Below are positions 1 to 64,000 of a stretch of DNA of 64,000 bases, piece by piece. How positions within the stretch are numbered: the first letter of the stretch is position 1; every line of letters begins with the position of its first letter. A program made the translations under genes and the position numbers. A model generated the notes under the pieces. The model was not told the origin of the DNA, made no database searches, and saw nothing but the letters and a program-made list of their open reading frames with translations. This DNA is from Bacillota bacterium. GTDB taxonomy: Bacteria > Bacillota_I > Bacilli_A > Erysipelotrichales > Erysipelotrichaceae. The stretch spans positions 10,870 to 74,869 of the forward strand of contig JAHFCO010000005.1 in the NCBI GenBank assembly GCA_023249475.1. Direction: 5' to 3'.

Positions 1-24
1 GTGCTAAACGCACCGTTTATAATA

Positions 25-51
25 TTAGCAGACCTAGTACAAGAGTGCTAA
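25..51 (+). promoter_or_regulatory. CIRCE operator (HrcA-binding inverted repeat) in front of hrcA
   Basis: TTAGCAGAC-N9-GAGTGCTAA versus consensus TTAGCACTC-N9-GAGTGCTAA (right arm perfect, left arm 7/9). It lies between a TATAAT hexamer (18-23) and the AGGAGG RBS (51-56). Confidence 0.85.
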
Positions 52-64
52 GGAGGTGAGTCCT

Positions 65-1079
65 TTGCTGACACCACGAAAGATCGAGATCCTCAAGGCG
101 ATCGTCGAAGAGTTCATTGCGACAGCGGAGCCGGTCGGTTCGAAAACCTTATTGGAAAAATACAACATGCCGTATTCCTCGGCGACCATCCGCAATGAAA
201 TGCAAGAGTTGGAAGAAATGGCATTGCTTGAGAAGACCCATACTTCCAGCGGACGGATCCCGTCGACCCAAGGGTATCGCTATTATGTCGAACATCTGAT
301 GGTGCAGCGCAAGGACGACCGCTTGGAACTGGCGCTTCGCGAGGTCTTCTCGGACCGTGAGATGCGAGTCGAGGAAGTCATCAAACGCAGTTGCGACATC
401 CTTTCCCAAATGACGCAGCTCACCGCCGTGGTCCTGGGACCCGAGGGCAGCGACCAGACCTTGGAACACATCAACCTGTTTCCGATCGACGAACACAGCG
501 CCGTCGCGGTCTTCATCACGAGCCACGGACATACGGAAAACCGGCTGTTCAAGTTCAGCGAGGAAGTCTCGGTCGAGGAATTGCAGAAATGCTGCGGCAT
601 ACTGAACGAACGGCTGAGCGGGACACCGCTGTTGCGCGTGATCGAGAAACTGCGTCTGATCGAACCGATCTTGGCACAGCAGGTCAAACGCTATGAATCG
701 GTCTTCCAAGCGTTCTTCAACGCTTTCCTGAAGTTCGCCAACGACAATTTCTACTTTTCCGGGACCAACAACATGTTGAACCTGCCGGAATTCGCGGACA
801 TCGGCAAACTCAGGCAGCTGATGGGGATGCTTGAAAACAGTGCGCTTTGGCGCAACTTGGGGAAGAACCAAGGCGATTTGAATCTGATCCGCAGCGATCA
901 TTCCAAACTCGTTTGGATGGACGACGTCGCGGTCATCACCAACACATTTACGATCAATGAAGGCGAATCGGGACAACTCATGGTAGTCGGACCCAGCCGG
1001 ATGGAATATGATCGGGTCGTCGCTCTGATGGATTTCATGAGCGAGGCGATCGAGAAGATCTATGGCAAAGGAGGACGTC

Positions 1080-1087
<8 letters not shown>
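65..1087 (+). CDS. hrcA: Heat-inducible transcription repressor HrcA
   Basis: ORF 56..1087. N-terminus LTPRKIEILKAIVEEFIATAEPVGSKTL is typical of HrcA, and the hrcA-grpE-dnaK-dnaJ order fits. TTG at 65 sits 8 nt after AGGAGG and is preferred over GTG 56, which abuts the RBS. Confidence 0.9.
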
Positions 1088-3459
<2,372 letters not shown>

Positions 3460-3502
3460 TTTCCAAGCCTAGGACACCCTAGGCTTGCCTTACGGAGGGA
3501 CT

Positions 3503-4627
3503 ATGGCAGAAAAACGCGATTATTACGAGGTGTTGGGGATCTCTAAAGACGCCACCGAGGCGGATGTCAAGAAAGCCTATCGGACCTTGGCGAAGAAGTA
3601 TCATCCCGACATGAACAAAGACCCCGGCTCCGATGCGAAATTCAAAGAAGTGCAGGAAGCCTATGAAACGCTGAGCGATCCGCAGAAGAAAGCCAACTAC
3701 GACCAATTCGGTCACGCGGGCATGGACGGTGCGGGTTTCGGCGGCTTTAACGGCGGCTTCGGGGGCTTTCAGTCGGGCGGTTTCGAAGACCTGAACGACA
3801 TCTTCGGCTCGTTCTTCGGCGGAGGGTTCAACCAAGGCCAACGCCGATCCAACGGACCTTCCAAAGGCGAAGACCGGCTGATGCAGATGAAGATCGACTT
3901 CATGGATGCGATCTTCGGAAAAGAAACCTCGATCCAACTCGATGTGGATGAAGTCTGCAGCGAGTGCATGGGGAGCGGGGCTCGAAGCAAGGACGATGTC
4001 AAAGTCTGTCCGACTTGTAACGGAAGAGGCTCCGTCACCACCCAGCAGAGGACGCCTTTCGGCGTCTTCCAGTCCTCCGGGGTTTGCCCGGAATGTCAGG
4101 GGACGGGGAAGAAAATCCTCAACCGTTGCACCAAGTGCCACGGCAAAGGCTATGAACACAAACATGTCACCGTCGATGTCAAGATTCCGGCGGGCATCCA
4201 ATCCGGCCAGCAGCTTCGCGTTTCAGGCAAAGGTGAAAAAGGACAGAACGGCGGACCCAACGGGGATCTCTTCATCGAAATCCTCGTATCGAAGCATAAA
4301 TTCTTCCAGCGCGACGGAAAGAACATCTATGTCAACGTCCCGATCTCATCCCTGGATGCGACCTTAGGGACCAAGATCGATATCCCGACCGTCCATGGCG
4401 ACGTGGAACTCACCATCCCGGCGGGGACGCAGCACGGCACCCAGTTCCGGATCAAGGGAAAAGGGGTCAAGGATTTGCGTTCAAGCCAAGTCGGGGATCA
4501 ATTCGTCGAAGTCCAGATCAAAGTCGACGAAAAACTTTCGCGCGAGCAGAAAGAACTCTACGAAAAACTTCGTAAACTACAAGACAAAGAAAGCGTCTTC
4601 GATAAATTCAAGAAAACTTTTAGGTAA
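3503..4627 (+). CDS. dnaJ: Co-chaperone DnaJ
   Basis: ORF 3485..4627. J-domain (KRDYYEVLG...YHPD), a G/F-rich linker and four CxxCxGxG zinc motifs. ATG 3503 follows GGAGGG. Confidence 0.95.
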   Translation: MAEKRDYYEVLGISKDATEADVKKAYRTLAKKYHPDMNKDPGSDAKFKEVQEAYETLSDPQKKANYDQFGHAGMDGAGFGGFNGGFGGFQSGGFEDLNDIFGSFFGGGFNQGQRRSNGPSKGEDRLMQMKIDFMDAIFGKETSIQLDVDEVCSECMGSGARSKDDVKVCPTCNGRGSVTTQQRTPFGVFQSSGVCPECQGTGKKILNRCTKCHGKGYEHKHVTVDVKIPAGIQSGQQLRVSGKGEKGQNGGPNGDLFIEILVSKHKFFQRDGKNIYVNVPISSLDATLGTKIDIPTVHGDVELTIPAGTQHGTQFRIKGKGVKDLRSSQVGDQFVEVQIKVDEKLSREQKELYEKLRKLQDKESVFDKFKKTFR

Positions 4628-4645
4628 CGGTTTCCGTTACCTTTC
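4623..4645 (+). terminator. Hairpin/terminator overlapping the dnaJ stop
   Basis: GGTAACGG-TTT-CCGTTACC followed by TTTC. Confidence 0.6.
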
Positions 4646-4658
4646 AAAAAAACGTTTG

Positions 4659-4685
4659 TTAGCAGTCAAGTGGCAAGAGTGCCAA
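4659..4685 (+). promoter_or_regulatory. CIRCE-like operator directly upstream of the clpB RBS
   Basis: TTAGCAGTC-N9-GAGTGCCAA, with one mismatch to the consensus in each arm. It ends 5 nt before the GGAGGTG RBS of clpB. Confidence 0.75.
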
Positions 4686-4701
4686 AATGGAGGTGAATCT
4701 C

Positions 4702-7269
4702 ATGAACTTCGAGCAGTTTACCGAAAAACTCCAGCAAATCCTGATGCGTGCCATCCAACTCGCCGTCTCTTCCCGTCATCCCGAAGTCAACACCGGCCAT
4801 GTGCTCGCCGAAATCCTCAACGACGACGTGGTCGATGGGTTGTTGGCGAAAGTCGACCTCGACAAGGGGAGCCTGATCCAATTCATCGAAGCCCAACTGA
4901 ACCGGATCGCGACGACTTCCCAAGGCGGACAACCGGTCATCTCGTCGGATTTGAACCAAAGTCTGATCGATGCGCAACGCGAGGCGGAAAACAACGGTGA
5001 AAAGTACCTGAGCGCTTCGACCCTTTTCATCACGCTCTTGTTTAACCGCTGGTCGCAGATGCATGGGTTGGTCGAGACGTTTAGACCGGACAAAAAAGAA
5101 CTGAAGAAGGCGCAGGCTTCGCGCAGCGCAGGTCATAAAATGGACAGTCCCGGATCCGAGAACCAATTGGAAGCATTAAGCAAGTACGGGAAAGACCTGG
5201 TCGAAGAAGTGAAGGGCGGAAAGATCGACCCGATCATCGGACGCGACGAAGAAATCCGCAGAGTCATCCAGATCTTGTCGCGCAAAACGAAAAACAACCC
5301 GGTCTTGATCGGCGAACCCGGGGTCGGAAAGACCGCCATCGTCGAAGGCTTGGCATGGCGGATCATGAAAGGCGACGTCCCCTTTGGCTTGAAGGAGAAG
5401 AAACTGATCGAACTGGACATGGGCGCATTGGTCGCCGGTGCGAAATACAGAGGCGAATTCGAGGAACGCCTGAAGGCGGTCCTCAACGAAATCAAGGCGT
5501 CGGACGGAGGGATCATCCTCTTCATCGACGAGTTGCACAACCTGGTCGGTGCCGGCAAGGCGGAAGGCGCGATCGACGCCGCCAATCTCCTGAAACCGAT
5601 GTTGGCACGCGGCGAACTGCGTTGCATCGGGGCGACCACCTACGATGAATACCGCAAACACCTTGAAAAAGACGCGGCACTGGAGCGGCGCTTCCAAAAG
5701 ATCCAGGTCGATGAACCGACCGTGGAAGATACGATTTCGATCCTGAGAGGACTGAAAGACCGCTATGAGAGCCATCACGGCGTCAGGATCCTGGATGAAG
5801 CGATCGTCGCCTCCGCGATGTTAAGCAACCGCTACATCACCGATCGCTTCCTCCCCGACAAAGCCATCGACCTGATCGACGAAGCCTGTGCCTCGATCCG
5901 TGTCGAAATGGACTCGATGCCCGCCGAACTCGACGAACTCACACGCAAGATCATGCAGTTGGAGATCGAAGAAACCGCGTTGAGAAAAGAGACGGATGAT
6001 CGGACGCTCGAGAGATTGGATGAACTGAGAAAAGAACTCGCCAACCTCAAAGAAAGCAAGGAAGTGCTCTTTTCGAAATGGCAACAGGAGAAGGAAATCC
6101 TGGATGCGTCGAAGAGCGATAAAGAGCAACTGGAAAAAGCGAGACTGGAGTTGGAGAAGGCGCAGAACGAAACCCGTTATGAAGAAGCCGCGAAACTGCA
6201 ATACGATACGATCCCGACCTTGGAAAAGAAGATCAAGGAAAGCACGGAGCGCATCACAGAAGATTCATTGATCCAGGAAATCGTGGATGAAGAACTCATC
6301 GCGAAGATCGTCTCGCGCTGGACCCACATCGAAGTGTCCAAGCTCTTGTCCACCGAACGCAATAAACTCATGCATTTGGAAGACACATTGCGTCGGCGGG
6401 TTATCGGACAAGACCAGGCGTTGAACAAGGTGGTCGACGCCATCCTGAGATCCAAGGCGCAGATCCAGGATGAACGGCGTCCGATCGGATCCTTCCTCTT
6501 CCTTGGTCCGACGGGGGTCGGCAAGACCGAGGTCGCCAAAGCGCTTGCCCAACAACTCTTCGACGATGAAACCCGGATCATCCGCATCGACATGAGCGAA
6601 TACATGGAGAAACATTCCGTCTCCCGGCTCATCGGAGCCCCTCCGGGCTATGTCGGCTACGACGAGGGTGGTCAATTGACCGAAGCCGTACGGCGTAAGC
6701 CCTACAGCATCATCCTGTTGGATGAAATCGAGAAAGCCCATCCCGATGTCTTCAACATCCTGCTTCAAGTCCTCGACGAAGGTAAACTCACCGACAACAA
6801 GGGCGTCCATGTGGATTTCAGGAACACCTTGATCATCCTGACCTCGAATCTGGGGGCGCACTATGCGTTTGAGGAAAACCTGGAACTGCGCGAAACGCAC
6901 TACCTGCAGGAAGTCGCACGCACCTTCAAACCCGAGTTCGTCAACCGCCTGGATGAAATCGTCGTCTTCAACGCCCTCAATAAAGCGGTCTTGGCGAAAA
7001 TCGCCGACAAGTTCATCGGTGAACTCGCCAAACGGCTCGCCGATCGCCGCTATAACCTGGAAGTGACGCAGAGTGCGCATGAAAGGATCCTTGAAGAAGG
7101 ATTCGACCCCGAATTCGGGGCGCGACCAATGAAACGGCATATCCAAAAAGCCATCGAAACGAAGATCGCACGGCTGATCATCGCCGACAACCCCCCTGAA
7201 GACGTCACCTTGATCGTCGATACGACGGATGACGATTATGTGGTGAAAGTCAAAACCAGACTCAACTAA
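4702..7269 (+). CDS. clpB: ATP-dependent disaggregase ClpB
   Basis: ORF 4687..7269. Two AAA modules ([15 protein letters not shown] and [16 protein letters not shown]) separated by a long coiled-coil middle domain. ATG 4702 is 7 nt after GGAGGTG. Confidence 0.95.
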
Positions 7270-7292
7270 CGTCCTGAAAAGGACGTTTTTTC
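7269..7292 (+). terminator. Rho-independent terminator after clpB
   Basis: ACGTCCT-GAAA-AGGACGT followed by TTTTT. Confidence 0.85.
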
Positions 7293-7369
7293 ACAGGATG
7301 TTCATCGAGTCTTCATGAGTCGTTGTGTCGAGCGAAGAAACAAGTGTATACTAAAAGCGAGGTGACCCC

Positions 7370-8002
7370 ATGGACATTCATTCAGAAAAAATACTCAACC
7401 AACAGTTGGATCGTGCGATCCGCAACCTGCGTCTGCATCAGTTCGAGACATCGATTCTGGAAAAGAAAGAACACGTCCTTCCGTTTCTTGAAGCGCAGAT
7501 CGAACACGGGTCAAGCGTCGCGGTCGGGGGATCGATGACCTTGGCCGAGTGCGGCGTCATCGATTGGCTACGCACGGGACAGGTTTCCTTCATCGACCGC
7601 TATCAACCCGGCATCGATGTCAACGAAGCGTTCCGGCGCGGGTTAAGCGCCGATGTCTTCCTGATGTCAAGCAACGCCGTCACCCTGGAGGGCGAGCTCG
7701 TCAACACGGACGGGACGGGGAACCGGGTCTCCGCATTGATCTTCGGACCCAAGAAAGTGTATGTCGTCGTCGGCATCAACAAGCTGGTTTTCACCCGTGA
7801 AGAAGCACAGGAAAGAATCCGTCAGAAAGCCGCCCCGATGAACTGCGAACGGCTCAACCGCGACACGCCGTGCCGTGTGGTCGGCGAATGCGTCGACTGC
7901 AACGTCGCCCAACGGATCTGCAGCGCCAACGTCGTTTTATCGCGCAGCCACGTCCCCGGACGGATCCATATCGTTTTCGTGAAGGAAGCTTTGGGCTATT
8001 AG
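7370..8002 (+). CDS. LUD-domain (LutC/YkgG-like, DUF162) protein, paralog 1
   Basis: 210 aa. VAVGGSMTL...NAVTLEGELVNTDGTGNRV...GPKKVYVVVGINK is typical of the LUD domain. C-terminal Cys cluster CRVVGECVDCNVAQRIC. Paralog of 54253..54864. Confidence 0.7.
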   Translation: MDIHSEKILNQQLDRAIRNLRLHQFETSILEKKEHVLPFLEAQIEHGSSVAVGGSMTLAECGVIDWLRTGQVSFIDRYQPGIDVNEAFRRGLSADVFLMSSNAVTLEGELVNTDGTGNRVSALIFGPKKVYVVVGINKLVFTREEAQERIRQKAAPMNCERLNRDTPCRVVGECVDCNVAQRICSANVVLSRSHVPGRIHIVFVKEALGY

Positions 8003-8059
8003 TCCCTTGCGGGTTTGACCCGTTGCGTGTAGAATAGATAAGTATCAACGGAGAAAACA

Positions 8060-9109
8060 ATGAAAAAGCTTCTGAATAACTATCTGTTCAACCTACTGCT
8101 CATCATGACCTTGACCTTCTTCGGTCTTTGGTTCGCGCTATATGATTCCTACGAGCAAGTCTTGGCGACGGTCATCGCGATGCCCATGTGGCGCATCGGC
8201 GTGATCGTCTTTTGGGGTCTCGCCCCGCAGCTCGTCTACGGCTTGATTTTGACCTTGATGGCGAAATCCCTCCATCAACGCTATCCCTACCGCCATGGTC
8301 TGATGAACGGATTGATCGGAACCTTCGTTTCGGGGATCACGCCTTCCTCCACGGGGGGGCAGTTCGCCCAGACCTATGCGTTCAAAAAGCAGGGGCTCAC
8401 CGCGACCCAGGGCGCCGGTCTGATCTGGATGGATTTCTACATCTATCAGATCGTCCTGGTCCTTGAAACCTTGATCTTGTTTTTATGGAAGATGGCGGAT
8501 TTCCCCAATGCCTCCATCACCTTCGCGTTCGCGTTGGCGCTCTTGTTCAACGTCATCGTCATCGTCGTCCTGTGGATCATGGTCGAATTCCCGAAACTTT
8601 ATCATTTCATCTTCTCCTGGGCGATCACGATGCTCGGCAAGATGAGGTTCATCAAGAACAAAGAAAAGATCATCGATTCCTGGAACGAACAGATGATCCA
8701 CTTCCACGACGCCGTCGGTGCCGTCGCCGGAAACAAGCAATTGTTTTGGAAAATATCGGGTTTATATGCCTTGCGTTTCACGATTTATTTTTCGACCCCG
8801 TTTGTGGTCGCGCAGTTGTTGGGGCTGGACGTGAAGTTCAACCAGTTCATCGATTTCCTCGCCTTGGCTTCCTTCGTGACGATGGCCAACACCTTCGTCC
8901 CGCTACCGGGATCCAGCGGGGCGACCGAAGGCTTGTTCGTCCTGGTCTTCTCGACGGTGATCGGTAAATCGGGCGCCGCGAGTATGATGATCTTCTGGCG
9001 CTTCGCCACCTTCTATGTCCCCCTGTTGACCGGCGGCTATCTCTTCATGCGACTGAAACGCAGCCGTCGCTTCCCCACGCTCCAAGAAACAACGAAGGAT
9101 CCCACTTAG
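8060..9109 (+). CDS. Polytopic membrane protein, UPF0104 / lysyl-PG-synthase-TM-like (flippase-like) family
   Basis: 349 aa with about 8 hydrophobic segments. The GITPSSTGGQFAQ and LPGSSGATEG motifs are typical of this family. Confidence 0.65.
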   Translation: MKKLLNNYLFNLLLIMTLTFFGLWFALYDSYEQVLATVIAMPMWRIGVIVFWGLAPQLVYGLILTLMAKSLHQRYPYRHGLMNGLIGTFVSGITPSSTGGQFAQTYAFKKQGLTATQGAGLIWMDFYIYQIVLVLETLILFLWKMADFPNASITFAFALALLFNVIVIVVLWIMVEFPKLYHFIFSWAITMLGKMRFIKNKEKIIDSWNEQMIHFHDAVGAVAGNKQLFWKISGLYALRFTIYFSTPFVVAQLLGLDVKFNQFIDFLALASFVTMANTFVPLPGSSGATEGLFVLVFSTVIGKSGAASMMIFWRFATFYVPLLTGGYLFMRLKRSRRFPTLQETTKDPT

Positions 9110-9120
9110 GATCCTTTTTT
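9095..9120. terminator. Hairpin containing the overlapping stop codons of two convergent genes
   Basis: AAGGATCC-CACTTA-GGATCCTT followed by TTTT. The plus-strand TAG is at 9107-9109 and the minus-strand TAA at 9108-9106. Confidence 0.6.
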
Positions 9121-10128
9121 AATGCGGTTTTGTTGGATCAACCATAGCGCCATGTCCTGAAGCGACTCGGAAGCGCCGCGCGGCCGATATGCGAGATCAA
9201 CGGTGGCTTTGTCATGGGAGAAGTTCGAGTTGCTTGCCAGAGTGAAAAGGGAATAGCGCGTATAGAGCGGTTTCTGTTTGAGGATGCGGTAATAGATCTC
9301 CGCGAACGGCGCGCTGAACTTCGCCAAACCCAAGGGCAAACGGACCGTTTTCTTGATTTTCGGAAATACCCCGCCCAGGACATCTACGATCGCCTTCACC
9401 GAGATATATTCCCCGGAAAGGATGTAGTGGTCCCCGGCATCGCGCGTTTCAACGATCTTGATCAATGCCTCCGCGACATCCCGTACGTCGACGAAATCAT
9501 AGCCACCCTTCACATAGGCTTTCAGCCGTCCGGTCCCGTAATCGATGACCATCTGCGTCATGTGGCTGCATCCGTAATCGTTGGGACCGATCATGCCGGA
9601 AGGGAAGACCAAGGTCAACGGCAAGCCTTCTTCCTGAAGTTTTAAAAGATTACATGTCGCCTGTGCCTTCGATTTCGCATACAAGCCCTCCACATCCATC
9701 GGATCGAACCGTTGTGTCTCATGGATGCTTCCGTGACCCGCCTCTTCCTTGATCGCATGGACCGAACTCACGTAGACCATTCTTCCGATCCCTTTCTCCA
9801 AACAAACGGTCGCGACGTTCTGCGTCCCTTCGACGTTCACCCTGCGGATCTTGTCTTTTTCCTTGAAGTCGATCGAGACGATCCCGGCCGCATGCACGAC
9901 GCAGATGTCTTTCGGATCGACCCCTACTTCGTCGATGCAACGACGTAGATCATCGATCTTCGTGACATCGCCCTCACACCGCTGGATCGGCAGACCGCTC
10001 AACGCTTCGCTTTTATCACCGGGCAACACGAAAGCGCAGACCTTGTCGTTTCGCTTCGTCAACGCACGGACCAAGGTGTTGGCGAAATGTCCGTTCGCAC
10101 CGGTGACGACCCATAATTTCACTTGCAT
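9106..10128 (-). CDS. NAD-dependent epimerase/dehydratase (extended SDR, dihydroflavonol-reductase-like)
   Basis: 340 aa. N-terminal Rossmann motif VTGANGHFANTL and a YAKSK catalytic motif. Confidence 0.8.
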   Translation of the reverse strand: MQVKLWVVTGANGHFANTLVRALTKRNDKVCAFVLPGDKSEALSGLPIQRCEGDVTKIDDLRRCIDEVGVDPKDICVVHAAGIVSIDFKEKDKIRRVNVEGTQNVATVCLEKGIGRMVYVSSVHAIKEEAGHGSIHETQRFDPMDVEGLYAKSKAQATCNLLKLQEEGLPLTLVFPSGMIGPNDYGCSHMTQMVIDYGTGRLKAYVKGGYDFVDVRDVAEALIKIVETRDAGDHYILSGEYISVKAIVDVLGGVFPKIKKTVRLPLGLAKFSAPFAEIYYRILKQKPLYTRYSLFTLASNSNFSHDKATVDLAYRPRGASESLQDMALWLIQQNRIKKGS

Positions 10129-10265
10129 TTTGATCCTCCTCGAGGTGATGTTTCTATACTTCTTTGTCTTCAGTATAGCATATCCCCATATGACAAAAGC
10201 CTCTGTTCAGGATTAAAATCGGATTAAAATCGAGTAGAAAAGCGATGTATCCTTACGTCGAGCCC

Positions 10266-10294
10266 TTGTAAAGCAGGGACGGTCTTCGTATACT
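10266..10294 (+). promoter_or_regulatory. Putative sigma-A promoter for the lipoprotein/ygjP-like pair
   Basis: TTGTAA-17 nt-TATACT. Confidence 0.45.
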
Positions 10295-10333
10295 AAACCT
10301 AACGGTGATTCCTCACCGAAGGAGACAACAAAA

Positions 10334-10570
10334 ATGAAAAAAATCCTCTTGGTTTTGGTCGGAGCCTTACTCTTAAGCGGCTGTAACCTGCAGATCATCG
10401 ATACGACGTGGAAATACGACGTCGCCTACATCAACGTCGGAAGCGAAACGATCGTCTGCGACATCTCTTCGTGGAAGGACTACGAAAACAGCGACATCAT
10501 CCAGGTGAAGTGCAAAGACGGACGCACCTTCCTTGGACATGCTTCCACCATCATCCTACAAAGCAACTGA
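10334..10570 (+). CDS. Small lipoprotein of unknown function
   Basis: 78 aa. Signal peptide with lipobox (LLLSGC). RBS GAAGGAG upstream. Confidence 0.6.
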   Translation: MKKILLVLVGALLLSGCNLQIIDTTWKYDVAYINVGSETIVCDISSWKDYENSDIIQVKCKDGRTFLGHASTIILQSN

Positions 10571-11229
10571 TGCGGTTGAAGCCCTTTAGTTCGACGCTTC
10601 AGATCCGTGGTCGTCCGCTGAAGGTGACCCTGATTCCGCAACATCGCCGTACGTTATCGATGAATGTGAAGGACGAGGGACTGATCGTCAAAATGCCCTT
10701 CGGGGCCGATCTTGAAAAGACCCTGGCATGGATCTCATCCAAAGAAGCATGGATCGCGAAACGGATGGAACGGTTGGAAGCCATGGCGTTGAACGACGAT
10801 GAAATCTGGTATCTCGGCAGAAAAACGAAGGTGGTCGTCGGTAAGGAAACGAAGTTCTCTCCCGCGGGCGTCGTCGTAAAACAAGGCGTGCTTCTTGAAA
10901 CCGCGCTGCGCCAGCACGCCGTCAACGTTCTGAGCGAACAGTTTAACCTTGCCGTGGCTGAAACAGGGATTTCACCCCGGTCCTTGAAGTTTCGCACGAT
11001 GAGCCGGTCATGGGGAAGATGCACCTCCAAAGGGGACATCACCCTCAATCCCCGTCTGATCTCCTGCGATCCTACCTTCATCCGCTATGTCTGCATCCAT
11101 GAACTCATGCATCTGAAGCATCTCAACCACTCGCCCTTGTTTTGGCAAGAAGTGAAACAACATGTTCCGGATGTATCGAGCGTGAAGAAAAATTCGATCC
11201 TATTACAGAAAGACCGTCTCGGTTTATGA
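10570..11229 (+). CDS. YgjP-like (DUF45 / M48-related) metal-dependent hydrolase
   Basis: Within ORF 10408..11229. HELMHLKHLNHS zinc motif near the C-terminus. The ATG at 10570 overlaps the TGA of the preceding gene (CTGATG). Confidence 0.75.
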   Translation: MRLKPFSSTLQIRGRPLKVTLIPQHRRTLSMNVKDEGLIVKMPFGADLEKTLAWISSKEAWIAKRMERLEAMALNDDEIWYLGRKTKVVVGKETKFSPAGVVVKQGVLLETALRQHAVNVLSEQFNLAVAETGISPRSLKFRTMSRSWGRCTSKGDITLNPRLISCDPTFIRYVCIHELMHLKHLNHSPLFWQEVKQHVPDVSSVKKNSILLQKDRLGL

Positions 11230-12879
11230 GACGGTCTTGTTGTTTTTAAGTAGATTCAGGATGAACTCCTCGTTGGGGTCGATATAGATGGTTTTATACG
11301 CGCCAAGGGCGACCATCCCCAACTTCGCCCCGGGAATCTTCTTGATCGAAGACACTTTACAATAGTTGACCGGTACGCTGGAGGATGTCCTTGCTTGCGA
11401 ATAATACGCCGCCAACATCGCCGCGGTACGCAGGGTCGTCTCATCGGGGGAATCGGTCTCCACCACCACATGCGCCCCGTGATGATCCTTGACGTGCAGC
11501 CACGTATCGTTCTTGCGTGCCAGTTTGAAGGTGATGTAGTCGTTTTGAAGGTTGTTCTTCCCGACATGGATCCGTATCCCGTTCTCCAATACGAAGCTAA
11601 GATATTGGGGAAGGCTTTTTTTCTTACGCCGGATTTTCGAAGGCATGGCCTTCAAAATCCCCGCTTCCGCCAATTCCTGACGGATCTCGATCGCGTCGTT
11701 CACCCCGGCGATTTCCAACTGCTCCTTCAACCCTTCATAATAGGCGATTTCGTTCTCGCAGATTTCGATCTGCTGAAGCAAATGTTCCTGCCCTTTTTTG
11801 CCTTTTTGATATTTCTGGAAATACTTCTTCGCATTTCCTTTCCCATCCAACTTGGTGTCCAAGGGGATCGTGATCACCCCTTCACCTTCGTAGGAAGGCA
11901 CGTCGATCGACGTGCTGCCTTTCTCGGCATTCGATCCAAAGGCATAGAGGTAGTCGCCCATCGTCCGCCACTTCTCGCAATCCAACGCCTCATCCAGCGC
12001 TTCCTTCAGTTTCGGAAGTTTCTGCGTGTATTTCTTGATCTCGCGCGTCACGAACTTGAAGAGGTCGCCCGTATGCTGGCGGATCCGCTCGCGTTCTTCT
12101 TTTTGATAATAGAGTTCATCCAGTCCCGACATGAGAGGGAATTGACGGTAAGGAACCCCTAAATGCGTCAAGGGTAGGCAATGAAATTGCGTTTCATTTT
12201 TATCTTCGCTAAGATACAGGTAATGGCTGTCCCGTATCTGGTCCATGACCTGTCTGAAGGTTTCCCCATGTTGCATCCGGCATTGGATTTCCCGTCCCAA
12301 CAAAGGCGATACGCCGTGGAATTGTTGGGTGAAGCTCAATTCAGGATCGACGTCGTCGCTTTCCAGGGGATCGCGCTTGTCTTGGATTTCAGGGTCGCTG
12401 TACATCGCACCGGGTTGGATGGTCCGTTTGGTATTCTCAAACGGCGGGATCCGCTTCAAGGCATCGACGATCTTGCCCGTATCGTCGACCAAGATCAGGT
12501 TCGCATATTTGCCCATCAGTTCGATGTAGAGGGTGTGCGTCACGCTGTCGCCCAGGTCGTTGCGTTGCATCACGGTCATCTTGACCACCCGGTCCAGCCC
12601 GAGTTGTTTCAGTTCCGTGATCCATCCGTCTTCGCAATGCTTGCGTAAAAGCATGACGAAATGGCTGGGTTCCTCCGGCGTCGTATAGACGCGTTCGCTG
12701 AATTGGATCCGGTTGTAGACCGAATGCAGGGAAACCAGCAGGTTCTTGCGGCTCTTCGCGCTTCGTAAATGGAAGAGCACTTCATTTTCCGATAAGTTGT
12801 AGATCTTATGGATTTTCGTCGGAACTTCGAGTTCGAGTTCCGCGACGATGCGATGCATCAGCAGTCCGTCCAGCGCCAT
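11224..12879 (-). CDS. rqcH: Ribosome quality-control factor RqcH (NFACT / fibronectin-binding protein A family)
   Basis: Within ORF 11224..13062. Begins MALDGLLMHRIVAELE (ATG at 12879). NFACT-N, coiled-coil and NFACT-R regions (WLHVKDHHGAHVVV). Confidence 0.85.
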   Translation of the reverse strand: MALDGLLMHRIVAELELEVPTKIHKIYNLSENEVLFHLRSAKSRKNLLVSLHSVYNRIQFSERVYTTPEEPSHFVMLLRKHCEDGWITELKQLGLDRVVKMTVMQRNDLGDSVTHTLYIELMGKYANLILVDDTGKIVDALKRIPPFENTKRTIQPGAMYSDPEIQDKRDPLESDDVDPELSFTQQFHGVSPLLGREIQCRMQHGETFRQVMDQIRDSHYLYLSEDKNETQFHCLPLTHLGVPYRQFPLMSGLDELYYQKEERERIRQHTGDLFKFVTREIKKYTQKLPKLKEALDEALDCEKWRTMGDYLYAFGSNAEKGSTSIDVPSYEGEGVITIPLDTKLDGKGNAKKYFQKYQKGKKGQEHLLQQIEICENEIAYYEGLKEQLEIAGVNDAIEIRQELAEAGILKAMPSKIRRKKKSLPQYLSFVLENGIRIHVGKNNLQNDYITFKLARKNDTWLHVKDHHGAHVVVETDSPDETTLRTAAMLAAYYSQARTSSSVPVNYCKVSSIKKIPGAKLGMVALGAYKTIYIDPNEEFILNLLKNNKTVS

Positions 12880-12964
12880 ATTCAACCTTCTTTCGCAAAA
12901 CATTATAACATATTTGAAAATGCGGGATTGTGTAGTATCATAAATAGAAAGAAAGAGGTGTGCC

Positions 12965-13531
12965 ATGCCAAAGAAAGGGTTACTCATCATATTAAGCGGA
13001 CCCAGCGGCGTCGGTAAAGGAACCGTCCGTGACCAGTTCATCGACGATCCCGAACTGAACATCGCTTATTCCGTTTCAATGACAACCCGTACGCGACGTC
13101 CCAACGAACGCGACGGGGTCGATTATCTGTTCGTCACCCGCGATCGTTTCATGGAAGCGATCAAGAAAGGGGAACTGCTTGAATATGCGGAGTTTGTCGG
13201 GAACTACTACGGCACACAGGCCGCCTATGTCGAGAAACTGCGCAACGAAGGAAAGAATGTTTTGCTGGAGATCGAAGTCCAAGGCGCGACCCAGATCAAG
13301 GAGAAGGTGAAGGACGCGTTGACGATTTTCATCGTCCCGCCCAGCATGGAAGAACTGGAAAAGAGAATCCGCGGACGTCGTACCGAAGCGGAAGAAATCG
13401 TCCAACAACGACTTTCGAAAGCTTCCAAAGAAATGGAACTGATCGGGCATTATAAATTCGTGGTCTGTAACGAAGACCCCAAACTCGCAGCGCAGATCAT
13501 CTCGCTGATCATCAAACGTCACATGGAATAA
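12965..13531 (+). CDS. gmk: Guanylate kinase
   Basis: 188 aa. P-loop SGPSGVGKGT and the TTR..R..E..G.DY motif. Confidence 0.95.
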   Translation: MPKKGLLIILSGPSGVGKGTVRDQFIDDPELNIAYSVSMTTRTRRPNERDGVDYLFVTRDRFMEAIKKGELLEYAEFVGNYYGTQAAYVEKLRNEGKNVLLEIEVQGATQIKEKVKDALTIFIVPPSMEELEKRIRGRRTEAEEIVQQRLSKASKEMELIGHYKFVVCNEDPKLAAQIISLIIKRHME

Positions 13532-13537
13532 ATACGG

Positions 13538-13569
13538 ACACAATCCTTTACGGATTGTGTTTTTGTTTT
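13538..13569 (+). terminator. Terminator after gmk
   Basis: ACACAATCC-TTTAC-GGATTGTGT followed by TTTTGTTTT. Confidence 0.8.
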
Positions 13570-13625
13570 CGCCCTTTTTTACGTCATGTCGGATAGTGTA
13601 TAATGTACCCGAAACGGAGTCGCCA

Positions 13626-15776
13626 ATGAACCTCGCCCAAATCTGGATCCAACATCGCACGATGCATCTCAATTCGACCTACACCTACCGTGCGGACGGG
13701 TTTTCGCTGCGTCCGGGTCAGCGTGTCGAAGTCGTGTTCAATCGTAAGAAAGTGATCGGTTTCGTGGCGAAAAGCGAAGCGACCCTCAAGACGAAAGAAG
13801 AATACGAAGCCGAAGCCGGATATCAACTCGCCGCGATCTTGCGGGTGTTGGATGAAACGCCGGTCTTGAACGAGGAATTGTTTCAGTTGGGCTTGTGGTT
13901 GTCGTATGCGACCGTTTCCCCGGTCATCGCCTGTTTCCAAACGATGTTGCCGCGCTATCTCAATCCCAGGGATACCACCCGCAAACCGGTATCCGAACTT
14001 TGGGTCTTCGCCCTCGACCATGAAACGGTGAATGCGAAATACATCGACATCCATGCGGAAATCAAAGCAAAGGAAGGCATGCGCTTGCGCGATGCCAAGG
14101 AAGAATACGGAAGTAAAATCGAAACCATGGTGAAGCATGGTTGGCTGGATAAAAAGATGATCGACGCGGTTTATCGGGTCAAACCGGTGGAGACCAAGGA
14201 AGTCGGGTATCGGCTGAGCCAGACGCAGGAAGAGGCGTTGATGAAGATCCGCGAGAGCGTCAACGATGTCGTTTGCCTGCTTGGACCGACGGGGTCGGGG
14301 AAGACCGAGGTCTACCTTCGGCTTGCCCAGGAAGTCATCGACAATCATGGTCAGGCGTTGATTCTGGTCCCCGAGATTTCATTGACGCCCCAGATGGTCA
14401 AACGGGTCGAAGAGCGCTTCGGACAAGACGTCATCCTTTACCATTCGCAACTTAACGACAACCAGCGTTTCCAACAATACACCCGTGTGAAACAGGGCGA
14501 TGCGGCCGTGGTCGTGGGGACGCGTTCCGCCATCTGGCTGCCTTTCACCAACCTTCGTCTGATCGTGTTGGACGAGGAACATGACAATAGCTACAAACAG
14601 GATCTCTCGCCGAAATACCATTGCCGGGATGTCGCGATGGAACGTGCAAGACACTTCCATGCGAAAGTGATCCTGGGAAGCGCGACGCCTTCCTTGGACA
14701 CCTACGCACGGGCGAAACGAGGCGTCTATGAACTCGTCGAACTCGACGGTCGGATCGCCGGGGTCTTGCCTGAAGTGGTCCTGGTGAAACCCAGGGTCAG
14801 GATGCAGGTGGCGCAAGAAATACGCGAAGCGATCGCGGATCGCTTGGATAAAAAAGAACAGATTCTGATCCTGCTTAACAAACGGGGCTACGCCCCCGTC
14901 TTGCAGTGCGTGGATTGCGGTTACGTTGAAATGTGCACGGATTGCGACCGGCCGATGAGCGTCCATAAGGAAGACGGGATCCTCAAATGCCACAGTTGCG
15001 GAAAAACGAAACCCTTGGCTTCGCACTGCCCCTCATGTCAAGGAAGCCATCTACGGATGATCGGGTCGGGGACGCAGAAGGTCGAAGAAGAACTGAGACA
15101 AACTTTCCCCCAAGCGCGCATCACCCGGATGGACAGCGATTCCACCCAACGCAAGGATAGCCACCGCGACCTTTTGCGGCAATTCGAAGACCATGAAAGC
15201 GACATCCTCCTGGGTACCCAGATGATCGCCAAAGGCTTGGACATCCCCAATGTCACGCTCGCCGTCGTTCTGGGCGTCGACCAGGCGCTTTTGCGTAGCG
15301 ATGTACGAAGCGTCGAAGAAACCTTCGCGCTGTTGGTTCAGGCTGCCGGACGAAGCGGCCGGGGCGAGGGGAAGGGACAGGTGTTGGTCCAAACCTCCGC
15401 AACCGACCATTACGCGATCCAATGCGCTCTGAAGCATGACTACCTACGCTTCTTTTCGATCGAGATGCGCTATCGCAAGATCGGACAGAACCCGCCCTAT
15501 ACCTATCTGATCGCCCTAGAATATACCTCGAAGACGCATGATTCCGCGCTGGATTGCGCGAAGGATGCGGCGATGTGGTTCGCTTCGACCCCTGAGATCC
15601 GGATCCTGGGTCCGGTGGATTTAGGCAAAACCAAAGGGGCGTATCGCTGCCGGATCATCCTGAAAGGGAAGAACCTGGATTCGATGCGAAACGCCGTCTG
15701 GAGATTACTGGATGAAAACGAGCTCAAAGGGGATGTCGAACTGAGTGTCGACGTCAATCCTTTGACCTTGATGTGA
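13626..15776 (+). CDS. priA: Primosomal replication-restart helicase PriA
   Basis: Within ORF 13557..15776. Walker A GPTGSGKTEVY, DEEH box, and a Cys-rich zinc region (CVDCGY...CTDCD...CHSCG...CPSC). Confidence 0.93.
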   Translation: MNLAQIWIQHRTMHLNSTYTYRADGFSLRPGQRVEVVFNRKKVIGFVAKSEATLKTKEEYEAEAGYQLAAILRVLDETPVLNEELFQLGLWLSYATVSPVIACFQTMLPRYLNPRDTTRKPVSELWVFALDHETVNAKYIDIHAEIKAKEGMRLRDAKEEYGSKIETMVKHGWLDKKMIDAVYRVKPVETKEVGYRLSQTQEEALMKIRESVNDVVCLLGPTGSGKTEVYLRLAQEVIDNHGQALILVPEISLTPQMVKRVEERFGQDVILYHSQLNDNQRFQQYTRVKQGDAAVVVGTRSAIWLPFTNLRLIVLDEEHDNSYKQDLSPKYHCRDVAMERARHFHAKVILGSATPSLDTYARAKRGVYELVELDGRIAGVLPEVVLVKPRVRMQVAQEIREAIADRLDKKEQILILLNKRGYAPVLQCVDCGYVEMCTDCDRPMSVHKEDGILKCHSCGKTKPLASHCPSCQGSHLRMIGSGTQKVEEELRQTFPQARITRMDSDSTQRKDSHRDLLRQFEDHESDILLGTQMIAKGLDIPNVTLAVVLGVDQALLRSDVRSVEETFALLVQAAGRSGRGEGKGQVLVQTSATDHYAIQCALKHDYLRFFSIEMRYRKIGQNPPYTYLIALEYTSKTHDSALDCAKDAAMWFASTPEIRILGPVDLGKTKGAYRCRIILKGKNLDSMRNAVWRLLDENELKGDVELSVDVNPLTLM

Positions 15777-15783
15777 GGAAACC

Positions 15784-17034
15784 ATGAACGCACGCTATCT
15801 CGCCGTCGAGCTGATCCACGGCGTATTGACGAAACAAGCCTATGCGAACCTAAGCCTGAAACAACGCTTGGACGAAGCCCGTCCGATCGACCGCGGCTTG
15901 ATCACGCAGTTGGTCTACGGGACCCTGCAGAACCAGATTTACTGTCGCAACCGATGGAAGAAACATGTACAGAAAGAACCGGATGCCTTGGTCGCATCCC
16001 TTTTGGACATGTGCGTCTATCAGTTGATGTTCCTCGACAAGGTTCCCGACTACGCCGTCCTGGATGAAGCGCAGTCGATCCTACGCCAAAAACACCGCGG
16101 TTCGGCGACCGGTTTGATCAACGCCGTCTTGCGCAAGGTCATCGAAGAAGGCAAAATCGACATCGAACATGAGGATGAAATCGAACGCGTCGCACTGAAT
16201 ACGAGCCTCCCGTCCTGGATCTTGAAAATGTGGGTGAAACAATACGGGAAAGAAGACGCGCTGAAGTGCGCGTACAGTCTGATCCAAAACGTACAGACCA
16301 GCATCAAGGTCAATCCTTTGAAGGCGAGCCGTGAAGAAATGCTTGAAGATTCTAGGTTTACTCCGGGGAAGTTGGTCGAGGATGCGCTTCGCTATCAAGG
16401 GAACTTCCTTGAAAGCGAATGGTTTAAAGACGGGAAAGGGATATTGCAGGATGAAGCCAGCCAGATGGTGGTTTCCTGGGTGGATGCGAAACCGGGGATG
16501 GAAATCCTGGATCTCTGCGCCGCGCCGGGGACGAAGACCGCCGGCATGGCCTTCGCGATGCGCAACTCCGGGCGGATCGTCGCGCTTGACCTGCATGAAC
16601 ACCGGGTCAGGCTGATCCAGGAAGGGATGCATAAACTGGGGGTTACGATCGTCGAACCCTACGCCTGCGACAGTCGCGACTGTGCTAGCGTCCTGCAAGA
16701 CCGGCGCTTCGACGCGGTCCTGGCGGATGTCCCGTGTTCGGGCCTGGGCGTATTGCGCCGAAAACCCGACATCAAGGCAAGGATCCGTCCAAGCGATCTC
16801 GACGACCTTCAACTCCTGCAAGGGCAGTTGTTGGAAGAAGCGGGAAAACGGGTGAAAGCCGGAGGCGTGCTGGTCTATTCGACCTGCACCCTCAACAAGA
16901 AAGAGAACCAAGCCCAGGTCGCGTCTTTCCTGAAAAACAACGAAGAGTTTGTCCTGGTCAGGGAGCGTACGATCTTTCCCTACGAACAAGAGACCGATGG
17001 ATTCTACATCGCGCAAATGCAAAGAAACCAGTAA
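15784..17034 (+). CDS. rsmB: 16S rRNA (cytosine967-C5)-methyltransferase RsmB/Sun
   Basis: 416 aa. NusB-like N-terminal domain followed by a SAM methyltransferase (DLCAAPGTKT, DVPCSGLGVLRRKPD, YSTCT). Confidence 0.9.
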   Translation: MNARYLAVELIHGVLTKQAYANLSLKQRLDEARPIDRGLITQLVYGTLQNQIYCRNRWKKHVQKEPDALVASLLDMCVYQLMFLDKVPDYAVLDEAQSILRQKHRGSATGLINAVLRKVIEEGKIDIEHEDEIERVALNTSLPSWILKMWVKQYGKEDALKCAYSLIQNVQTSIKVNPLKASREEMLEDSRFTPGKLVEDALRYQGNFLESEWFKDGKGILQDEASQMVVSWVDAKPGMEILDLCAAPGTKTAGMAFAMRNSGRIVALDLHEHRVRLIQEGMHKLGVTIVEPYACDSRDCASVLQDRRFDAVLADVPCSGLGVLRRKPDIKARIRPSDLDDLQLLQGQLLEEAGKRVKAGGVLVYSTCTLNKKENQAQVASFLKNNEEFVLVRERTIFPYEQETDGFYIAQMQRNQ

Positions 17035-17061
17035 TGTGTTAAAATACGGGGTGGTGATACC

Positions 17062-18117
17062 TTGAAAACAATCTATGATTACAGTTATGAAAAAATGGAA
17101 GCGAGCATGTTGGGCGAAGGGTGGAAGAAATTCCGCTCCCAACAGCTTTTCCAGTGGCTATATCGCAAACGGGTCGGATCCTTCGATGAGATGAGCGACC
17201 TCTCCCAAGAAATGCGGGAGCGGCTCAAAGAAAAATACGTCATCGATCCGCTTCGGCTTGTGAAACGGTTGGTTTCGTCCGACGGGACCGTCAAGTATCT
17301 TTTCCGCCTGCAAGACGGAAGCCTGGCCGAAACCGTATTGATGCACTACGATTACGGGAAATCGGTCTGCGTGACCTCCCAGATCGGATGCAACATGGGC
17401 TGCGCGTTCTGCGCCAGCGGACTACTTAAGAAAACACGCGACGTGACCTCGGGGGAAATGGTCGCCCAGGTCATGTACGTGCAGCGCGAACTCGATAAAG
17501 AACAGGAACGGGTAAGCCACGTGGTCATCATGGGCACGGGCGAACCCTTCGACAACTATGAGAACGTGATGGACTTCATGAACACGATCAACCACGACAA
17601 GGGCCTGGCGATCGGGGCGCGGCACATCACCGTCTCCACCTGCGGCATCGCGGACAAGATCCGTCGCTTCGCCCATGAGAACGTCCAGTACAACCTGGCG
17701 ATCTCCCTCCACGCCCCCAACGATGAACTCAGGACCCGGTTGATGCCCATCAACAAGGCCTATCCTTTGGGTGAACTGATGGAGGCGATCCGCGAATACG
17801 CGGGGTTGAACAATCGCCGGATCACCTTCGAATACATCCTTTTGAAAGGGGTCAACGACCAACCGGAACATGCCACGCAGCTGGCGCACCTGATCAAAGG
17901 GCTCAATGCCTATGTGAACCTGATTCCCTATAACGCGGTCGACGAACACGGGTTCAAAGGGGTCAGTTTCCCCCAGGCCATGGCGTTCTACGACCGTTTA
18001 TGCAAACTGAATGTGAAATGCACCTTGCGCCAAGAGCACGGGGCGGACATCGATGCCGCCTGCGGACAATTGAGGGCGAAGGTTGAGAGAGGAGAATTGG
18101 ATGATTTGTTGGGGTAG
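17062..18117 (+). CDS. rlmN: 23S rRNA/tRNA A2503 C2-methyltransferase RlmN (radical SAM)
   Basis: 351 aa with a TTG start. Radical-SAM motif CNMGCAFC, plus GMGEP-like GTGEP and a C-terminal DIDAACGQL. Confidence 0.93.
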   Translation: MKTIYDYSYEKMEASMLGEGWKKFRSQQLFQWLYRKRVGSFDEMSDLSQEMRERLKEKYVIDPLRLVKRLVSSDGTVKYLFRLQDGSLAETVLMHYDYGKSVCVTSQIGCNMGCAFCASGLLKKTRDVTSGEMVAQVMYVQRELDKEQERVSHVVIMGTGEPFDNYENVMDFMNTINHDKGLAIGARHITVSTCGIADKIRRFAHENVQYNLAISLHAPNDELRTRLMPINKAYPLGELMEAIREYAGLNNRRITFEYILLKGVNDQPEHATQLAHLIKGLNAYVNLIPYNAVDEHGFKGVSFPQAMAFYDRLCKLNVKCTLRQEHGADIDAACGQLRAKVERGELDDLLG

Positions 18118-18841
18118 AAGCGATATCGGGAAAAACCGGAAGATGAACCAGGATGCCTTCGTCATCAAACAAAACGGATCTTCGATCCTGGCTTTGGTAT
18201 GCGACGGCATGGGCGGGGCGAAGGCCGGGGAAGTCGCCAGCAAAATGGCCTGCGACAAGATCGCCGAGTATTTCGACGAACATCCCGACCTTAAGGCCGA
18301 TACGATGGAAAACTGGTTGTACGGCGCGGTCATGCATGCCAACGACGCCGTGTTCGCGGCCTCGATCAACCGGAGCGACTATTTCGGAATGGGGACGACC
18401 TTGGTCGGCTTCTTGAAAGTGGACGACAAACTCATCAGCGTGAACGTCGGCGATAGCCGCCTCTACCGCTTTTTCGACCACCGCGTCGCGCAACTGACCG
18501 TCGATCATTCCTTGGTCCACGAGCTCCTGCAACGCGGCCTGATCAGCGAAGAAGAAACGAAGAACCATCCCCAACGCCATGTGTTGACCAACGCCCTGGG
18601 GATCTCCAAAGCCATACGGATCGACATCCATCCGATCGAAGAACCCTTCGATCTCCTTCTCGTCGCCAGCGACGGACTGCATTCCATGCTTCCGGATGAA
18701 GAAATCCAACGGATCCTGGATGAGAAAGAACCTCCTCAGGCGCTATGCGACCGCTTGATCGATAAAGCCAACGAGGCGGGGGGGAACGACAACATCACCG
18801 TGATCCTCGCGGCCGCGAGACCGGAGGTGCGCCATGGCTGA
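18101..18841 (+). CDS. stp: PP2C-family Ser/Thr phosphatase (Stp/PrpC)
   Basis: Within ORF 18083..18841. RSDIGKNRKMNQD, VCDGMGG and SDGL motifs. ATG 18101 follows GAGAGGAG and overlaps the end of rlmN. Confidence 0.9.
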   Translation: MICWGRSDIGKNRKMNQDAFVIKQNGSSILALVCDGMGGAKAGEVASKMACDKIAEYFDEHPDLKADTMENWLYGAVMHANDAVFAASINRSDYFGMGTTLVGFLKVDDKLISVNVGDSRLYRFFDHRVAQLTVDHSLVHELLQRGLISEEETKNHPQRHVLTNALGISKAIRIDIHPIEEPFDLLLVASDGLHSMLPDEEIQRILDEKEPPQALCDRLIDKANEAGGNDNITVILAAARPEVRHG

Positions 18842-20480
18842 ACTCCTCGGGAATCGGTACCTGCTTGTCCAACCCTTAGGGGAAGGCGGCATGGCCAACG
18901 TGTTCCTCGCCGTCGATTCATTGTTGAACCGCGAAGTCGCGGTCAAGATCCTACGCGGGGACCTTTCGGGCGATGCGATCGCCCTCTTACGTTTCCAGCG
19001 CGAAGCCAATGCGGCAAGCGCCCTCAGCCATCCCAACATCGTCGAAATCTACGATGTCGGCGAAGACCAGGGGAAACACTTCATCGTCATGGAATATGTG
19101 CGCGGACGCACCTTGAAACAGTTGATCCAACAACGCGGGGCGATGGACAAGAACGAAGCCGTCTCCGTCATGCGTCAATTGATTTCCGCCGTCCAGGTCG
19201 CGCATAAGAACAACATCATCCATCGCGACATCAAACCGCAGAACGTCCTGATCAAGGACGACGGCACGGCCAAGATCACCGATTTCGGGATCGCGACCGC
19301 CCAGGACGCCGTCCAACTCACCCAGACCGACACGGTCATGGGGAGCGTGCATTATCTCGCCCCCGAACTGGCACGCGGCGAAAGCGCGAGCTTTCAAAGC
19401 GACATCTATTCCATGGGCATCGTCTTCTATGAACTCCTGACCGGAACCGTCCCGCATACCGGGGACGCCCCGGTGCAGATCGCACTCAAACACATGCGCG
19501 AGGACATCCCGTCCGTCCGTGAGAACAACGCGACGATCCCGCAGTCCCTCGACAACATCATCATCAAGTCGACGGCGAAAAACAAGGCGAACCGTTACAA
19601 GACGGCGGGGGAGATGCTTGACGATCTGAACCAGAGCCTGGAAGAGAAACATGTCAACGACGCGAAATTGGTTTTCCCGGAAGACAAGCAAAACGGAGAC
19701 ACGATCCTGATACCGGAAGTATCGGGTGTCCGCGAGAAAAAACGACCGAACTTCGCCTATGCGGTGATCGGGATCGGGTTGACCATCCTTTCCGGGATCG
19801 TCATCACCATGATCATCGTCCTGGGCGGGATGTTCGAACCCGTCAGTAAGGTCGTGAAAATCCCGGACGTCGTCGGGATGACGCTGGAAGAAGCGCGCGG
19901 CGAACTCAACGCCCTGATCATCAGCGTCTCTTCCGTGAAGTATCAATTGACGGACGACATCCCCGAAGGGCAAGTCATCATGGTTTCGCCCAAGGCCGGC
20001 GTCGAAGTGGAAAAGGGGTCGTCGGTCGTCCTGACGATTTCGGAGGGGATCTACGTGGTGGTCGGCGATTATGCCAACCGCAACATCGACGAGGTCCGCG
20101 AAGAGTTGAAATCGTTGAAAATCACGATCCGCGTCGAGAACACCCCCAATTCGACCTTGGCGGCCGGGACGATCATCAGCCAGGAACTCTTGATTCCAGG
20201 ACAGAAGCTCGATCCGCAACGCCAATACGAAATCAAGTTCTATGTCGCCTCGGACGTCGAATTCATCATCCCGCAAGTCGTGGGGATGGGGATCGAGACG
20301 GCCAAAGCCATGCTTGAGGGCGACGGGGCCGTCGTCGTCGCGACACAGAAGTCGACCGAAGGCATGAGCGAGGAAGAAATCGCCGCCTTGGTCCGCAACG
20401 TCGTCGTGGAAGTCACACCCAGTGCCGGGAGCTATTATATCCAGGGGGAAAACAATGTCATTACCCTATATTACTACTAG
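18834..20480 (+). CDS. prkC: Ser/Thr protein kinase with three PASTA domains (PrkC/PknB-type)
   Basis: 548 aa. Hanks kinase motifs (GEGGMANVF, HRDIKPQN, DFGIA), one TM helix, then three PASTA-like repeats of about 65 aa. Confidence 0.92.
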   Translation: MAELLGNRYLLVQPLGEGGMANVFLAVDSLLNREVAVKILRGDLSGDAIALLRFQREANAASALSHPNIVEIYDVGEDQGKHFIVMEYVRGRTLKQLIQQRGAMDKNEAVSVMRQLISAVQVAHKNNIIHRDIKPQNVLIKDDGTAKITDFGIATAQDAVQLTQTDTVMGSVHYLAPELARGESASFQSDIYSMGIVFYELLTGTVPHTGDAPVQIALKHMREDIPSVRENNATIPQSLDNIIIKSTAKNKANRYKTAGEMLDDLNQSLEEKHVNDAKLVFPEDKQNGDTILIPEVSGVREKKRPNFAYAVIGIGLTILSGIVITMIIVLGGMFEPVSKVVKIPDVVGMTLEEARGELNALIISVSSVKYQLTDDIPEGQVIMVSPKAGVEVEKGSSVVLTISEGIYVVVGDYANRNIDEVREELKSLKITIRVENTPNSTLAAGTIISQELLIPGQKLDPQRQYEIKFYVASDVEFIIPQVVGMGIETAKAMLEGDGAVVVATQKSTEGMSEEEIAALVRNVVVEVTPSAGSYYIQGENNVITLYYY

Positions 20481-20488
20481 GAGAACCC

Positions 20489-21361
20489 ATGCCTAAAGCA
20501 CGGATCATTAAAATCGTCTCCAACCAATACACCCTCCTCGCCGAAAACAAGGCCGAGTTCACGGCGGTCGCGATGGGGAAACTCCGCTTGAAGAAATCAC
20601 CGGTCGTCGGCGATTTCGTCCGCTATGAACAACACGAAGGCAACGTCGGGATCGAGGAAGTGCTACCGAGAAAGAATTCGCTCGTGCGTCCCTTGATCGC
20701 CAACGTCGACCAGGCCCTGGTCGTCATGAGCGCCCTGAAACCCGAGTTTTCTTCCGTCCTGGTCGACCGTCTATGCATCTTGATCCGCGCCGCCGGCATC
20801 GAACCGGTGCTGATCGTCACGAAACTCGATTTGATCGTCACCGACGATCCGCTTTATCGAACCTTGCGGGAATACCGCGACGGGGGGATGCGGGTGGTCG
20901 AAGTCGGACGGGATCGGCCGATCGACGATCTTTTAAACGTGTTGGAAGGCAAGATCAGCGTTCTGACCGGACAAAGCGGGGTCGGGAAATCGTCGTTGGT
21001 CAATCGGCTCGATTTGAAGTTCGACTTGGAGACGCAGGAGATTTCAAAGGCGCTGGGAAGAGGCAAACATACCACGCGCCATGTCCAGCTCCATGAAGCC
21101 GGGGGAGGATGGATCGCGGATACCCCGGGGTTCTCTTCGATGGATTTCACCCAGCTCGACCCCGACCTTATGGAAAACTACATCAGCGAGTTCATCCCGT
21201 TTTTAGGGAAATGCCGTTTCCGCAATTGCCGGCATGATAACGAACCGGATTGCGCGATCAAGCAGGCCGTGAACGAGAAGAAGATTCCGCAGACCCGTTA
21301 CGATAACTATCTCGCGATCTACAAGATGGCGAAAGAAGCAAAGGAGACCCAATACCAATGA
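20489..21361 (+). CDS. rsgA: Ribosome small-subunit-dependent GTPase RsgA (CpgA)
   Basis: 290 aa. Circularly permuted GTPase (TKLDL, GQSGVGKSSL) and a C-terminal zinc motif CRFRNCRHDNEPDC. Confidence 0.92.
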   Translation: MPKARIIKIVSNQYTLLAENKAEFTAVAMGKLRLKKSPVVGDFVRYEQHEGNVGIEEVLPRKNSLVRPLIANVDQALVVMSALKPEFSSVLVDRLCILIRAAGIEPVLIVTKLDLIVTDDPLYRTLREYRDGGMRVVEVGRDRPIDDLLNVLEGKISVLTGQSGVGKSSLVNRLDLKFDLETQEISKALGRGKHTTRHVQLHEAGGGWIADTPGFSSMDFTQLDPDLMENYISEFIPFLGKCRFRNCRHDNEPDCAIKQAVNEKKIPQTRYDNYLAIYKMAKEAKETQYQ

Positions 21362-22002
21362 TCATCGCACCTTCGATCCTCTCGATGGATTTCTCTTCCA
21401 TGGAGAGTCAACTCAAACTCGTCAAGGAAGGCGGGGCCGCCTGGCTTCATTTCGACGTCATGGACGGGCATTTCGTCCGTAACCTGACCTTCGGACCGGA
21501 TCTTCTCAAAGGCGTCCGAAAGCTCTCGGATTTGGTGATGGACGTCCACATCATGGTGGAGGACCCCGCGTATTTCGCCCCGGTGTTCATGGATGCCGGC
21601 GCCGACGGGATCACGTTCCACATCGAAGCGTGCAAGGACCTGGACGAAGTCCGTTCGATCCTTACGCTGATCCGCTCGAGAAACAAACGCGCGGGCATCT
21701 CCCTGCGTCCCCAAACCCCAATCGAGAGCCTCTATCCCGTCCTGGACGAGTGCGACATGGTCCTGATCATGAGCGTCAACCCCGGGTTCGGCGGGCAAGT
21801 CTTCATCGAGGAGGCATTGAAAAAAATCACGGATCTGCGCCATGAAATCCAACGCCGGGGCTTATCCGTCTTGATCGAGGTGGACGGCGGCATCAACAAG
21901 ACGACGGGCAAGGCGTGTGAAGACGCCGGGGCCGACGTCCTGGTGGCGGGAAGCTACGTGTTTAAAAACGACATCCCGGAAGCCATACGGAGTCTCATGT
22001 GA
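21358..22002 (+). CDS. rpe: Ribulose-phosphate 3-epimerase
   Basis: 214 aa. PSILS.D, HFDVMDGHFV, VNPGFGGQ and VDGGIN motifs. Confidence 0.95.
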   Translation: MIIAPSILSMDFSSMESQLKLVKEGGAAWLHFDVMDGHFVRNLTFGPDLLKGVRKLSDLVMDVHIMVEDPAYFAPVFMDAGADGITFHIEACKDLDEVRSILTLIRSRNKRAGISLRPQTPIESLYPVLDECDMVLIMSVNPGFGGQVFIEEALKKITDLRHEIQRRGLSVLIEVDGGINKTTGKACEDAGADVLVAGSYVFKNDIPEAIRSLM

Positions 22003-22607
22003 AGAAGGCGGTCCTGGTCTGCGGATGGCAGGACGACATCCCTTCGCGTTTCGACGGCGACGTGGTCGGGATCGACCGCGGCGCGGTCTTGTTGGCGCGC
22101 CAGAAAACGACGATGGCGTTGGCCATCGGGGACTTCGATTCGATCTCAGTCCATGAACGACAAGAAGTCCAACGCTATGCAAAGCGGATGATCGTACTCC
22201 CGACGCAGAAAGAAGTCAGCGACACCGAAGCCGCGATCGATGATTGCATCGCGGCGGGATATGATGAAATCGTCCTTTGGGGCGGGCTGGGCGGTCGCTT
22301 CGACCATGCCTGGGTCAACTTCCTCTTACTCAAGAAACATCCTTCCTTGCGGTTGACGGATGCGCAGAACGACGTCTATACAATCGGCGAGGGGACCCAC
22401 GACATCGTTTCGACCCCTCGCAAGTATGTTTCGATCTTCGCCCTCCAACGCAGTGAACTCTCCTTAAGCGGGTTCGCCTATCCTTTGGACCACGCGGTGT
22501 TCGAATTCGACACGACCTTGGGGCTAAGCAACGAAGTCCAAAAAGAAAATGCACAAATCATTGTGCACTCGGGTCGATTGATGATCATACTGAGTCAAGA
22601 CAAATAA
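21999..22607 (+). CDS. thiN: Thiamine pyrophosphokinase
   Basis: 202 aa. The GTG start overlaps the rpe stop. GDFDS motif and conserved position after rpe. Confidence 0.8.
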   Translation: MKKAVLVCGWQDDIPSRFDGDVVGIDRGAVLLARQKTTMALAIGDFDSISVHERQEVQRYAKRMIVLPTQKEVSDTEAAIDDCIAAGYDEIVLWGGLGGRFDHAWVNFLLLKKHPSLRLTDAQNDVYTIGEGTHDIVSTPRKYVSIFALQRSELSLSGFAYPLDHAVFEFDTTLGLSNEVQKENAQIIVHSGRLMIILSQDK

Positions 22608-22629
22608 AAAATGGAGTTGCCTCCATTTG
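22604..22629. terminator. Bidirectional terminator between thiN and rpmB
   Basis: A-run, ATGGAG-TTGC-CTCCAT, then TTT. Confidence 0.7.
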
Positions 22630-22632
22630 ATA

Positions 22633-22824
22633 CTAGCCTTGTTGCGCGGCTTTCAATGTTTTCAAAGCACGGGCGGAAACACGGATACGGACAGTGCGTC
22701 CATCAATGACGACTTTGACCTTTTGTAGGTTAACGTTCCAGCGACGGCGGGAAGCCTGCAGGGAGTGAGAGCGCTTATTTCCGTATTGAGCTGTTTTACC
22801 GGTTACGGCACAAACTTTTGACAT
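22633..22824 (-). CDS. rpmB: 50S ribosomal protein L28
   Basis: 63 aa. MSKVCAVTGK...GNKRSHSLQASRRRWNVNLQKV. Confidence 0.95.
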   Translation of the reverse strand: MSKVCAVTGKTAQYGNKRSHSLQASRRRWNVNLQKVKVVIDGRTVRIRVSARALKTLKAAQQG

Positions 22825-22965
22825 ACCGAAGACCTCCTTTCGAATGGATTTTGCTTTGTTAGTGTATCATGAACACCCATGGAATGCAAGTAAAATGGGG
22901 AAAAAATCTTTTTTAAAACAGTCCTGCCTATGGTATGATATAGGCAAGATTAAGGAGGGAAGTAC

Positions 22966-24213
22966 GTGAACGATCAACAGATCTATGCGGCCTTGGAATT
23001 GGCAGATCATGAAGTCCGCCTTTTGGTCGGTGAATTCCACAATACCCGTCTCAATATCCTGAAAGTTGAAAAAGTGAAGTGCTCGGGGATCGAAGGAGTG
23101 ACGATCATCGATCAGGACGCTGTCGTGACAGCGCTCAAATCGGCCGTCAACAACGCTTCCGCCAATCTGGGGGCGAGGATCCAACGAGTGCTTTTGTTAT
23201 TGCCCTCCTGGGGGATGAAACGGTTCACCCGTCGCGTGCAGGTCGCCGTCGACCGCAACGTCGGATACACGGATGTCCGCAACGCGATCCGCGAAGCGAT
23301 GAAGACCGACTTGACGGATGATTATGAACTGATCAACACGATCATCACGAAATACACCATCAACGGCATCGGCTACCGCAGGTTGCCGGTCGGGGAAGAA
23401 TGTTCGTCGATGAGCGTCGATATCGACCTGTTTTGCGCCGATAAGGAACTGACCTTCAATTACGCCCAAGTCGTCGAAAAAGCCGGCTTGGAAATCAGCG
23501 ACGTCAGCCTGGACGGATTCGCCGTCGCCAAGGAAGCTTCGTTGGCGGAAAAGAGCATCGAACATTTCATCATCCTGGTCCGTGCCGAACGCCAGACCAC
23601 CACGTTGACCTTGTTCGCGAAGGGTCGCCTGATCTCATCCGAAGTGCTGTTGGGCGGAAGCGACGCCTTGATCGGTGCGATCACCGACGACTACCGTCTG
23701 CCCATCGACGTGGCGGAGAGATTGCTCTACCACAACGCGCGGCTCGGCATGGAAAAATACCCGGACAGTCCGATTTTCCTTTGGAGCAACGAAGGGAAGA
23801 CCTATACGATCAGCGAAAACCAGTTGATCAAATCCATCACCCAACCGGTCGAAGACTGGATCCGCGAAATCAAGCGTTCCTGCGACCCCATCCTCGAGAC
23901 CGGCAAAGTCAGCCTGGTCTTGACGGGCGAAGCCGCCGAGATCGTCGGTTTCGACCAACTGCTCGCGAAGGCGATCGGCGTGGATACCGAAACCTATACC
24001 CCCGAGACGCTTGGCGTCCGCAGCGCCTCCCTGGCGGCGGTCGTCGGTCTCTTCTACGTTTTGAAAGACCAATTATCCTACCGGAAAAGCATTCTGCCCG
24101 GCATCAACATGGAAGAGTTCCATGCAAGCCTGGCCGGAGCGAAGTCCGGCGGGGTCGACGATACCTTGACGCGCAAGTTGAAAGGCATCTTGTTTGAATC
24201 CAGAGGAAAATAA
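22966..24213 (+). CDS. ftsA: Cell division protein FtsA
   Basis: 415 aa. Actin-like fold sequence followed directly by ftsZ. GTG start 6 nt after AAGGAGGG. Confidence 0.88.
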   Translation: MNDQQIYAALELADHEVRLLVGEFHNTRLNILKVEKVKCSGIEGVTIIDQDAVVTALKSAVNNASANLGARIQRVLLLLPSWGMKRFTRRVQVAVDRNVGYTDVRNAIREAMKTDLTDDYELINTIITKYTINGIGYRRLPVGEECSSMSVDIDLFCADKELTFNYAQVVEKAGLEISDVSLDGFAVAKEASLAEKSIEHFIILVRAERQTTTLTLFAKGRLISSEVLLGGSDALIGAITDDYRLPIDVAERLLYHNARLGMEKYPDSPIFLWSNEGKTYTISENQLIKSITQPVEDWIREIKRSCDPILETGKVSLVLTGEAAEIVGFDQLLAKAIGVDTETYTPETLGVRSASLAAVVGLFYVLKDQLSYRKSILPGINMEEFHASLAGAKSGGVDDTLTRKLKGILFESRGK

Positions 24214-24228
24214 CGGAGGTTCCCACAT

Positions 24229-25296
24229 ATGAGCGATTTACAGTACAGTCAGGTAGCGAAAATCAAAGTCTTCGGAGTCGGCGGGGCAGGATGCAACGCC
24301 ATCAACCGGATGGTGGACGAAGGCTTGCAAGGTGTCGAATTCTACGTCGCCAACACCGATGTCCAAGTGTTGAATATCTCCAACGCGCAAAACAAGATCG
24401 TCCTCGGACGCGATACCACCAAAGGACTCGGAGCGGGGGCCAATCCGGAAATCGGGCGTAAAGCCGCGATGGAAAGCGAAGCGGAAATCCGCGAAGCGAT
24501 CAAGGGTTCCGACATGGTGTTCATCACCGCGGGCTTGGGCGGCGGCACCGGGACCGGTGCGGCGCCGATATTCGCAAAGATCGCCAAGGAACACGGGTGC
24601 CTTACCGTCGGGATCGTCACCAAACCGTTCAGTTTCGAAGGGAAGCGCCGGATGAACCAGGCGTTGGCCGGTCTTGAAGAACTGCGCCAATACGTCGATT
24701 CCCTCATCATCGTCTCCAACAACCAATTGCTTGAAGTCATCGGCCGCATCCCTTTCGTGGAAGCGTTCAAAGAAGCCGACAACGTATTGCGTCAAGGCGT
24801 CCAGACCATCACCGACTTGATCGCCGTCCCTGCGATGATCAACCTCGACTTCGCGGATGTCCGCACGGTCATGGAAGGCCAAGGGACCGCGTTGATCGGG
24901 ATCGGGATGGCCCAGGGCGAATCCAAAGCCTCCGACGCCGCCTCCAAGGCGATCACTTCGCCCTTGCTTGAAGCGCAGATCCGCGGTGCGCGCAACGCCA
25001 TCGTCAACGTCACCGGCGGCAACACCATCACCATCTACGACGCCAACGACGCCGTCGAATACATCCGCGAAGCCGCGGGGCAGGACATCGACATCATCTT
25101 CGGTGTCGCGATCAACGACAAGATCGGCGACAGCATCATCGTCACCGTCATCGCGACCGGCTTCGACCTGCCGCGCCAAAACGTCACGGTCCGTCCGATC
25201 GCCGAAGCCCGCAAGGTCTTCGACGCCATCAAGGAACCCGAACTCGACGCCGACGACGACAGCGACATCCCGAATTTCTTCCGCACAAGAGGTTGA
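24229..25296 (+). CDS. ftsZ: Cell division GTPase FtsZ
   Basis: 355 aa. Contains GVGGAGCNA and the tubulin signature [10 protein letters not shown]. Confidence 0.97.
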
Positions 25297-25313
25297 CCCC
25301 AACCTCTTTTTTA
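25288..25313 (+). terminator. Terminator overlapping the ftsZ stop
   Basis: AGAGGTT-GACCCC-AACCTCT followed by TTTTT. Confidence 0.8.
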
Positions 25314-25377
25314 TGCAAAGGCGCTTCCTTTGCCTTTTAAAATGAAAACTGATAGGATGTTCGCGAGGAGGCTATCC

Positions 25378-25839
25378 ATGAACATCCTTTATTTCCATTC
25401 CAATCTCTTGCGCGACACCTATCGCTGCCGGCAAGTCCGTTTTCGTCTCTGGGGGTTTATGCGCCATACCGACATCGACGCGATCTTCATCGCCGAAAGC
25501 GACAAAGCGGATGCGGGCGAACTGCAGGCGCTGAAAACACAGCTTGGCGAATTCGGCTGCCTGATCCTCGATAAAACCGGCAAGTACCGGATCGACGACG
25601 AGTTGATCGTGTTCGAGCCCCTTTCGTTGCTTGTGGACGACCAACGTTTCATCCCGCTGGACGGGTCGGTCATCCTGATAGAAACCCAGCCCGAAATCCA
25701 TGGCAACTACATCGCCCTCGATTTCTTCGCCGACGAGGATTTCGCCGATTACCACGGGGAAATCGACGCCCAAAGCCTCGTCGAGCTGAAAGATCTCATG
25801 AATGGCAGACCCAAACGCAATAAGAGCCACCTAAATTAG
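25378..25839 (+). CDS. Hypothetical acidic protein
   Basis: Within ORF 25330..25839. ATG 25378 follows GAGGAGG. I recognise no motif. Confidence 0.5.
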   Translation: MNILYFHSNLLRDTYRCRQVRFRLWGFMRHTDIDAIFIAESDKADAGELQALKTQLGEFGCLILDKTGKYRIDDELIVFEPLSLLVDDQRFIPLDGSVILIETQPEIHGNYIALDFFADEDFADYHGEIDAQSLVELKDLMNGRPKRNKSHLN

Positions 25840-25850
25840 GTGGTTTTTTA
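25827..25850 (+). terminator. Terminator overlapping the stop of the hypothetical gene
   Basis: CCACCTA-AAT-TAGGTGG followed by TTTTTT. Confidence 0.8.
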
Positions 25851-25947
25851 TATATAATTGATTATGTTGATAAATTAATTAAAAAAATCAATAAAATACT
25901 TGACATAATTAATAAACAGGTTTACTCTATGGGTGTGAGGTGAGAAT

Positions 25948-26226
25948 ATGGCAAAGAGAATCAAGATACACATCGATACCCCGGAGAGAAAGATCCATCT
26001 CCCGTCGGTCGGAAAGACCACGGCGATCACCTTCATCCGATTCGGACTCTGGGGATCAAGCTTCGCGAAAGACATGGAACCCGAAACCAGGGAATGGATT
26101 CGCGAAAACAAGGAAGTGATCATCGACGCTGTGAAAGACGTCTTCAAGATACTGCAGGATTTTGAACCGTTCACACTGGTCGAGGTCGAAAGCGAAGATA
26201 CGCATATCCTCATCGACGTAATCTAG
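25948..26226 (+). CDS. Hypothetical 92-aa protein, paralogous to the C-terminal module of 26610..26990
   Basis: RBS GTGAGGTGAG upstream. AKRIKIHIDT...LVEVESEDTHILIDV aligns with AKRMVRILVNS...LVSVDSEDGDKVRIFVD of the third gene in the operon. Confidence 0.55.
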   Translation: MAKRIKIHIDTPERKIHLPSVGKTTAITFIRFGLWGSSFAKDMEPETREWIRENKEVIIDAVKDVFKILQDFEPFTLVEVESEDTHILIDVI

Positions 26227-26238
26227 GAGGTACGAAAC

Positions 26239-26601
26239 ATGAAAAGAGAAGTCATTGGTGTTTGCCCGGTATGTTCCTCCGATCTACTGGCGACCCGGTT
26301 GACCTGCGTCAACTGCCATACGGAAATCACAGGGGAGTTCTCGTTATCGAAGTTCAGTTACCTGAACCGCGACGAGCTCTACTTCATCGAAACCTTTATC
26401 AGGGTCCAGGGCAACATCAAAGAAATGGAAAGGGAATTGAACGTTTCCTATCCGACCGTCAAAAAGAATCTGGATGCGATCATCACGAAATTGGGGTTCG
26501 CACCGCCGAAGCCGGTCCAGGACGATGAAGCCGAGGTCTTGGCGAAGTTGAAGAACAAAGAGATCAGCGTGGAAGACGCGCTTGAACTATTAAGAAAGTA
26601 G
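26239..26601 (+). CDS. DUF2089-family protein (N-terminal zinc ribbon plus HTH-like region)
   Basis: 120 aa. CPVCSS...CVNCHTEITGEF, then ELYFIETFIRVQGNIKEMERELNVSYPTVKKNL. Confidence 0.75.
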   Translation: MKREVIGVCPVCSSDLLATRLTCVNCHTEITGEFSLSKFSYLNRDELYFIETFIRVQGNIKEMERELNVSYPTVKKNLDAIITKLGFAPPKPVQDDEAEVLAKLKNKEISVEDALELLRK

Positions 26602-26609
26602 GAGAAACA

Positions 26610-26990
26610 ATGAACTCGAAAGAACAAATCCTGGAAATGGTCAAAGACGGTACGATTACCGTCGAAGAAGGACTGAAGCTGCTCAACGCGATGGAAGCGA
26701 CCCCTGCGAAGGGATTCGCCCCCGCCCCGTCCAAACTCGCCAATGCGAAACGCATGGTACGGATCCTGGTGAATAGCGAAAAGGGCGACAACGTCCGCGT
26801 CAACATCCCCTTGGCCTTGGTCAAAGTCGGGATGGACATTGGATCCAAAATGAAGATCGATGGCAAGCAAGTGGACTTGAAGGGCATCGATTTCGACGAA
26901 ATCATCGCGATGATCGATGAAGGCGCGACCGGGGAACTGGTCAGCGTCGACTCGGAAGACGGCGACAAAGTCCGGATCTTCGTCGACTAG
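26610..26990 (+). CDS. SHOCT-like / LiaX-YvlB N-terminal-like domain protein
   Basis: 126 aa. N-terminal KEQILEMVKDGTITVEEGLKLLNAME helix pair, followed by a beta-rich module. This is the usual partner of DUF2089 genes. Confidence 0.6.
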   Translation: MNSKEQILEMVKDGTITVEEGLKLLNAMEATPAKGFAPAPSKLANAKRMVRILVNSEKGDNVRVNIPLALVKVGMDIGSKMKIDGKQVDLKGIDFDEIIAMIDEGATGELVSVDSEDGDKVRIFVD

Positions 26991-27000
26991 ATCAAACGAT

Positions 27001-27173
27001 CCAAATCACTGGATGCGAAAGCTTGGACCGCCGTGTCCAAACCAGTCGAAGATCGTCGACAAACAAACCCAGGGTGCAAATCGCTGAAAGCGAAAGCCCG
27101 CTTGAGAAAAGCGGACCAACCCGACCCAAAACGTACTTAAGATTGGATGTTGCAAATCGCTGGATGCGAAAGT
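27001..27173 (+). repeat. Three near-identical 22-nt cores spaced 75 and 76 nt apart, plus a degenerate fourth at 27280-27302
   Basis: CCAAATCACTGGATGCGAAAGC (27001), GCAAATCGCTGAAAGCGAAAGC (27076), GCAAATCGCTGGATGCGAAAGT (27152). Confidence 0.8.
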
Positions 27174-27408
27174 CCGCTCGGCCGTGAATGGACCAGACAG
27201 TACCGATCGTAAGGAATTCCCCGAAACCATGCTTTGAAGATCCAAGTGCAGACCCCTTCGTTGAGAAGTCAAACCCGGTCCAACGCGCTGTAAGCGCAAG
27301 TCTCATCGCCGTATGAAGACCAATCCGAGCCCCTCTGTAGACAACGAAGAAACAACGTAAGATCGACACTTCCCGACACCACGGGAGGCAAAGCAGAGAT
27401 CGTAAACG

Positions 27409-27434
27409 AAAAGATGCCGATTCGGCATCTTTTC
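27409..27434 (+). terminator. Rho-independent terminator closing the non-coding region
   Basis: AAAAGATGCCG-ATT-CGGCATCTTTT. Confidence 0.85.
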
Positions 27435-27497
27435 CATGTCTTTGATAGACAGTGATTTTTCGAAAAGGTATACTGATACTGTAAAGCGAGGTATCCT

Positions 27498-28301
27498 ATG
27501 TTACGTCTTGTACGCGAAGAAGAGAAAGAGAAACTACTGAACCGGCTACGGAAAGACCCCTCACGCGCCATGTTCATCATCGGCGATATCGAACAAAACG
27601 GTCTGCATACGGACTATCAGACCACGTGGGTCGAAGAAGTCGAGGGGGAATACTTGGCCGTTTATCTGAAATACCACAAGAACTTCGTGTTCTATCTTTT
27701 CAACGATGCGTTTGAACCCAAGCACTTGCTCGATTTACTGAAACAAGTCCGACCGATCAACTGTAACGCGGCGAAATCGCATTTCGTTCAAGTGCATCCG
27801 TTGATCCGGTCGTTCGTCGACGTACGCGAGATGTACTTCTGCGAATGTTCAAGTCAAGACCATGGCGTCGCCTTGACCGACGTGCGCAGGGCGGAAGTAA
27901 GCGATGCGGAAGCGATCGCCCGATCGCTCGATCGCATCGTCGAGTTCAATATGGAACCGTTGACGATCGAAGAGCGGACAGAGCGGATCCGATCCCGGTT
28001 CGCAGAAAACAAATCCAGGGGGTTTGTGGTCGAAAAGGACCAACAGGTGGTCGCTTATGCGTCCACCGCCGTCGAGACCGGCACGTCCGCGATGGTCGCA
28101 TCCGTCTTTTGTCTGCCGGAGTATCGTGGAAAGGGATATGCCAAACAAGCGGTATGGGCGCTGACCGAAGACTGCCTGAACAAGGGTCTGGTGCCCTGCC
28201 TGTTCTACGACAACCCTTCGGCCGGCAGGATTTATCATAGCTTAGGCTATGTCACCTTCGATACATGGGTTTTGGCGAAAGTGGAGGGGGAGATCGCATG
28301 A
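27498..28301 (+). CDS. GNAT-family N-acetyltransferase with an N-terminal extension
   Basis: 267 aa. C-terminal acetyl-CoA-binding-like region (CLPEYRGKGYAKQAV). Confidence 0.7.
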   Translation: MLRLVREEEKEKLLNRLRKDPSRAMFIIGDIEQNGLHTDYQTTWVEEVEGEYLAVYLKYHKNFVFYLFNDAFEPKHLLDLLKQVRPINCNAAKSHFVQVHPLIRSFVDVREMYFCECSSQDHGVALTDVRRAEVSDAEAIARSLDRIVEFNMEPLTIEERTERIRSRFAENKSRGFVVEKDQQVVAYASTAVETGTSAMVASVFCLPEYRGKGYAKQAVWALTEDCLNKGLVPCLFYDNPSAGRIYHSLGYVTFDTWVLAKVEGEIA

Positions 28302-30172
28302 AAATCGCAATGGCGCAGCTCAGTGTGAAAGCGGGGCGCGCGGATTTGAACCTGGCGCGGATGAAAGAAATGGTGGACGAGGCCAAACTTCAGTCGGCGG
28401 ACCTCATCGTTTTCCCGGAAATGTCGGTCCCGGGGTACATTCTGCAAGACCGATGGCTGCATACCTCGTTTCGAAACGAAATGGCGACGGCGAACGAGTT
28501 GATCCGCTCGTGGAGCGACGGGATCGGGATTATCTGGGGGAACGTGGTCACGGAGCAATTCGGGGTCGCGAAAACCAACCGGGATGGCCGGCCGATCCGT
28601 ACCAACGCGGCGCTTTTCGCCTGTGATCAAAAATATGTCCAACGCGACGTCCAGTTCTTGGACGGCGTCTATGTAAAACACTGCATGCCGGATTATCGTT
28701 TCTTCGACGACTCGCGGTATTTCATGAGCGGATTGGAGATCGCCCGCTTCAACAAGTGGACGGTTTCAGGATTGGTGAGTCCGTTTCATTTCAAACGCGA
28801 CGGCAAAACCTACAAGATCGGTCTGGAAATCTGCGAAGACCTTTGGAGCAAGGATTATGCGGTCGACCCGACCTCCCTGTACATCAAGCAGGGGGTGGAT
28901 TTCATCGTCAACATTTCCGCCTCGCCCTGGACGCTCAGGAAAGAACTGAGCCGTGAGAAACGGATGGCCGAGCATGTGGCCAACCATGGCGAGAAGATGG
29001 TCCCCTTGGTCTATGTGAACGCCTGCGGAATGCAGAACACGGGCAAGAACGTGCTGGTCTTCGACGGCGACAGCACATGTTACGGCAAGGACGGGAAACC
29101 GATGGTTTCCTGCAACGATGCCTTCGAAGAAGAACTTTGCATTTTCGAACTGGGCGATACCCGTCCGGTCGTAAACACCCCTTCGAAACTATTGGAAGCG
29201 TTGATCCACGGAATCCGTGAGTTCGATGCGCAAACCCTTCCGTTCCACCCGAAATGGATCATCGGACTCTCCGGCGGGGTCGATTCGTCGATCAACGCCG
29301 CGCTTCTCAGTTTGGCGATCGGATCCAAGCGGATCGTCGGCTACAATATGGCGAGCCGCTACAACGCCGACGCGACCATCTCGATCGCCCGGACGTTGGC
29401 CGAAGCGCTGGATATCGACTATCATGAAGGAAGCATCGAGGACTTGGTCGAATCGACTTCACGCACGGTCGACGGGTTCGGCTATGAAAACAAGGTCGCC
29501 GGATTGGTCCATGAAAACGTCCAAGCCCGCATCCGAGGACATCTTTTGTCGACGTTTTCCGCCATCGAAGGCGGGGTCGTCTGCAACAACGGAAACAAAG
29601 TCGAATTGGCGATCGGATATGCGACCCTCTACGGCGATGCGATCGGCGCCCTGAGTCCATTGGGCGACCTGACCAAGGTGCAGCTCTTCGAACTTGCCCG
29701 GGAAATCAACCGACGCTTCGACAAGGAAATCGTCCCGGAAAGCCTCTTGCCTCAACTGAGCGAAACGACGATCGAATGGGAAGTCCCGCCGAGCGCCGAA
29801 CTGAAAGACAAACAACTCGACCCCATGAAATGGTTCTACCATGATTGGCTGGTCCAATACTTGATCGAATACCCGACCCGCAGCGCCATCGACGTGTTGG
29901 ACCTCTATCTGACCGGGAAATGGAAAGACATGGACGTCGCACGGTGGATCCGTTATTACGGGTTGGATGACCCCGACGCGTTCATCGCCGATTTGGAATG
30001 GTTCATGAACCTTTGGACCAAGGCCGTGTTCAAGCGGATCCAATTCCCGCCGATCTTGACGGTCAGCCGCGGCGCGTTCGGCAACGATTACCGCGAAAGC
30101 CAGATCAGCACCTTCCGCTCCCCCTTGTACGAGATGAAGCGGGCGCAGATCCTCGCGAAGAAGGCAACGTAA
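28298..30172 (+). CDS. nadE: Glutamine-dependent NAD+ synthetase (CN-hydrolase domain plus NAD synthase domain)
   Basis: Within ORF 28265..30172. MKIAMAQL...FPEMSVPGY, ICEDLW, and the PP-loop SGGVDSS. The ATG overlaps the GNAT stop (ATGA). Confidence 0.9.
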   Translation: MKIAMAQLSVKAGRADLNLARMKEMVDEAKLQSADLIVFPEMSVPGYILQDRWLHTSFRNEMATANELIRSWSDGIGIIWGNVVTEQFGVAKTNRDGRPIRTNAALFACDQKYVQRDVQFLDGVYVKHCMPDYRFFDDSRYFMSGLEIARFNKWTVSGLVSPFHFKRDGKTYKIGLEICEDLWSKDYAVDPTSLYIKQGVDFIVNISASPWTLRKELSREKRMAEHVANHGEKMVPLVYVNACGMQNTGKNVLVFDGDSTCYGKDGKPMVSCNDAFEEELCIFELGDTRPVVNTPSKLLEALIHGIREFDAQTLPFHPKWIIGLSGGVDSSINAALLSLAIGSKRIVGYNMASRYNADATISIARTLAEALDIDYHEGSIEDLVESTSRTVDGFGYENKVAGLVHENVQARIRGHLLSTFSAIEGGVVCNNGNKVELAIGYATLYGDAIGALSPLGDLTKVQLFELAREINRRFDKEIVPESLLPQLSETTIEWEVPPSAELKDKQLDPMKWFYHDWLVQYLIEYPTRSAIDVLDLYLTGKWKDMDVARWIRYYGLDDPDAFIADLEWFMNLWTKAVFKRIQFPPILTVSRGAFGNDYRESQISTFRSPLYEMKRAQILAKKAT

Positions 30173-30173
30173 G

Positions 30174-31325
30174 ATGAAAAGCCTCAAAGCCTGGATGAAC
30201 TCCGAAAAACGGCTGGATCTGTTTTCCTTTGCGTTCGCCGGGATCCTCATCCTCTTGTTTTATTTCCTCGTTCAGGATTTATCCCAATTCACGGCGGTCG
30301 CCAAGGACATACTCAACGTAATGATGCCTTTCATCTTCGGGTTCTCGATCGCGTTCCTTCTTGCCCCGCTTGTCCTCTATTTCGAGCAGAAACTGTTCAA
30401 CCGCACAAAACTTAAGCTCGCGACGCGTCGGAAATGTTCCGTCGCGTTGGGGATTTCCCTCATGCTTTTCACGTTCGCGCTCTTCTTTCTCTTGGTCATC
30501 CCGCAACTTGTTTCCAGCGTGAGCGCACTTTCCCAACAGTTGCCCGCATACATCGAGTCGGCCAGGGGGATGCTTGAGGACCTGATCCTTCGTTTCAACA
30601 TCCCGCAAAGCGACATCGACGGTTTTCTGTCTTCGGGCGGGGATTTGGTCGAGATGATCCTGTCGATGGGAAGCAAATTCTTCCCGCAACTCCTGAACGC
30701 TTCTTGGCAGTTCACCAAAGGGGTCTTCAATTTTCTGGTCGGGATCGTGATCGCGACCTACATCCTGTTGGATCGCGAACGCTTCTCGCTTCAGTTCAAA
30801 AAGATGAATTATGCCTTCTTCGGCCAAGAACGCGGGGATGTCTTCCTTCGCGTCAGCCGCATCAGTTCGAAAATGTTCACGGGCTTCGTGATCGGGAAGA
30901 TGATCGATTCGTTGATCATCGGCATCCTGTGTTTCATCGGGATGAGCCTGTTGGGCCTGCAATATGCGATCCTGCTTTCCGTGATCGTCGGGATCACCAA
31001 CATGATCCCCGTCTTTGGTCCGTTCATCGGCGCCGTCCCGGGATTGTTCATCTTGTTGATCATCGACCCCGTCCAGGCCTTGTGGTTCGCCCTATTCATC
31101 TTCGCCCTTCAGCAGTTCGACGGAAACATCCTGGGACCGCTGATCCTTGGCGACTCCTTAGGATTACCGAGTCTGTGGATCATGTTTTCGATCATCGTCG
31201 GCGGGGGGTTCTTCGGCATCCTAGGCATGTTCCTGGGGGTCCCGATCTTCGCGGTCATCTACCTGCTGGTGCGTGAATTCATCCATTTCAGGATCGATAA
31301 GCACGGCCTTGACATTTCAAAGTAA
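30174..31325 (+). CDS. AI-2E family (PerM/UPF0118) transporter
   Basis: 383 aa, polytopic. NMIPVFGPFIGAVPG motif. Confidence 0.85.
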   Translation: MKSLKAWMNSEKRLDLFSFAFAGILILLFYFLVQDLSQFTAVAKDILNVMMPFIFGFSIAFLLAPLVLYFEQKLFNRTKLKLATRRKCSVALGISLMLFTFALFFLLVIPQLVSSVSALSQQLPAYIESARGMLEDLILRFNIPQSDIDGFLSSGGDLVEMILSMGSKFFPQLLNASWQFTKGVFNFLVGIVIATYILLDRERFSLQFKKMNYAFFGQERGDVFLRVSRISSKMFTGFVIGKMIDSLIIGILCFIGMSLLGLQYAILLSVIVGITNMIPVFGPFIGAVPGLFILLIIDPVQALWFALFIFALQQFDGNILGPLILGDSLGLPSLWIMFSIIVGGGFFGILGMFLGVPIFAVIYLLVREFIHFRIDKHGLDISK

Positions 31326-31390
31326 AAAAGCGGGTGGTTTCGAAGTGTGAACCGGATTGTGATAAAATGGAATCACAAAGGAGATACCTT

Positions 31391-32230
31391 ATGAGAATCA
31401 TCGCGGATACGACCTGTCATCTTAGTATCGAGGAAGCTGCGCGTGATCACGTGATCCTGGTCCCCAACCAGGTCATCATCGGGGATCGTTGTTATCGTGA
31501 TTACTTGGAAATCGATTCCGAGACCTTCATCGAGGCGATCAAGGAAGACTTTCCTTCGACCTCCCAACCGGCCGTCGGGGAAATCATGGATGCATATGAC
31601 CGATGCGGGAACGAGCCGGCGATCCACGTCACCACGGGCAGGGGCTTGAGTTCGGCCTTCGATTCCGCCAGCGGGGTGAAGAAAAGCATGGATGCCCAAA
31701 ACATCACGGTATTCGATTCCCAGTCGGTCGCCGGGGTGAACCGCAATCTGGTCCAACTGGCGACGAGGATGTCGAAGTCCACGGACTCGATCCAACGCAT
31801 CGTCGATACGATGCTGGCATGTTTGAAGGAAACCCAATCCTATGTCATCCCCGTCGATTTCGGCTATCTCAAGCGATCCGGACGACTGACGCCGTTGGCC
31901 GCCACCGTCGGGGGGTTCTTGAAACTCGTCCCGGTCATGGCCCAATCGGCCGATCGGCAGCGCATCGAGAAATTCTCCGTGGCGCGTACGCTTGGCAGCG
32001 CCCTGAACAACATCGTGGATGACTTGGTGAAACGCGGGGTTGATCGTCGGCATAGAATCTATGTCGCCCATGCGTTGAACTTGGACAATGTCCGGTTGGC
32101 GATCGAACTGATCAAACAGAAAATCCAGGACGCCGACATCGAAGTCCTGAAACTAGCCCCCGGGATGATCACACATGGCGGACCGGGTTGTCTGGTCATC
32201 CAATATATCCTGAAAGACGAATCCTACTAG
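31391..32230 (+). CDS. DegV-family fatty-acid-binding protein
   Basis: Within ORF 31334..32230. Starts MRIIADTTCHL. Contains TSQPAVGE and YLKRSGRL motifs. Confidence 0.85.
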   Translation: MRIIADTTCHLSIEEAARDHVILVPNQVIIGDRCYRDYLEIDSETFIEAIKEDFPSTSQPAVGEIMDAYDRCGNEPAIHVTTGRGLSSAFDSASGVKKSMDAQNITVFDSQSVAGVNRNLVQLATRMSKSTDSIQRIVDTMLACLKETQSYVIPVDFGYLKRSGRLTPLAATVGGFLKLVPVMAQSADRQRIEKFSVARTLGSALNNIVDDLVKRGVDRRHRIYVAHALNLDNVRLAIELIKQKIQDADIEVLKLAPGMITHGGPGCLVIQYILKDESY

Positions 32231-32251
32231 ACCGCAAGCGCGGTCTTTTTC
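32230..32251 (+). terminator. Terminator after degV
   Basis: GACCGC-AAGC-GCGGTC followed by TTTTT. Confidence 0.8.
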
Positions 32252-32253
32252 AT

Positions 32254-32283
32254 GAAAAAAGCGCATCGTTGGTACGATGCGCT
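32254..32283 (-). terminator. Terminator after glnN (minus strand)
   Basis: GCGCATCG-loop-CGATGCGC, followed on the minus strand by TTTTTT. Confidence 0.8.
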
Positions 32284-32287
32284 CGGA

Positions 32288-34363
32288 TTAATCAAGCAGG
32301 AACAACATTTCGCAATAGGAAGGAAGCGGATAGCTCTTCGAAGGAAGGGCGGTTTCCAGTGCATCGACGACGCCGCGGACATCCACAAGAAGCGGACTGA
32401 CGTCTTTCAATAAGGACAACCCGCAAATCGAAGGGTTCTCATGGGCATTGGCGGATTCCAGCGCCGCCTTCAGTTTGATGAGCAGCGAGTCGGTGTCGTC
32501 CACCAAACCGAGAATCTCTTTTTCCTTGCGTGCGACCATCTTCGACTTGACCGATAACGGTTCAAGTTCCGAAATCACCTTAAGCGCTTCGGGAAGGACC
32601 ATGCGTTCGACCATTTCGATCAAGGTCTTGGCTTCGCAGTTGATCGTATTGATGTATTGGTGATGTAGGATCTCGGCACGGGCATGCAACTCGTCTTCCG
32701 TGTAGATCTTGTTGCGTTCAAACAACGCGACGGCTTTGGGGGCGATCAGGCTGTCGATCGATTCGACGAAGGAACGGATGTTGGGAAGTCCGCGTTGCGC
32801 GGCTTCGTCGACCCACGCTTCCGAGTACCCGTCGCCGGAGAAGAGGATGCGGTGGTGGTTCTTCATGATTTCGCCGCAGATCTTCAAGGCTTCTTCACGC
32901 GTGTCCTGGATGTACTTGAATTGTTCCAAACGATCGGCGATCACGCGGAACTCGTCGGCCAAAATCGAGGCGATGACGGTGTTGGCGATGGCGGCGGAGA
33001 GGGAAGAGCCCAACATGCGGAACTCGAACTTATTGCCGGTGAACGCGAACGGCGAAGTCCGGTTGCGGTCGGTGTTGTCTTTGGGGAGGTAGGAAAGGTT
33101 GCTTAGGGAGAACTTCGGACCGGTTTTCGCAATGAAGGTCGGTTCCTTGTCGACCAGTTTCAGCAACGCTTCTTCGATGACCGACCCCATGAAGACGGAG
33201 ATGATCGCCGGAGGCGCTTCGTTGGCGCCCAAACGATGATCGTTGCCCGGACCGGAAGCCGCTAAACGAAGCAGTTCGGGATAGGTGTCGATCGCTTTCA
33301 GGATCGCGGTGCAGAAGAGGAGGAAACGGATGTTTTCCGCCGGCTTGTCTCCGGGATCAAGAAGGTTTTGTCCGTCGTCGGTCGAGAGCGACCAGTTGTC
33401 GTGTTTCCCCGAACCGTTGATCCCGGCGAAGGGTTTCTCATGCAGAAGCGCGGCCATGCCGTGTTTCTTGGCGGTTTTGCGCAGGATATCCATCGTGATG
33501 TGGTTCTGGTCGACGGCGGCGTTGGCGTCCGTGTAGATGCTTGAAATTTCGAATTGACCCGGCGCGACTTCGTTGTGTTCGACCTTGGCATAGATGCCCA
33601 GTTTCCAGCACTCGTCGTTGACTTCATCCATGAACGCCTTGACGCGATCGGGGATGGAACCGAAATAGTGGTCTTCGAATTCCTGTCCTTTGGGTGGCTT
33701 GGAGCCCAACAACGTACGTCCCGTCAACAGAAGGTCGGGACGGTTGCGATAGGCTTTCGCATCGACCAGGAAATATTCTTGTTCAAGACCGCAAACCAAA
33801 CTGACCCGTTTTACATTCTTATCCCCGAGCGCGTTGGTGATCCGCGTCGCCTGGGTGCTCAAGACATCGATCGAACGAAGTAAAGGCGCTTTTTGGTCCA
33901 GCGGTTCGCCGTTGTAGGAAACGAAGATCGTCGGGATGCATAAGACGCTGCCGCGGATGAACGCCGGCGACGTGATGTCCCAATAGGTATAGCCGCGGGC
34001 TTCGAACGTCGCGCGCAAGCCGCCCGACGGGAAACTGGAACCATCGGTTTCCCCTTTGATCAAGGTCTTGCCGGAGAAACGGGCGATCGCATCGCCATTC
34101 TCCGATTTCTCGATGAAGCTATCGTGCTTCTCGGCGGTCGTTCCGTTAAGCGGTTGGAACCAGTGGGAGAATTGGGTGCAGCCATGCTCCATCGCCCAGA
34201 TCTTCATCGCATGGGCGATCGCGTCCGCGGTCTGACGGTCCAAGGAATCTTCCTTGGCGACGGCGGTTTTCCATTTCTTGAAAATGGGGCTGGGTAGACG
34301 GTCGCGCATGACCGACTCGCTGAACAGATAAATGCCGAAATCATCGAATGGGTGTTTTGCCAT
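32288..34363 (-). CDS. glnN: Type III glutamine synthetase (GSIII)
   Basis: Within ORF 32288..34420. Length of about 690 aa. N-terminus MAKHPFDDFGIYLFSESVMRDRLP...FSHWFQPLNGTTAEKHDSF is typical of GlnN. ATG 34363 follows GGAGGAAATGAAGCA. Confidence 0.9.
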   Translation of the reverse strand: MAKHPFDDFGIYLFSESVMRDRLPSPIFKKWKTAVAKEDSLDRQTADAIAHAMKIWAMEHGCTQFSHWFQPLNGTTAEKHDSFIEKSENGDAIARFSGKTLIKGETDGSSFPSGGLRATFEARGYTYWDITSPAFIRGSVLCIPTIFVSYNGEPLDQKAPLLRSIDVLSTQATRITNALGDKNVKRVSLVCGLEQEYFLVDAKAYRNRPDLLLTGRTLLGSKPPKGQEFEDHYFGSIPDRVKAFMDEVNDECWKLGIYAKVEHNEVAPGQFEISSIYTDANAAVDQNHITMDILRKTAKKHGMAALLHEKPFAGINGSGKHDNWSLSTDDGQNLLDPGDKPAENIRFLLFCTAILKAIDTYPELLRLAASGPGNDHRLGANEAPPAIISVFMGSVIEEALLKLVDKEPTFIAKTGPKFSLSNLSYLPKDNTDRNRTSPFAFTGNKFEFRMLGSSLSAAIANTVIASILADEFRVIADRLEQFKYIQDTREEALKICGEIMKNHHRILFSGDGYSEAWVDEAAQRGLPNIRSFVESIDSLIAPKAVALFERNKIYTEDELHARAEILHHQYINTINCEAKTLIEMVERMVLPEALKVISELEPLSVKSKMVARKEKEILGLVDDTDSLLIKLKAALESANAHENPSICGLSLLKDVSPLLVDVRGVVDALETALPSKSYPLPSYCEMLFLLD

Positions 34364-34629
34364 TGCTTCATTTCCTCCATATATACGTATTATTCTATTC
34401 TGAAAATCGACTTTGTCCACAAAAAAATGAAAAAATTATCGGAAAATCTAAAATAAAATCGGAGACTAGGAATAATTATCAATTTTATAACCGTTATCGA
34501 TAATTTATCCCGAGGATGTTCGATACAAAGGAAATTTATATCCTGATTCGGCATTCAAAAAGAGTTGGTTCACCCGGAAAGACTTGTGCTATAATTTTGT
34601 AAGAGGCGGAAGCCAATACGGAGGATATC

Positions 34630-34965
34630 ATGAAAAAACTCTACAGATGTGAAGTATGCGGGATCATCCTGGAAGAAGACCAACTCGAAGACCATTGCCC
34701 GAAATGCAACGCGCCGCGTGAAAAATTCAGCGAAGTATCACCGGAAACCGCGGAAAAAATCACACGCAGCGAATTCACCAACGACCTGCATGCCGATTTG
34801 ATCCATTTGTGCGTTAAACTCGAAAAGCTGGCGGAAGCGGGGATTTCGGACAATCTCGACCCTTCATGCGTCAAGATTTTCACCCGTACGAAAAAGTATG
34901 CGAAATTGCTGAAACAACTGGCGAAAGCTGAAATCCAAGGGCACATTTCCAAAGAAAAGTGGTAA
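34630..34965 (+). CDS. Rubredoxin-like zinc-ribbon protein with a helical C-terminal part, function unknown
   Basis: 111 aa. CEVCG...CPKCN near the N-terminus. An extended -10 (TGcTATAAT, 34587-34595) and RBS GGAGGA lie upstream. Confidence 0.5.
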   Translation: MKKLYRCEVCGIILEEDQLEDHCPKCNAPREKFSEVSPETAEKITRSEFTNDLHADLIHLCVKLEKLAEAGISDNLDPSCVKIFTRTKKYAKLLKQLAKAEIQGHISKEKW

Positions 34966-35069
34966 GTTTGAGGTCGTTTGGATTGTAGGGCGTTAACCCC
35001 GAACCTAGCACCGATTTCAATTGGATGCATTCGACCCACAAAGGATATGATTCCTTCCAACAACGTAGT

Positions 35070-35112
35070 AAAAAGGCAGACGTTCAAGCGATTCTTGAAC
35101 GTCTGCCTTTCT
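35070..35112. terminator. Bidirectional terminator between convergent genes
   Basis: 15-bp stem AGGCAGACGTTCAAG / CTTGAACGTCTGCCT, flanked by AAAA and TTTCTT. Confidence 0.85.
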
Positions 35113-35125
35113 TAGCGAAATCAAG

Positions 35126-36232
35126 TTAACGCGAAGACATACTCACGATGCCCGGTCTTTCATCCATCGTCGATTCTTGATTCAGAATCCGATTTCCGCA
35201 AGCCTTTCTGAGACGGTTCATCAGCGCCTCGCCGATTCCGACCTCCGGGAATGACTCGGCGAGAATCAGATCCACGTTCGACTCGTCGAAAGATCTTAAC
35301 GTCGAAAAAAGTCTGGAAGACATCCCACGAAGGTCGCTACGGCTTCCCAAAGAGATCGCGACCAGGTTTTCATCGGTATATCCGCCTATGGTTTCATCGG
35401 TGCAGAGGATCCCGATTCTCACGCTTCGGTCGTATGACATCAATTGCGCATGGATGGCTTCCGTCATCGACGCAAGATCCCCAACCGCCATGAGCATCGG
35501 CGCTTTCGGGGCATAATGGGTGTATTTCATCCCGGGGGAGCGAGGAACGGAGTCCGACACCTCATGGCTTGTCGGCGAAACGATGTTCCCGATCACGTTT
35601 TCGATCTCCTCTTTCGTGATGATGCCCGGACGCAGAAGCACCGCTTGATCGCCGCTCAAATCCAAAACGGTCGACTCCAATCCGATCTCACAGCCATCGG
35701 AGCAGAGGATGGCGTCCACCCGACCGTTCAAATCATCGATCACATGGTTGGCGCGGGTTGCGCTTGATTTACCGGAGAGATTCGCACTGGGGGCCGCGAT
35801 CGGGACCCCGGCGGCTTCGATGAGGGCGCGCGCGACGGGATGGCGAGGCATGCGGACCGCGACCGTATCAAGATTCGCGGTCACCGGGTCGGGAACGTTC
35901 TTTGACTTCTCCAGTATCAAGGTCAACGGTCCCGGCCAGAAACTCTCGATCAGCGAAATGACGCGTGGCGAAAGGGGTCCCTTCACCAAAGGATGCATCA
36001 TTTCCAACGAGGCGACGTGGACGATCAACGGATTGTCGCTCGGACGACCCTTGGCTTCGAAGATTTTCCGTATCCCTTCCGTCGAATGGATTGAGGCGCC
36101 GATGCCATATACCGTCTCGGTCGGGAAAACGACGGTGCCGCCTTGACGAATCAAATCGGCGGCCAGATCGATTTCCAGCTTGTTTGGATGCATTGCGTCG
36201 ATGGATCGGATCATCGTTTCTTTCTTCAACAT
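35126..36232 (-). CDS. tsaC: L-threonylcarbamoyladenylate synthase (Sua5/YwlC type: YrdC domain plus Sua5 C-terminal domain)
   Basis: 368 aa. GGTVVFPTETVYGIGA, PLIVH and SAPSANLSGK motifs. Confidence 0.88.
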   Translation of the reverse strand: MLKKETMIRSIDAMHPNKLEIDLAADLIRQGGTVVFPTETVYGIGASIHSTEGIRKIFEAKGRPSDNPLIVHVASLEMMHPLVKGPLSPRVISLIESFWPGPLTLILEKSKNVPDPVTANLDTVAVRMPRHPVARALIEAAGVPIAAPSANLSGKSSATRANHVIDDLNGRVDAILCSDGCEIGLESTVLDLSGDQAVLLRPGIITKEEIENVIGNIVSPTSHEVSDSVPRSPGMKYTHYAPKAPMLMAVGDLASMTEAIHAQLMSYDRSVRIGILCTDETIGGYTDENLVAISLGSRSDLRGMSSRLFSTLRSFDESNVDLILAESFPEVGIGEALMNRLRKACGNRILNQESTMDERPGIVSMSSR

Positions 36233-36345
36233 TGCTTAGGTCTACCCTCCTTTTATTTCGATTCGATTTCTATAAAGAAAGTTCAAACCACATTTAGTAA
36301 CGACCTCCGCCAATCATGGATCCGACCGACGGAAGTCTTTTCATC

Positions 36346-37956
36346 CTAACCCAAACTCCCCCGGATTTTTGCCATCTTGCAGATCCACTCGTTGAAAATC
36401 TTCTTTTCCTCGCTTGAATCGTCGAAAAGATCGCGTTGTTTACTGAGGATATGAAGCAAGATCGGACGCGTGGCGCTTAAGAGCGTATGGTAGAACCGGA
36501 CATCCTCGTCGCTTTCTTCATTCAACCCGAGATACGCGCAGGCGAGTTCGTAGTCGGTGATGTAGTCGTTCCGCGTTTTTTCGTCAAGGATATCCAGGGA
36601 AGTCGAAAGATTGACGAATTTGCGTGCGAAGGTCAGATCGGACTTAAGTGAAGGGTAGAACGCGAGAAGCCGTTGCAACCCTTCGTTTCCGTATTTTTCC
36701 AACACTTCTTGAATGCCTCTTCCGACACCGATGAACTCCGGTGGCAAGCCGATGGTATACATGGCCGAAGTGAACGAGATCGCTCTGGGTATGGTGGTTT
36801 GGACATCCGGCTGGATGTTTTCAAGTTCGGTTTTCAAAGTCGGGTCTTTCACCAAAGCGGCCAGTTCGCGTAGATCGATGATTTCCCGGGTATAGCTCAA
36901 CCCGGTTTTCGCCCCGGATAAACGGTCGCGGTTTTTGGGGATGTAGTTTGCGACAACGTTGACGACGTCGATGATTTCGACGAACGTCAACACGTAGTAC
37001 TTCGTGAAGATGCCGATGAACTCCATCAGCATCGGTTCATTCCCCGTATCAGGGAACGCGACGTCGAGCGCCCCGACGTACTCGTCGAGACGATTGACCA
37101 CGGCTTTCGTCTTATCGTCGCCGTGGTCGTATCGTAGACCGGACTGGATCGATACCGTCCGCACCCCGCGGTAGGTTTTCAAGAACCCTTCGAGGTTCTC
37201 CTGGGTCAAATGTCCCCGGAAAGGGAGCGATCCGCAACCAAGGATCGGAGCGACGTCCACGCCATGGACCTCACCCCATCGGTACGCTTTCCCGATCGCC
37301 ATCACGACGGACAAGACGGAAGGGACAAGGCCGTTTGAAAGCGCGGAGTCCGAACGCGCGAACATGACGCGCAGTCTATCCACGGATTTGCCTTTGCTTG
37401 TTAAGTGATGATAATACTCGTCGAGGATCGAATCGACATGGATCAAGGCATGGATCGATTCAAGAAGGGGGATGACCAGAATGCTATCGAGCGGGAACTG
37501 GATCCGGTAGTTCTTATTCCCCAACTCGATGACGGAGTTGATTCTTTCGTGGGTCTGGATCACATCTTTCCCGTTTTCGATCATCGGTACGATGGTTTCA
37601 TGGATCGACTGCTCCGACGTGTGTTCGAAGGCCAGGATGTTGGTTTCGATCAAGGACATCACGCTCATGATCTGACGGAAGATCGGCTCTTTCTTCGCAT
37701 TGGGAATGCGCGGCGTAATGAAAACATCCCTGCCCGGGACAAGCCCTTGGTGGATCAGACCCAAGGCGATTTGGGAGGTTTGGTGATACGGCGTGAGTTT
37801 CCCCTCGAAGTCGACCATGATCTCGCCGATGCCCAAGCCTCCGTTTTCTTGGTCGAGTAGGCAATGGATGGCTTCCTCCGGCTCGAATTGGACCGTCACA
37901 TACTTTGAGGAGTTGTCCGGATGTTGCGTTGCGATGCTAGTCGGTAGGTTTCTCAT
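36346..37956 (-). CDS. ppcA: Archaeal-type phosphoenolpyruvate carboxylase (PepcA family)
   Basis: Within ORF 36346..38079. Starts MRNLPTSIATQHPDN. Contains FEGKLTPYHQTSQIALGLI, GCGSLPFRGH, IPKNRDRL and a C-terminal RGSLG. ATG 37956 follows AAGGAG. Confidence 0.9.
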   Translation of the reverse strand: MRNLPTSIATQHPDNSSKYVTVQFEPEEAIHCLLDQENGGLGIGEIMVDFEGKLTPYHQTSQIALGLIHQGLVPGRDVFITPRIPNAKKEPIFRQIMSVMSLIETNILAFEHTSEQSIHETIVPMIENGKDVIQTHERINSVIELGNKNYRIQFPLDSILVIPLLESIHALIHVDSILDEYYHHLTSKGKSVDRLRVMFARSDSALSNGLVPSVLSVVMAIGKAYRWGEVHGVDVAPILGCGSLPFRGHLTQENLEGFLKTYRGVRTVSIQSGLRYDHGDDKTKAVVNRLDEYVGALDVAFPDTGNEPMLMEFIGIFTKYYVLTFVEIIDVVNVVANYIPKNRDRLSGAKTGLSYTREIIDLRELAALVKDPTLKTELENIQPDVQTTIPRAISFTSAMYTIGLPPEFIGVGRGIQEVLEKYGNEGLQRLLAFYPSLKSDLTFARKFVNLSTSLDILDEKTRNDYITDYELACAYLGLNEESDEDVRFYHTLLSATRPILLHILSKQRDLFDDSSEEKKIFNEWICKMAKIRGSLG

Positions 37957-38127
37957 GGTTCTCTGCTCCTTCGGCGATGCGGAAGCCCTGTTCATCGGGC
38001 AAGGTCGGGGCGAAGAACGCAACCCGCCGTGGCGGTAAATAAAAAAACAATGACAAAAAGAATGGATCTTTTTTGTCATTGGCTTACGTTTGACTGGCGA
38101 ATGCCTTTCAGTTGTCTTCCAATCGTA

Positions 38128-38484
38128 TTACAGCATTTCCTCGATGTCCCTGTCCACGACGATCACGATGATTTTCTCACCGGTCTTCGTGCTGACATCC
38201 GAGTACGTGCTAATGACCTTGACGTCGATGATCGACGTAACCACGTCTTCCAACACGCTTCTGGCGTTTTCGAAGAGAGCGATCCGCGACTTCTTGACGA
38301 GGTCGATGCCTTCCTTGGTGACCGAGAGGTTCTTCTCGGAAACGCTGAGGAACCCTTTCAATCGAATCAGGATCAGGTCTTGAAAGATGATCGTCCGGAT
38401 CTTCTCCGGACCTCTTCCCATGTACTCGACTTCGAACTTACTGATCGCCTCGCTGATTTTCGACTCGATTTGTCCCTTTGTCAT
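38128..38484 (-). CDS. DUF2294-family protein
   Basis: Within ORF 38128..38544. MTKGQIESKISEAISKFEVEYMGRGPEKIRT is typical of DUF2294. ATG 38484 follows AGGTGG. Confidence 0.7.
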   Translation of the reverse strand: MTKGQIESKISEAISKFEVEYMGRGPEKIRTIIFQDLILIRLKGFLSVSEKNLSVTKEGIDLVKKSRIALFENARSVLEDVVTSIIDVKVISTYSDVSTKTGEKIIVIVVDRDIEEML

Positions 38485-38534
38485 GTGACCACCTGGATCC
38501 TTGCTTTCATACATCCCGACGGATATATGGAAGG

Positions 38535-38563
38535 ATAATACCATAAGAGAATCGGTGCGTCAA
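38535..38563 (-). promoter_or_regulatory. Putative sigma-A promoter for the DUF2294-ppcA genes
   Basis: On the minus strand: TTGACG-17 nt-TATTAT. Confidence 0.5.
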
Positions 38564-38622
38564 GAAAGCACGTTTTCGTTGGCGTGAAGAGCAGGATTCC
38601 CCCTATAGGCAAGGCGTAATGT

Positions 38623-38651
38623 TTGACAGGTCGTGTCGGTTTTTCTAAAAT
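38623..38651 (+). promoter_or_regulatory. Near-consensus sigma-A promoter
   Basis: TTGACA-17 nt-TAAAAT. It faces a ~90-nt leader and a 42-codon ORF. Confidence 0.55.
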
Positions 38652-38741
38652 GGAAGCAAGCAGAGGGCATCCGAAAGCGTAGCCGCACGGAGTACGAATC
38701 AGGATGAAGGATGGATTTTCACTCGAGAAAGGACGGTCGAA

Positions 38742-38870
38742 ATGAAAGAAAAGAAAAGCAAGATCCTTGTGGCCGCGGTCGCCGGACTCGCTACGTTCGC
38801 GATCATGAAGTTTGCGATCGGATACAAAATCGTCGGCGAGTTGGTCGAGATATTCGCGAGTCTCGGTTAG
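38742..38870 (+). CDS. Possible 42-aa single-pass membrane peptide
   Basis: ATG 8 nt after AAAGGA. Translation MKEKKSKILVAAVAGLATFAIMKFAIGYKIVGELVEIFASLG. Below the size cutoff of the ORF track. Confidence 0.3.
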   Translation: MKEKKSKILVAAVAGLATFAIMKFAIGYKIVGELVEIFASLG

Positions 38871-38952
38871 TGTCGAACGGTTAGGTCAACCTCTCCGAAA
38901 CACAGGTCAACCAGGATGAACATCAAATGAAAAACGCGGTTTCCTTCGTTTT

Positions 38953-39198
38953 TTAGTCTTCTTCGACGATGACTTCGGTCACTCCCGGAACTTCATCGAT
39001 CAACAGGGCTTCGACGCCGAGTTTGATCGTGCTGTCGATGGCGCTGCATCCGACGCAGGCTCCGAAGACCCGAACGATGACCCTTCCATTCTCTTCCATC
39101 CGTACGAATTCGACATCCCCGCCGTCCCGTTGAAGGTATGGCCGTATTTTTTCGAGAACGTCGATGACTTGTTCTTCTAGATTGCTTTCCATGTGCAC
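38953..39198 (-). CDS. NifU-like (Nfu C-terminal domain, YutI-like) Fe-S assembly protein
   Basis: 81 aa. IRPYLQRDGGDVEF...GACVGCS motif. The true start may be the ATG at 39192. Confidence 0.85.
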   Translation of the reverse strand: MHMESNLEEQVIDVLEKIRPYLQRDGGDVEFVRMEENGRVIVRVFGACVGCSAIDSTIKLGVEALLIDEVPGVTEVIVEED

Positions 39199-39199
39199 C

Positions 39200-39655
39200 T
39201 CATCGCATGAAGTACATCAGGCTGGCGACCGTCAAACCGACGGCGACCCCACCGATGACTTCGATCCATTTATGTCCCAACACTTCTTTGACTTTCAACA
39301 AGTAGATCGGATCGTCCAGTTTCGTCTGTGTCAGAATCTGGATATCCTTGATCAACTGTTGCGTGATTTGTATGTTCTGCCCTGCGTAATAGCGTACGTT
39401 GGCCGCATCATAGGCGACGATCAAGCCGAAAATCAGCGTGACCGCAAACAAGGAAGACGAGAATCTTTCCTGGATCCCGATCGACAGGCACAGCGCTGTC
39501 ACCGTCGAGGTATGGGAACTCGGGAAGCCTCCGCTATCCGTCGCCAAGGACGGTTTCCATTCGCCAAGATGAAGATAAAGAAGAATCGGCTTTAAGGCCT
39601 GCGCAATTAGATTCGCAGTGATCGCAGCCCAGAACGGATACATGTTTCCTAACAT
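39200..39655 (-). CDS. Divergent PAP2-family membrane protein (YuiD/DUF212-like)
   Basis: 151 aa. GGFPSSHTSTVTAL motif and four hydrophobic segments. Confidence 0.8.
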   Translation of the reverse strand: MLGNMYPFWAAITANLIAQALKPILLYLHLGEWKPSLATDSGGFPSSHTSTVTALCLSIGIQERFSSSLFAVTLIFGLIVAYDAANVRYYAGQNIQITQQLIKDIQILTQTKLDDPIYLLKVKEVLGHKWIEVIGGVAVGLTVASLMYFMR

Positions 39656-39695
39656 ATCTTCACCTCGTGAAACATTATACCATAAAAAAAACGGG

Positions 39696-39712
39696 TGTGA
39701 TATAATATCACA
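39696..39712 (+). promoter_or_regulatory. Palindromic extended -10 / operator element TGTGATATAATATCACA
   Basis: 8-1-8 perfect palindrome containing TGaTATAAT. It ends 16 nt before the S1-gene ATG. A 16/17 identical copy is at 44558-44574. Confidence 0.5.
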
Positions 39713-39728
39713 GTCGGAGGAACCCTAG

Positions 39729-40100
39729 ATGAAATACCACATCGGACAAGTCGTTGAAGCCACGGTCACGGGCATCCAAGCCTATGGAGCCTTCCTTTCG
39801 GTGGATGCTGAAACGACGGGTTTAGTCCATATATCGGAACTTTCGGAAGGGTTTGTCCGGGATGTCGCACTGTTTATGAACGTCGGGGATAGAATCAAGT
39901 TGAAGGTGCTGGACGTGGACGAAAAAACACATCAACTGCGTCTTTCACTCAAGGCGCTGAACCCTCCGTCGCTTCGCAGAGAACGTAAACAGATGGGGAG
40001 CGCCAGCCGCTTGCCCAATGCGAAAATCGGGTTCGGCTCGCTGGCCGAACTGCTTGACGGTTGGATCGAAACCGCGAAAAAGGAGCTCAAACATGATTAA
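39729..40100 (+). CDS. S1-domain RNA-binding protein (YugI/CvfD, general stress protein 13-like)
   Basis: 123 aa. GQVVEATVTGIQAYGAFLSVDAETTGLVHISEL. Confidence 0.85.
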   Translation: MKYHIGQVVEATVTGIQAYGAFLSVDAETTGLVHISELSEGFVRDVALFMNVGDRIKLKVLDVDEKTHQLRLSLKALNPPSLRRERKQMGSASRLPNAKIGFGSLAELLDGWIETAKKELKHD

Positions 40101-41364
40101 ACTGGATACGACGTACGCCCATTGCGAAACGATGCCCGACTATGCGGGTAAAGTCGCTGAAATCCATGAGATGTTGGTGAAGAAGACCGGTAAGGGGAAC
40201 GATTTCCTAGGCTGGTACGATTGGCCGACGACCTATGATAAAACCGAATACGATTTGGTGAAGAAACTTGCCGGGGAAATCCGCGCGAAAGCCGATGTCT
40301 TCATTGTCTGCGGGATCGGTGGATCGTATCTGGGTTCACGCGCGGCGATCGAAATGGTCCAAGGGATGTTCCCGAACCGCGACATCGAGATCCTGTTCGT
40401 AGGGAACACGTTCTCCGCCCCTTATATCGTCCAATTGCTTGAACGCATCAAAGAAAAGAGCGTCGTCGTCAACGTCATCTCGAAATCCGGGACGACGACG
40501 GAAACCGCCATGGCGTTCCGTCTGTTGAAACAGTTCTTGGAAAATAAATACGGAAAAGACGAAGCCCGTTCGCGCATCATCGCGACCACCGACAAAGCCC
40601 GCGGGACATTGAAAGACCTCGCGACCAAGGAAGGGTATGCGACCTTAAGCATCCCCGACGACATCGGCGGACGCTTCTCGGTCTTGACATCGGTCGGATT
40701 GCTTCCGATCGCCGTCGCCGGCATCGACATCGACGCGATCATGCAAGGTGCTCTTGACGCCTCCAAAACCTTCAACCATCCCGATCTGTCGACCAACACT
40801 GCTTATCAATATGCGGTATGCCGTCGGATCATGGAAGAAAAAGGGTATGCGGCGGAGATGTTCGTCTCTTACGAAACCCAGCTGACGATGTTGGCGGAAT
40901 GGTGGAAACAACTGTTCGGCGAATCGGAAGGCAAGGAAGAAAAAGGCTTGTTGCCGGCCAGCGTCAATTTCTCGACCGACCTGCACTCCATGGGGCAGTT
41001 CATCCAGGACGGCGGGAAGTGTTTGTTCGAAACCTTGTTCCTGGTTGAAAAACCGATGTTGGACATGGTGTTCCCGGCGGATGCCGACGACCTCGACCAT
41101 ATGAACTACCTTGCCGGGAAGTCGTTGGACGAAGTGAATAAGAAAGCCTGCCTGGGGACCTTGCAAGCCCACCACGACACGGGGAACGTTCCCAACCTGA
41201 TCTTGACGGTGGCGGACACCTCGGCGTATACCTTCGGATATATCGCCCAATTCTTCTTCATCGCGTGCGCGATGTCCGTCTACCTCTTGGATGTCAATCC
41301 GTTCAACCAACCGGGCGTGGAAGTCTACAAGAAAAACATGTTCCGTCTTTTAGGGAAAATCTAG
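40093..41364 (+). CDS. pgi: Glucose-6-phosphate isomerase
   Basis: Within ORF 40018..41364. Contains GIGGSYLGSRA, VISKSGTTTET and GGRFSVLT. The start overlaps the S1-gene stop (ATGATTAA). Confidence 0.95.
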   Translation: MIKLDTTYAHCETMPDYAGKVAEIHEMLVKKTGKGNDFLGWYDWPTTYDKTEYDLVKKLAGEIRAKADVFIVCGIGGSYLGSRAAIEMVQGMFPNRDIEILFVGNTFSAPYIVQLLERIKEKSVVVNVISKSGTTTETAMAFRLLKQFLENKYGKDEARSRIIATTDKARGTLKDLATKEGYATLSIPDDIGGRFSVLTSVGLLPIAVAGIDIDAIMQGALDASKTFNHPDLSTNTAYQYAVCRRIMEEKGYAAEMFVSYETQLTMLAEWWKQLFGESEGKEEKGLLPASVNFSTDLHSMGQFIQDGGKCLFETLFLVEKPMLDMVFPADADDLDHMNYLAGKSLDEVNKKACLGTLQAHHDTGNVPNLILTVADTSAYTFGYIAQFFFIACAMSVYLLDVNPFNQPGVEVYKKNMFRLLGKI

Positions 41365-41371
41365 TCAAACG

Positions 41372-41406
41372 AAAAAACGTGTCGGAGTTCATCCGGCACG
41401 TTTTTT
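41372..41406. terminator. Bidirectional terminator between pgi and the LtaS-like gene
   Basis: AAAAA-ACGTGTCGG-loop-CCGGCACGT-TTTTT. Confidence 0.85.
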
Positions 41407-43351
41407 AACGTTTTGAGAAATAATCGCTGATCAGGATTTGATGCGATACGTCGAAGTAGTCTTTGACCTTCTGGTTGAAGGCGATGATTTCATCGAAGCT
41501 AAGGGTGTTTTGCGGATCCCTAGGGAAGAAGTCCCCTTCGGCGGCGGAGTAGTACCCTAAAGGATGGACCCAATTCCCGTTGGCGAAGTAGACTAGGTGG
41601 TCGGCCTCCGGATCGAAGATGTCCTGCCCGAAATACAAGCGGGGATCGGATTTGATCCCGAGGAGGTTGGTGACGGTCGGCAAGAGGTCGAAGGTGCTCG
41701 CCACGGTGGAGATCGTCCGTCCTTCAAGCAGGGGGTTATAGATGATCATCATCGAGCGATAGAGGTCCATGCCGTAGGAACGGTCGACTTGTGTGGTATT
41801 CGATATGATTTCATCGATCTCCGTCTTTAACGGGAAGTGGTCGGGATAAAGCACCAACACCGTATCCTCGAGTTTGCCGGCTTCTTCCAACCCTTGGATC
41901 AGCGCATCGACGGACCGGTCGAATTCCATCGCTTTCGACTTGTAGCGTTGGATCGTTATCGGTGCGTCGGGATAGCGGGCTTGGACTTCCTCCAAATAAC
42001 GGTTGCCCAAGGTCGAATCGACATCGTAGGGGAGATGCATGGAGGACGTGATGATGTAGCTGAAGAACTTGTCTTCGTCGATGAAATGCGCCAAGGCTTC
42101 TTCCATCAATTCGACATCGCTTGGCCAGCCATCCAACGCCGTAATGTTCAGGTCGTCGTCGTTATAGTATTTCTGCGATCCGAGGTTGATGTGGGTCGTG
42201 GATCGCGGATAGAATTTATCGGAGAAGTTATGGTAGGACGTGGTGTAGTACCCCGCATCCTTAAACAGGTTCAAGATCGATTGCGAATAGGTGTTGTCCG
42301 TGAACTTCACCTGGGTGCAACTTCCGGGATGCGGAAGCAAGGAAGTCAGGGAGATGAACTCGCTTTCCGCGGTGTTGCATGAGTATTGCGGGACATAGTA
42401 ATGGTCGAAAAGCAATCCTTCCTGCGTCAAACGGTAGAGCGTCGGCGTCAGGACTTCATCGATCGCCAGCCAATCCATGGCTTCGACCAACACATAGACC
42501 ACGTTCTTCCCTTTCAACACTCCGGACATTTCGTTTTTCCCCGAGATGTCCCTGGATAACAGGTAACGATCGATCTCTTTGATTTTCTCATCGGTTTCCT
42601 GATTCATCCGCTTGATCCAAAGCGTATCGTCGAACACCCGGTCATCGACATCTTGCGGGTCGTCGGGGATGTTCGAACTGTCGCTGTCCGGAATCTCGAC
42701 ATCGTTGACATTATAGGAAAGGGCATAGACCACGTCGCGGATGAAGAAACGTTCGACGCCGAGTTCGCGCAACGCCGGTTCGGAAAAGACCGGTTCATAA
42801 TAGATTTCCTTCGGTAGGACGATGGCGATCTCGTTGACCCACCAGCCCAACGATAGTAAAGATAGAAGATGAAGGGTCATCAGCAACATCGACCCGGTCA
42901 ACGTTTCCTTCCATGAAAACAGCGCGATCCGGTCGCGGTTGCGACGGATCATGTATAAATAGGCCAGGAAGGGAAGAAAACAGATGAAATAAACGGGTCG
43001 CAGATAGGAGATGAAGTCGACCGAATAACTGGCGACTTCATTGAACATGCCGATGAGACGCACGGAAAAGAAGTTGCCCATGTAGTTGCGGTAGGACACC
43101 TGTGAGAACCCGAGCAGACAAGCGCCGAAAAGGACGACGCCGTTGAGAATGATCGCGGCTTTGGGCTTGAGCGGCATGGTCATTAAGACAAGCAGTCCGC
43201 TGAGCGTGAGTGTAAACATCAGAATCCTCAGCATCTGCACGTTAAAAAGATCGAAATTCATCAATAATCGGAAGAGGATTTCGAGGCTGAAATAGGAAAC
43301 CGCCAGGATTTGAAAATGGCGAATCGGTGATAAAATACGTTTTTGCTTCAT
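41405..43351 (-). CDS. LTA-synthase-family membrane sulfatase/phosphoglycerol transferase (LtaS-like)
   Basis: 648 aa. Five or six N-terminal TM helices and an extracellular sulfatase domain (NVVYVLVEAM, NTAESEF with the catalytic Thr). Confidence 0.85.
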   Translation of the reverse strand: MKQKRILSPIRHFQILAVSYFSLEILFRLLMNFDLFNVQMLRILMFTLTLSGLLVLMTMPLKPKAAIILNGVVLFGACLLGFSQVSYRNYMGNFFSVRLIGMFNEVASYSVDFISYLRPVYFICFLPFLAYLYMIRRNRDRIALFSWKETLTGSMLLMTLHLLSLLSLGWWVNEIAIVLPKEIYYEPVFSEPALRELGVERFFIRDVVYALSYNVNDVEIPDSDSSNIPDDPQDVDDRVFDDTLWIKRMNQETDEKIKEIDRYLLSRDISGKNEMSGVLKGKNVVYVLVEAMDWLAIDEVLTPTLYRLTQEGLLFDHYYVPQYSCNTAESEFISLTSLLPHPGSCTQVKFTDNTYSQSILNLFKDAGYYTTSYHNFSDKFYPRSTTHINLGSQKYYNDDDLNITALDGWPSDVELMEEALAHFIDEDKFFSYIITSSMHLPYDVDSTLGNRYLEEVQARYPDAPITIQRYKSKAMEFDRSVDALIQGLEEAGKLEDTVLVLYPDHFPLKTEIDEIISNTTQVDRSYGMDLYRSMMIIYNPLLEGRTISTVASTFDLLPTVTNLLGIKSDPRLYFGQDIFDPEADHLVYFANGNWVHPLGYYSAAEGDFFPRDPQNTLSFDEIIAFNQKVKDYFDVSHQILISDYFSKR

Positions 43352-43399
43352 TTTAAGTCCACCCCTTGGATTATTATAGTCCTTTTTTCATCCATGGCA

Positions 43400-43427
43400 C
43401 AAAAAAAATGAAGCTTTTGGCTTCATT
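43400..43427 (-). terminator. Terminator after apbE (minus strand)
   Basis: AATGAAGC-loop-GCTTCATT, followed on the minus strand by TTTTTTT. Confidence 0.75.
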
Positions 43428-44547
43428 CGTTGTATAAGCGGGAGTAAGGTTTGATGTTTTCGGAGTGCACCAGCGAGAATTCACCGACGTCGATGGCCTG
43501 CGTCCCGGCGGGTTGCATGCCTTTATCATAGACCCAGACGGCACCCATGAAGACATCGGGATGGTCTTCGTTGAACTTCTCCAGGAAGGCGAGGGCTTGG
43601 TCGTAGGGAAGGATGAAGAGGGGTTTCGCCAAGGTGTCCGCCAGACCGGAATCCTCGATCAAGATCGTCACCGAGCGCGCCTGACGCGCGGGATAGAGCG
43701 TGGAAGGATCGATCAAGTGGTGATAGACCACATCGTCGGGTCCGATATAATAGCGCTGGTAATCGCCGGACGTGACGACGGACATCGATTTGTCCGCATA
43801 GAGGGTATCCAGCGATTCGGAGGTGTTTTCGATATCGGGGGATTGGATTCCGACCGCCCATTTCGCCCCGTCGGGTTTCGTGTTGATCAAGCGGACGTTC
43901 CCGCCCGCGTTGACGATGCCGGCCTTCAACCCTTCCTCGACAAGCAAACGGGCGACGATTTCGGTCGCGAAGCCTTTGGCGATCCCGCCGACATCCAAAC
44001 TGGAACAAGCGTTGTTGATATAGACGGTCTTAGCGGATTCATCGATTTCGACGAACTGCCATCCCGTGCAGACGTTCGCTTCTTCAAGCAAATGAAGGGG
44101 AGGGACTTCGCCCGGCTTGCCGTCGGAGTTATCGGCCTGGCCCATGTCGCGATACTCATGCCAGATTTCAAGCACGGAACCCATGGTGACGTTGAACGAC
44201 CCGCCGGACGGCTCGTACCATTCCTTCGCCAGTTTCAGCATGTCGAGGATCGCCTGGTCGACGACGACCGGGGCGATCCCGGCGTTGTCGTTGATGGTCT
44301 TGATGTTGTTGACCCCATCATAATCGTTGTATTTGTCGAAAAGTTCGTTCAACCGGGTGAACTCGTTTTTCATGATTTCAAAATAAGCGTCGAACTCCGC
44401 TTTGTCCTTGGTATATCCGATCAAGGTGATGATCGTATCAAAACCGGCTTCGATGGTCTGATTGGAATATTTCGTGAGGGTTTGCGGCTTCGTACACCCG
44501 GATAAGAGCGCGATCACCAACAAAAAACTTAGTGCTTTTTTTAGCAT
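43423..44547 (-). CDS. apbE: FAD:protein FMN transferase ApbE, lipoprotein
   Basis: 374 aa. Lipobox LLSGC. ApbE-like motifs (LDVGGIAKGFA, VTSGDYQRY). Confidence 0.88.
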   Translation of the reverse strand: MLKKALSFLLVIALLSGCTKPQTLTKYSNQTIEAGFDTIITLIGYTKDKAEFDAYFEIMKNEFTRLNELFDKYNDYDGVNNIKTINDNAGIAPVVVDQAILDMLKLAKEWYEPSGGSFNVTMGSVLEIWHEYRDMGQADNSDGKPGEVPPLHLLEEANVCTGWQFVEIDESAKTVYINNACSSLDVGGIAKGFATEIVARLLVEEGLKAGIVNAGGNVRLINTKPDGAKWAVGIQSPDIENTSESLDTLYADKSMSVVTSGDYQRYYIGPDDVVYHHLIDPSTLYPARQARSVTILIEDSGLADTLAKPLFILPYDQALAFLEKFNEDHPDVFMGAVWVYDKGMQPAGTQAIDVGEFSLVHSENIKPYSRLYNE

Positions 44548-44557
44548 GCTATCACCG

Positions 44558-44574
44558 CGTGATATTATATCACA
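44558..44574 (-). promoter_or_regulatory. Second copy of the TGTGATATAATATCAC element, read on the minus strand, in front of apbE
   Basis: Minus-strand reading is TGTGATATAATATCACg. It ends 10 nt before the apbE ATG, in the apbE/rnfC divergent region. Confidence 0.45.
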
Positions 44575-44630
44575 CTTTCATGAATCTTTTTAATCATTTG
44601 ACTCGTGAAATATACGCAAAAATGGAAATG

Positions 44631-44639
44631 TGCTATAAT
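44631..44639 (+). promoter_or_regulatory. Extended -10 (TGcTATAAT), candidate rnf promoter
   Basis: TGCTATAAT lies 66 nt upstream of the rnfC ATG. It is followed by a leader hairpin (CTTGG..ACAC / GTGT.CCAAG). Confidence 0.45.
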
Positions 44640-44705
44640 GGTTCAGGAACTTGGTGAACACATTTTTCGTGTCCAAGGTAACGTAGGAAAGGGCAAGGTG
44701 AGTCT

Positions 44706-45998
44706 ATGTCAATATGGATCGGCGCGATGCAAAAGCATCTCGAGGGACATAAGGGATTGACGGATCATAACGAAATCGTACGCGTCGACGCGGGGAAGTT
44801 CGTCTATATTCCGTTGATGAGTATGTTCTCCACAAATATTGAAGTCCTCGTCAAAGAAGGGGACAGTGTGAAGGTAGGGACGATGATCGCGAAACGCAAC
44901 GATCATATGACCGTACCGTTTTTCTCTTCGGTTTCAGGGAAGGTCGTCGGGAAACAGACGATCATGCATGCGGTGTTGAAACCGCTTGAACATCTGGTGA
45001 TCGAAAACGACGGCTTGTATGAAAAAGAACAACCCTTCTCCCCGATCGACTTCGAAAAAGCGACACGGGAAGAATTGGTCGATTTCATGATGAACGCCGG
45101 GATCGTCGGATGCGGCGGAGCCGGTTTCCCCACGTATATGAAATATAAGAATCCGCAGAACATTTCGACCTTGATCATCAACGCGGTGGAGTGCGAACCG
45201 TACATCACCGCGGATTATCGCGAGATTTCCAACAACATCGATGATTTGGTATTGGGCGTCAAGGCGATGCTGAAACTCAGCACCGCGAAGGAAGCCTGGA
45301 TCGCCATCAAATCCCCGAAGAAGGAACTGATCGCGAAAGTACGCGCCGCCTTGGTCGGCGTGTCCGGCATCGTCGTCAAGGAAGTCCCCGACGTGTATCC
45401 GATGGGTTGGGAGCGTACCTTGGTGTATCAATTGCTGAAAAAGCGCTATGACCGTCTGCCTTCGGAAATCGGATGCATCGTCAATAACGCGACGACCGCG
45501 ATCGCGTTTGCGAAAGCGATCCGCACCGGGATGCCGATCGTCGAGAAGACTTTGACCATCAGCGGCAACGGCATCAAAAACCCGGCCAACGTCAACGTTC
45601 CGGTCGGGGTGAAAACCGCTGAAATCGTCGCCAAACTCGGCGGGTATGCAATCGAAGACGTCCTGTTGATCGCGGGCGGACCGATGATGGGGAAAACCAT
45701 CCCCAACGACCAGTTCGTCGTCACGCCGTACGGGAATGCCGTCACCATCTTGAAGACGGAAAAAATCGATTCGGTCGCCTGTCTGCGTTGCGGACGCTGC
45801 AACGACACCTGTCCCGCGGGGTTGTTGCCGGTACGCATCAACAACGCCGAGCAAGCCGCGGATTTGGACACCATCGTCAAACTCCGTGCGGACCAATGCA
45901 TCGAATGCGGATTGTGCACCTATGTCTGTCCTTCCAAACTGGATGTGGCCGAAGGGGTTCGCCGTGCGAAACGTATTCTTCAGTTGAAAAAGAAATAG
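44706..45998 (+). CDS. rnfC: Rnf complex subunit C
   Basis: 430 aa. GIVGCGGAGFPT and two 4Fe-4S motifs (CLRCGRCNDTCP, CIECGLCTYVCP). Confidence 0.92.
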   Translation: MSIWIGAMQKHLEGHKGLTDHNEIVRVDAGKFVYIPLMSMFSTNIEVLVKEGDSVKVGTMIAKRNDHMTVPFFSSVSGKVVGKQTIMHAVLKPLEHLVIENDGLYEKEQPFSPIDFEKATREELVDFMMNAGIVGCGGAGFPTYMKYKNPQNISTLIINAVECEPYITADYREISNNIDDLVLGVKAMLKLSTAKEAWIAIKSPKKELIAKVRAALVGVSGIVVKEVPDVYPMGWERTLVYQLLKKRYDRLPSEIGCIVNNATTAIAFAKAIRTGMPIVEKTLTISGNGIKNPANVNVPVGVKTAEIVAKLGGYAIEDVLLIAGGPMMGKTIPNDQFVVTPYGNAVTILKTEKIDSVACLRCGRCNDTCPAGLLPVRINNAEQAADLDTIVKLRADQCIECGLCTYVCPSKLDVAEGVRRAKRILQLKKK

Positions 45999-46010
45999 GA
46001 GGAACGAACC

Positions 46011-47504
46011 ATGAAATTCACTTTCCGTGTGTCCCCGAACTATCGGGACCAATTGAGCACGGGTCGGATCATGCGTGATTTGACCATCGGCTTGGGCGTC
46101 ATCTATGCGTTCGCCCTTGCCTACTACTTTACGCAATACAGCAGCAATTACGGCATCCACGCCCTCGGGCTGATGGCGACCTCGTTGATCGTCGCCTTCC
46201 TCACCGAAGTGGCCTTCGCCTATTTCACCAAAAAGAAGGTTAAGACGCATCTCTTGGGATCTTACCCTTGGGTCACGGCGATCATCCTGACCTTGATGGT
46301 CCCCATCGCGACGTCCTACTTCGCCTTGGGTTTCGGTACGTTCTTCGCGATTTTCTTCGGAAAACTCGTGTTCGGCGGATTCGGACAAAACATCTTCAAC
46401 CCCGCGGCCGCCGGTCGCGCCGCGATGCTTGCATCGTTCGCAGGGGTCGCCGTCACGGACATCACGACGTCCGCCACGCCGACCGCCTCGATCGCCCAGC
46501 TTGGCTGGATGATCGACAAACCCGAAGCGGTCACGAAATTCCTCGACCAATTCGGCGGTTTGCAGAACATGTTCTTGGGACTTTATCCCGGTGCCTTGGG
46601 CGAAACGTCCAAAGTCCTGATCCTTGTGGTCATGGTGTTCCTGATCATCCGCAAGGTCATCGACTGGCGCATCCCCGTCTTCTACCTTTCCACCGTCTTC
46701 GTATTGGCCAGCCTCATCGCCGTATCCAAAGGCATGGGTTTCTGGTATCCCTTGTTCCATCTTTCCACCGGAGGCTTGGTCTTCGGCGCCGTCTTCATGG
46801 CGACCGACCCCGTCACCAACCCGACATCCGCCAGCGGACGCACCTTGTTCGCGATCGGCTTGGGGATTTTGACGGTCTTGATCCGCGTGAAGGCGAACCT
46901 GCCGGAAGGCGTTCTGTACTCCATCTTATTGATGAACATGCTGACCCCGTCCATCGAGTTGTTGACCGACGGATGGCAGATCAAGAATGTTAAGAAATAT
47001 GCGATTTCCTTCGCGTCGTTATCCTTGATCGGGATCCTCTTGGTTTTCGGGGTTTCCACCACGATGAGTTATAAAGCCCCGGTCGTCCCTGAAGAACCGA
47101 CCATCACCTTGGGTGATCCGGTCGGGATTTTCTCCGATGAAACGGCGCTTGCCCCGGCGACCGTGACCGACAAGGTCACCGAAGGGGACATCGTCACCTT
47201 GACCGTCTCCTCCAAAGGGTATGCGGTGTTGCAGGACGACCATAGCGAAGACCCCCAGCCCAACGTCTTGATCGTCAAGATCGATACCGTGAAGCAGGAA
47301 GTCGTAAGCGTCGCCTATGCGACCTTCAGCGATACGACGAACATCGGGGACAAGACGAAAAATGCGAAGTTCCTCGACCAGTTCGCAGGCTTGTCGATCG
47401 TCGATGAAGCCGCCGAAGTCGATGTTGTTTCCGGTGCGACCTATACCTCGGTCTCCGTCGCCCGCGCAGTCCGTGCGGCCATCGAAGCCGTATTGGCACA
47501 ATAA
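46011..47504 (+). CDS. rnfD: Rnf complex subunit D fused to a C-terminal extra TM helix plus an FMN_bind-like domain
   Basis: 497 aa. NqrB/RnfD core (GGFGQNIFNPAAAGRA, DITTSATP, ATDPVT), then YAISFASLSLIGILLVFGV, then a ~130-aa domain ending VDVVSGATYTS. Confidence 0.9.
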   Translation: MKFTFRVSPNYRDQLSTGRIMRDLTIGLGVIYAFALAYYFTQYSSNYGIHALGLMATSLIVAFLTEVAFAYFTKKKVKTHLLGSYPWVTAIILTLMVPIATSYFALGFGTFFAIFFGKLVFGGFGQNIFNPAAAGRAAMLASFAGVAVTDITTSATPTASIAQLGWMIDKPEAVTKFLDQFGGLQNMFLGLYPGALGETSKVLILVVMVFLIIRKVIDWRIPVFYLSTVFVLASLIAVSKGMGFWYPLFHLSTGGLVFGAVFMATDPVTNPTSASGRTLFAIGLGILTVLIRVKANLPEGVLYSILLMNMLTPSIELLTDGWQIKNVKKYAISFASLSLIGILLVFGVSTTMSYKAPVVPEEPTITLGDPVGIFSDETALAPATVTDKVTEGDIVTLTVSSKGYAVLQDDHSEDPQPNVLIVKIDTVKQEVVSVAYATFSDTTNIGDKTKNAKFLDQFAGLSIVDEAAEVDVVSGATYTSVSVARAVRAAIEAVLAQ

Positions 47505-47514
47505 GGAGGGCAAC

Positions 47515-48456
47515 ATGAAAAAAGCACTCTATTTAGCAGCGTTTCTGGCGCTGACAAGCGCCTTGGCCGGCGCCGTGTTGGCCGGTGTGAACTCCCTCAC
47601 CGCGCCGATCATCAATGATCGCGCCATCGCCGCCGTCAAAGCGACCTTGCAGGAGTTCTTCCCGCAAGCCGATGAATTCTCCGAATTGGATTTCGAAGAT
47701 GAAACCGGACTCATCACCAACGTCTATCAGGCCAAAGACGCAGGCTATGCCTACAACGTCAAGGTTCAAGGATATAAGGATGTGATCACCTTCGTGGTCG
47801 CGTTCTCCGAAGATGCCGAAATCGTCGGATTCAAAATCACCTTCATCAACGATACCCCGGGTATCGGAAGCCGCGTCGGCGAAGATGAGTTCAGCAACGG
47901 TGTCATCGGAAAAGGCAGCACCGATGCGATCGCCACGCTGTCCGGAGCCACCGTTTCATCGAGCTCGGTCGTTAAAGGCATCAACGCGGCGAAAGCGCAT
48001 TTCAACGCGATGAAAGGCATCAAGGATGACGGAACGTCCGTTCCCGATCCCGTCGAGCCCGTCATCACGCTGGGCGAACCCGTCGTGATCGTCTCCGATG
48101 CGACCGCGACTTCCCCGGCCGAAATCCTGGAGAAGACGACCGATGGCAACATCACCACCTACCGCGTCTCCGCCAAAGGCTATGCGGTGTTGGAAGACGA
48201 ATATAGCGAAGACCCCAAACCCAATGTCTACGTCATCAAGATCGACGATACCGCCAATACGGTGGTCAGCGTCGCGTATGAAACTTTCAGCGATACCGAG
48301 AACATCGGGGACAAGACGGATTCCGAAACGTTCTTGAAACAGTTCGAAGGCTTATCGTTGAGTGACGCCACCGCGTCGGTCGATGTCGTGACCGGAGCGA
48401 CCTATACATCCATCAGTGCCGCCCGTGCTTTACGCGCGGTCGTCGAAAGCCGATAG
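47515..48456 (+). CDS. rnfG: Rnf complex subunit G with two FMN_bind domains
   Basis: Within ORF 47317..48456. ATG 47515 follows AAGGAGGG. N-terminal anchor, first domain with LSGATVSS, second domain with VDVVTGATYTS. Confidence 0.85.
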   Translation: MKKALYLAAFLALTSALAGAVLAGVNSLTAPIINDRAIAAVKATLQEFFPQADEFSELDFEDETGLITNVYQAKDAGYAYNVKVQGYKDVITFVVAFSEDAEIVGFKITFINDTPGIGSRVGEDEFSNGVIGKGSTDAIATLSGATVSSSSVVKGINAAKAHFNAMKGIKDDGTSVPDPVEPVITLGEPVVIVSDATATSPAEILEKTTDGNITTYRVSAKGYAVLEDEYSEDPKPNVYVIKIDDTANTVVSVAYETFSDTENIGDKTDSETFLKQFEGLSLSDATASVDVVTGATYTSISAARALRAVVESR

Positions 48457-48469
48457 GGAGGAGAACCAC

Positions 48470-49108
48470 ATGAAAAAATTCTTCACCGGTTTGATTTTGG
48501 ATAATCCGGTCTTCGGATTGTTCCTTGGGATTTGTTCCACCCTGGCGATCACCATCAACCTCAACAATGCGTTGGGCATGGGGGTTTCCGTCATTTTGAT
48601 TCTTATCGCATCCAATGTCATCATCTCGGCGATCCGCAAAATCACCCCCGATGAAATCCGCATCCCGGTCTACATCGTGGTCATCGCGACCTTGGTCAAG
48701 GCGGTCGAACTGCTGATCAAGGCCTATGCGCCGGCGATCGACGTCGCCCTTGGCGTATTCATCCCCTTGATCGTCGTCAACTGCATCATTCTCGGCCGCG
48801 CCGAAGCCTTCGCCTCGAAAAACGGGATGTTGGCATCCGCCTGGGACGGATTCACCATGGGGGTCGGCTATATCCTTGGCTTGGTCGTCATGTCGCTGAT
48901 CCGTGAAATCCTCGCGACCGGCATCGTCGAAATGGTCAACCCGTTCAACGACGCCTTGATTTTCAGCGTTCGATTGGTCCCGGCCGAATTCAGCATCAGT
49001 ATGTTCAGTCAACCGGTCGGCGCGTTCTTGACCTTCGCGGTCATCGCCGCGGGTGTCGCGGCCTTCCGCGATAAAGTCGAAGCGCAGACGAAGAAGGAGG
49101 CGAAGTAA
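48470..49108 (+). CDS. rnfE: Rnf complex subunit E
   Basis: Within ORF 48416..49108. NPVFGLFLGICSTLA and PLIVVNCIILGRAEAFA. Confidence 0.92.
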   Translation: MKKFFTGLILDNPVFGLFLGICSTLAITINLNNALGMGVSVILILIASNVIISAIRKITPDEIRIPVYIVVIATLVKAVELLIKAYAPAIDVALGVFIPLIVVNCIILGRAEAFASKNGMLASAWDGFTMGVGYILGLVVMSLIREILATGIVEMVNPFNDALIFSVRLVPAEFSISMFSQPVGAFLTFAVIAAGVAAFRDKVEAQTKKEAK

Positions 49109-49109
49109 G

Positions 49110-49685
49110 ATGGATAAACTATTTGCACTCTTCATGACGGCTTTCCTCATCAACAACATCATCCTGACGAAGTTCTTGGGGATGTGTCCGTTCTTGGGGG
49201 TTTCCAGACAACGCAGTTCCGCGATCGGGATGGGGTTGGCGGTCATCTTCGTCATCCTCGGCGCCTCGATCTTCACCTATGTCCTCTATTATTCCGTCCT
49301 GGTTCCCCTGGAACTCGAATACATGGACCTGATCACCTTCATCTTGGTCATCGCGGCGTTCGTCCAGTTCGTCGAATTGGTCCTGAAAAAATATTCCCCC
49401 GCGCTCTACAAAGCGTTGGGGATCTACCTGCCGTTGATCACCACCAACTGCGTCGTCTTGTACGTCACCTTGGAAAACATCACCAACAAGTTCGATTTCG
49501 TCGAAATGATCGTCTATTCCATCGCCGTCCCGGCGGGTTTCGCGTTGATGTTGTTCATCTTCTCGACCATCCGCGAACGCCTGGATATCGCGACCACGCC
49601 GAAGCCGTTCCGCGGCAACGCGCTTGCCTTGGTCCTCGCGGCCATCATGGCCTTGGCCTTCAGCGGCTTGGCCGGATTGGTCTAG
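49110..49685 (+). CDS. rnfA: Rnf complex subunit A
   Basis: Within ORF 49053..49685. NNIILTKFLGMCPFLGVS and LPLITTNCVVL. Confidence 0.92.
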   Translation: MDKLFALFMTAFLINNIILTKFLGMCPFLGVSRQRSSAIGMGLAVIFVILGASIFTYVLYYSVLVPLELEYMDLITFILVIAAFVQFVELVLKKYSPALYKALGIYLPLITTNCVVLYVTLENITNKFDFVEMIVYSIAVPAGFALMLFIFSTIRERLDIATTPKPFRGNALALVLAAIMALAFSGLAGLV

Positions 49686-49688
49686 TCC

Positions 49689-49871
49689 ATGGAAGCGGCA
49701 CTGTATATCGGGGCGCTTGGCGCATTCTACGCCGTCGCCTATTATCTCAACCACAAGACGCCGGTACCGGCGGGATGTGAGGATTTGAAAGCAAGTTGTA
49801 ACGGATGCGCCATCGGTTCTTGTGGCAACCATCCTTCACATCAGATAGTCAAGGAGGAAAACCGCGCATGA
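49689..49871 (+). CDS. 60-aa membrane-anchored Cys-rich peptide encoded between rnfA and rnfB
   Basis: One TM helix (AALYIGALGAFYAVAYYL) then C-x6-C-x2-C-x4-C. The start is 3 nt after the rnfA stop and the stop overlaps the rnfB ATG (ATGA). Confidence 0.4.
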   Translation: MEAALYIGALGAFYAVAYYLNHKTPVPAGCEDLKASCNGCAIGSCGNHPSHQIVKEENRA

Positions 49872-50173
49872 TTCAGGCAATCTTAATGATGTTGGTGGTC
49901 GGGGGCGTCCTCGGTTTGGTCTTAGGGATCGCCGGGATCTACTTCAAGGTCGAAGTCGACCATCGTTTGGAAACGGTGACCACGATGCTTCCGGGATACA
50001 ACTGCGGAGCCTGCGGCTTCCCGGGATGTTCCGGATTAGCGACGGCGATCGTCGACGGGAAAGCCACTTCGGCTTCCTGCAAACCGGCGAAACCCGAACA
50101 ACGCGAACGCATCACGACCTACATGGCGACCGGAGAAGATCCTTTCGCAAAAGTCGAACCTCAAAAAGCATAA
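49868..50173 (+). CDS. rnfB: Rnf subunit B, N-terminal part only (membrane anchor plus RnfB-type Fe-S domain); no ferredoxin-like domains
   Basis: Within ORF 49805..50173. 101 aa, ATG after AAGGAGGAAAA. Cys spacing C-x2-C-x4-C-x16-C. A terminator follows immediately. Confidence 0.75.
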   Translation: MIQAILMMLVVGGVLGLVLGIAGIYFKVEVDHRLETVTTMLPGYNCGACGFPGCSGLATAIVDGKATSASCKPAKPEQRERITTYMATGEDPFAKVEPQKA

Positions 50174-50178
50174 GTCGA

Positions 50179-50207
50179 AGATACAGGAAATTCCTGTATC
50201 TTTTTTC
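50179..50207 (+). terminator. Terminator of the rnf operon
   Basis: AGATACAGG-AAATT-CCTGTATCT followed by TTTTT. Confidence 0.88.
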
Positions 50208-50274
50208 ATTGTGAAATGATACTGTATTTTCATCAAGAGAATGCTAAAATAAAACCGATTTCAAAGGAGAAACT

Positions 50275-51963
50275 ATGGTTCAGGACATTTTAAATAACAT
50301 TATCGTGAATATCGCGATCCTCATGATCATCGGCTTCATTCTTCCACGCTTCTCATGGTTCCGCAAGACCGTGTTCGAACACGACAAAAAGTGGTTGGAC
50401 ATCGTCCTTTTGTCGATGATTTTCGGAGGCATCGGGATCCTTGCGACCTACACCGGTATCCGCATCAACGGGGCCATCGCCAACACGCGGGTCATCGGGG
50501 TCATCGCCGGCGGCTTCCTGGGCGGTCCGTGGGTCGGTCTTCTCTCCGGCTTGATCGCCGGTCTTCATCGCTGGGCGATCGACATCAACGGGTTCACGGC
50601 GTTCTCCTGCGCGGTCTCGACGATCATCGAAGGGATCATCGGCGGACTGATGTATAAGTCCATCCGTTCTTCGGAAAACAAATACTACCTGATCTTCGGT
50701 GCGACGTTTGTGGCCGAGGTCATCCAGATGCTGGTCATCCTGTTGATCGCCCGTCCGTTCGACGACGCGGTCGCCTTGGTCAAGGTCATCTCCGTCCCGA
50801 TGGTTTTCCTGAATTCGATCGGGATCGTCGTCTTCATCAACGGCATCTATAACGTCAAGGAAACCCTGGACCGCGCCAATGCGCGGCATTTGAAACTGGC
50901 CTTCGACATCGCCGACTGGTGCCTGCCTTTCCTAAGAAAAGGGTTGCATGACAAGGAAAGCATCGGCAACGCCTGTTCGACCATTTTGAAAAACATCGAC
51001 AGCACCTGCGTCATCCTCACCGACAACAAGCAAGTCGTCGCTTATGCCGGCGTGGACATTCCAAAACAGAGCGGATTCATGAAATTGTTCGACCATGTGT
51101 TCAAACGGATTTCAGAGCGAAAAGAAAGTGTCATCCTGCATGAAGGGGAAGTCAGCAAATACGATCTGGAACGATTCGCGAAGCGGTTCATGTTCTCGCC
51201 GATCTACCGCAACGAGCAAGTGATCGGCACCATCATCATCTGCGATAACCGCTTTAAGGACAATGTGGGTCCGGATCTGGGGTTCATCGACGGCTTGTCG
51301 AAACTTTTCTCTTCGCAATTGGCCTTGGCCGAAATGGACAACCAAGGGAAGTTGCTGCAGAAAGCCGAACTACGCGCCCTGCAGTCGCAAATCAACCCCC
51401 ACTTTCTCTTCAATGCGTTGAATACGATCAGCGGGTATACCCGTGAAAACCCGGACCGGGCGCGGCAACTGTTGCTCGCGCTGGCTTCCTATTTCAGAAA
51501 CACCTTATCCACCCATACCGAATGGGTGGATATCCAGGAAGAGATCGAGCATGTGTTGTCCTATGTCGAGATCGAAAAAGCCCGTTTCGAGGAACGTTTG
51601 AGCGTCAACATCCATTGTTCGCCGGATTGTCGCTACAGCGTGCCCAACTTCGTCATCCAACCTTTGATCGAGAATGCGATCAAGCACGGCATGACGTCCA
51701 ACTCCCTACGCGTCGATGTGACCATCGAAGAACACCGCAACGGACTCAACATCGTGGTCAAGGACAACGGGTGCGGGATCGCGCAAGATAAGATCGAGAC
51801 ATTCTACCAAGGGAATGCGGACAAGGGGAAGATCGGGATGGCGAACATCCACCAACGTCTCAAGAGCATCTATCCCAACAACCCGGGACTGGTCATCCAT
51901 AGCAAACTCAACCACGGAACCACCATCCAGATGTTCCTGCCGAAAGGAAGTGCCGCCGCATGA
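50275..51963 (+). CDS. LytS/YehU(BtsS)-type sensor histidine kinase
   Basis: 562 aa. 5TM-LYT-type N-terminus, a GAF-like middle region, LQSQINPHFLFNALNTI (His_kinase) and a HATPase domain. Confidence 0.9.
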   Translation: MVQDILNNIIVNIAILMIIGFILPRFSWFRKTVFEHDKKWLDIVLLSMIFGGIGILATYTGIRINGAIANTRVIGVIAGGFLGGPWVGLLSGLIAGLHRWAIDINGFTAFSCAVSTIIEGIIGGLMYKSIRSSENKYYLIFGATFVAEVIQMLVILLIARPFDDAVALVKVISVPMVFLNSIGIVVFINGIYNVKETLDRANARHLKLAFDIADWCLPFLRKGLHDKESIGNACSTILKNIDSTCVILTDNKQVVAYAGVDIPKQSGFMKLFDHVFKRISERKESVILHEGEVSKYDLERFAKRFMFSPIYRNEQVIGTIIICDNRFKDNVGPDLGFIDGLSKLFSSQLALAEMDNQGKLLQKAELRALQSQINPHFLFNALNTISGYTRENPDRARQLLLALASYFRNTLSTHTEWVDIQEEIEHVLSYVEIEKARFEERLSVNIHCSPDCRYSVPNFVIQPLIENAIKHGMTSNSLRVDVTIEEHRNGLNIVVKDNGCGIAQDKIETFYQGNADKGKIGMANIHQRLKSIYPNNPGLVIHSKLNHGTTIQMFLPKGSAAA

Positions 51964-52676
51964 AATTCCTGATCGTGGACGATGAGCGCATCGCCCGCAG
52001 CGAGTTGAAATACTGCATCAAGGAAGTCGATCCGAATTTCGCGGTTTTCGAAGCCGACAACGTGGACAGCGCTTTGGAAATGGTATCCAATGTGGAATTG
52101 GACGGAGCGTTCCTCGATGTCCAGCTTCCGGAAAGTTCGGGCGTTGAACTGGCGGAGAAAATCCGTCTGATCAAACCGGAACTGCCCATCGTCTTCGCCA
52201 CCGCCTACGACAACTACGCGATCGACGCGTTCGCCGTCAATGCGGTCGATTATGTTTTAAAACCGTTTCGTACCGACGACATCTCCCGCGCCTTACAGCG
52301 GATAACGCGCAATACGACCAAAACCCCGGTGCAGACTTGCCCAAGCGATAAACTGTCGGTGTGGATGGGTGAAAAAGCGGTCGTCGTCAACATCAACGAT
52401 ATCTACTACCTGACAAGCAATGAGAGGCAGACGTTGTTGGTGACGAAAAAAGGGGAATTGTCGACCAACCAGTCTTTGGATGCGATGGAGAAGCGCTTGA
52501 TCACCTGCGGATTCATGCGCGTCCAACGCGGATACATCGTGAATCTGAACCATGTGGCCGAAATCGTCCCGTGGTTCAACAACACCTACGGAATCAAGTT
52601 ATCCAACAATGTCGGCGACGTCATCCCGGTCAGCCGGCAGAAAATCTCGCTTCTACGCGAAGTCTTCGATTTTTAA
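51960..52676 (+). CDS. LytTR-family response regulator
   Basis: 238 aa. Receiver domain (VDDE..., LDVQLP) and a LytTR DNA-binding domain (FMRVQRGYIVNL). The start overlaps the kinase stop. Confidence 0.9.
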   Translation: MKFLIVDDERIARSELKYCIKEVDPNFAVFEADNVDSALEMVSNVELDGAFLDVQLPESSGVELAEKIRLIKPELPIVFATAYDNYAIDAFAVNAVDYVLKPFRTDDISRALQRITRNTTKTPVQTCPSDKLSVWMGEKAVVVNINDIYYLTSNERQTLLVTKKGELSTNQSLDAMEKRLITCGFMRVQRGYIVNLNHVAEIVPWFNNTYGIKLSNNVGDVIPVSRQKISLLREVFDF

Positions 52677-52719
52677 TCTTCTTTTCCTACAATTCAGTCG
52701 AAAAAATTCGCACTTCAAG

Positions 52720-52750
52720 CCCCGTGTAAGCGATTGCACCGGGGTTTTTG
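52720..52750 (+). terminator. Imperfect hairpin plus T-run between the response regulator and cstA
   Basis: CCCCG(T)GT...ACCGGGG followed by TTTTT. It may act as an attenuator rather than a full stop. Confidence 0.45.
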
Positions 52751-52787
52751 CTATCATAGGGTCATTCAAAGGAGGAATAGGAAAACT

Positions 52788-54197
52788 ATGATTAGTTTCT
52801 TCGCAGCATTGGCAACCTTGCTCGTCGGTTACTTCCTGTATGGAAAAGTCGTCGAGAAAGCGTTCAAACCGGACGATCGTCCGACCCCCGCGACCCTCGT
52901 TAACGACGGCGTGGATTACGTTCCGATGAAGAAATGGAACATCTTCTTGATTCAATTGCTGAACATCGCCGGCTTGGGCCCGATCTTCGGCGCCATCTCC
53001 GGAGCTCTCTGGGGACCGGTCGTCTTCTTCTGGATCGTCTTCGGATCCATCTTCGCAGGGGCTGTCCACGATTACCTTTCCGGAATGATCTCGATGCGTC
53101 ACAACGGCGCGTCCATTTCCGAAATCGTCGGTACGTACCTCGGCAAAGAAATGAAGCAAGTCATGCGTGTCTTCTCCGTCATCCTGTTGGTTCTCGTCGG
53201 CGTCGTCTTCATGGTCGGTCCGGCTGGCTTATTGGCCAAGCTTACCCCTGAAGTCCTCGACGTGAAGTTCTGGTTGATCGTCGTCTTGATTTACTACTTC
53301 GCAGCGACCATTCTTCCGATCGACAAACTGATCGGTAAAATCTATCCGATTTTCGGTGTCACCTTGATCATCATGGCGGTCGGCGTCGCCGGCGGCATCA
53401 TCCTTCAAGGCTACAACATGCCTGAAATCACCCTCGCCAACCTGCATCCCGCAGGGGCTCCGATTTGGCCTCTGATGTTCATCACCGTCGCGTGTGGCGC
53501 GATCTCCGGTTTCCATGCCACCCAATCGCCGATGATGGCACGTTGTATCACGACCGAAAAACAAGGCCGTACGATTTTCTACGGTGCCATGATCGCCGAA
53601 GGCGTCATCGCGCTTGTTTGGGCCGCCGCCGGTGTCGCGTTCTATGAAACGACCGGTGGATTGGCAGCCGCCATCAAAGAATTCGGCGGAGCCGCAGGCG
53701 TCGTCTACAATATCACGTTTACCCTCTTAGGCCCGGTCGGCGGCGTCCTTGCGATGTTGGGCGTTATCGCCTGTCCGATCACTTCCGGCGATACCGCGTT
53801 CCGTTCCGCACGTTTGACCTTGGCGGACTGGTTCGGATATGACCAGAAGCCGATTAAGAACCGTCTCATCGTCGCCGTTCCTTTATTGGCGATCGGCTAC
53901 ATGATCACGTTTGTCGACTATGCAGTCATCTGGCGTTACTTTGCCTGGTCCAACCAAACCTTGGCGATGATGGCTCTCTGGGCCGGTGCGGTTTATCTGA
54001 AGAAAGTCGGTGCCGTCCACTGGATCGCCACCGTCCCCGCTACCTTCATGAGCGCGGTCAGCGTCACCTACATCCTACAAGCCGCCGAAGGATTCAAACT
54101 TCCGACGTCGATTTCCTACCCGGGCGGCATCGTCTTCGCGGTAGCCTGTCTGACACTGTACATGGTGAAAGTCGGAGCGAAAAAAGCAACAGTCTAG
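52788..54197 (+). CDS. cstA: Carbon starvation protein CstA-family transporter (short form, BtsT-like)
   Basis: Within ORF 52734..54197. LLNIAGLGPIFGAISGALWGP and ACGAISGFHATQSPMMAR motifs. ATG follows AAAGGAGG. Confidence 0.9.
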   Translation: MISFFAALATLLVGYFLYGKVVEKAFKPDDRPTPATLVNDGVDYVPMKKWNIFLIQLLNIAGLGPIFGAISGALWGPVVFFWIVFGSIFAGAVHDYLSGMISMRHNGASISEIVGTYLGKEMKQVMRVFSVILLVLVGVVFMVGPAGLLAKLTPEVLDVKFWLIVVLIYYFAATILPIDKLIGKIYPIFGVTLIIMAVGVAGGIILQGYNMPEITLANLHPAGAPIWPLMFITVACGAISGFHATQSPMMARCITTEKQGRTIFYGAMIAEGVIALVWAAAGVAFYETTGGLAAAIKEFGGAAGVVYNITFTLLGPVGGVLAMLGVIACPITSGDTAFRSARLTLADWFGYDQKPIKNRLIVAVPLLAIGYMITFVDYAVIWRYFAWSNQTLAMMALWAGAVYLKKVGAVHWIATVPATFMSAVSVTYILQAAEGFKLPTSISYPGGIVFAVACLTLYMVKVGAKKATV

Positions 54198-54207
54198 AGC
54201 TTGAACG

Positions 54208-54236
54208 GAAAGGTTGGAAACAACCTTTCTTTCTTA
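54208..54236 (+). terminator. Terminator after cstA
   Basis: GAAAGGTTG-GAAA-CAACCTTTC followed by TTTCTT. Confidence 0.8.
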
Positions 54237-54252
54237 CATCAGGAGGGAACCC

Positions 54253-54864
54253 GTGGATCTACATACACTTGCCACCGTCTTTACAAACAACCATATGCCT
54301 TCCGTCGTGTTGAAAAACAAGGAAGACGTTCTTGCCTACTTGCGTGAACAAATCGTCGACGAGAGCACCGTCGCGGTCGGAGGGTCGACGACCCTGTTCC
54401 AATTCGGGATCATCGATGATCTACGCTCGCGCAATCTGAATTTCTTCGATCGTTACGCCCCGGGCTTGACGCCGGCGCAAATCCAGGAAGTGTTCCATCA
54501 GTCGTTCAACGCGGATGCGTACATCGCCTCCGCCAACGCGGTGACCCACAAAGGTGAAATCGTCAACATCGACCGTACCGGAAACCGGGTCGCGGCGATG
54601 ATGTACGGACCCAGGAAGGTCTACTTGATCGTCAGCGCATCGAAAGTCGTCAAGGACCTCGATGAAGCGCGTGAGAGGATCCGCAGCGTCGCGGCTCCGA
54701 AAAACGCCCAGCGTTTGAATTTGAAAACACCCTGCGCCCAAACCGGGCATTGCATGGATTGCGAAAGCCCGGACCGTCTTTGCGCCTTTGAAACCGTGAT
54801 CAAACGGCAGGCGATCAAAGATCGGATCCATGTTATACTCGTAGAGGAACAAGGAGGATTCTGA
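54253..54864 (+). CDS. LUD-domain (LutC/YkgG-like) protein, paralog 2
   Basis: Within ORF 54214..54864. The TTG at 54214 lies inside the terminator stem, so GTG 54253 (5 nt after AGGAGGG) is preferred. Colinear with 7370..8002, including the Cys cluster CAQTGHCMDCESPDRLC. Confidence 0.7.
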   Translation: MDLHTLATVFTNNHMPSVVLKNKEDVLAYLREQIVDESTVAVGGSTTLFQFGIIDDLRSRNLNFFDRYAPGLTPAQIQEVFHQSFNADAYIASANAVTHKGEIVNIDRTGNRVAAMMYGPRKVYLIVSASKVVKDLDEARERIRSVAAPKNAQRLNLKTPCAQTGHCMDCESPDRLCAFETVIKRQAIKDRIHVILVEEQGGF

Positions 54865-55883
54865 TGAATTACGCAGAAATCAAAGCCGCGGCGAAAGAGA
54901 AGATGTCCGTCTGCAAGATGTGCCGCACTTGCAACGGCGAGACGTGCCGGGGGTGGACCCCGGGACCAGGCGGAAAGGGGAGCGGAAGCAGTTTCGTCCG
55001 CAATGTCTCGAAACTCCGTGAAATCACCTTGAACATGCGTACGCTGCACTCGGATGTCGATGTGGATTGCGGCGTCACGCTCTTCAATGCCAAGATGAAA
55101 GCGCCGATCTTCGCGGCGCCGATCGCCAACGTACCGGTGAATTACGGGTCGAGCGTATCGGAAGCGGATTATCTGGAGGCGCTTGCCAAAGGATGCAAGG
55201 AGGCCGGCGTCCTGCCGTTTTTCGGGGACGGGGCGGCGAAGGAATTCTTCGACTTGCCGCTTGAAACGATGGGTCGCCATGACGGTTTCGGGATCCCGAC
55301 CATCAAACCGTGGGTCAACGAGATCGCGATCGAAAAAATCAAACGCGCGCTCGCATTGAATCCGGTGGCGATCGCGATGGATGTGGATGCGGCTGGTCTG
55401 GTAAGTTTAAAGAAAACGCCGACACCCATCGCATTCAAGACCTTGGAAGATTTGAAAATCATCAAGGAACAGATCCATGTCCCGTTCATCGTCAAGGGGA
55501 TCATGACGATCGAGGATGCGGAAATCGCCTTGTTGGCGGGCGCGGATGCAATCGTGGTTTCCAACCATGGCGGAAGGGTCATGGATGAAGGGGTCGCCAC
55601 CATCGAAGTGTTGGAAGGAATCGTGGACTTCGTGGCGAAACGCTGTCTGGTGTTGACCGACGGCGGGTATCGCAGCGGCTATGATGTATTTAAAGCCTTG
55701 GCGCTTGGCGCCGACGGCGTATTGGTCGGCCGGCCGTATTCCCACGTCGCGATCGGCGGGGGCAGCGAAGGGGTTTCGTTGTACACGCGGCAGTTGATCG
55801 GCGAACTGGAGGATGCGATGCGGATGACGGGATGCGCGACGCTGAGCGACATTCGCCGCAACGCCATCAACGTCGGTTTCTAA
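54864..55883 (+). CDS. FMN-dependent alpha-hydroxy-acid oxidising enzyme (lactate oxidase/dehydrogenase-like) with an N-terminal Cys cluster
   Basis: 339 aa. VSNHGGR motif and TIM-barrel FMN-dehydrogenase pattern. N-terminal CKMCRTCNGETC. Confidence 0.85.
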   Translation: MNYAEIKAAAKEKMSVCKMCRTCNGETCRGWTPGPGGKGSGSSFVRNVSKLREITLNMRTLHSDVDVDCGVTLFNAKMKAPIFAAPIANVPVNYGSSVSEADYLEALAKGCKEAGVLPFFGDGAAKEFFDLPLETMGRHDGFGIPTIKPWVNEIAIEKIKRALALNPVAIAMDVDAAGLVSLKKTPTPIAFKTLEDLKIIKEQIHVPFIVKGIMTIEDAEIALLAGADAIVVSNHGGRVMDEGVATIEVLEGIVDFVAKRCLVLTDGGYRSGYDVFKALALGADGVLVGRPYSHVAIGGGSEGVSLYTRQLIGELEDAMRMTGCATLSDIRRNAINVGF

Positions 55884-55892
55884 ATGAAAGGA

Positions 55893-55921
55893 ACGCAAGA
55901 TCGAATCTTGCGTTTTTTTTA
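55893..55921 (+). terminator. Terminator after the FMN-dehydrogenase gene
   Basis: ACGCAAGA-TCGAA-TCTTGCGT followed by TTTTTTT. Confidence 0.88.
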
Positions 55922-55975
55922 TACGGATCGTTAGGGAAGTCGCGTACTCCGACGTAACAGAGAGCGAGGTGAGTC

Positions 55976-56341
55976 ATGAAATCCATTATCCTCTCAGCAG
56001 CCTTCAGCGTATTGACTTTCGGCGTCGGTCTCGCCATGATCTACTTCATTCTCTTCGACCATGTGAACAGCCAAACCCGCTCCTTACTGAAGCGCGGGTT
56101 ACAGGAAACCATACTTCAAGTCTCCGCTCTTCCGATCGAATCCCGCCGCGGCCAAGTCCTACGGATCTTCGCCGATTTCATCCGTCCGGATCTTCTGGAC
56201 GGCTACCGGACCACGGTGGATCTGATGGACATGAGCGTCGACCCCTTGGCCATACGGATTCGATTGAACGTCGTCGCGACCAACCTGCTCTTCCCGATTT
56301 CGGTTTCGTCCGATGAGACCATCGTGGAGGTCAAGCCATGA
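55976..56341 (+). CDS. Membrane-anchored protein, first gene of the Tad-like locus (possible TadE/G-like minor pilin or assembly factor)
   Basis: 121 aa. N-terminal hydrophobic helix followed by a beta-rich part. Translationally coupled to the ATPase gene (ATGA overlap). Confidence 0.45.
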   Translation: MKSIILSAAFSVLTFGVGLAMIYFILFDHVNSQTRSLLKRGLQETILQVSALPIESRRGQVLRIFADFIRPDLLDGYRTTVDLMDMSVDPLAIRIRLNVVATNLLFPISVSSDETIVEVKP

Positions 56342-57324
56342 TCGGTCCGCTCGACTTCGGGATCCTGCAGCCGTTCGTGGATGACGACAAAGTCACGGAC
56401 ATCAACTACAACGGGAAGCAATGTTGGATCGACCATCTGAAACAAGGCCGTTTCACGGTGGAACCGTTTAGCGCCCATGAGTTCATGAACCAACTGGCGT
56501 TCAAACTGGCCAATCGCGTCAACCTCTCCTTCAACACCTCTTCCCCCGTCGTCGAAGCCGAGTTCGGCGACCTTCGCATCAGCATGGTACATCCCAGCGT
56601 TTGTCCCGAGGGGATGAGCCTCTCTCTTCGAAAAACCCCGGCGGTATGCCGATTGAACGACAAGGACATGGTTAAGTCCGGATACTGCGAACCCTGGGTC
56701 CTCGCGTTTTTGAAAGAAGCCGTCTTACGTAAGCGGAACATTCTCGTCAGCGGTCTCCCCGGCGCGGGGAAGACCGAACTGGTGAAATACTTGATGCAGT
56801 TCATCCCGCCCTCGCAACGCGTCATCACGATCGAAGATACGCTTGAACTACGCTATGGCGACCTCTATCCGCACAAGGACCATGTGTCCATGAAAGTCTC
56901 GGAACATTTCGATTATGCCCGGGCGATCAAGACGAGCCTCCGTCAACGTCCGGATTGGATCTGCGTATCCGAAGTCCGCGGCTTGGAGATCGTATCTCTG
57001 ATGCAAAGCGTATCGACCGGAGCGAACCTGCTCAGCACCATCCATGCGGAAGGCGCGGCACAGATCCCGCAGCGCATCCTGCATATGCTTCCCGGGCTTC
57101 ATTTGACGGATACGGCGATGCGCCATCTTGTCTATGAATCCATCGACATCGGGATCCATCTTGAATGCAAAGCGGGTGTCCATGGAATCAAACGGAGGAT
57201 ACGCGAAATCGTCGCCTATCATGTGGAAGAGGATCAGGTAAGCATGATCAAGATCTTTGATATCGATCAGCCGAACGATCCCGTCACGTTGGATGAACTT
57301 CCCAAAAAGGGAGGAAGACGATGA
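56338..57324 (+). CDS. CpaF/TadA-type secretion ATPase (type II/IV secretion NTPase family), short form
   Basis: 328 aa. Walker A GLPGAGKT, Asp box ITIEDTLEL, Walker B-like PDWICVSEVRG and His box LSTIHA. Confidence 0.88.
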   Translation: MIGPLDFGILQPFVDDDKVTDINYNGKQCWIDHLKQGRFTVEPFSAHEFMNQLAFKLANRVNLSFNTSSPVVEAEFGDLRISMVHPSVCPEGMSLSLRKTPAVCRLNDKDMVKSGYCEPWVLAFLKEAVLRKRNILVSGLPGAGKTELVKYLMQFIPPSQRVITIEDTLELRYGDLYPHKDHVSMKVSEHFDYARAIKTSLRQRPDWICVSEVRGLEIVSLMQSVSTGANLLSTIHAEGAAQIPQRILHMLPGLHLTDTAMRHLVYESIDIGIHLECKAGVHGIKRRIREIVAYHVEEDQVSMIKIFDIDQPNDPVTLDELPKKGGRR

Positions 57325-58187
57325 ACGGTTGGACCCTGATTCCCTTGGTCGCGATTTTCTCCTTGATGTTGTTTAAGAAATGGATCGCCCGCAGCGCGTT
57401 TTCGATCCACGGCAGCAAGCATCTGATGCGCGAGTTGTCCCTCTATGGGACGCACATCAACCTTACGACCTACTATCTCTGGCATATCGGCGCTCTGCTT
57501 GGCGTCGTCGCGTTTGGCGGAATGTTTGAACTGCAGACGTCCTATGTTCTGATCCTCGGGATCGCGGCGTTCCTGCAGGTTCCGGCGGCGTTGACGTGGC
57601 ATGCGATCTACCGTCACGAAGAGTACCGCTTCTTTCAATTGACCTCTTTCCTCCAACAATTCCTCGCCGTGTTCAAGATCCACCCCAAAGTCTACCGGGC
57701 GATCAAAGAATGCCGGAATCAAGTCGATGGCGCCTTGGCGGACGATCTCGATGAATGGATCGTCCGACTCGACGCGGGTCTTTCCCAACAGGAGAGCTGT
57801 GAATCCTTCTTGAGGAACCAACCCCATTTCATCGTCGGGAACCTCGTCCGCTTGATGATGTTTGCGGAAGAGTATGGCGGGAATAAACACTTGGAAGGAT
57901 TGGAGATGATCCAGGACGATATCGAAGACTGGATCGACGATACCGTCACCATGAAGAAAAATCAACGCGGCTTACGCAACCGGATTCTTCTTTTGTGCGG
58001 CATGGCGATGTTGATCGCGATGATGAGCCAAAACATGCTGCTTCGCACGGGTCTGGAAATCAACGAACCGTTTCGAGAAACGACGGTCTTCCTTTTTTTG
58101 ATGTCGATCCAGTTGACGATCCTGATGGCACAGAAACTGGTTTCCGTTCCTTGGATCTCACAGGAGGAAAAACTATGGCGGTCTTGA
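57321..58187 (+). CDS. TadB-like polytopic platform protein (T2SS-F-like)
   Basis: 288 aa. TM helices flank a helical cytoplasmic domain. Position directly after the ATPase gene. Confidence 0.55.
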   Translation: MNGWTLIPLVAIFSLMLFKKWIARSAFSIHGSKHLMRELSLYGTHINLTTYYLWHIGALLGVVAFGGMFELQTSYVLILGIAAFLQVPAALTWHAIYRHEEYRFFQLTSFLQQFLAVFKIHPKVYRAIKECRNQVDGALADDLDEWIVRLDAGLSQQESCESFLRNQPHFIVGNLVRLMMFAEEYGGNKHLEGLEMIQDDIEDWIDDTVTMKKNQRGLRNRILLLCGMAMLIAMMSQNMLLRTGLEINEPFRETTVFLFLMSIQLTILMAQKLVSVPWISQEEKLWRS

Positions 58188-58942
58188 TCGTGAACATCGC
58201 CTTGATCATCCTTGCGACGGCGTATCGGAATCAAATCCGTGATACTCTCTTGCGGCATTGGATGGAGAAGGATTTCCGAACGTGCTGTCGGATCACGGGC
58301 GAGAAACATCCGGAAAGCCTGATGGCGAAACGGTGGGGGAACGTACGGAAATCCCTTCCGCTGATCTTGCTTGCATCCTTCTTTCGTGAACCGATCAAAG
58401 CCGAGGTAATTTTCATTCTGCTCTTGGCGTATCGATATGAGTCCCCCTATTTGAAATTGAAAACGTCGACGCGGAAATTGAAGTCGCAGATCCGGTATCA
58501 GTTCCCGATCTATCTTCGCCAGATCCAGGTGTTGCTTCAAAACAACACCGTGGTGACGGCGATCGAACGATCACTGGTCTATGCGCCGTCATTGTTTCAA
58601 GAAGAAGTCTCGCATCTTGCGGCGCAGTTGCGCGACCGTCCGCAAGATTTGGACCCCTACCTGGATTTCCTTTCCTTCTACGAGTTGCCGGAAATCGCCA
58701 GAGCCATGAAGTTGCTTTATCGCTATAACACGGTCGGTCAGGCCGATTCATATCACCAGTTGAACCGCATGATCCAGTCGACATCGAAATGGCTGCGGGA
58801 TGAGCGGATCTCCCGTAAACAGAGCTCCCTGTTGGCCTACCAGTGGTGGGGGATGGTTCCGCTGTTGGGTGTCACGCTTCTGTTTTTGACGGTGATGATG
58901 AACATCCTGATGACCATGTTTGGAAAGGGGGTGAGCGGATGA
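58175..58942 (+). CDS. TadC-like polytopic platform protein (T2SS-F-like)
   Basis: Within ORF 57995..58942. ATG 58175 follows AGGAGGAAAA. Same TM/helical/TM layout as the preceding gene. Confidence 0.55.
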   Translation: MAVLIVNIALIILATAYRNQIRDTLLRHWMEKDFRTCCRITGEKHPESLMAKRWGNVRKSLPLILLASFFREPIKAEVIFILLLAYRYESPYLKLKTSTRKLKSQIRYQFPIYLRQIQVLLQNNTVVTAIERSLVYAPSLFQEEVSHLAAQLRDRPQDLDPYLDFLSFYELPEIARAMKLLYRYNTVGQADSYHQLNRMIQSTSKWLRDERISRKQSSLLAYQWWGMVPLLGVTLLFLTVMMNILMTMFGKGVSG

Positions 58943-59091
58943 AAGCATTTTTCGAAGAGTATGGATTGGTATTGGTTGTCACGGTCATCGCGACCGGAAT
59001 GATTCTGTTCTCGGAGGGGTTTAAAACGACGATGCAGGAAACCTTGACGAACCAGTGGTCGCAAATGACGACCTCGACCACCAACCCGTAA
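58939..59091 (+). CDS. Flp-like small pilin candidate
   Basis: Within ORF 58843..59091. 50 aa, MKAFFEEYGLVLVVTVIATGMILF. An EY motif precedes a hydrophobic helix as in Flp pilins, but there is almost no leader. Confidence 0.45.
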   Translation: MKAFFEEYGLVLVVTVIATGMILFSEGFKTTMQETLTNQWSQMTTSTTNP

Positions 59092-59092
59092 C

Positions 59093-59431
59093 ATGAAGGG
59101 AGCGTTCGAGACCGCGATCGTGATTTTCTTCGGAATGATGTTTCTTTGGATGGGGATCAGCATGGTTCAAGTCATGTGGGCGTATAACCAAGCCCGCTAC
59201 ATGCAGGAGTATGTCGTATCGAAAATCGAGCGGCAAAATCGCTACGACGCCGACGTGCATGCCTTGATCTTGGCGGGCGCCCCTGAATGTGAGCGTTGTC
59301 TGTTGCAGATCGAACCGGAAGAAACGGATTCGCGGCGTTTAAAGGTCAGTGTGATGTTTCCGATACGGATTTCCGTCTTTGGAATCGATGCGGCAGGGAA
59401 GACCGTCGCTACGACACGCCCCATCTCCTAA
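59093..59431 (+). CDS. TadE-like pseudopilin candidate
   Basis: 112 aa. MKGAFETAIVIFFGMMFLWMG resembles the TadE N-terminal motif. Confidence 0.5.
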   Translation: MKGAFETAIVIFFGMMFLWMGISMVQVMWAYNQARYMQEYVVSKIERQNRYDADVHALILAGAPECERCLLQIEPEETDSRRLKVSVMFPIRISVFGIDAAGKTVATTRPIS

Positions 59432-59453
59432 GTGCAGCCATGCTGCACTTTTG
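59431..59453 (+). terminator. Terminator after the Tad-like locus
   Basis: AGTGCAGC-CAT-GCTGCACT followed by TTT. Confidence 0.75.
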
Positions 59454-59459
59454 ATCTGT

Positions 59460-59488
59460 TTGTGAAGGGGACTAAAATAAGGTACAAT
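59460..59488 (+). promoter_or_regulatory. Putative sigma-A promoter of coaX
   Basis: TTGTGA-17 nt-TACAAT. Confidence 0.45.
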
Positions 59489-59509
59489 AGGAATGCATGG
59501 AGGTAAGAT

Positions 59510-60280
59510 ATGCTACTTACGATCGATATCGGAAACACAAATGTCGTCGCCGTCATCTATGATGAGAAGAAGGCGCGCCGCTATACGCAGCGGTTTCAAA
59601 CCATGAAGGAAAAGCCGTTGGAGTTCTATACGAACTGGCTAACCTCGGATCTTTTGCCGAACATCGCCGATCTCCCCGTTTCGGCATATTGCCTGAGTTG
59701 CGTCGTCCCATCCATCGTCGACGATGTCCGTACCGCACTCACCACCGTACTGGGTGTAAAGGGGGTCAATGTCTCGACAAAGACCGTCCCCGATTTTATC
59801 GTCCATCTCACCCGCCCCGATGAACTCGGTGCGGATTTCATCGCGACCGCTTTCGGTGCCATGGCGAAGTATGATTTACCCATCATCCTGGCGGATTTGG
59901 GCTCGGCGACGAAAATCAGCGTTTTGAATGCGAGAGGGGAGTTTGAAGGCGGGATCATCAGCCCGGGGGTCGGGATTTCGATCGATGCCCTGAACCGTTT
60001 CATCCCCCATTTACCTGAAATTAAAATGGAAGTGCCCACCAAAGTCATCGGGAAGGATACGATCACCTCGATGCAATCCGGGTGGCTATACGGTACGATC
60101 GCTTCCGTCGAAGGATTGGCCGATAAAATCGAACGGGAAGTGGGCATGGATTGTGTGCGAGTCCTGACGGGAGGCTACTCCATTTCTCTGCATTCATCCT
60201 TCACGGGATTTTCATTCGACGAATTTCTGTTGAATGAAGGATTGTATGAAATCTATCGTAAAACTCACGGTTCATTTTAG
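59510..60280 (+). CDS. coaX: Type III pantothenate kinase
   Basis: 256 aa. MLLTIDIGNTN, DLGSATK and ISPG motifs. Confidence 0.92.
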   Translation: MLLTIDIGNTNVVAVIYDEKKARRYTQRFQTMKEKPLEFYTNWLTSDLLPNIADLPVSAYCLSCVVPSIVDDVRTALTTVLGVKGVNVSTKTVPDFIVHLTRPDELGADFIATAFGAMAKYDLPIILADLGSATKISVLNARGEFEGGIISPGVGISIDALNRFIPHLPEIKMEVPTKVIGKDTITSMQSGWLYGTIASVEGLADKIEREVGMDCVRVLTGGYSISLHSSFTGFSFDEFLLNEGLYEIYRKTHGSF

Positions 60281-60344
60281 TCCTTTTGTCCTTTACAAAC
60301 GCCCGTAAATCGTTTATTATTAGAACTGCTCACTGAGCAATTAT

Positions 60345-60422
60345 GGCGGTCGTGGCGAAGCTGGTTAACGCATCGGATTGTGGCTCCGACATTCGCGGGT
60401 TCGAGCCCCGTCGATCGCCCCA
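60345..60422 (+). tRNA. tRNA-His (anticodon GTG) with genome-encoded G-1 and 3' CCA
   Basis: Acceptor GCGGTCG/CGATCGC, an extra 5' G opposite discriminator C, anticodon loop TTGTGGC, T-arm GCGGG-TTCGAGC-CCCGT. Close to Bacillus tRNA-His as I recall it. Confidence 0.93.
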
Positions 60423-60432
60423 TAGTAAAATC

Positions 60433-60457
60433 AAGGAACTTCGGTTCCTTTTTTTTG
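60433..60457 (+). terminator. Terminator after tRNA-His
   Basis: AAGGAAC-TTCG-GTTCCTT followed by TTTTTT. Confidence 0.88.
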
Positions 60458-60530
60458 TCTTCAGGATAAATGCCCGGGCCAATGAAAACGCATACATTAT
60501 GCGTGGGATTCAGTTTTCTCACAAGATTGA

Positions 60531-60544
60531 TGTAAATATTTACA
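60531..60544. promoter_or_regulatory. Perfect 14-bp palindrome TGTAAATATTTACA upstream of the ABC operon promoter
   Basis: 7+7 inverted repeat located 49 nt upstream of the -35 hexamer. Confidence 0.4.
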
Positions 60545-60592
60545 TTCAGTGAAAATAAATGCATTTAAGTGAAAATAATGTGAAATAAAACG

Positions 60593-60620
60593 TTGACATC
60601 GATTTTCAATCGGTTATAAT
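60593..60620 (+). promoter_or_regulatory. Sigma-A promoter of the opp/dpp-type operon
   Basis: TTGACA-16 nt-TATAAT. RBS AAAGGAGAG downstream. Confidence 0.6.
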
Positions 60621-60648
60621 TTCACTATGTTAAAGGAGAGAGGGAACT

Positions 60649-62262
60649 ATGAAACACCTTAAACGCTTACTCTTGAGTCTAGTCGTGTTGGTTCTGGCGG
60701 TCGGTTGCGCGCCGGCGAAGGAAGAGACCGAACAGGTACTTCGCATCGCGAAAGACAACGACGTATCTTCACTGGATACCAACGTTGCGACCGACGGTCT
60801 ATCTTTTGAAGTCATCAAAACCTTCACCGAAGGTTTGATGGAATATGACGCCGACGGGAACATCGTTCCGGGTGTCGCGTTGGATTACGAAGTGTCCGCC
60901 GACGGCACCGTGTATACGTTCAACTTGCGCGATGACGCGAAATGGTCCAACGGCGATCCCGTGACCGCCGCCGACTTCGTCTTCAGTTGGAGACGCTTGG
61001 TCGATCCGGCGTTGGCGACCGAATATTCCTATATGGCTGAAGGGATCATGATTAAGAACGCGACGGCCGTCATCAAAGGCGAGAAGCCCTTGACCGAGTT
61101 GGGTGTCGCCGCATTGGATGCGACGACCTTCCAAGTCACCTTGGACGCGGCCGTACCGTACTTCATCCAATTGATGACCTTCCCTGTCTTCCACCCCTTG
61201 AACGAAGCCTTCGTCACGGCGAAAGGCGATGCCTATGCCAAGAGCGCAGACGCATTGCTTTCCAACGGCCCGTGGGTTGTTACTGAGTGGACCGAAGGCA
61301 CGAAAATCCGTGTCGAGAAGAACGATACCTACTGGAACGCGGATGAAATCAGCCTCGACGCCATCGAGTTCCTGATCATCAAAGACTACCAGACGGCCGC
61401 GCTGCAATTCGAAAACGGCGAAGTCGACATGGCGAAAATCTCCGCCGACCTGGTCGACCGCTATAAAGACGAAGACTTCTTCGAAACCAAGAAGCTGGGT
61501 TACACCTGGTATGTCGCCCCGAACCAATTGGTGGCTGAACTGCAGAACGAAAACCTGCGTCTCGCCTTGGCGACCAGCTTCGACAAATCCTTCATCACCG
61601 AAAGCATCCTCCACGACGGATCCAACGTCGCCGACTACATCGTACCGATCGGATTGGCGACGGGACCGGACGGAAAAGATTTCCGCGACGGGGCTGAAAC
61701 CTTCTTGTCCTTCGACGCCGCGAAAGCATTGGAATACTGGAATGCGGCCAAGGCCGAACTGGGCGTCGAAACCTTGACCCTCGAACTGTTGGTCGACGAT
61801 GCCGCGGATACGAAAGCCGTCTCCGAATTCCTGCAGACGGAATGGCAGACCAATCTTCCGGGCTTGACGGTGACCATCCAAGTCCAACCGAAGAAGAACC
61901 GCTTGCAGTTGATGCGTGATGGAACCTATCAATTGGGTCTGACCCGTTGGGGTCCCGACTACGCCGACCCGTTCACCTACTTGGGCGACTTGTTCCAAAC
62001 CGGGGTCAACTACAACTACGGACGCTTCTCGGATGCCGAATACGATGCTCTGGTTCAAAGCACCGCGCCGGGCGGAGCGCTTTCCACCGATGCCGCGGCC
62101 CGTTGGGCAGCCTTGCATGAAGCCGAAGCCATCCTCCTTGAACAAGCCGGGATCCTGCCGACATGGCAATCCGGCGAAGCGATGCTGGTCAATCCGGATG
62201 TCAGCGGATATGAATTCCACGTTGTCGGACAACCGTCGTACCGCAACGTCGTCAAAAAGTAA
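60649..62262 (+). CDS. ABC transporter substrate-binding lipoprotein, family 5 (oligopeptide/dipeptide type)
   Basis: 537 aa. Lipobox LAVGCA. Pattern typical of SBP_bac_5 proteins. Confidence 0.9.
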   Translation: MKHLKRLLLSLVVLVLAVGCAPAKEETEQVLRIAKDNDVSSLDTNVATDGLSFEVIKTFTEGLMEYDADGNIVPGVALDYEVSADGTVYTFNLRDDAKWSNGDPVTAADFVFSWRRLVDPALATEYSYMAEGIMIKNATAVIKGEKPLTELGVAALDATTFQVTLDAAVPYFIQLMTFPVFHPLNEAFVTAKGDAYAKSADALLSNGPWVVTEWTEGTKIRVEKNDTYWNADEISLDAIEFLIIKDYQTAALQFENGEVDMAKISADLVDRYKDEDFFETKKLGYTWYVAPNQLVAELQNENLRLALATSFDKSFITESILHDGSNVADYIVPIGLATGPDGKDFRDGAETFLSFDAAKALEYWNAAKAELGVETLTLELLVDDAADTKAVSEFLQTEWQTNLPGLTVTIQVQPKKNRLQLMRDGTYQLGLTRWGPDYADPFTYLGDLFQTGVNYNYGRFSDAEYDALVQSTAPGGALSTDAAARWAALHEAEAILLEQAGILPTWQSGEAMLVNPDVSGYEFHVVGQPSYRNVVKK

Positions 62263-62270
62263 ATCGTCGT

Positions 62271-62309
62271 GAGGAAACCTCCGCTTAGGCGTTGGTTTCC
62301 TCTTCTTTT
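62271..62309 (+). terminator. Intra-operon hairpin between the SBP and permease genes (partial terminator/processing site)
   Basis: GAGGAAACC-14 nt-GGTTTCCTC followed by TTCTTTT. Confidence 0.55.
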
Positions 62310-62324
62310 AAGAGAGGTAATCCC

Positions 62325-63260
62325 ATGACAAAATTCATTGCGAAACGCATCCTGCTTTCGCTGGCGACTCTCTTTGTAATCCTGTTCATCTTGTTCCTGT
62401 TACTTCAATTCATGCCCGGAAGCCCGTTCAACGATGAAAAGTTGACGGCAGCCCAACAAGCGGTTCTGATGGCGAAATACGGATTGGACAAACCGTTTTT
62501 CATCCGATTCTGGATTTATCTGCAAAACGTCGTCCTTCGCGGTGATTTCGGTATTTCATACGCCATTAAGAAAGATATGCTGGTTTCCGGAATCGTCATC
62601 GCCCGTTTGGGGACGTCGGTCCGGATCGGCTTACAAGCCTTGTTGTTGGGAGTGAGTCTTGGAGTCTTGTTCGGGGTGATCTCGGGATCCAAGCGGAATA
62701 CCTGGATGGATTCGATGGCGACCGTCGCTGCGGTCATCGGCGTCAGCATCCCGTCCTATGTATTGGCCTTGGTGCTGAGTTTCGTGCTCGGCTACAAATT
62801 CCGCATCTTCAGCATCACCTATCAAGTCGATCAACCGTTATGGTCTTCGATCCTACCGACCATCGCCTTGTCCTTCTTCGTCATGGCGCAGACAACCCGT
62901 TTTCTGCGTACGGAACTCATCGAAGTCCTGGCTTCGGACTATGTCAAACTGGTCGACGCGAAGGGAGTCGCGCGACCCAAAGTCATTCTTCGCCATGGAC
63001 TACGCAACGCGATGATTTCGGTCATCACGATCCTGGGCCCGCTGACCGTCAACCTGATGACCGGTTCGTTGGTCGTCGAGCGCGTCTATGGCATCCCGGG
63101 CATCGGCAGTCTTCTGGTCGAGGGGATCCAGGTCAACGATTACAACGTCATCATCATGATTGCGTTCGTTTATAGCGCACTGTACATTTTCGTCAACTTG
63201 ATCGTGGACATACTCTACGGTGTCATCGACCCGCGCATCCGGGTCGCGAAGGGAGGGTAA
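62325..63260 (+). CDS. ABC transporter permease (OppB/DppB type)
   Basis: Within ORF 62292..63260. Starts MTKFIAKRILLSL. Contains the EAA-like loop region. Confidence 0.9.
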   Translation: MTKFIAKRILLSLATLFVILFILFLLLQFMPGSPFNDEKLTAAQQAVLMAKYGLDKPFFIRFWIYLQNVVLRGDFGISYAIKKDMLVSGIVIARLGTSVRIGLQALLLGVSLGVLFGVISGSKRNTWMDSMATVAAVIGVSIPSYVLALVLSFVLGYKFRIFSITYQVDQPLWSSILPTIALSFFVMAQTTRFLRTELIEVLASDYVKLVDAKGVARPKVILRHGLRNAMISVITILGPLTVNLMTGSLVVERVYGIPGIGSLLVEGIQVNDYNVIIMIAFVYSALYIFVNLIVDILYGVIDPRIRVAKGG

Positions 63261-63261
63261 G

Positions 63262-64000
63262 ATGGACGATCGAAAAGAACGTTTTAACCGCGTCCAGCTT
63301 CGCGACTCCAAACAACAGGAAATGCTGGTCGGATCGACCACGCCTTTTCTCAAGGATGCCTGGCGGCGGTTCACGAAAAACAAAGGGGCGTTGGTCGGAC
63401 TGGTCGCCATCGCCGTGATCTTCCTGTTCGCGCTGATCGGACCCTACATCAACGAACATGCCTACAACGTCTTGGACAAGATCCACATCAATCTTCCGCC
63501 CCGCATCCCGTTTCTGGAAAAGCTCGGGATTTTCGACGGATCGGAAGGGAACTACAACCCCTACATCGAAAAAGGGTTCACCAACGACTATTTCTGGTTT
63601 GGGACCGACGTCCTGGGACGCGACCTTTGGGATCGCGTCTGGATGGGGACGCGTATCAGTTTCTATATCGCGATGGTCGCCGTCGGCATCGACATGGTCA
63701 TCGGGATCGGTTACGGCATGGTTTCCGGATTTTTCGGGGGCAAGGTCGACATGGTGATGCAACGCATCGTCGAAATCCTCTCCGGGATCCCCAACCTTGT
63801 CGTCGTCACCTTGTTCGTGTTGGTGTTGAAACCCGGCATGGTTTCGATCATCCTGGCCTTGATGATCACAGGTTGGATCTCGATGAGCCGCGTCGTCCGC
63901 TCGCAAGTGTTGAAAATGAAGGAACACGAATTCATCCTCGCCGCGAAGACGTTGGGCGCGAATTCGTTTGTCATCCTATTTAAAGAATTGTTGCCCAACA
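63262..64000 (+). CDS. ABC transporter permease (OppC/DppC type), 3' end truncated by the window
   Basis: My own translation from ATG 63262 (after GGGAGGG) stays open to the window end: MDDRKERFNRV...FGTDVLGRDLWDRVW...MQRIVEILSGIPNL. It is absent from the ORF track because it has no stop. Confidence 0.85.
   Translation, partial: MDDRKERFNRVQLRDSKQQEMLVGSTTPFLKDAWRRFTKNKGALVGLVAIAVIFLFALIGPYINEHAYNVLDKIHINLPPRIPFLEKLGIFDGSEGNYNPYIEKGFTNDYFWFGTDVLGRDLWDRVWMGTRISFYIAMVAVGIDMVIGIGYGMVSGFFGGKVDMVMQRIVEILSGIPNLVVVTLFVLVLKPGMVSIILALMITGWISMSRVVRSQVLKMKEHEFILAAKTLGANSFVILFKELLPN

Follow-up and report, generated by a model that had tools for sequence, protein, structure and literature searches.

Repeated three-way junctions downstream of a DUF2089 operon: a predicted structured RNA in a genus of Erysipelotrichaceae

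Introduction

The window analyzed in this study is a 64,000-nt stretch of contig JAHFCO010000005.1 (Erysipelotrichaceae, assembly GCA_023249475.1). It contains a three-gene operon on the plus strand (25948-26990), delimited by an ORF scan and with a synteny kept in all relatives, which encodes a 92-aa protein, a DUF2089 Zn-ribbon/HTH protein (26239-26601) and a SHOCT-like protein (26610-26990). DUF2089 proteins combine a Zn-ribbon, an HTH and a SHOCT-like part, and their operons are predicted to be membrane-stress signaling modules of the lia/PSP type (PMC11237479). A PDB sequence search with two operon proteins returned nothing useful. The stop codon of the operon is followed by about 440 nt (26991-27434) with repeated hairpin-forming units, which raises the question whether this region is the remnant of a gene, a passive tail of the operon mRNA or an RNA with a role of its own. 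A preliminary description, made from the letters of the window, had favored a functional RNA.

Limits and repeats of the region

No ORF of at least 60 aa is present on the plus strand between 26990 and 27498, and the sole plus-strand terminator-like site of the region lies at 27408-27434, where a perfect 13-nt inverted repeat is followed by a U-rich tail. Both the ORF scan and the terminator search thus agree with the preliminary description, which had reported an ORF-free region until 27498 with a single strong terminator. Neither a promoter nor another terminator was found between the stop codon at 26990 and this site, the arrangement by which 3'UTR-derived sRNAs are recognized. The terminator (AAGAUGCC/GGCAUCUU) is conserved behind all arrays of the relatives and, given its inverted repeat and this conservation, is taken as the intrinsic terminator that forms the 3' end of the RNA.

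A repeat search revealed a 28-nt core in four copies at 27000, 27075, 27151 and 27279 (spacing 75, 76 and 128 nt), with 68-89% identity between the copies. The repeated cores noticed earlier are therefore genuine, with four copies at positions one base off the earlier numbers. In the whole 2.09-Mb genome, the 22-mer core occurs with up to four mismatches only at its three sites. When folded, a 456-nt stretch covering the region beats 100 out of 100 shuffled sequences (z = -2.8). The region 26991-27434 is 95 and 92% identical in the closest relatives G007 and G002, respectively. Based on the lack of an ORF, the single terminator and the CM matches described below, we annotate it as one structured RNA on the plus strand, namely a four-module array in the 3'UTR of the DUF2089 operon.

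Architecture of the modules

Each unit is a three-way junction (P1-P2-P3) and not merely a pair of hairpins. From 5' to 3', a module consists of P1, J1/2, P2, two or three junction nucleotides, P3, the trinucleotide ACC and the 3' strand of P1. The closing stem P1 is variable in sequence, and J1/2 has the consensus yAAAU. P2 is short (3-4 bp, mostly UCGC/GCGA) and conserved in sequence. Its loop L2 is a pentaloop UGNAW in type-A modules (UGCAA in all units of the relatives G004 and G006, UGAAA or UGUAA in others) and an invariant hexaloop AGUGAG in the type-B modules of some relatives. P3 has 6-8 bp and a hexaloop L3, which is mostly GGCCGU or CGCCGU (SGCCGU). The modules are 51-68 nt long, diverged and irregularly spaced. 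The preliminary description had seen units of two hairpins; both hairpins exist, and CGCCGU/GGCCGU loops are present on the second one as described, but the second stems are longer than given (6-8 bp) and the additional stem P1 had been missed.

All four modules of the window lie on the plus strand. Module U1 (26996-27056; 53.8 bits against the CM) is closed by P1 at 26996-27001/27051-27056 and contains P2 at 27007-27009/27015-27017 (loop UGGAU) and P3 at 27021-27028/27035-27042 (loop CGCCGU, 27029-27034). Its P2 has an A-C mismatch in the window that does not occur in the G007 and G002 orthologues, and in G002 a C-G pair of its P1 is replaced by U-G with pairing kept. Module U2 (27072-27122) has P1 at 27072-27075/27119-27122, P2 at 27081-27084/27090-27093 (loop UGAAA) and P3 at 27096-27103/27109-27116 (loop GAGAA). 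Its P3, CCCGC/GCGG in the window, reads UUUGC/GCAAA in G002, a difference of two double compensations. Module U3 (27141-27208) is the best CM match in the window (59.4 bits), with P1 at 27141-27146/27203-27208, P2 at 27157-27160/27166-27169 (loop UGGAU) and P3 at 27172-27179/27186-27193 (loop GGCCGU, 27180-27185). Module U4 (27274-27329) has P1 at 27274-27278/27325-27329, P2 at 27285-27288/27294-27297 (loop UGUAA) and P3 at 27300-27306/27313-27320 (loop CGCCGU, 27307-27312), and extends to 27256-27349 when its 8-bp outer helix CUUCGUUG/CAACGAAG (27256-27263/27342-27349) is included. Analogous helices are found in relatives, where the last module is enclosed by GAAG/CUUC or GUCG/CGAC (recovered by RNAalifold). 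Folded in isolation, U2, U3 and U4 each have the three-way junction as their MFE structure (z = -3.35 for U2). Between the last module and the terminator there is a small plus-strand hairpin CUUCCCG/CGGGAGG (27369-27388, z = -4.1), the stem of which reads CUUCCG/CGGAAG in G002, so that pairing survives four changes.

The 64-nt linker between U3 and U4 (27209-27273) is nearly unchanged in three species. Its elements GUAAGGAA...UUCC and UUGAAGA recur in the 5' leader of the second array of contig L074 (2310-2350; see below), and the linker could be the relic of two fused arrays.

Covariation and selection

We evaluated the pairing of P2 and P3 in two alignments. The first, built with MAFFT from sequence alone, comprised 17 units from seven genomes and was not fitted to the model. 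In this alignment, 81.8% of the cells pair compared to 62.7% after shuffling, with none of 500 shuffles reaching the observed value, and 39 cells show a double change compared to 13.7 in the shuffles. When the partner is slid by one to three columns, pairing falls to 28-36%. The second alignment contained 37 units (33 distinct) from about 15 genomes and contigs, representing about 15 independent loci. They were aligned to the CM, and this model-fitted alignment, hence biased toward the model, has compensatory changes in eight out of eight P3 pairs among the 33 distinct units, with up to six pair types per position. For P1, cognate flanks pair at -10.1 kcal/mol and non-cognate flanks at -7.9 kcal/mol (p = 1e-4), and in type-B units one inner P1 pair is formed in nine out of nine sequences by five different pair types. 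Aligning the corresponding regions of relatives was the check that the preliminary description had proposed. Its proposal of conserved loops with compensatory stems, as expected of a functional RNA rather than a decayed ORF, is borne out by the covariation in the 33 units, including the compensation of all eight P3 pairs.

Sequence conservation was compared with the fourfold degenerate sites of neighboring genes. Among the closest relatives, the whole RNA (92-95% identity) is about as conserved as the fourfold sites in both upstream genes (91-96%) and more so than those of the GNAT gene (76-79%). The closest relatives alone are therefore not decisive, and it is the deeper comparisons that decide. 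Positions 27140-27340 carry only three changes among three species whose fourfold sites differ by 4-24%. Taken together, we are highly confident that the region encodes a real structured RNA on the plus strand.

Strand and coding potential

The assignment to the plus strand follows from four features, namely the G-U pairs, the terminator, the CM matches and the dedicated promoter in relatives. Among the 33 distinct units, 25 of the 380 pair cells are G-U, which the opposite strand would read as A-C, and the CM matches the plus strand only.

Frames without stops, 115-147 codons long on the minus strand and 65 codons long on the plus strand, could suggest a coding origin, whether as a decayed repeat-protein gene, as a gene for a small peptide or as a minus-strand gene. 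The plus strand is poor in T, and stops on the minus strand are rare for that reason. These frames shift by 1-nt indels between genomes that are 92-95% identical, leaving no conserved reading frame, their translations are unrelated in G004 and G001, and a Pfam search with the frames of the region gave no match. In addition, the spacing of 75, 76 and 128 nt is not a multiple of three, and the substitutions preserve base pairs rather than codons. We consider the chance of a coding origin negligible, and the pseudogene that the preliminary description had kept as its alternative is rejected because the frames are not conserved among relatives.

Distribution and gene neighborhood

CM searches covered about 700 genomes, 301 from the family and 401 from the order, with E-values that are rough because the CM calibration was shortened. 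Strong matches (29-61 bits) are present in seven out of eight species of the genus of the window, and all of them are flanked by the SHOCT-like gene and the GNAT gene. Outside the genus, these 301 and 401 genomes gave only matches of 21-24 bits, which is chance level; one of them falls within an RNase R ORF. Metagenome contigs that encode a SHOCT-like protein of at least 74% identity all carry two to four modules, and the array sizes found are 2, 3, 4 and 2+2 modules. A sister lineage with 65-69% identity (including G005) has the gene order ftsZ, 153-aa gene, 92-aa gene, DUF2089, SHOCT-like, GNAT, nadE, with a gap of only 85 nt made up of the terminator and the GNAT promoter. More distant DUF2089 operons contain no RNA array. 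Since the array-less sister lineage keeps the gene order, the array was inserted between the stop codon and the operon terminator in one subclade. The DUF2089 module itself does not need the RNA, as the latter occurs in only one subclade of a single genus. A BLASTN search of the RNA against plasmid and phage collections gave no match.

The operon promoter and second arrays in relatives

The promoter of the DUF2089 operon was located at 25857-25928 (plus strand; -35 TTGACA at 25900, -10 TACTCT at 25923). It contains an inverted repeat ATTGATTATG/CATAATTAAT overlapping the -35 element, the second half-site of which has the form CATAAT(C/T)AAT. The repeat pair ATTGATTATG/CATAATCAAT occurs nowhere else in the genome of the window, which suggests an autoregulatory circuit of a single operon.

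Four related contigs have a different organization. Two arrays occupy the gap in L072, L074, L078 and L102, and both consist of one type-A and one type-B module with a terminator behind them. In front of the second array there is an AT-rich segment that nearly duplicates the operon promoter, with the repeat ATTGATTATG/CATAATCAAT included. Sequence comparison places this duplicated segment at 2230-2320 in both L074 and L072, at 2170-2280 in L078 and at 2060-2165 in L102. Both promoter copies have in common ATTGATTATG..., ATTAAAAA.GTTAATAAAATAC, TTGACA(T/A)AATCAATA and TTTA(C/T)TCT. Judging from these elements, the duplicated segment presumably represents an active promoter. As the second array is equipped with a promoter copy and a terminator of its own, the RNA appears to be a separate, co-regulated product, and this cassette of promoter, array and terminator without an ORF favors a trans-acting RNA over a pure cis-element of the 3'UTR. 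The RNA is thus probably trans-acting and co-regulated with the operon. The preliminary description had left the choice between a structured 3'UTR and a binding sRNA or sponge, and both fit, since the array is an operon 3'UTR here and has a promoter-driven copy in relatives.

We infer that the shared promoter ties the expression of the RNA to the regulator of the operon, for which the operon's own Zn-ribbon/HTH protein is the obvious candidate. From the duplication one would predict that operon and RNA are under the control of a single regulator, which binds ATTGATTATG/CATAATCAAT. Transcription, processing and abundance of the RNA are likewise inferred.

L3 loops and a possible kissing contact

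Positions 1-4 of the L3 loops of neighboring modules are often complementary. In most arrays they read GGCC/GGCC, with four out of four pairs. The L3 pair of L079 (UGUC/GACA) forms four Watson-Crick pairs, and those of L073 (GAUA/UGUC) and of L081 and L102 (GGUC/GGCC) form four out of four with one G-U each. Many arrays have CGCC/GGCC with only three out of four pairs, and the L3 loops of G003 show no pairing match. The two fully different loop pairs look compensatory, which suggests that adjacent modules dock by a 4-bp L3-L3 kissing loop, a contact we favor slightly on the basis of these complementarities. Because GGCC is palindromic, an intermolecular association is also possible. Inspection by eye revealed no L2-L3 covariation within a single module. 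In some units the loops deviate (GAGAA, UACGAU, GAAAGU), and the surface on offer is therefore not identical in all modules.

Known RNA families and candidate partners

An Rfam 15 cmscan (E <= 10) found nothing within 26991-27434 on the plus strand. The single match, to ClpQY_promoter, is on the minus strand and has 18 bits against a gathering score of 42, and the arrays of six relatives gave no Rfam match either. The earlier description had not recognized any known family, and the cmscan it had suggested leads to the same result. The structured RNA is previously undescribed.

Among candidate protein partners, CsrA (PF02599) and Hfq (PF17209) are absent from the genome, which is 96% complete. 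The E. coli, B. subtilis and T. maritima controls were positive for CsrA, and the Hfq controls were positive in five genomes. The search for ANTAR (PF03861) gave no match, but the control genomes were equally silent, so its absence is not proven. Target hexaloops of ANTAR regulators have an A at position 1 and a G at position 4. A dual hairpin of this type was considered and rejected because only the type-B loop L2 (AGUGAG) fits, while L3 (SGCCGU) and the type-A pentaloop do not. The sRNA EutX/Rli55 uses such a dual-hairpin site to sequester EutV, an ANTAR regulator. It resembles the RNA described here in having two adjacent hairpins with conserved loops, with AGUGAG fitting the A1/G4 rule, and in its possible function as a decoy, but SGCCGU breaks this rule and the hairpins of our modules are arms of a closed junction.

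The GGAUG motifs that had been pointed out at 27011, 27145 and 27162 are all present; the one at 27145, however, is located in P1 of U3 and not in a linker. The motif is not conserved (UGCAA in all units of G004 and G006), and the genome lacks csrA. A sponge for CsrA/RsmA analogous to CsrB/RsmZ might be inferred from the three GGAUG motifs, two of which occur in hairpin loops. Like CsrB/RsmZ, the RNA is noncoding, consists of a variable number of repeated stem-loop units with one loop motif and ends in a terminator. Its units are three-way junctions instead of single hairpins, though, and with GGA unconserved and CsrA lacking in a 96%-complete genome, we practically dismiss this explanation.

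Three further candidates of other kinds were rejected. In a type III toxin-antitoxin system (ToxI-like), the repeats would be near-identical and of fixed length, whereas the units found here are diverged and irregularly spaced; in the place of a toxin, the downstream gene encodes a 267-aa GNAT, overlaps nadE, has its own promoter and is present in genomes without the array. A CRISPR array is at odds with repeats of 68-89% identity and irregular spacing, and with neighbors that are ftsZ, the DUF2089 operon, GNAT and nadE. A cis-acting riboswitch leader does not match an RNA that follows a stop codon, with a promoter-like site between its terminator and the GNAT gene.

Possible function of the RNA

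As a whole, the locus is best read as the source of a multivalent RNA that acts in trans as an output of the DUF2089 stress module, a reading to which we assign a probability of roughly 45%. The RNA would be made whenever the DUF2089 module is induced and would act in trans as a folded, multivalent platform. Its repeated modules would offer equivalent surfaces of conserved sequence, namely the P2 hairpin and the loop SGCCGU, by which the platform may bind a partner or titrate it away, with a protein as the most likely partner, and the number of modules (2, 3, 4 or 2+2) would set its capacity. A binding or titrating RNA of this kind fits best because of the equivalent conserved surfaces, the variable module number and the co-induction with a putative stress module. 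The sponge or scaffold mechanism as such is a tentative proposal, held with somewhat less than even confidence. A bolder version, which we regard as distinctly unlikely, makes the RNA the effector arm of the DUF2089/SHOCT membrane-stress module, with modules that would pair via L3 into a higher-order fold or an RNA-only oligomer; the only promoter targets of the module that are detectable by sequence could be its own operon and the RNA. ROOL, GOLLD and OLE, large ornate RNAs that assemble with themselves by kissing loops, are comparable as multi-domain structured RNAs, and the palindromic GGCC loops could mediate RNA-RNA association. The present RNA differs from them in its size of only 200-440 nt, its restriction to one genus and its lack of sequence similarity or an Rfam match, and its oligomerization is hypothetical.

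CpxQ is a 3'UTR-derived stress sRNA from the cpxP mRNA, and an RNA acting in the same way by base pairing, with the SGCCGU loops or single strands (AAAUCAAGAAUCUUC in relatives) as redundant seeds for stress-response mRNAs, would share its location in the 3'UTR of an envelope-stress-type operon, a terminator common to mRNA and sRNA and the expected co-induction with the proteins. The existence of stand-alone copies and of conserved unpaired stretches adjoining the terminator in relatives agrees with such a function. Yet the conserved 3' single strand of the G001 type is not retained in the clade of the window, the genome has no Hfq gene, and the elaborate covarying junctions exceed what the presentation of a seed needs, the RNA being much larger and more structured than CpxQ and having a promoter-driven copy in relatives. 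No sign of a seed emerged either, as in about 2,000 crude translation-initiation regions the complements of L3 are not enriched (ACGGCC 15 compared to 27 expected, ACGGCG 33 compared to 79), and we find base pairing unlikely. Tandem aptamers are known, and the modules recall purine-class aptamers and the glycine and guanidine-II tandem aptamers by their size (55-70 nt), P1-P2-P3 junction, possible loop-loop contacts and tandem layout. With conserved junction nucleotides and a terminator directly after the array, a ligand or ion might control termination at 27408-27434 and read-through into GNAT-nadE, or an activity in trans. However, the GNAT gene has its own promoter beyond the terminator, which is kept in array-less lineages, and in L072 and L074 the first array and its terminator are followed by a new promoter and the second array, not by a gene. 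No conserved alternative pairing with the terminator was found, the number of modules and their loop sequences vary, and the RNA differs from riboswitch aptamers in being located outside a 5' leader, having no Rfam match and showing no expression platform. The proposed kiss, moreover, joins L3 loops of different modules and not L2 and L3 within one. We judge the aptamer explanation very unlikely.

A purely cis-acting 3'UTR element, with stable structures that would shield the operon mRNA against 3' exonucleases or serve as an insulator toward the GNAT promoter, accounts for the position directly past the stop codon and ahead of the operon terminator. It does not account for the promoter-driven array without an ORF in four relatives; simple protection requires no loops or junctions conserved in sequence, and sister lineages cope with the terminator alone. 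Such an element appears even more doubtful than tandem aptamers.

The RNA is the first RNA component tied to the widespread and uncharacterized DUF2089/SHOCT-like modules, and it represents a well-supported RNA family without an Rfam 15 match from a poorly studied, mostly uncultured lineage. If L3-L3 kissing and multivalency hold true, it would provide a compact model of modular RNA scaffolds or sponges in bacteria lacking Hfq and CsrA, and if the RNA were indeed the effector arm of the stress module, it would be a new self-assembling or protein-scaffolding class tied to envelope stress in Bacillota. Its general importance is limited by the narrow distribution.

Additional observations on neighboring sequences

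The unit model also produces weak matches (13-18 bits) inside the coding sequence of the SHOCT-like protein, at about 26669-26720 in the window and, in the same way, at 1100-1144 in L039, 1660-1717 in L081 and 1660-1710 in L072. In this ORF, TCAACGCGATGGAAGCG resembles the J1/2-P2 part of U4 (CCAACGCGCTGTAAGCG). This likeness could be due to chance, or the first module could have originated by duplication of part of this gene.

Between ftsZ and the DUF2089 operon, at 25330-25839, there is an acidic ORF of 153-169 aa, without a match in Pfam and with a position kept in all relatives fetched. Downstream of the array, the 267-aa GNAT gene (27498-28301) has its own promoter past the terminator, also in lineages without the array. 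This GNAT-nadE promoter (TAGACA-17-TATACT, with a leader ...TATAAAG(C/T)GAGG; window 27435-27497, L083 1990-2060) is found genus-wide, even in array-less lineages, and several relatives have GCTTTATA upstream of the GNAT -35 element, complementary to TATAAAGC beside the Shine-Dalgarno sequence. The GNAT gene and the NAD synthase gene (28265-30172) overlap by 37 nt (28265-28301), which suggests a translational coupling of the acetyltransferase with nadE.

Follow-up and report, generated by a model that had tools for sequence, protein, structure and literature searches.

An Rnf variant from a gut-type Erysipelotrichaceae bacterium with additional FMN_bind domains on RnfD and RnfG

Why would two subunits of one Rnf complex, RnfD and RnfG, each end in an extra FMN_bind domain, and where could the electrons held there go? 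We addressed this question for an rnf operon in a 64-kb stretch of DNA, hereafter the window, from the metagenome-assembled genome of a Bacillota bacterium (Erysipelotrichaceae). This gut-type Erysipelotrichaceae Rnf is a real, conserved variant with two additional domains, on RnfD and on RnfG, which are predicted to carry flavins on the outer face of the membrane and through which electrons probably pass from Rnf to partners outside the cell.

An rnf operon with a shortened RnfB

The genes follow the order C-D-G-E-A-B over positions 44706-50173 and end at a terminator-like hairpin, the layout of an Rnf operon (Table 1). RnfC exceeds the curated NCBIfam cutoff (TIGR01945, 341.7 bits, cutoff 245.95), RnfD falls just below its own (204.5 vs 207.05), and RnfG lies below (61.3 vs 102). 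The core redox chain, made of RnfC, RnfD, the first RnfG domain, RnfA/E, and the short RnfB, is intact, and the operon encodes every canonical cofactor ligand along the U-shaped path. Both [2Fe-2S] ligands are found in RnfE (C22 and C105) and in RnfA (C26 and C114), giving all four cysteines; in related loci, the gene at the rnfE position carries the Pfam Rnf-Nqr domain. RnfB is reduced to a mini-RnfB, translated from an ATG at 49868 behind a GGAGG ribosome-binding site. Its sole Pfam match is FeS (PF04060), it covers only positions 5-95 of the 190 in the NCBIfam rnfB profile (TIGR01944; 61 bits vs a cutoff of 68.7), and it has neither a polyferredoxin domain nor CxxCxxCxxxC motifs.

The preliminary description of this DNA had noted an apbE lipoprotein gene divergently upstream, and the Pfam match and the lipobox in its N-terminus, MLKKALSFLLVIALLSGC, bear this out. 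An ApbE gene is present in many related loci, and in one of them (L003) it was called divergent and upstream of rnfC. The 64-kb window encodes no further protein with FMN_bind or a Dxx[ST]GA[ST] motif and no candidate acceptor near the operon; likewise, no reductase family recurs beside the rnf operon in the related loci.

Table 1 Features of the rnf locus, in window coordinates
Feature	Position	Strand	Basis or remarks
apbE, flavin transferase lipoprotein	43423..44547	-	divergent from rnf operon; Pfam ApbE E 2.5e-63
rnfC, NADH/FMN subunit, two [4Fe-4S] motifs	44706..45998	+	Pfam RnfC_N, Complex1_51K, SLBB, Fer4 families
rnfD, whole gene, 497 aa	46011-47504	+	10-helix core, helix, linker, FMN_bind
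RnfD core, residues 1-325, 10-TM RnfD/NqrB fold	46011..46985	+	Pfam PF03116
RnfD extra 11th TM helix, residues 327-351	46989..47063	+	hydropathy; AlphaFold helix 327-351
RnfD Pro/Glu-rich linker, residues 352-361, MSYKAPVVPE	47064..47093	+	sequence; low pLDDT at 356-359
RnfD appended FMN_bind module, residues 362-497	47094..47501	+	Pfam, AlphaFold, Foldseek
rnfG, whole gene, 313 aa	47515-48456	+	one anchor helix, two FMN_bind stretches (Pfam)
RnfG N-terminal membrane anchor, residues 1-26	47515..47592	+	hydropathy 2.13 over 7-25
RnfG canonical FMN_bind domain, residues 27-166	47593..48012	+	Pfam FMN_bind 86-159; LSGAT motif
RnfG linker (167-180) and appended FMN_bind module (181-313)	48013..48453	+	second Pfam FMN_bind stretch; paralogue of RnfD tail
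rnfE	48470..49108	+	phmmer-based assignment in locus survey; cysteine survey
rnfA	49110..49685	+	phmmer-based assignment; cysteine survey
mini-rnfB, 101 aa	49868..50173	+	TM helix and one CX2CX4CX16C [4Fe-4S] domain
Terminator-like hairpin	50177..50203	+	12-bp stem and T run, 4 nt past rnfB stop; closes rnfCDGEAB

Anatomy and placement of the two appended modules

The preliminary description had divided RnfD into a core ending around residue 330, an additional hydrophobic helix, a Pro/Glu-rich linker, and a C-terminal domain, and had given RnfG an anchor and two FMN_bind domains; both reading frames and each of these details proved correct. The Pfam family NQR2_RnfD_RnfE (PF03116) spans RnfD residues 6-319 (E 1.2e-78), the solved RnfD chains 9eri_D (318 aa) and 7zc6_D (310 aa) align to residues 3-320 only, and the best Foldseek matches are RnfD and NqrB chains. 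The covalent-FMN site, read from its DITTSAT motif, is T156 (codon 46476-46478), and the conserved riboflavin-pocket residues N127 and D266 correspond to N123 and D249 of Acetobacterium woodii (PMC11889175). N127, D150, T156, and D266 are kept in most of the loci compared.

Beyond the core, a conserved DGWQIKNVKKY segment precedes the eleventh helix, which is missing from the solved RnfD structures. Its stretch AISFASLSLIGILLVFGVS (residues 331-349) has a Kyte-Doolittle value of 2.23, joint highest within RnfD; each of the 30 homologues aligned is hydrophobic there, and K328/K329 hardly vary. The part homologous to the inter-domain linker of RnfG begins at P360. The tail that follows matches Pfam FMN_bind (PF04205) over residues 421-492 (34.1 bits, cutoff 22) and has a predicted flavinylation site at T477, in DVVSGAT (codon 47439-47441); D471 and T477 of the Dxx[ST]GA[TS] motif are invariant across 30 homologues. 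An AlphaFold model of the tail alone (pLDDT 89.6) most closely resembles RnfG and NqrC in Foldseek, with an rmsd of 2.9-3.4 Å over about 122 columns.

In RnfG, residues 6-168 match 7zc6_G (phmmer, E 6.6e-13), including its anchor, and the flavinylation-type site of the first domain is T146 in LSGAT (codon 47950-47952). The appended module has a predicted site at T296, in DVVTGAT (codon 48400-48402). The motifs of the two proteins are consistent with the earlier count of up to four flavinylation sites.

The two tails had been aligned by eye without gaps, with about 80 identities over 129 positions; BLASTP returned 83 of 134 (62%, 0 gaps, E 4e-56). At the DNA level (47088-47489 vs 48049-48450), the copies are 68.4% identical and share no exact run longer than 19 nt; the pair has a dN of 0.32, a dS of 0.78, and a dN/dS of about 0.41. 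The tails are also reciprocal best BLAST matches among 128 FMN_bind domains from the 82 loci that we compared. The modules are therefore a diverged pair of paralogues under purifying selection. Misassembly can yield direct repeats, and the window does come from a metagenome-assembled genome, but a DNA identity of only 68% together with this dS refutes an assembly duplicate. That the repeat is an annotation artefact or a recent, non-functional duplication is equally untenable: both frames are intact, the catalytic motifs are conserved, and the RnfD plus FMN_bind architecture occurs in 110 of the best 120 protein clusters, from Erysipelotrichales, Proteiniclasticum, and related Bacilli, isolates such as Proteiniclasticum ruminis included. 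The anatomy, conservation, and motifs of the modules are observed directly in these proteins.

As for their placement, canonical RnfD has 10 TM helices and a C-terminal loop that binds the cytoplasmic RnfC (PMC11889175). With a 10-TM core that ends in the cytoplasm, one more strongly hydrophobic helix would put the tail outside, as had been proposed. The charge bias around this helix, with KNVKKY before it and an acidic tail after it (10 K+R vs 22 D+E), points the same way, and in Foldseek the eleventh helix and tail together align to whole RnfG and NqrC chains. Moreover, in relatives the module is found on the RnfG C-terminus or takes the place of RnfG (see below), which leaves the outer face as the only workable location. 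From sequence and comparison, we strongly infer that the extra modules are extracytosolic, alongside the lipobox-bearing ApbE, and flavinylated. This adjacent ApbE is predicted to modify T477 and T296, which would bring the complex to four covalent FMNs, of which three would sit on mobile domains at the outer face. The RnfD extension, anchor and domain, would in effect be a second RnfG-like subunit fused to RnfD.

Relatives, electron route, and competing explanations

This ‘Bacilli-type’ Rnf occurs in Erysipelotrichales, Acholeplasma, RF39-like Bacilli, and Proteiniclasticum. Across the 82 loci, the extra RnfD helix co-occurs with mini-RnfB, which is missing the ferredoxin-docking polyferredoxin domain, and one to four FMN_bind modules are present, interchangeable between the C-termini of RnfD and RnfG. 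Writing D and G for the number of modules appended to each protein, the patterns seen were D1+G1, D2+G0, D0+G2, D2+G1, and D3+G0; the extra modules of the relatives number 0, 1, 2, or 3, with no preference for even numbers. Some relatives with the eleventh helix and mini-RnfB, e.g., Holdemanella, have no extra domain at all, so the extra modules are dispensable for core function. Ten RF39/‘Tenericutes’-like loci have the order rnfC-rnfD(TM11+FMN_bind)-rnfE-rnfA-rnfB without rnfG, and the fused RnfD module must there serve RnfG's outer-face role. Two loci (L077 and L079, Christensenella) have a canonical RnfD and a long RnfB and are examples of extra domains on RnfG only.

Some relatives are degenerate. 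In P. ruminis and a related Clostridiaceae MAG, RnfD is 51-54% identical to that of the window and the layout is the same D1+G1. The four [2Fe-2S] cysteines are replaced (G and S in RnfA, T and S in RnfE), and RnfC, the cofactor residues of RnfD, and the extra flavin modules are kept. No rnfB lies in the P. ruminis operon or in the roughly 7 kb of flank read, and the MAG contig is too short to tell. With the [2Fe-2S] site and rnfB lost, the sole remaining path in the Proteiniclasticum type would be NADH to RnfC to RnfD to the outer flavins, in either direction. Another locus (L040, in a genome of 1.49 Mb) consists of rnfC and a 612-aa rnfD with the eleventh helix and two DTVSGAT domains, with no other rnf genes within 7 kb on either side.

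These comparisons suggest a route for electron export. Electrons from NADH would pass through RnfC and RnfD to the FMN on RnfD or RnfG; those entering on the low-potential side could also arrive there, from mini-RnfB through the RnfA/E cluster. From these FMNs, electrons could hop onto the tethered extra flavins and on to extracytosolic acceptors, which may be flavinylated reductases, soluble flavins, metals, or O2, and the reverse flow would also be possible. Rnf would then be a branch point at which the cytosolic NADH and ferredoxin pools meet extracellular redox chemistry. A second, outward pathway was independently proposed in 2021 for RNF clusters with a multi-flavinylated RnfG (Meheust et al.; PMC8238504), and multi-FMN_bind proteins, which with up to 13 repeats are also the closest non-Rnf relatives of the RnfD tail, are regarded as extracytosolic electron wires (PMC8238504; PMC10339131). 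On balance, we favor the reading that this Rnf is a lineage-specific variant whose tethered outer flavins form a port to extracytosolic acceptors. The earlier proposal of electron exchange with an external partner, beside or instead of ferredoxin:NAD+ coupling, thus gains support from the degenerate Proteiniclasticum and L040 forms, short of proof.

Other functions have to be weighed against this port. With its RnfA/E cysteines intact and a mini-RnfB at hand, the complex could work mainly as a ferredoxin(-like):NAD+ pump whose extra flavins stay internal, buffering electrons or docking and gating the mobile RnfG domain so as to tune a ferredoxin (or flavodoxin):NAD+ pump. The intact ligands of the U-shaped path and the lack of a partner gene in the window, or of one recurring in the neighbourhoods, agree with such a role, as does the range from 0 to 3 extra domains among close relatives, which fits an accessory, non-essential module. 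The mobile RnfG domain is known to shuttle between RnfA/E and RnfD, a movement central to the mechanism (PMC12174285). However, a purely internal role would leave no function for the Proteiniclasticum-type complexes, which have two extra flavin modules and neither [2Fe-2S] ligands nor rnfB, nor for the locus made of rnfC and rnfD-(FMN_bind)x2, and the nearest non-Rnf relatives of the domains are long multi-FMN repeat proteins; we regard it as unlikely. Slightly more credit, although still well short of favor, goes to an obligate heterodimer, in which the two tails would form a pseudo-symmetric two-flavin unit that clamps RnfD and RnfG together on the outer face and could serve a structural purpose or as a two-electron relay. 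The model here is FMN-bind2 from the Light laboratory (Huang et al. 2024), in which beta-sheet pairing yields two-flavin units, an Erysipelotrichaceae protein being an example (PMC10979944). The tails are indeed each other's closest relatives, in Solobacterium the tail of RnfG and the final one of RnfD have been kept 95% identical (nt), and D1+G1, D2+G0, and D0+G2 all amount to two extra domains. Nevertheless, the within-genome identity is explained equally well by gene conversion between the direct repeats, which lie about 950 bp from each other, and complexes with one or three extra modules occur as often as those with two, which leaves no even-number rule. FMN-bind2 measures about 160 aa, carries insertions at beta1/beta2 and beta3/alpha1, and occurs in even numbers (PMC10979944); the module here has about 135 aa, and its best structural matches are the single-domain RnfG and NqrC.

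The least credible of the functional alternatives is a defence against O2 or other oxidants, in which the outer flavins would protect an anaerobe by mainly burning NADH-derived electrons at the cell surface, with no dedicated respiratory reductase. The multi-flavinylated protein SaFMN3 reacts readily with O2 once reduced, and a role as an oxidase or O2 scavenger was discussed in the same study (PMC10339131). Such a defence would also account for the missing partner gene, but it differs from the external port in the acceptor alone and is a special case of it. We also know of no covalent outer-face flavins of NQR or RNF that work as an oxidant defence, which counts against it.

Comparison with known systems

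The preliminary description left undecided whether this architecture had been reported. The multi-flavinylated RnfG had been (PMC8238504); for the RnfD-FMN_bind fusion, the mini-RnfB, and the degenerate Rnf forms, our literature search found no description. Compared with the canonical Rnf complexes of A. woodii, Clostridium tetanomorphum, and Azotobacter vinelandii (PDB 9ERI, 7ZC6, 8AHX), the window has the same six genes in identical order, and its RnfD core is 34-36% identical to the solved RnfD and retains the FMN threonine and the riboflavin residues. Also shared are the first domain of RnfG, the [2Fe-2S] cysteines of RnfA/E, and the NADH, FMN, and FeS modules of RnfC. It differs in the eleventh TM helix and FMN_bind domain of RnfD, in the second FMN_bind domain of RnfG, and in an RnfB reduced to a TM helix and a single membrane-proximal [4Fe-4S] domain, whereas the ferredoxin-docking domain of canonical RnfB holds 2-7 clusters (PMC11889175, PMC12174285). 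RnfD, RnfG, and RnfB all fall below the curated NCBIfam cutoffs.

The RNF clusters with multi-flavinylated RnfG (Meheust, Huang, Rivera-Lugo, Banfield & Light 2021, eLife; PMC8238504) share the two RnfG FMN_bind domains. With two such domains in RnfG, an adjacent ApbE, and an RnfB homologue, albeit a mini form, the window falls within this cluster type. However, those authors described extra domains on RnfG only and required RnfB (K03616) in their definition of RNF, whereas in the window a new TM helix joins part of the flavin array to RnfD, RnfB is of the mini form, and among the relatives rnfG, rnfB, or the [2Fe-2S] site has been lost.

In the NQR/RNF-like two-subunit systems, an NqrB/RnfD-like membrane domain is fused to an NqrF-type NAD-binding domain and accompanied by an RnfG/NqrC-like protein (PMC8238504, PMC10979944). 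The proposed one-way conduit from NAD(P)H to an outer FMN on an RnfD/NqrB fold is similar, and the Proteiniclasticum-type and L040 relatives resemble the logic of these systems. Their fusion, though, is cytosolic and C-terminal, and the RnfD-like flavinylation threonine is lost; in the window, the fusion is predicted to be extracytosolic, with FMN_bind following an added TM helix, RnfD retains its threonine, and RnfC would be the entry point for NADH.

Finally, multi-flavinylated extracytosolic proteins (e.g., SaFMN3, CbFMN4; PDB 8P2B) and PplA, from the flavin-based extracellular electron transfer system of Listeria, share with the appended modules the FMN_bind fold, the ApbE-type Dxx[ST]GA[ST] motif, and a place on the outer face; outside Rnf, proteins of this type are the nearest relatives of the RnfD tail in sequence. 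The tail has the longer RnfG/NqrC-like fold of roughly 120-135 aa, compared with roughly 80 aa for the CbFMN4 type. SaFMN3, CbFMN4, and PplA are free lipoproteins or secreted proteins with quinone-dependent or unknown donors, whereas the domains of the window are covalently part of two Rnf subunits.

Extensions of RnfD and RnfG in the window

The preliminary description had proposed that RnfD and RnfG each carry an extra FMN_bind-like module, and Pfam finds such a domain at both places. RnfD (497 aa) matches NQR2_RnfD_RnfE at residues 6-319 and FMN_bind at residues 421-492, the latter scoring 34.1 bits where the gathering threshold is 22. As the solved RnfD chains of A. woodii (9ERI_D, 318 aa) and C. 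tetanomorphum (7ZC6_D, 310 aa) align to the window RnfD at residues 3-320 only, the protein beyond about residue 325 is additional. This extension opens with a conserved DGWQIKNVKKY segment, followed by an eleventh helix (TM11), a Pro/Glu linker and a domain of ~135 aa. TM11 has a hydropathy of 2.23 over residues 331-349, the joint highest in RnfD, and corresponds to helix 327-351 in the AlphaFold model of the protein. RnfG (313 aa) consists of a single anchor helix, the canonical RnfG domain (residues 6-168 match 7ZC6_G, E 6.6e-13) and a second FMN_bind stretch.

The two appended modules, or tails, had been described as mutually paralogous, and BLASTP aligns them without gaps at 83/134 identities (E 4e-56). 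Their DNA is 68.4% identical with a longest exact run of 19 nt, and dN and dS are 0.32 and 0.78, respectively; the tails are a diverged paralogue pair under selection. An assembly artefact or a pseudogene was ruled out by this divergence, by dN/dS and by the recurrence of the tails in relatives.

In a tail-only AlphaFold model (pLDDT 89.6, pTM 0.85), the best PDB neighbours are RnfG (9ERI_G, 7ZC6_G), NqrC (rmsd 2.9-3.4 A over ~122 columns) and domain 1 of CbFMN4. When the full RnfD model is searched with Foldseek, TM11, linker and tail align to whole RnfG and NqrC chains, and residues 403-494 are also matched by the NCBIfam RnfG models. Given this fold and these matches, the RnfD extension is in effect a second RnfG-like subunit, made up of an anchor helix and an FMN domain and joined to the RnfD C-terminus. 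Both tails contain the ApbE motif Dxx[ST]GA[TS], as DVVSGAT (T477) in RnfD and DVVTGAT (T296) in RnfG, and D471 and T477 of RnfD are invariant across 30 homologues, down to 48% identity. With RnfD T156 and RnfG T146, this makes four predicted covalent-FMN sites, the number counted in the preliminary description.

RnfD has ten TM helices, and its N- and C-terminal loops bind cavities of the cytoplasmic RnfC (Kumar et al. 2025, PMC11889175). Since the C-terminus is cytoplasmic after ten helices, one more TM helix would bring the tail to the outer face. The charge bias points the same way, with three lysines before TM11 and 10 K+R versus 22 D+E in the tail. Comparative evidence is stronger still: the same module also forms the C-terminus of RnfG, a subunit with a periplasmic soluble part, and in some lineages stands in for RnfG. 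The outer-face location, predicted here from helix count, charge bias and module sharing, also fits the lipoprotein ApbE encoded next door.

Features of the window and of related loci
Locus	Feature	Coordinates	Strand	Remarks
Window	415-aa ORF	22966-24213		immediately upstream of ftsZ; no Pfam match at E 1e-5
Window	ftsZ	24229-25296
Window	type III glutamine synthetase	32288-34420	minus	upstream of rnf
Window	archaeal-type PEP carboxylase	36346-38079	minus	upstream of rnf; Pfam PEPcase_2
Window	apbE	43423-44547	minus	divergent from rnf operon; lipoprotein flavin transferase, lipobox LLSGC
Window	rnf operon	44706-50173		six genes, rnfC-D-G-E-A-B
Window	DNA of RnfD tail	47088-47489
Window	rnfG start	47515		ATG
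Window	DNA of RnfG tail	48049-48450
Window	rnfB (mini)	49868-50173		101 aa; TM helix and single CX2CX4CX16C [4Fe-4S] domain
Window	strong terminator-like hairpin	50177-50203		ends rnf operon
Window	LytS-like histidine kinase, LytTR response regulator, large membrane protein	50275-54197		directly past terminator
Window	LUD-domain protein, FMN_dh	54214-55883		adjoining genes
Window	T2SSE (Tad-type) ATPase	56338-57324		~6 kb downstream of rnf operon
P. ruminis L001 (JNKC01000008.1)	RnfE	8437-9075
P. ruminis L001 (JNKC01000008.1)	RnfA	9017-9679
L003	membrane protein of 230-250 aa	10261-10965		downstream of rnfB
L020	membrane protein of 230-250 aa	4972-5724		downstream of rnfB
Solobacterium L018	last RnfD module	8423-8794
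Solobacterium L018	RnfG tail	9365-9742
L040 (OW818670.1)	rnfC and 612-aa rnfD	5710-8797
L040 (OW818670.1)	two Gly-rich proteins	8997-10388, 10642-12270		directly downstream; prepilin-type N-termini

Distribution, remodelling and reduction of the variant

Of the 120 best RnfD homologue clusters, with identities of 48-99% and lengths of 474-606 aa, 110 combine PF03116 with PF04205. Named sources of the fusion include Erysipelotrichaceae and Erysipelotrichales MAGs, Anaerorhabdus, Proteiniclasticum ruminis and 'Firmicutes HGW-10', and the 99% match lies on a 2.27 Mb contig of an Erysipelotrichaceae MAG. We retrieved 80 species-representative loci with the full RnfD alignment, added the window, P. 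ruminis and Anaerorhabdus loci, and surveyed the set by ORF calling, phmmer and hmmsearch; counts are given for 82 loci. RnfD with TM11 is accompanied in 47 loci by a mini-RnfB of 86-103 aa, which has just the FeS domain and lacks a CxxCxxCxxxC motif, and canonical RnfD, ending 10-29 aa past the core, by an RnfB of 256-304 aa in 22. Only L075 departs from this split, and L045 is borderline. The exception, from uncultured Clostridiales MGYG-HGUT-00733, is the sole locus pairing a long RnfD extension with a full-length polyferredoxin RnfB; its extension reaches 288 aa past the core and has a hydrophobic helix and no FMN_bind match. The window mini-RnfB corresponds to the flexible membrane-proximal cluster domain of RnfB. 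Canonical RnfB accepts ferredoxin through a C-terminal domain with 2-7 clusters (PMC11889175, PMC12174285), whereas the window protein is without that domain.

The FMN_bind modules are portable between the C-termini of RnfD and RnfG, and their numbers differ among loci (see table of module numbers). Ten RF39/'Tenericutes'-like loci have no rnfG, their operon being rnfC-rnfD(TM11+FMN_bind)-rnfE-rnfA-mini-rnfB, and their RnfD is a natural RnfD-RnfG fusion.

Appended FMN_bind modules on RnfD (D) and RnfG (G) in surveyed loci
Modules	Loci
D1+G1	window, L001, L003, L005, L007, L008, L021
D2+G0	L009, L011, L025, L026
D0+G2	L027, L028, L030
D2+G1	Solobacterium L018, L019, L024
D3+G0	L023, L029
D1+G0	several loci
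D0+G1	several loci
TM11 only, no appended module	Holdemanella biformis L014 and others
No rnfG	L034, L035, L037, L038, L039, L041, L043, L046, L047, L063

As a rule, tails of one genome match each other best, at 61% identity for the window pair, 65% for Anaerorhabdus and 76% between the second and third RnfD modules of L023; the two P. ruminis tails are only 34% identical. The array thus shows concerted evolution, being remodelled by repeated duplication or gene conversion between the direct repeats that rnfD and rnfG carry at their 3' ends. The last RnfD module and the RnfG tail are 99% identical in amino acids and 95% in nucleotides in Solobacterium L018, and 89% identical in nucleotides in L024, a sign that the two 3' ends were duplicated very recently or are still undergoing gene conversion.

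At their loci, some relatives lack parts of the complex. All four [2Fe-2S] cysteines are substituted in P. ruminis (GCA_000701905.1) and in a related MAG, L005 (G and S in RnfA, T and S in RnfE). No rnfB follows rnfA in P. ruminis, and the L005 contig ends too soon to judge. Both keep rnfC, the RnfD cofactor residues, a long rnfD and a two-domain rnfG. With the cluster cysteines lost, and in P. ruminis the operon's rnfB as well, the sole route left by these operons is from NADH through RnfC and RnfD to the outer flavins. In L040, from a 1.49-Mb low-GC genome, only rnfC and an rnfD with TM11 and two DTVSGAT FMN_bind domains are present, rnfG, rnfE, rnfA and rnfB being absent from the 7 kb on each side. 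The two Gly-rich proteins encoded next to this pair have KGFTLIELLAVI in their prepilin-type N-termini.

Proposed electron path and neighbouring genes

The window keeps every canonical cofactor ligand, namely those for NADH, FMN and two [4Fe-4S] clusters in RnfC, N127, T156 and D266 in RnfD, C26 and C114 in RnfA, C22 and C105 in RnfE, and the four cysteines of mini-RnfB. In the best-supported reading, three outer FMN_bind domains on flexible tethers would adjoin the RnfD FMN, and the extra flavins would form a short modular relay on the outer face that takes electrons from FMN(D) or FMN(G) and hands them to extracytosolic acceptors, or runs in reverse. This reading is favoured because the degenerate P. 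ruminis, L005 and L040 forms keep only the outward route. It is further supported because the nearest non-Rnf relatives of the tail are proteins with up to 13 FMN_bind repeats, a class proposed to act as extracytosolic flavin wires (PMC8238504, PMC10339131). The observation in the preliminary description is confirmed and, within the limits of sequence and comparison, its multi-flavin interpretation is supported, with a function that we infer. It is also possible that the D and G tails form an obligate heterodimer similar to 'FMN-bind2' (PMC10979944), but module counts per complex show no parity across the surveyed loci, which rejects an even-number rule and does not favour pairing.

Building on the outer-face relay, we tentatively suggest, as a possible though somewhat improbable generalization, that RnfC, RnfD and the FMN_bind domains tethered to RnfD or RnfG are a self-sufficient conduit from NADH to the outside. 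This whole variant, Bacilli-type Rnf, would then be a distinct respiratory module, more than a decorated ferredoxin:NAD+ pump, with RnfA, RnfE and mini-RnfB as an optional branch that serves energy coupling or the entry of low-potential electrons. In Erysipelotrichaceae and related Bacilli of gut and rumen, it could be the missing quinone-independent link that drives extracellular electron transfer or extracytosolic flavoprotein reductases. Duplication of the rnfD and rnfG 3' ends and gene conversion between them would rapidly tune how many outer flavins it has. Such a module is suggested by the locus with only rnfC and rnfD-(FMN_bind)x2 and by the Proteiniclasticum operons that are without rnfB and the [2Fe-2S] site.

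The window encodes no acceptor candidate, and none recurs next to the rnf operon in related loci. HMM and motif scans of the 64 kb gave no further protein with FMN_bind or Dxx[ST]GA[ST], and by Pfam 20 flanking window genes comprise only housekeeping, lactate-utilisation, LytS/LytTR, probable CstA and Tad-type genes. Clustering the flanking ORFs of the 47 variant loci gave no recurrent reductase; what did recur was limited to antisense artefacts, PGI, a membrane protein resembling CpaB and an LtaS-like sulfatase. An Rfam scan revealed no FMN riboswitch or other RNA near the operon, a single tRNA being the sole match in the window.

Several neighbours were noted in passing. A membrane protein of 230-250 aa, encoded in 10 Erysipelotrichales loci, looks like CpaB/RcpC by sequence judgement, with no Pfam match recorded for the L003 copy; a Tad-type ATPase gene also lies near the window operon. 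This CpaB/Tad-type neighbourhood is probably synteny rather than a functional link. The LytS/LytTR genes, next to a large membrane protein that we take to be CstA, might be the local regulatory context of the rnf operon, and the LUD/FMN_dh pair, the latter an FMN-dependent alpha-hydroxy-acid dehydrogenase, suggests that reducing equivalents could come in part from oxidising lactate or hydroxy acids. Farther upstream are the PEP carboxylase and glutamine synthetase genes and the 415-aa ORF, at a position where FtsA is expected.

Comparison with known Rnf systems

Rnf is the central energy-conserving redox pump of many anaerobes and, to our knowledge, every published Rnf structure and mechanism describes a closed, U-shaped path linking ferredoxin and NAD+. 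Predicted covalent flavins tethered to RnfD and RnfG on the outside, together with an RnfB lacking the ferredoxin dock, point to an open outward branch. The variant makes the wiring of cytosolic NADH to extracytosolic redox chemistry in quinone-poor gut Bacilli directly testable. The natural series starts with the full complex, continues with forms lacking rnfG and then forms lacking rnfB and the [2Fe-2S] site, and ends with rnfC and rnfD only. It provides ready-made constructs for asking whether RnfC and RnfD suffice for electron transfer across the membrane and how a mobile RnfG-type domain passes electrons on. Bacilli-type complexes will escape surveys in which a full-length RnfB is the criterion for RNF. 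Erysipelotrichaceae are reported to possess large arsenals of respiratory-like reductases, in a paper that never mentions Rnf (bioRxiv 10.1101/2022.12.26.521950).

In the literature searched in full text, we found no mention of the RnfD-TM11-FMN_bind fusion, of RnfG-less RnfD-G fusions, of mini-RnfB and its tight link with TM11, or of the [2Fe-2S]-less Proteiniclasticum and two-gene forms; a 2025 RNF/NQR review contains neither 'fusion' nor 'fused'. The PF03116 and PF04205 combination is already visible in precomputed Pfam annotations, and annotation pipelines are inconsistent in naming the proteins 'RnfD' or 'FMN-binding protein', the latter being NCBI's plain name for some members. RNF clusters with multi-flavinylated RnfG and a proposed second pathway to extracytosolic acceptors were reported by Meheust et al. 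2021 (PMC8238504); those recovered in our survey (Christensenella L079, and L077) differ in having canonical RnfD and long RnfB. A further type from the same group is the NQR/RNF-like two-subunit system, with an RnfD-like domain fused to a cytosolic NAD-binding domain (PMC8238504, PMC10979944), and in the available part of the supplementary tables of Meheust et al. the NqrB/RnfD-NqrF fusion is the only RnfD (PF03116) architecture. The concept therefore has precedent in multi-flavinylated RnfG, and the RnfD fusion and the natural reduction series, which would surprise Rnf/Nqr specialists, are new, although not categorically so.

Follow-up and report, generated by a model that had tools for sequence, protein, structure and literature searches.

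How does an Rnf complex receive electrons when its RnfB subunit consists of just a membrane anchor and one small [4Fe-4S] domain, and what might an additional gene between rnfA and rnfB contribute to it? In anaerobes, the Rnf machine has a central part in energy conservation and in redox balance, and current structural models of the complex contain six subunits with a multi-cluster RnfB. In textbooks, the polyferredoxin domain of RnfB is the entry point. An operon that departs from this scheme was analyzed in the genome of a gut-type Erysipelotrichaceae bacterium (assembly GCA_023249475.1), in a stretch of 64,000 nucleotides from contig JAHFCO010000005.1 (positions 10,870 to 74,869), which is called the window below. 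It encodes a short RnfB and, directly before it, a protein of 60 aa, here called the mini-protein. The role of the mini-protein bears on how a minimal RnfB receives electrons, on how intramembrane [2Fe-2S] clusters are loaded outside NQR, and on what has to be co-expressed to obtain recombinant complexes.

The rnf operon and its one-cluster RnfB

The operon lies on the forward strand of the window and comprises rnfC (44706-45998), rnfD (46011-47504), rnfG (47512-48456), rnfE (48470-49108), rnfA (49110-49685), the mini-protein gene (49689-49871), and rnfB (49868-50173). RnfD is extended at its C-terminus by an FMN_bind part, and RnfG contains two FMN_bind regions. The rnfC, rnfD, rnfG, and rnfE genes were assigned by Pfam and NCBIfam matches, and RnfA (191 aa) matched TIGR01943 with 230 bits, above the cut-off. 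The apbE gene (43423-44547) is divergent from the operon. RnfE contains exactly two Cys, in GIC and VNC motifs, and RnfA contains two, C26 (GMCP) and C114 (TNC), which occupy the conserved intramembrane [2Fe-2S] ligand positions shared with RnfE. All four Cys of RnfA and RnfE are thereby retained, and the cofactor motifs of RnfC, RnfA, and RnfE are intact. The rnfB gene is the last of the rnfCDGEA(B) operon and is directly followed on the same strand by an intrinsic terminator (50177-50211), a hairpin of 12 pairs (50177-50203) with a 3-nt loop and a T run after it. The strong terminator described in the earlier note was thus confirmed. The note had also found no ferredoxin motifs in rnfB or downstream of it, and this was upheld, as RnfB has no Fer4 domain and the gene beyond the terminator encodes a LytS-type kinase, not a ferredoxin.

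RnfB is 101 aa long (10,606 Da, 10.6 kDa) and consists of an N-terminal TM anchor followed by an FeS domain with Cys 46, 49, 54, and 71 in the arrangement C-x2-C-x4-C-x16-C, as first read from the sequence and borne out by Pfam. The only Pfam match was PF04060 (FeS) at residues 41-73 (E 1.2e-13). No Fer4 family was matched by RnfB in Pfam, and the C-terminal 2x[4Fe-4S] ferredoxin-like part of the RnfB family is absent. The TIGR01944 rnfB model was covered at positions 5-95 of 190, and the score of 61 was below the cut-off of 68.7. RnfB could be aligned with residues 1-88 of 8ahx_B (Azotobacter) and with the N-terminal ~75 residues of 7zc6_B (Clostridium tetanomorphum) and 9eri_B (Acetobacterium woodii). 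The first three Cys had an aligned counterpart in every chain, and the fourth Cys (C71) in two of them, 8ahx_B and 9eri_B. Canonical RnfB/RsxB proteins (TIGR01944; 7zc6, 8ahx, 9eri) share the homologous N-terminal anchor and small flexible [4Fe-4S] domain, but they also have a C-terminal domain with 2-7 [4Fe-4S] clusters, which is regarded as the acceptor for ferredoxin (PMC12174285) and is absent here. In the same 2025 review of RNF and NQR (PMC12174285), the small, flexibly tethered [4Fe-4S] domain of RnfB has its place between the polyferredoxin domain at the C-terminus and RnfA/RnfE. Because it aligns with the N-terminal regions of the solved chains, the RnfB of the window corresponds to exactly that small tethered domain.

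The length of RnfB was then compared among relatives. The rnfB gene encoded 99-106 aa in 26 of 26 family and order relatives. A short RnfB homologue was present in 168 of 301 genomes of the class, nearly all of them with open frames of 93-135 aa. Public databases hold hundreds of PF04060-only proteins of ~100 aa from Erysipelotrichaceae and Anaerorhabdus, labelled "(Fe-S)-binding protein" or "RnfB". Full-length RnfB in close relatives would have pointed to a recent truncation, but the relatives examined all had the short form and no Fer4-coding remnant was seen downstream of rnfB, which ruled out a recent truncation or frameshift. Judged from these sequences, the shortness of RnfB is native and inherited and does not result from decay.

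The earlier note had proposed that the ferredoxin-side module of this complex is altered or supplied in trans. RnfB is genuinely reduced, which agrees with the first part of the proposal, but supply in trans is not needed. A domain search and a regex scan of all ORFs of the genome found neither a second RnfB nor a membrane-anchored polyferredoxin. The scan returned only ordinary ferredoxin-domain proteins, and the search for a stand-alone polyferredoxin, which had been suggested together with the proposal, ended with ordinary small ferredoxins. The other two FeS-domain ORFs of the genome both encode hydrogenase-like sensory proteins. The genome also encodes a small 2x[4Fe-4S] ferredoxin, a POR delta-like subunit, and a HydABC-like hydrogenase.

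A precedent for such an RnfB is found in Thermotoga maritima, in which RnfB is a protein of 10.56 kDa with one predicted [4Fe-4S] cluster (Kuhns et al., 2020; PMC7414866). The purified T. maritima complex oxidised ferredoxin from Clostridium pasteurianum, reduced NAD+, and transported Na+ (PMC7414866). Since a complex with a one-cluster RnfB works with ferredoxin, a polyferredoxin supplied in trans need not be assumed. The two RnfB proteins are alike in size (10.56 kDa and 10,606 Da), in having a TM anchor with one predicted [4Fe-4S] cluster, and in the gene order rnfCDGEA...B. The T. maritima complex is a proven ferredoxin:NAD+ Na+ pump, and the complex of the window is a putative one. The short form of RnfB is therefore not new, and the Bacilli add a further, very large set of members to it. 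In an RnfA tree of 111 operons, the short forms of Thermotogota and Brevinematales were placed among long-RnfB operons, while the Bacilli-type operons were grouped apart. Because of this placement the shortening in Thermotogota and Brevinematales looks independent, and RnfB seems to have been shortened more than once.

The gene between rnfA and rnfB

The mini-protein gene starts with an ATG at 49689, 3 nt after the TAG stop codon of rnfA (49683-49685), and its TGA stop codon (49869-49871) overlaps the ATG of rnfB (49868-49870) as ATGA. An AAGGAGG Shine-Dalgarno sequence of rnfB (49851-49857, forward strand) lies inside the last codons of the mini-protein gene. The coordinates agree with the tightly coupled 60-codon ORF that had been noticed at first reading. 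The predicted product has a mass of 6.3 kDa. Its single TM helix (residues 2-23) is joined by a conserved N-x2-T-x2-P linker to a Cys motif, C-x6-C-x2-C-x4-C (Cys 30, 37, 40, and 45), which is followed by H48-P49. AlphaFold2 predicted residues 2-23 of the mini-protein alone as a confident helix, and the Cys tail with low confidence (pLDDT about 60); the original description of one TM helix followed by a four-Cys motif held. Profile searches of Pfam, NCBIfam, and the PDB gave no match for the mini-protein of the window.

Conservation was analyzed in family and order relatives. N21, T24, P27, C30, C37, C40, and C45 were invariant in 24 relatives, with a mean column identity of 47%. Values of dN/dS against congeners were 0.03-0.13 for the mini-protein and 0.05-0.2 for rnfB, so the prospect that the ORF merely drifts in relatives, which would have spoken against a gene, was not realized. 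These substitution patterns showed that the mini-ORF is a real, conserved gene under purifying selection. The C-x2-C-x4-C triad was invariant in 34 mini-protein sequences and forms the universal core of the motif. The first Cys was absent in several distant lineages, which keep three Cys, and the four-Cys arrangement was limited to the family and order.

Averaged over 45 mini-protein sequences, the net charge was about 0 ahead of the helix and about +1.1 directly behind it. From the positive charge after the helix, the Cys motif is predicted to be cytoplasmic, ~10 residues from the membrane. It would then lie on the face of the membrane where the RnfB domain docks on RnfA/RnfE.

We also compared the mini-protein with other small Cys proteins of rnf loci. 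Its Cys triad is spaced exactly like the first three ligands in the FeS domain of RnfB/CFeSP. A mini-protein that arose as a duplicated RnfB N-terminus was rejected, as only a 15-residue stretch around C-x2-C-x4-C could be aligned (35%), which is a resemblance of motif and not homology. Proteins of the RseC/MucC/RnfF family (PF04246) are likewise small membrane proteins with an invariant three-Cys motif, C-x2-C-x5-C, and are often encoded beside rnf genes (L168, L172). In contrast to the mini-protein, their Cys domain is soluble and N-terminal, and two TM helices come after it. Homology was rejected, with an hhalign probability of 3.6%, a reversed order of the parts, and PF04246 not among the families matched. 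The RseC family was absent from the genome of the window and from nearly the whole class (1 of 301 genomes), unlike Thermotoga, in which an RseC-family protein is present. A strict rule by which a genome has either RseC or the mini-protein failed. RseC was present in the short-RnfB genomes of Thermotogota and Brevinematales and in a Spirochaetaceae genome with the mini-protein, and it was absent from several long-RnfB Lachnospiraceae.

Association of the mini-protein with the short RnfB

The mini-protein was found in 35 of 41 genomes of relatives (33 of 39 of good quality), always in the order rnfA, mini-protein gene, rnfB. Its named holders include Anaerorhabdus, Solobacterium, uncultured Erysipelotrichaceae, Ca. 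Izemoplasma, Ca. Onthovivens, and MAGs named "Bacilli bacterium". Class-wide, it was present in 150 of 300 genomes. When this list was compared by hand with that of the short RnfB (301 genomes), both proteins were present in 149 genomes, the mini-protein alone in 1, the short RnfB alone in 19, and neither in about 131 (Fisher p 1.5e-62, with genomes treated as independent and kinship not corrected). The 19 of 168 short-RnfB genomes without a mini-protein are those at the thresholds used, and at least one of them, G045, has a divergent copy. In this genome a 40-aa version with a TM helix and then C-x5-C-x2-C-x4-C is encoded between rnfA and rnfB, and it was missed by the profile.

The position of the gene was examined in 60 short-RnfB and 51 long-RnfB operons, which came from a pattern scan with one genome per species (80 rnfB loci from many phyla) and from loci fetched earlier; an RnfB with three or more CxxCxxCxxxC motifs was counted as long. 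The mini-protein gene lay directly upstream of rnfB in 55 of the 60 short-RnfB operons, including one (L113) in which it is visible but frameshifted, and in 0 of the 51 long-RnfB operons. One MAG of the Thermotogota and two each of the Brevinematales and the Bacilli have short-RnfB operons in which rnfA abuts rnfB without a mini-protein gene. Two families of the class (f5 and f21) also have an rnf operon without the gene, again with rnfA abutting rnfB, and a clear homologue is encoded elsewhere in their genomes, beside genes for dCMP deaminase or for phosphoglucomutase and uracil-DNA glycosylase. A Spirochaetaceae MAG has the mini-protein and the short RnfB together, and its RnfA is nested in the Bacilli-type operons, where it has a Bacilli sequence as its sister (support 100/100). 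On this tree, the Spirochaetaceae operon looks as if the unit had been transferred in its entirety.

When 1.84 billion representatives were searched with a profile, 420 mini-protein clusters at 50% identity were obtained. The best 150 of the 420 were all 49-97 aa long, and no fusion of the mini-protein to an Rnf subunit was seen among these 150. By its occurrence across genomes, the mini-protein is tightly tied to the short-RnfB type of Rnf, but its gene is not adjacent in every case, and the protein is not obviously indispensable, since the operons of Thermotogota and Brevinematales lack the gene. The T. maritima Rnf works with no gene of the mini-protein type reported. Co-variation of a C-terminal "TPGPDG" tail of RnfB with the presence of the mini-protein was not upheld.

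Possible roles of the mini-protein

A native "minimal-input" Rnf would be typical of the class (GTDB Bacilli, with Erysipelotrichaceae, Ca. Izemoplasma, Ca. Onthovivens, and many small-genome relatives), and the locus can be read as the input end of such a complex. Of RnfB, just the membrane anchor would be retained along with the small [4Fe-4S] domain; in solved complexes, this mobile domain passes electrons to the intramembrane [2Fe-2S] cluster of RnfA/RnfE. The single cluster of RnfB would most likely be reduced directly by soluble ferredoxin or flavodoxin, as in T. maritima, and the complex would still be a putative ferredoxin:NAD+ oxidoreductase and ion pump. With its helix in the membrane and its motif of three or four Cys ~10 residues from the cytoplasmic membrane face, the mini-protein may bind iron or an Fe-S cluster and act with the input side formed by RnfB and RnfA/RnfE. 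The suggestion of the earlier note that it is an added metal- or Fe-S-binding partner is reasonable, because the mini-ORF encodes a conserved, Rnf-linked membrane protein with a Cys motif; metal binding, topology, and role are all predicted from sequence.

Our preferred reading is that the mini-protein binds a metal or an Fe-S cluster and is a partner of the input side, co-translated and co-assembled with the complex, that is, a seventh subunit, and to this we give a probability of about one half. As such it might stabilise the reduced RnfB or serve as a relay at it. The subunit reading is favoured because the gene is coupled to both of its structural neighbours in most operons and because the unit was apparently transferred as a whole.

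The next most likely role would be that of a dedicated cluster-insertion factor. Kostyrko et al. in 2016 reportedly described NqrM as a protein with a single TM helix and four conserved Cys, and the mini-protein has the same architecture. NqrM is a small membrane-bound Fe-S maturation protein which is needed for the [2Fe-2S] cluster of NqrD/E and is co-transcribed with nqr (PMC12174285). Both are small membrane proteins encoded with the operon of their complex, and NQR is the sister complex of Rnf. It is possible, although we do not expect it, that the mini-protein is likewise a transient maturation factor, a membrane-tethered donor of iron or Fe-S that loads the [2Fe-2S] cluster of RnfA/RnfE or the cluster of RnfB and then leaves. 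The location of the gene away from rnf in some genomes that keep Rnf, the existence of short-RnfB complexes without the mini-protein, and its remote profile similarity to an iron-associated family (FeoB_associated, see below) are consistent with such a factor, as are the three-Cys variants, which would be expected of carriers sharing a cluster between chains. However, NqrM is restricted to NQR, and the NqrM model (PF04400) matched none of 24 mini-protein members, even at E<=10, so no sequence similarity was detectable by this search. The nqrM gene follows the structural genes together with apbE, whereas in 55 of 60 loci the mini-protein gene lies, translationally coupled, between two structural genes. 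Other Rnf complexes, moreover, assemble their [2Fe-2S] cluster without a factor of this kind.

A stronger form of the seventh-subunit reading would make the mini-protein redox active, with an Fe-S cluster bound by its three or four Cys at the membrane face and forming, together with the one-cluster RnfB, the entry site for ferredoxin or flavodoxin in a distinct "Bacilli-type" Rnf, in place of the polyferredoxin domain. This form appears rather doubtful.

It is unlikely that the mini-protein is a general membrane-tethered peptide for handling iron or other metals, of the FeoB-associated kind and only loosely tied to Rnf, for example in iron sensing or delivery. FeoB_associated proteins (PF12669) are also small single-pass peptides with a basic stretch followed by a Cys motif, which is "commonly associated with iron binding" (PMC8749426), and the function of both families is putative. 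PF12669 gave weak matches in 7 of 24 relatives (best E 0.0018) and none for the protein of the window. An hhalign comparison of the mini-protein with 16 true FeoB-associated peptides of relatives gave a probability of 95.6% (E 1.2e-8) over 48 columns, in short profiles that are dominated by the TM helix and Cys and can match by composition alone. Some homologues of the mini-protein are encoded in unrelated neighbourhoods, which would also fit a general peptide. In contrast, the presence of the mini-protein tracks Rnf in 149 of 150 genomes, and the FeoB_associated motif, Cx3-5Cx2-3Cx6-8C, differs from C-x5/6-C-x2-C-x4-C, as does the N-x2-T-x2-P linker. FeoB_associated peptides are encoded directly downstream of feoB, and the mini-protein between rnfA and rnfB. 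The genome of the window has its own bona fide FeoB-associated peptide directly after feoB (C10:27000-27203), and this locus, found in the genome search with PF12669, is different from the mini-protein locus. Because such a separate peptide is present in the same genomes, the Rnf-linked family appears to be distinct, and at most a distant paralogue.

Hardly probable is the idea that the ferredoxin entry module acts in trans, or that the complex no longer uses ferredoxin and has diverged in function along with its extra outer FMN domains: RnfB is without any Fer4 domain and RnfD and RnfG carry extra FMN_bind modules here, but the one-cluster RnfB of T. maritima works with ferredoxin (PMC7414866), the genome encodes no other RnfB-like protein or anchored polyferredoxin, the cofactor motifs of RnfC, RnfA, and RnfE are intact, and the extra FMN domains differ from one relative to another in a set with the mini-protein and the short RnfB throughout. 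The link between the short RnfB and the extra FMN domains, which had been drawn at first reading, did not survive this comparison, since relatives with a plain RnfD (~350 aa) and a single-domain RnfG (L018, L021, L022, L025, L026, L031) have both the mini-protein and the short RnfB.

Finally, we searched the literature for the seventh-subunit candidate. A full-text search returned no paper that pairs RnfB with Erysipelotrichaceae and none that describes, between rnfA and rnfB, an additional gene for a small Cys-rich protein, and the flavinylation surveys do not mention the mini-protein, which is apparently an undescribed, class-wide accessory of the short-RnfB form. Operons with a one-cluster RnfB are widespread in the class and nearly always contain this seventh gene, unannotated or labelled "hypothetical". 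In published genome papers such operons are given as plain rnfCDGEAB and the extra gene is skipped. The Peloplasma genome paper calls the operon "rnfCDGEAB as in Clostridia", and two accession numbers are skipped in its list of rnf genes; these may include the mini-protein gene.

Possible transfer of the rnf unit and forms of RnfB

The rnf operon of a Spirochaetaceae MAG (locus L126, JAOPTT010000006.1) includes both the mini-protein, the 60-aa single-TM Cys-motif protein encoded between rnfA and rnfB, and the short RnfB. Because the RnfA of L126 and a Bacilli sequence formed sister branches (100/100 support), the data suggest that the whole rnf unit, including the mini-protein and the short RnfB, was transferred between phyla. 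An RseC-family gene was also present in this Spirochaetaceae genome.

The class-wide sample contained RnfB homologues with open frames of 177-194 aa in genomes G139, G102, G127, G075, G189, and G253. These lengths fall between those of the short (about 100 aa) and long (about 270 aa) forms, and the homologues may be intermediate or extended variants inside the same class. Two to three short rnfB genes per genome were found in G055, G085, G111, G147, G181, G193, and G285 (family f17), and also in G058, which carries two complete rnf operons (L154 and L155), neither with an adjacent mini-protein gene.

FMN_bind modules and a palindrome in the operon

Relatives differ in whether their RnfD and RnfG bear the extra FMN_bind modules seen here (window 46011-48456), and a plain RnfD (about 350 aa) together with a single-domain RnfG was found in six of the operons compared.

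A perfect 14-nt palindrome, CGCCGGTACCGGCG, lies within the mini-protein gene (window 49759-49772) and was picked up by the scan as a terminator-like hairpin on the minus strand. It is probably a by-product of conserved Pro/Gly codons. The palindrome covers the conserved T-P-V-P-A-G codons of the gene.

Other Cys-rich and FeS-domain proteins of the genome

Outside the window, contig C10 carries feoB (690 aa) and, 10 nt after it, the gene for a 67-aa FeoB-associated Cys-rich peptide (C10:24918-27203 for the pair). In this genome the peptide is the bona fide PF12669-like member, separate from the Rnf-linked mini-protein.

Two hydrogenase-like sensory proteins (loci L002 and L003; C24:4371-5696 and C11:12095-13759) combine N-terminal Fer4 motifs with a PF04060 FeS domain at the C-terminus, and both resemble redox-sensing regulators. 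Downstream of one of the two lie genes for a PHP-like protein and a histidine-kinase-like ATPase, and downstream of the other lies a PP2C-like phosphatase gene.
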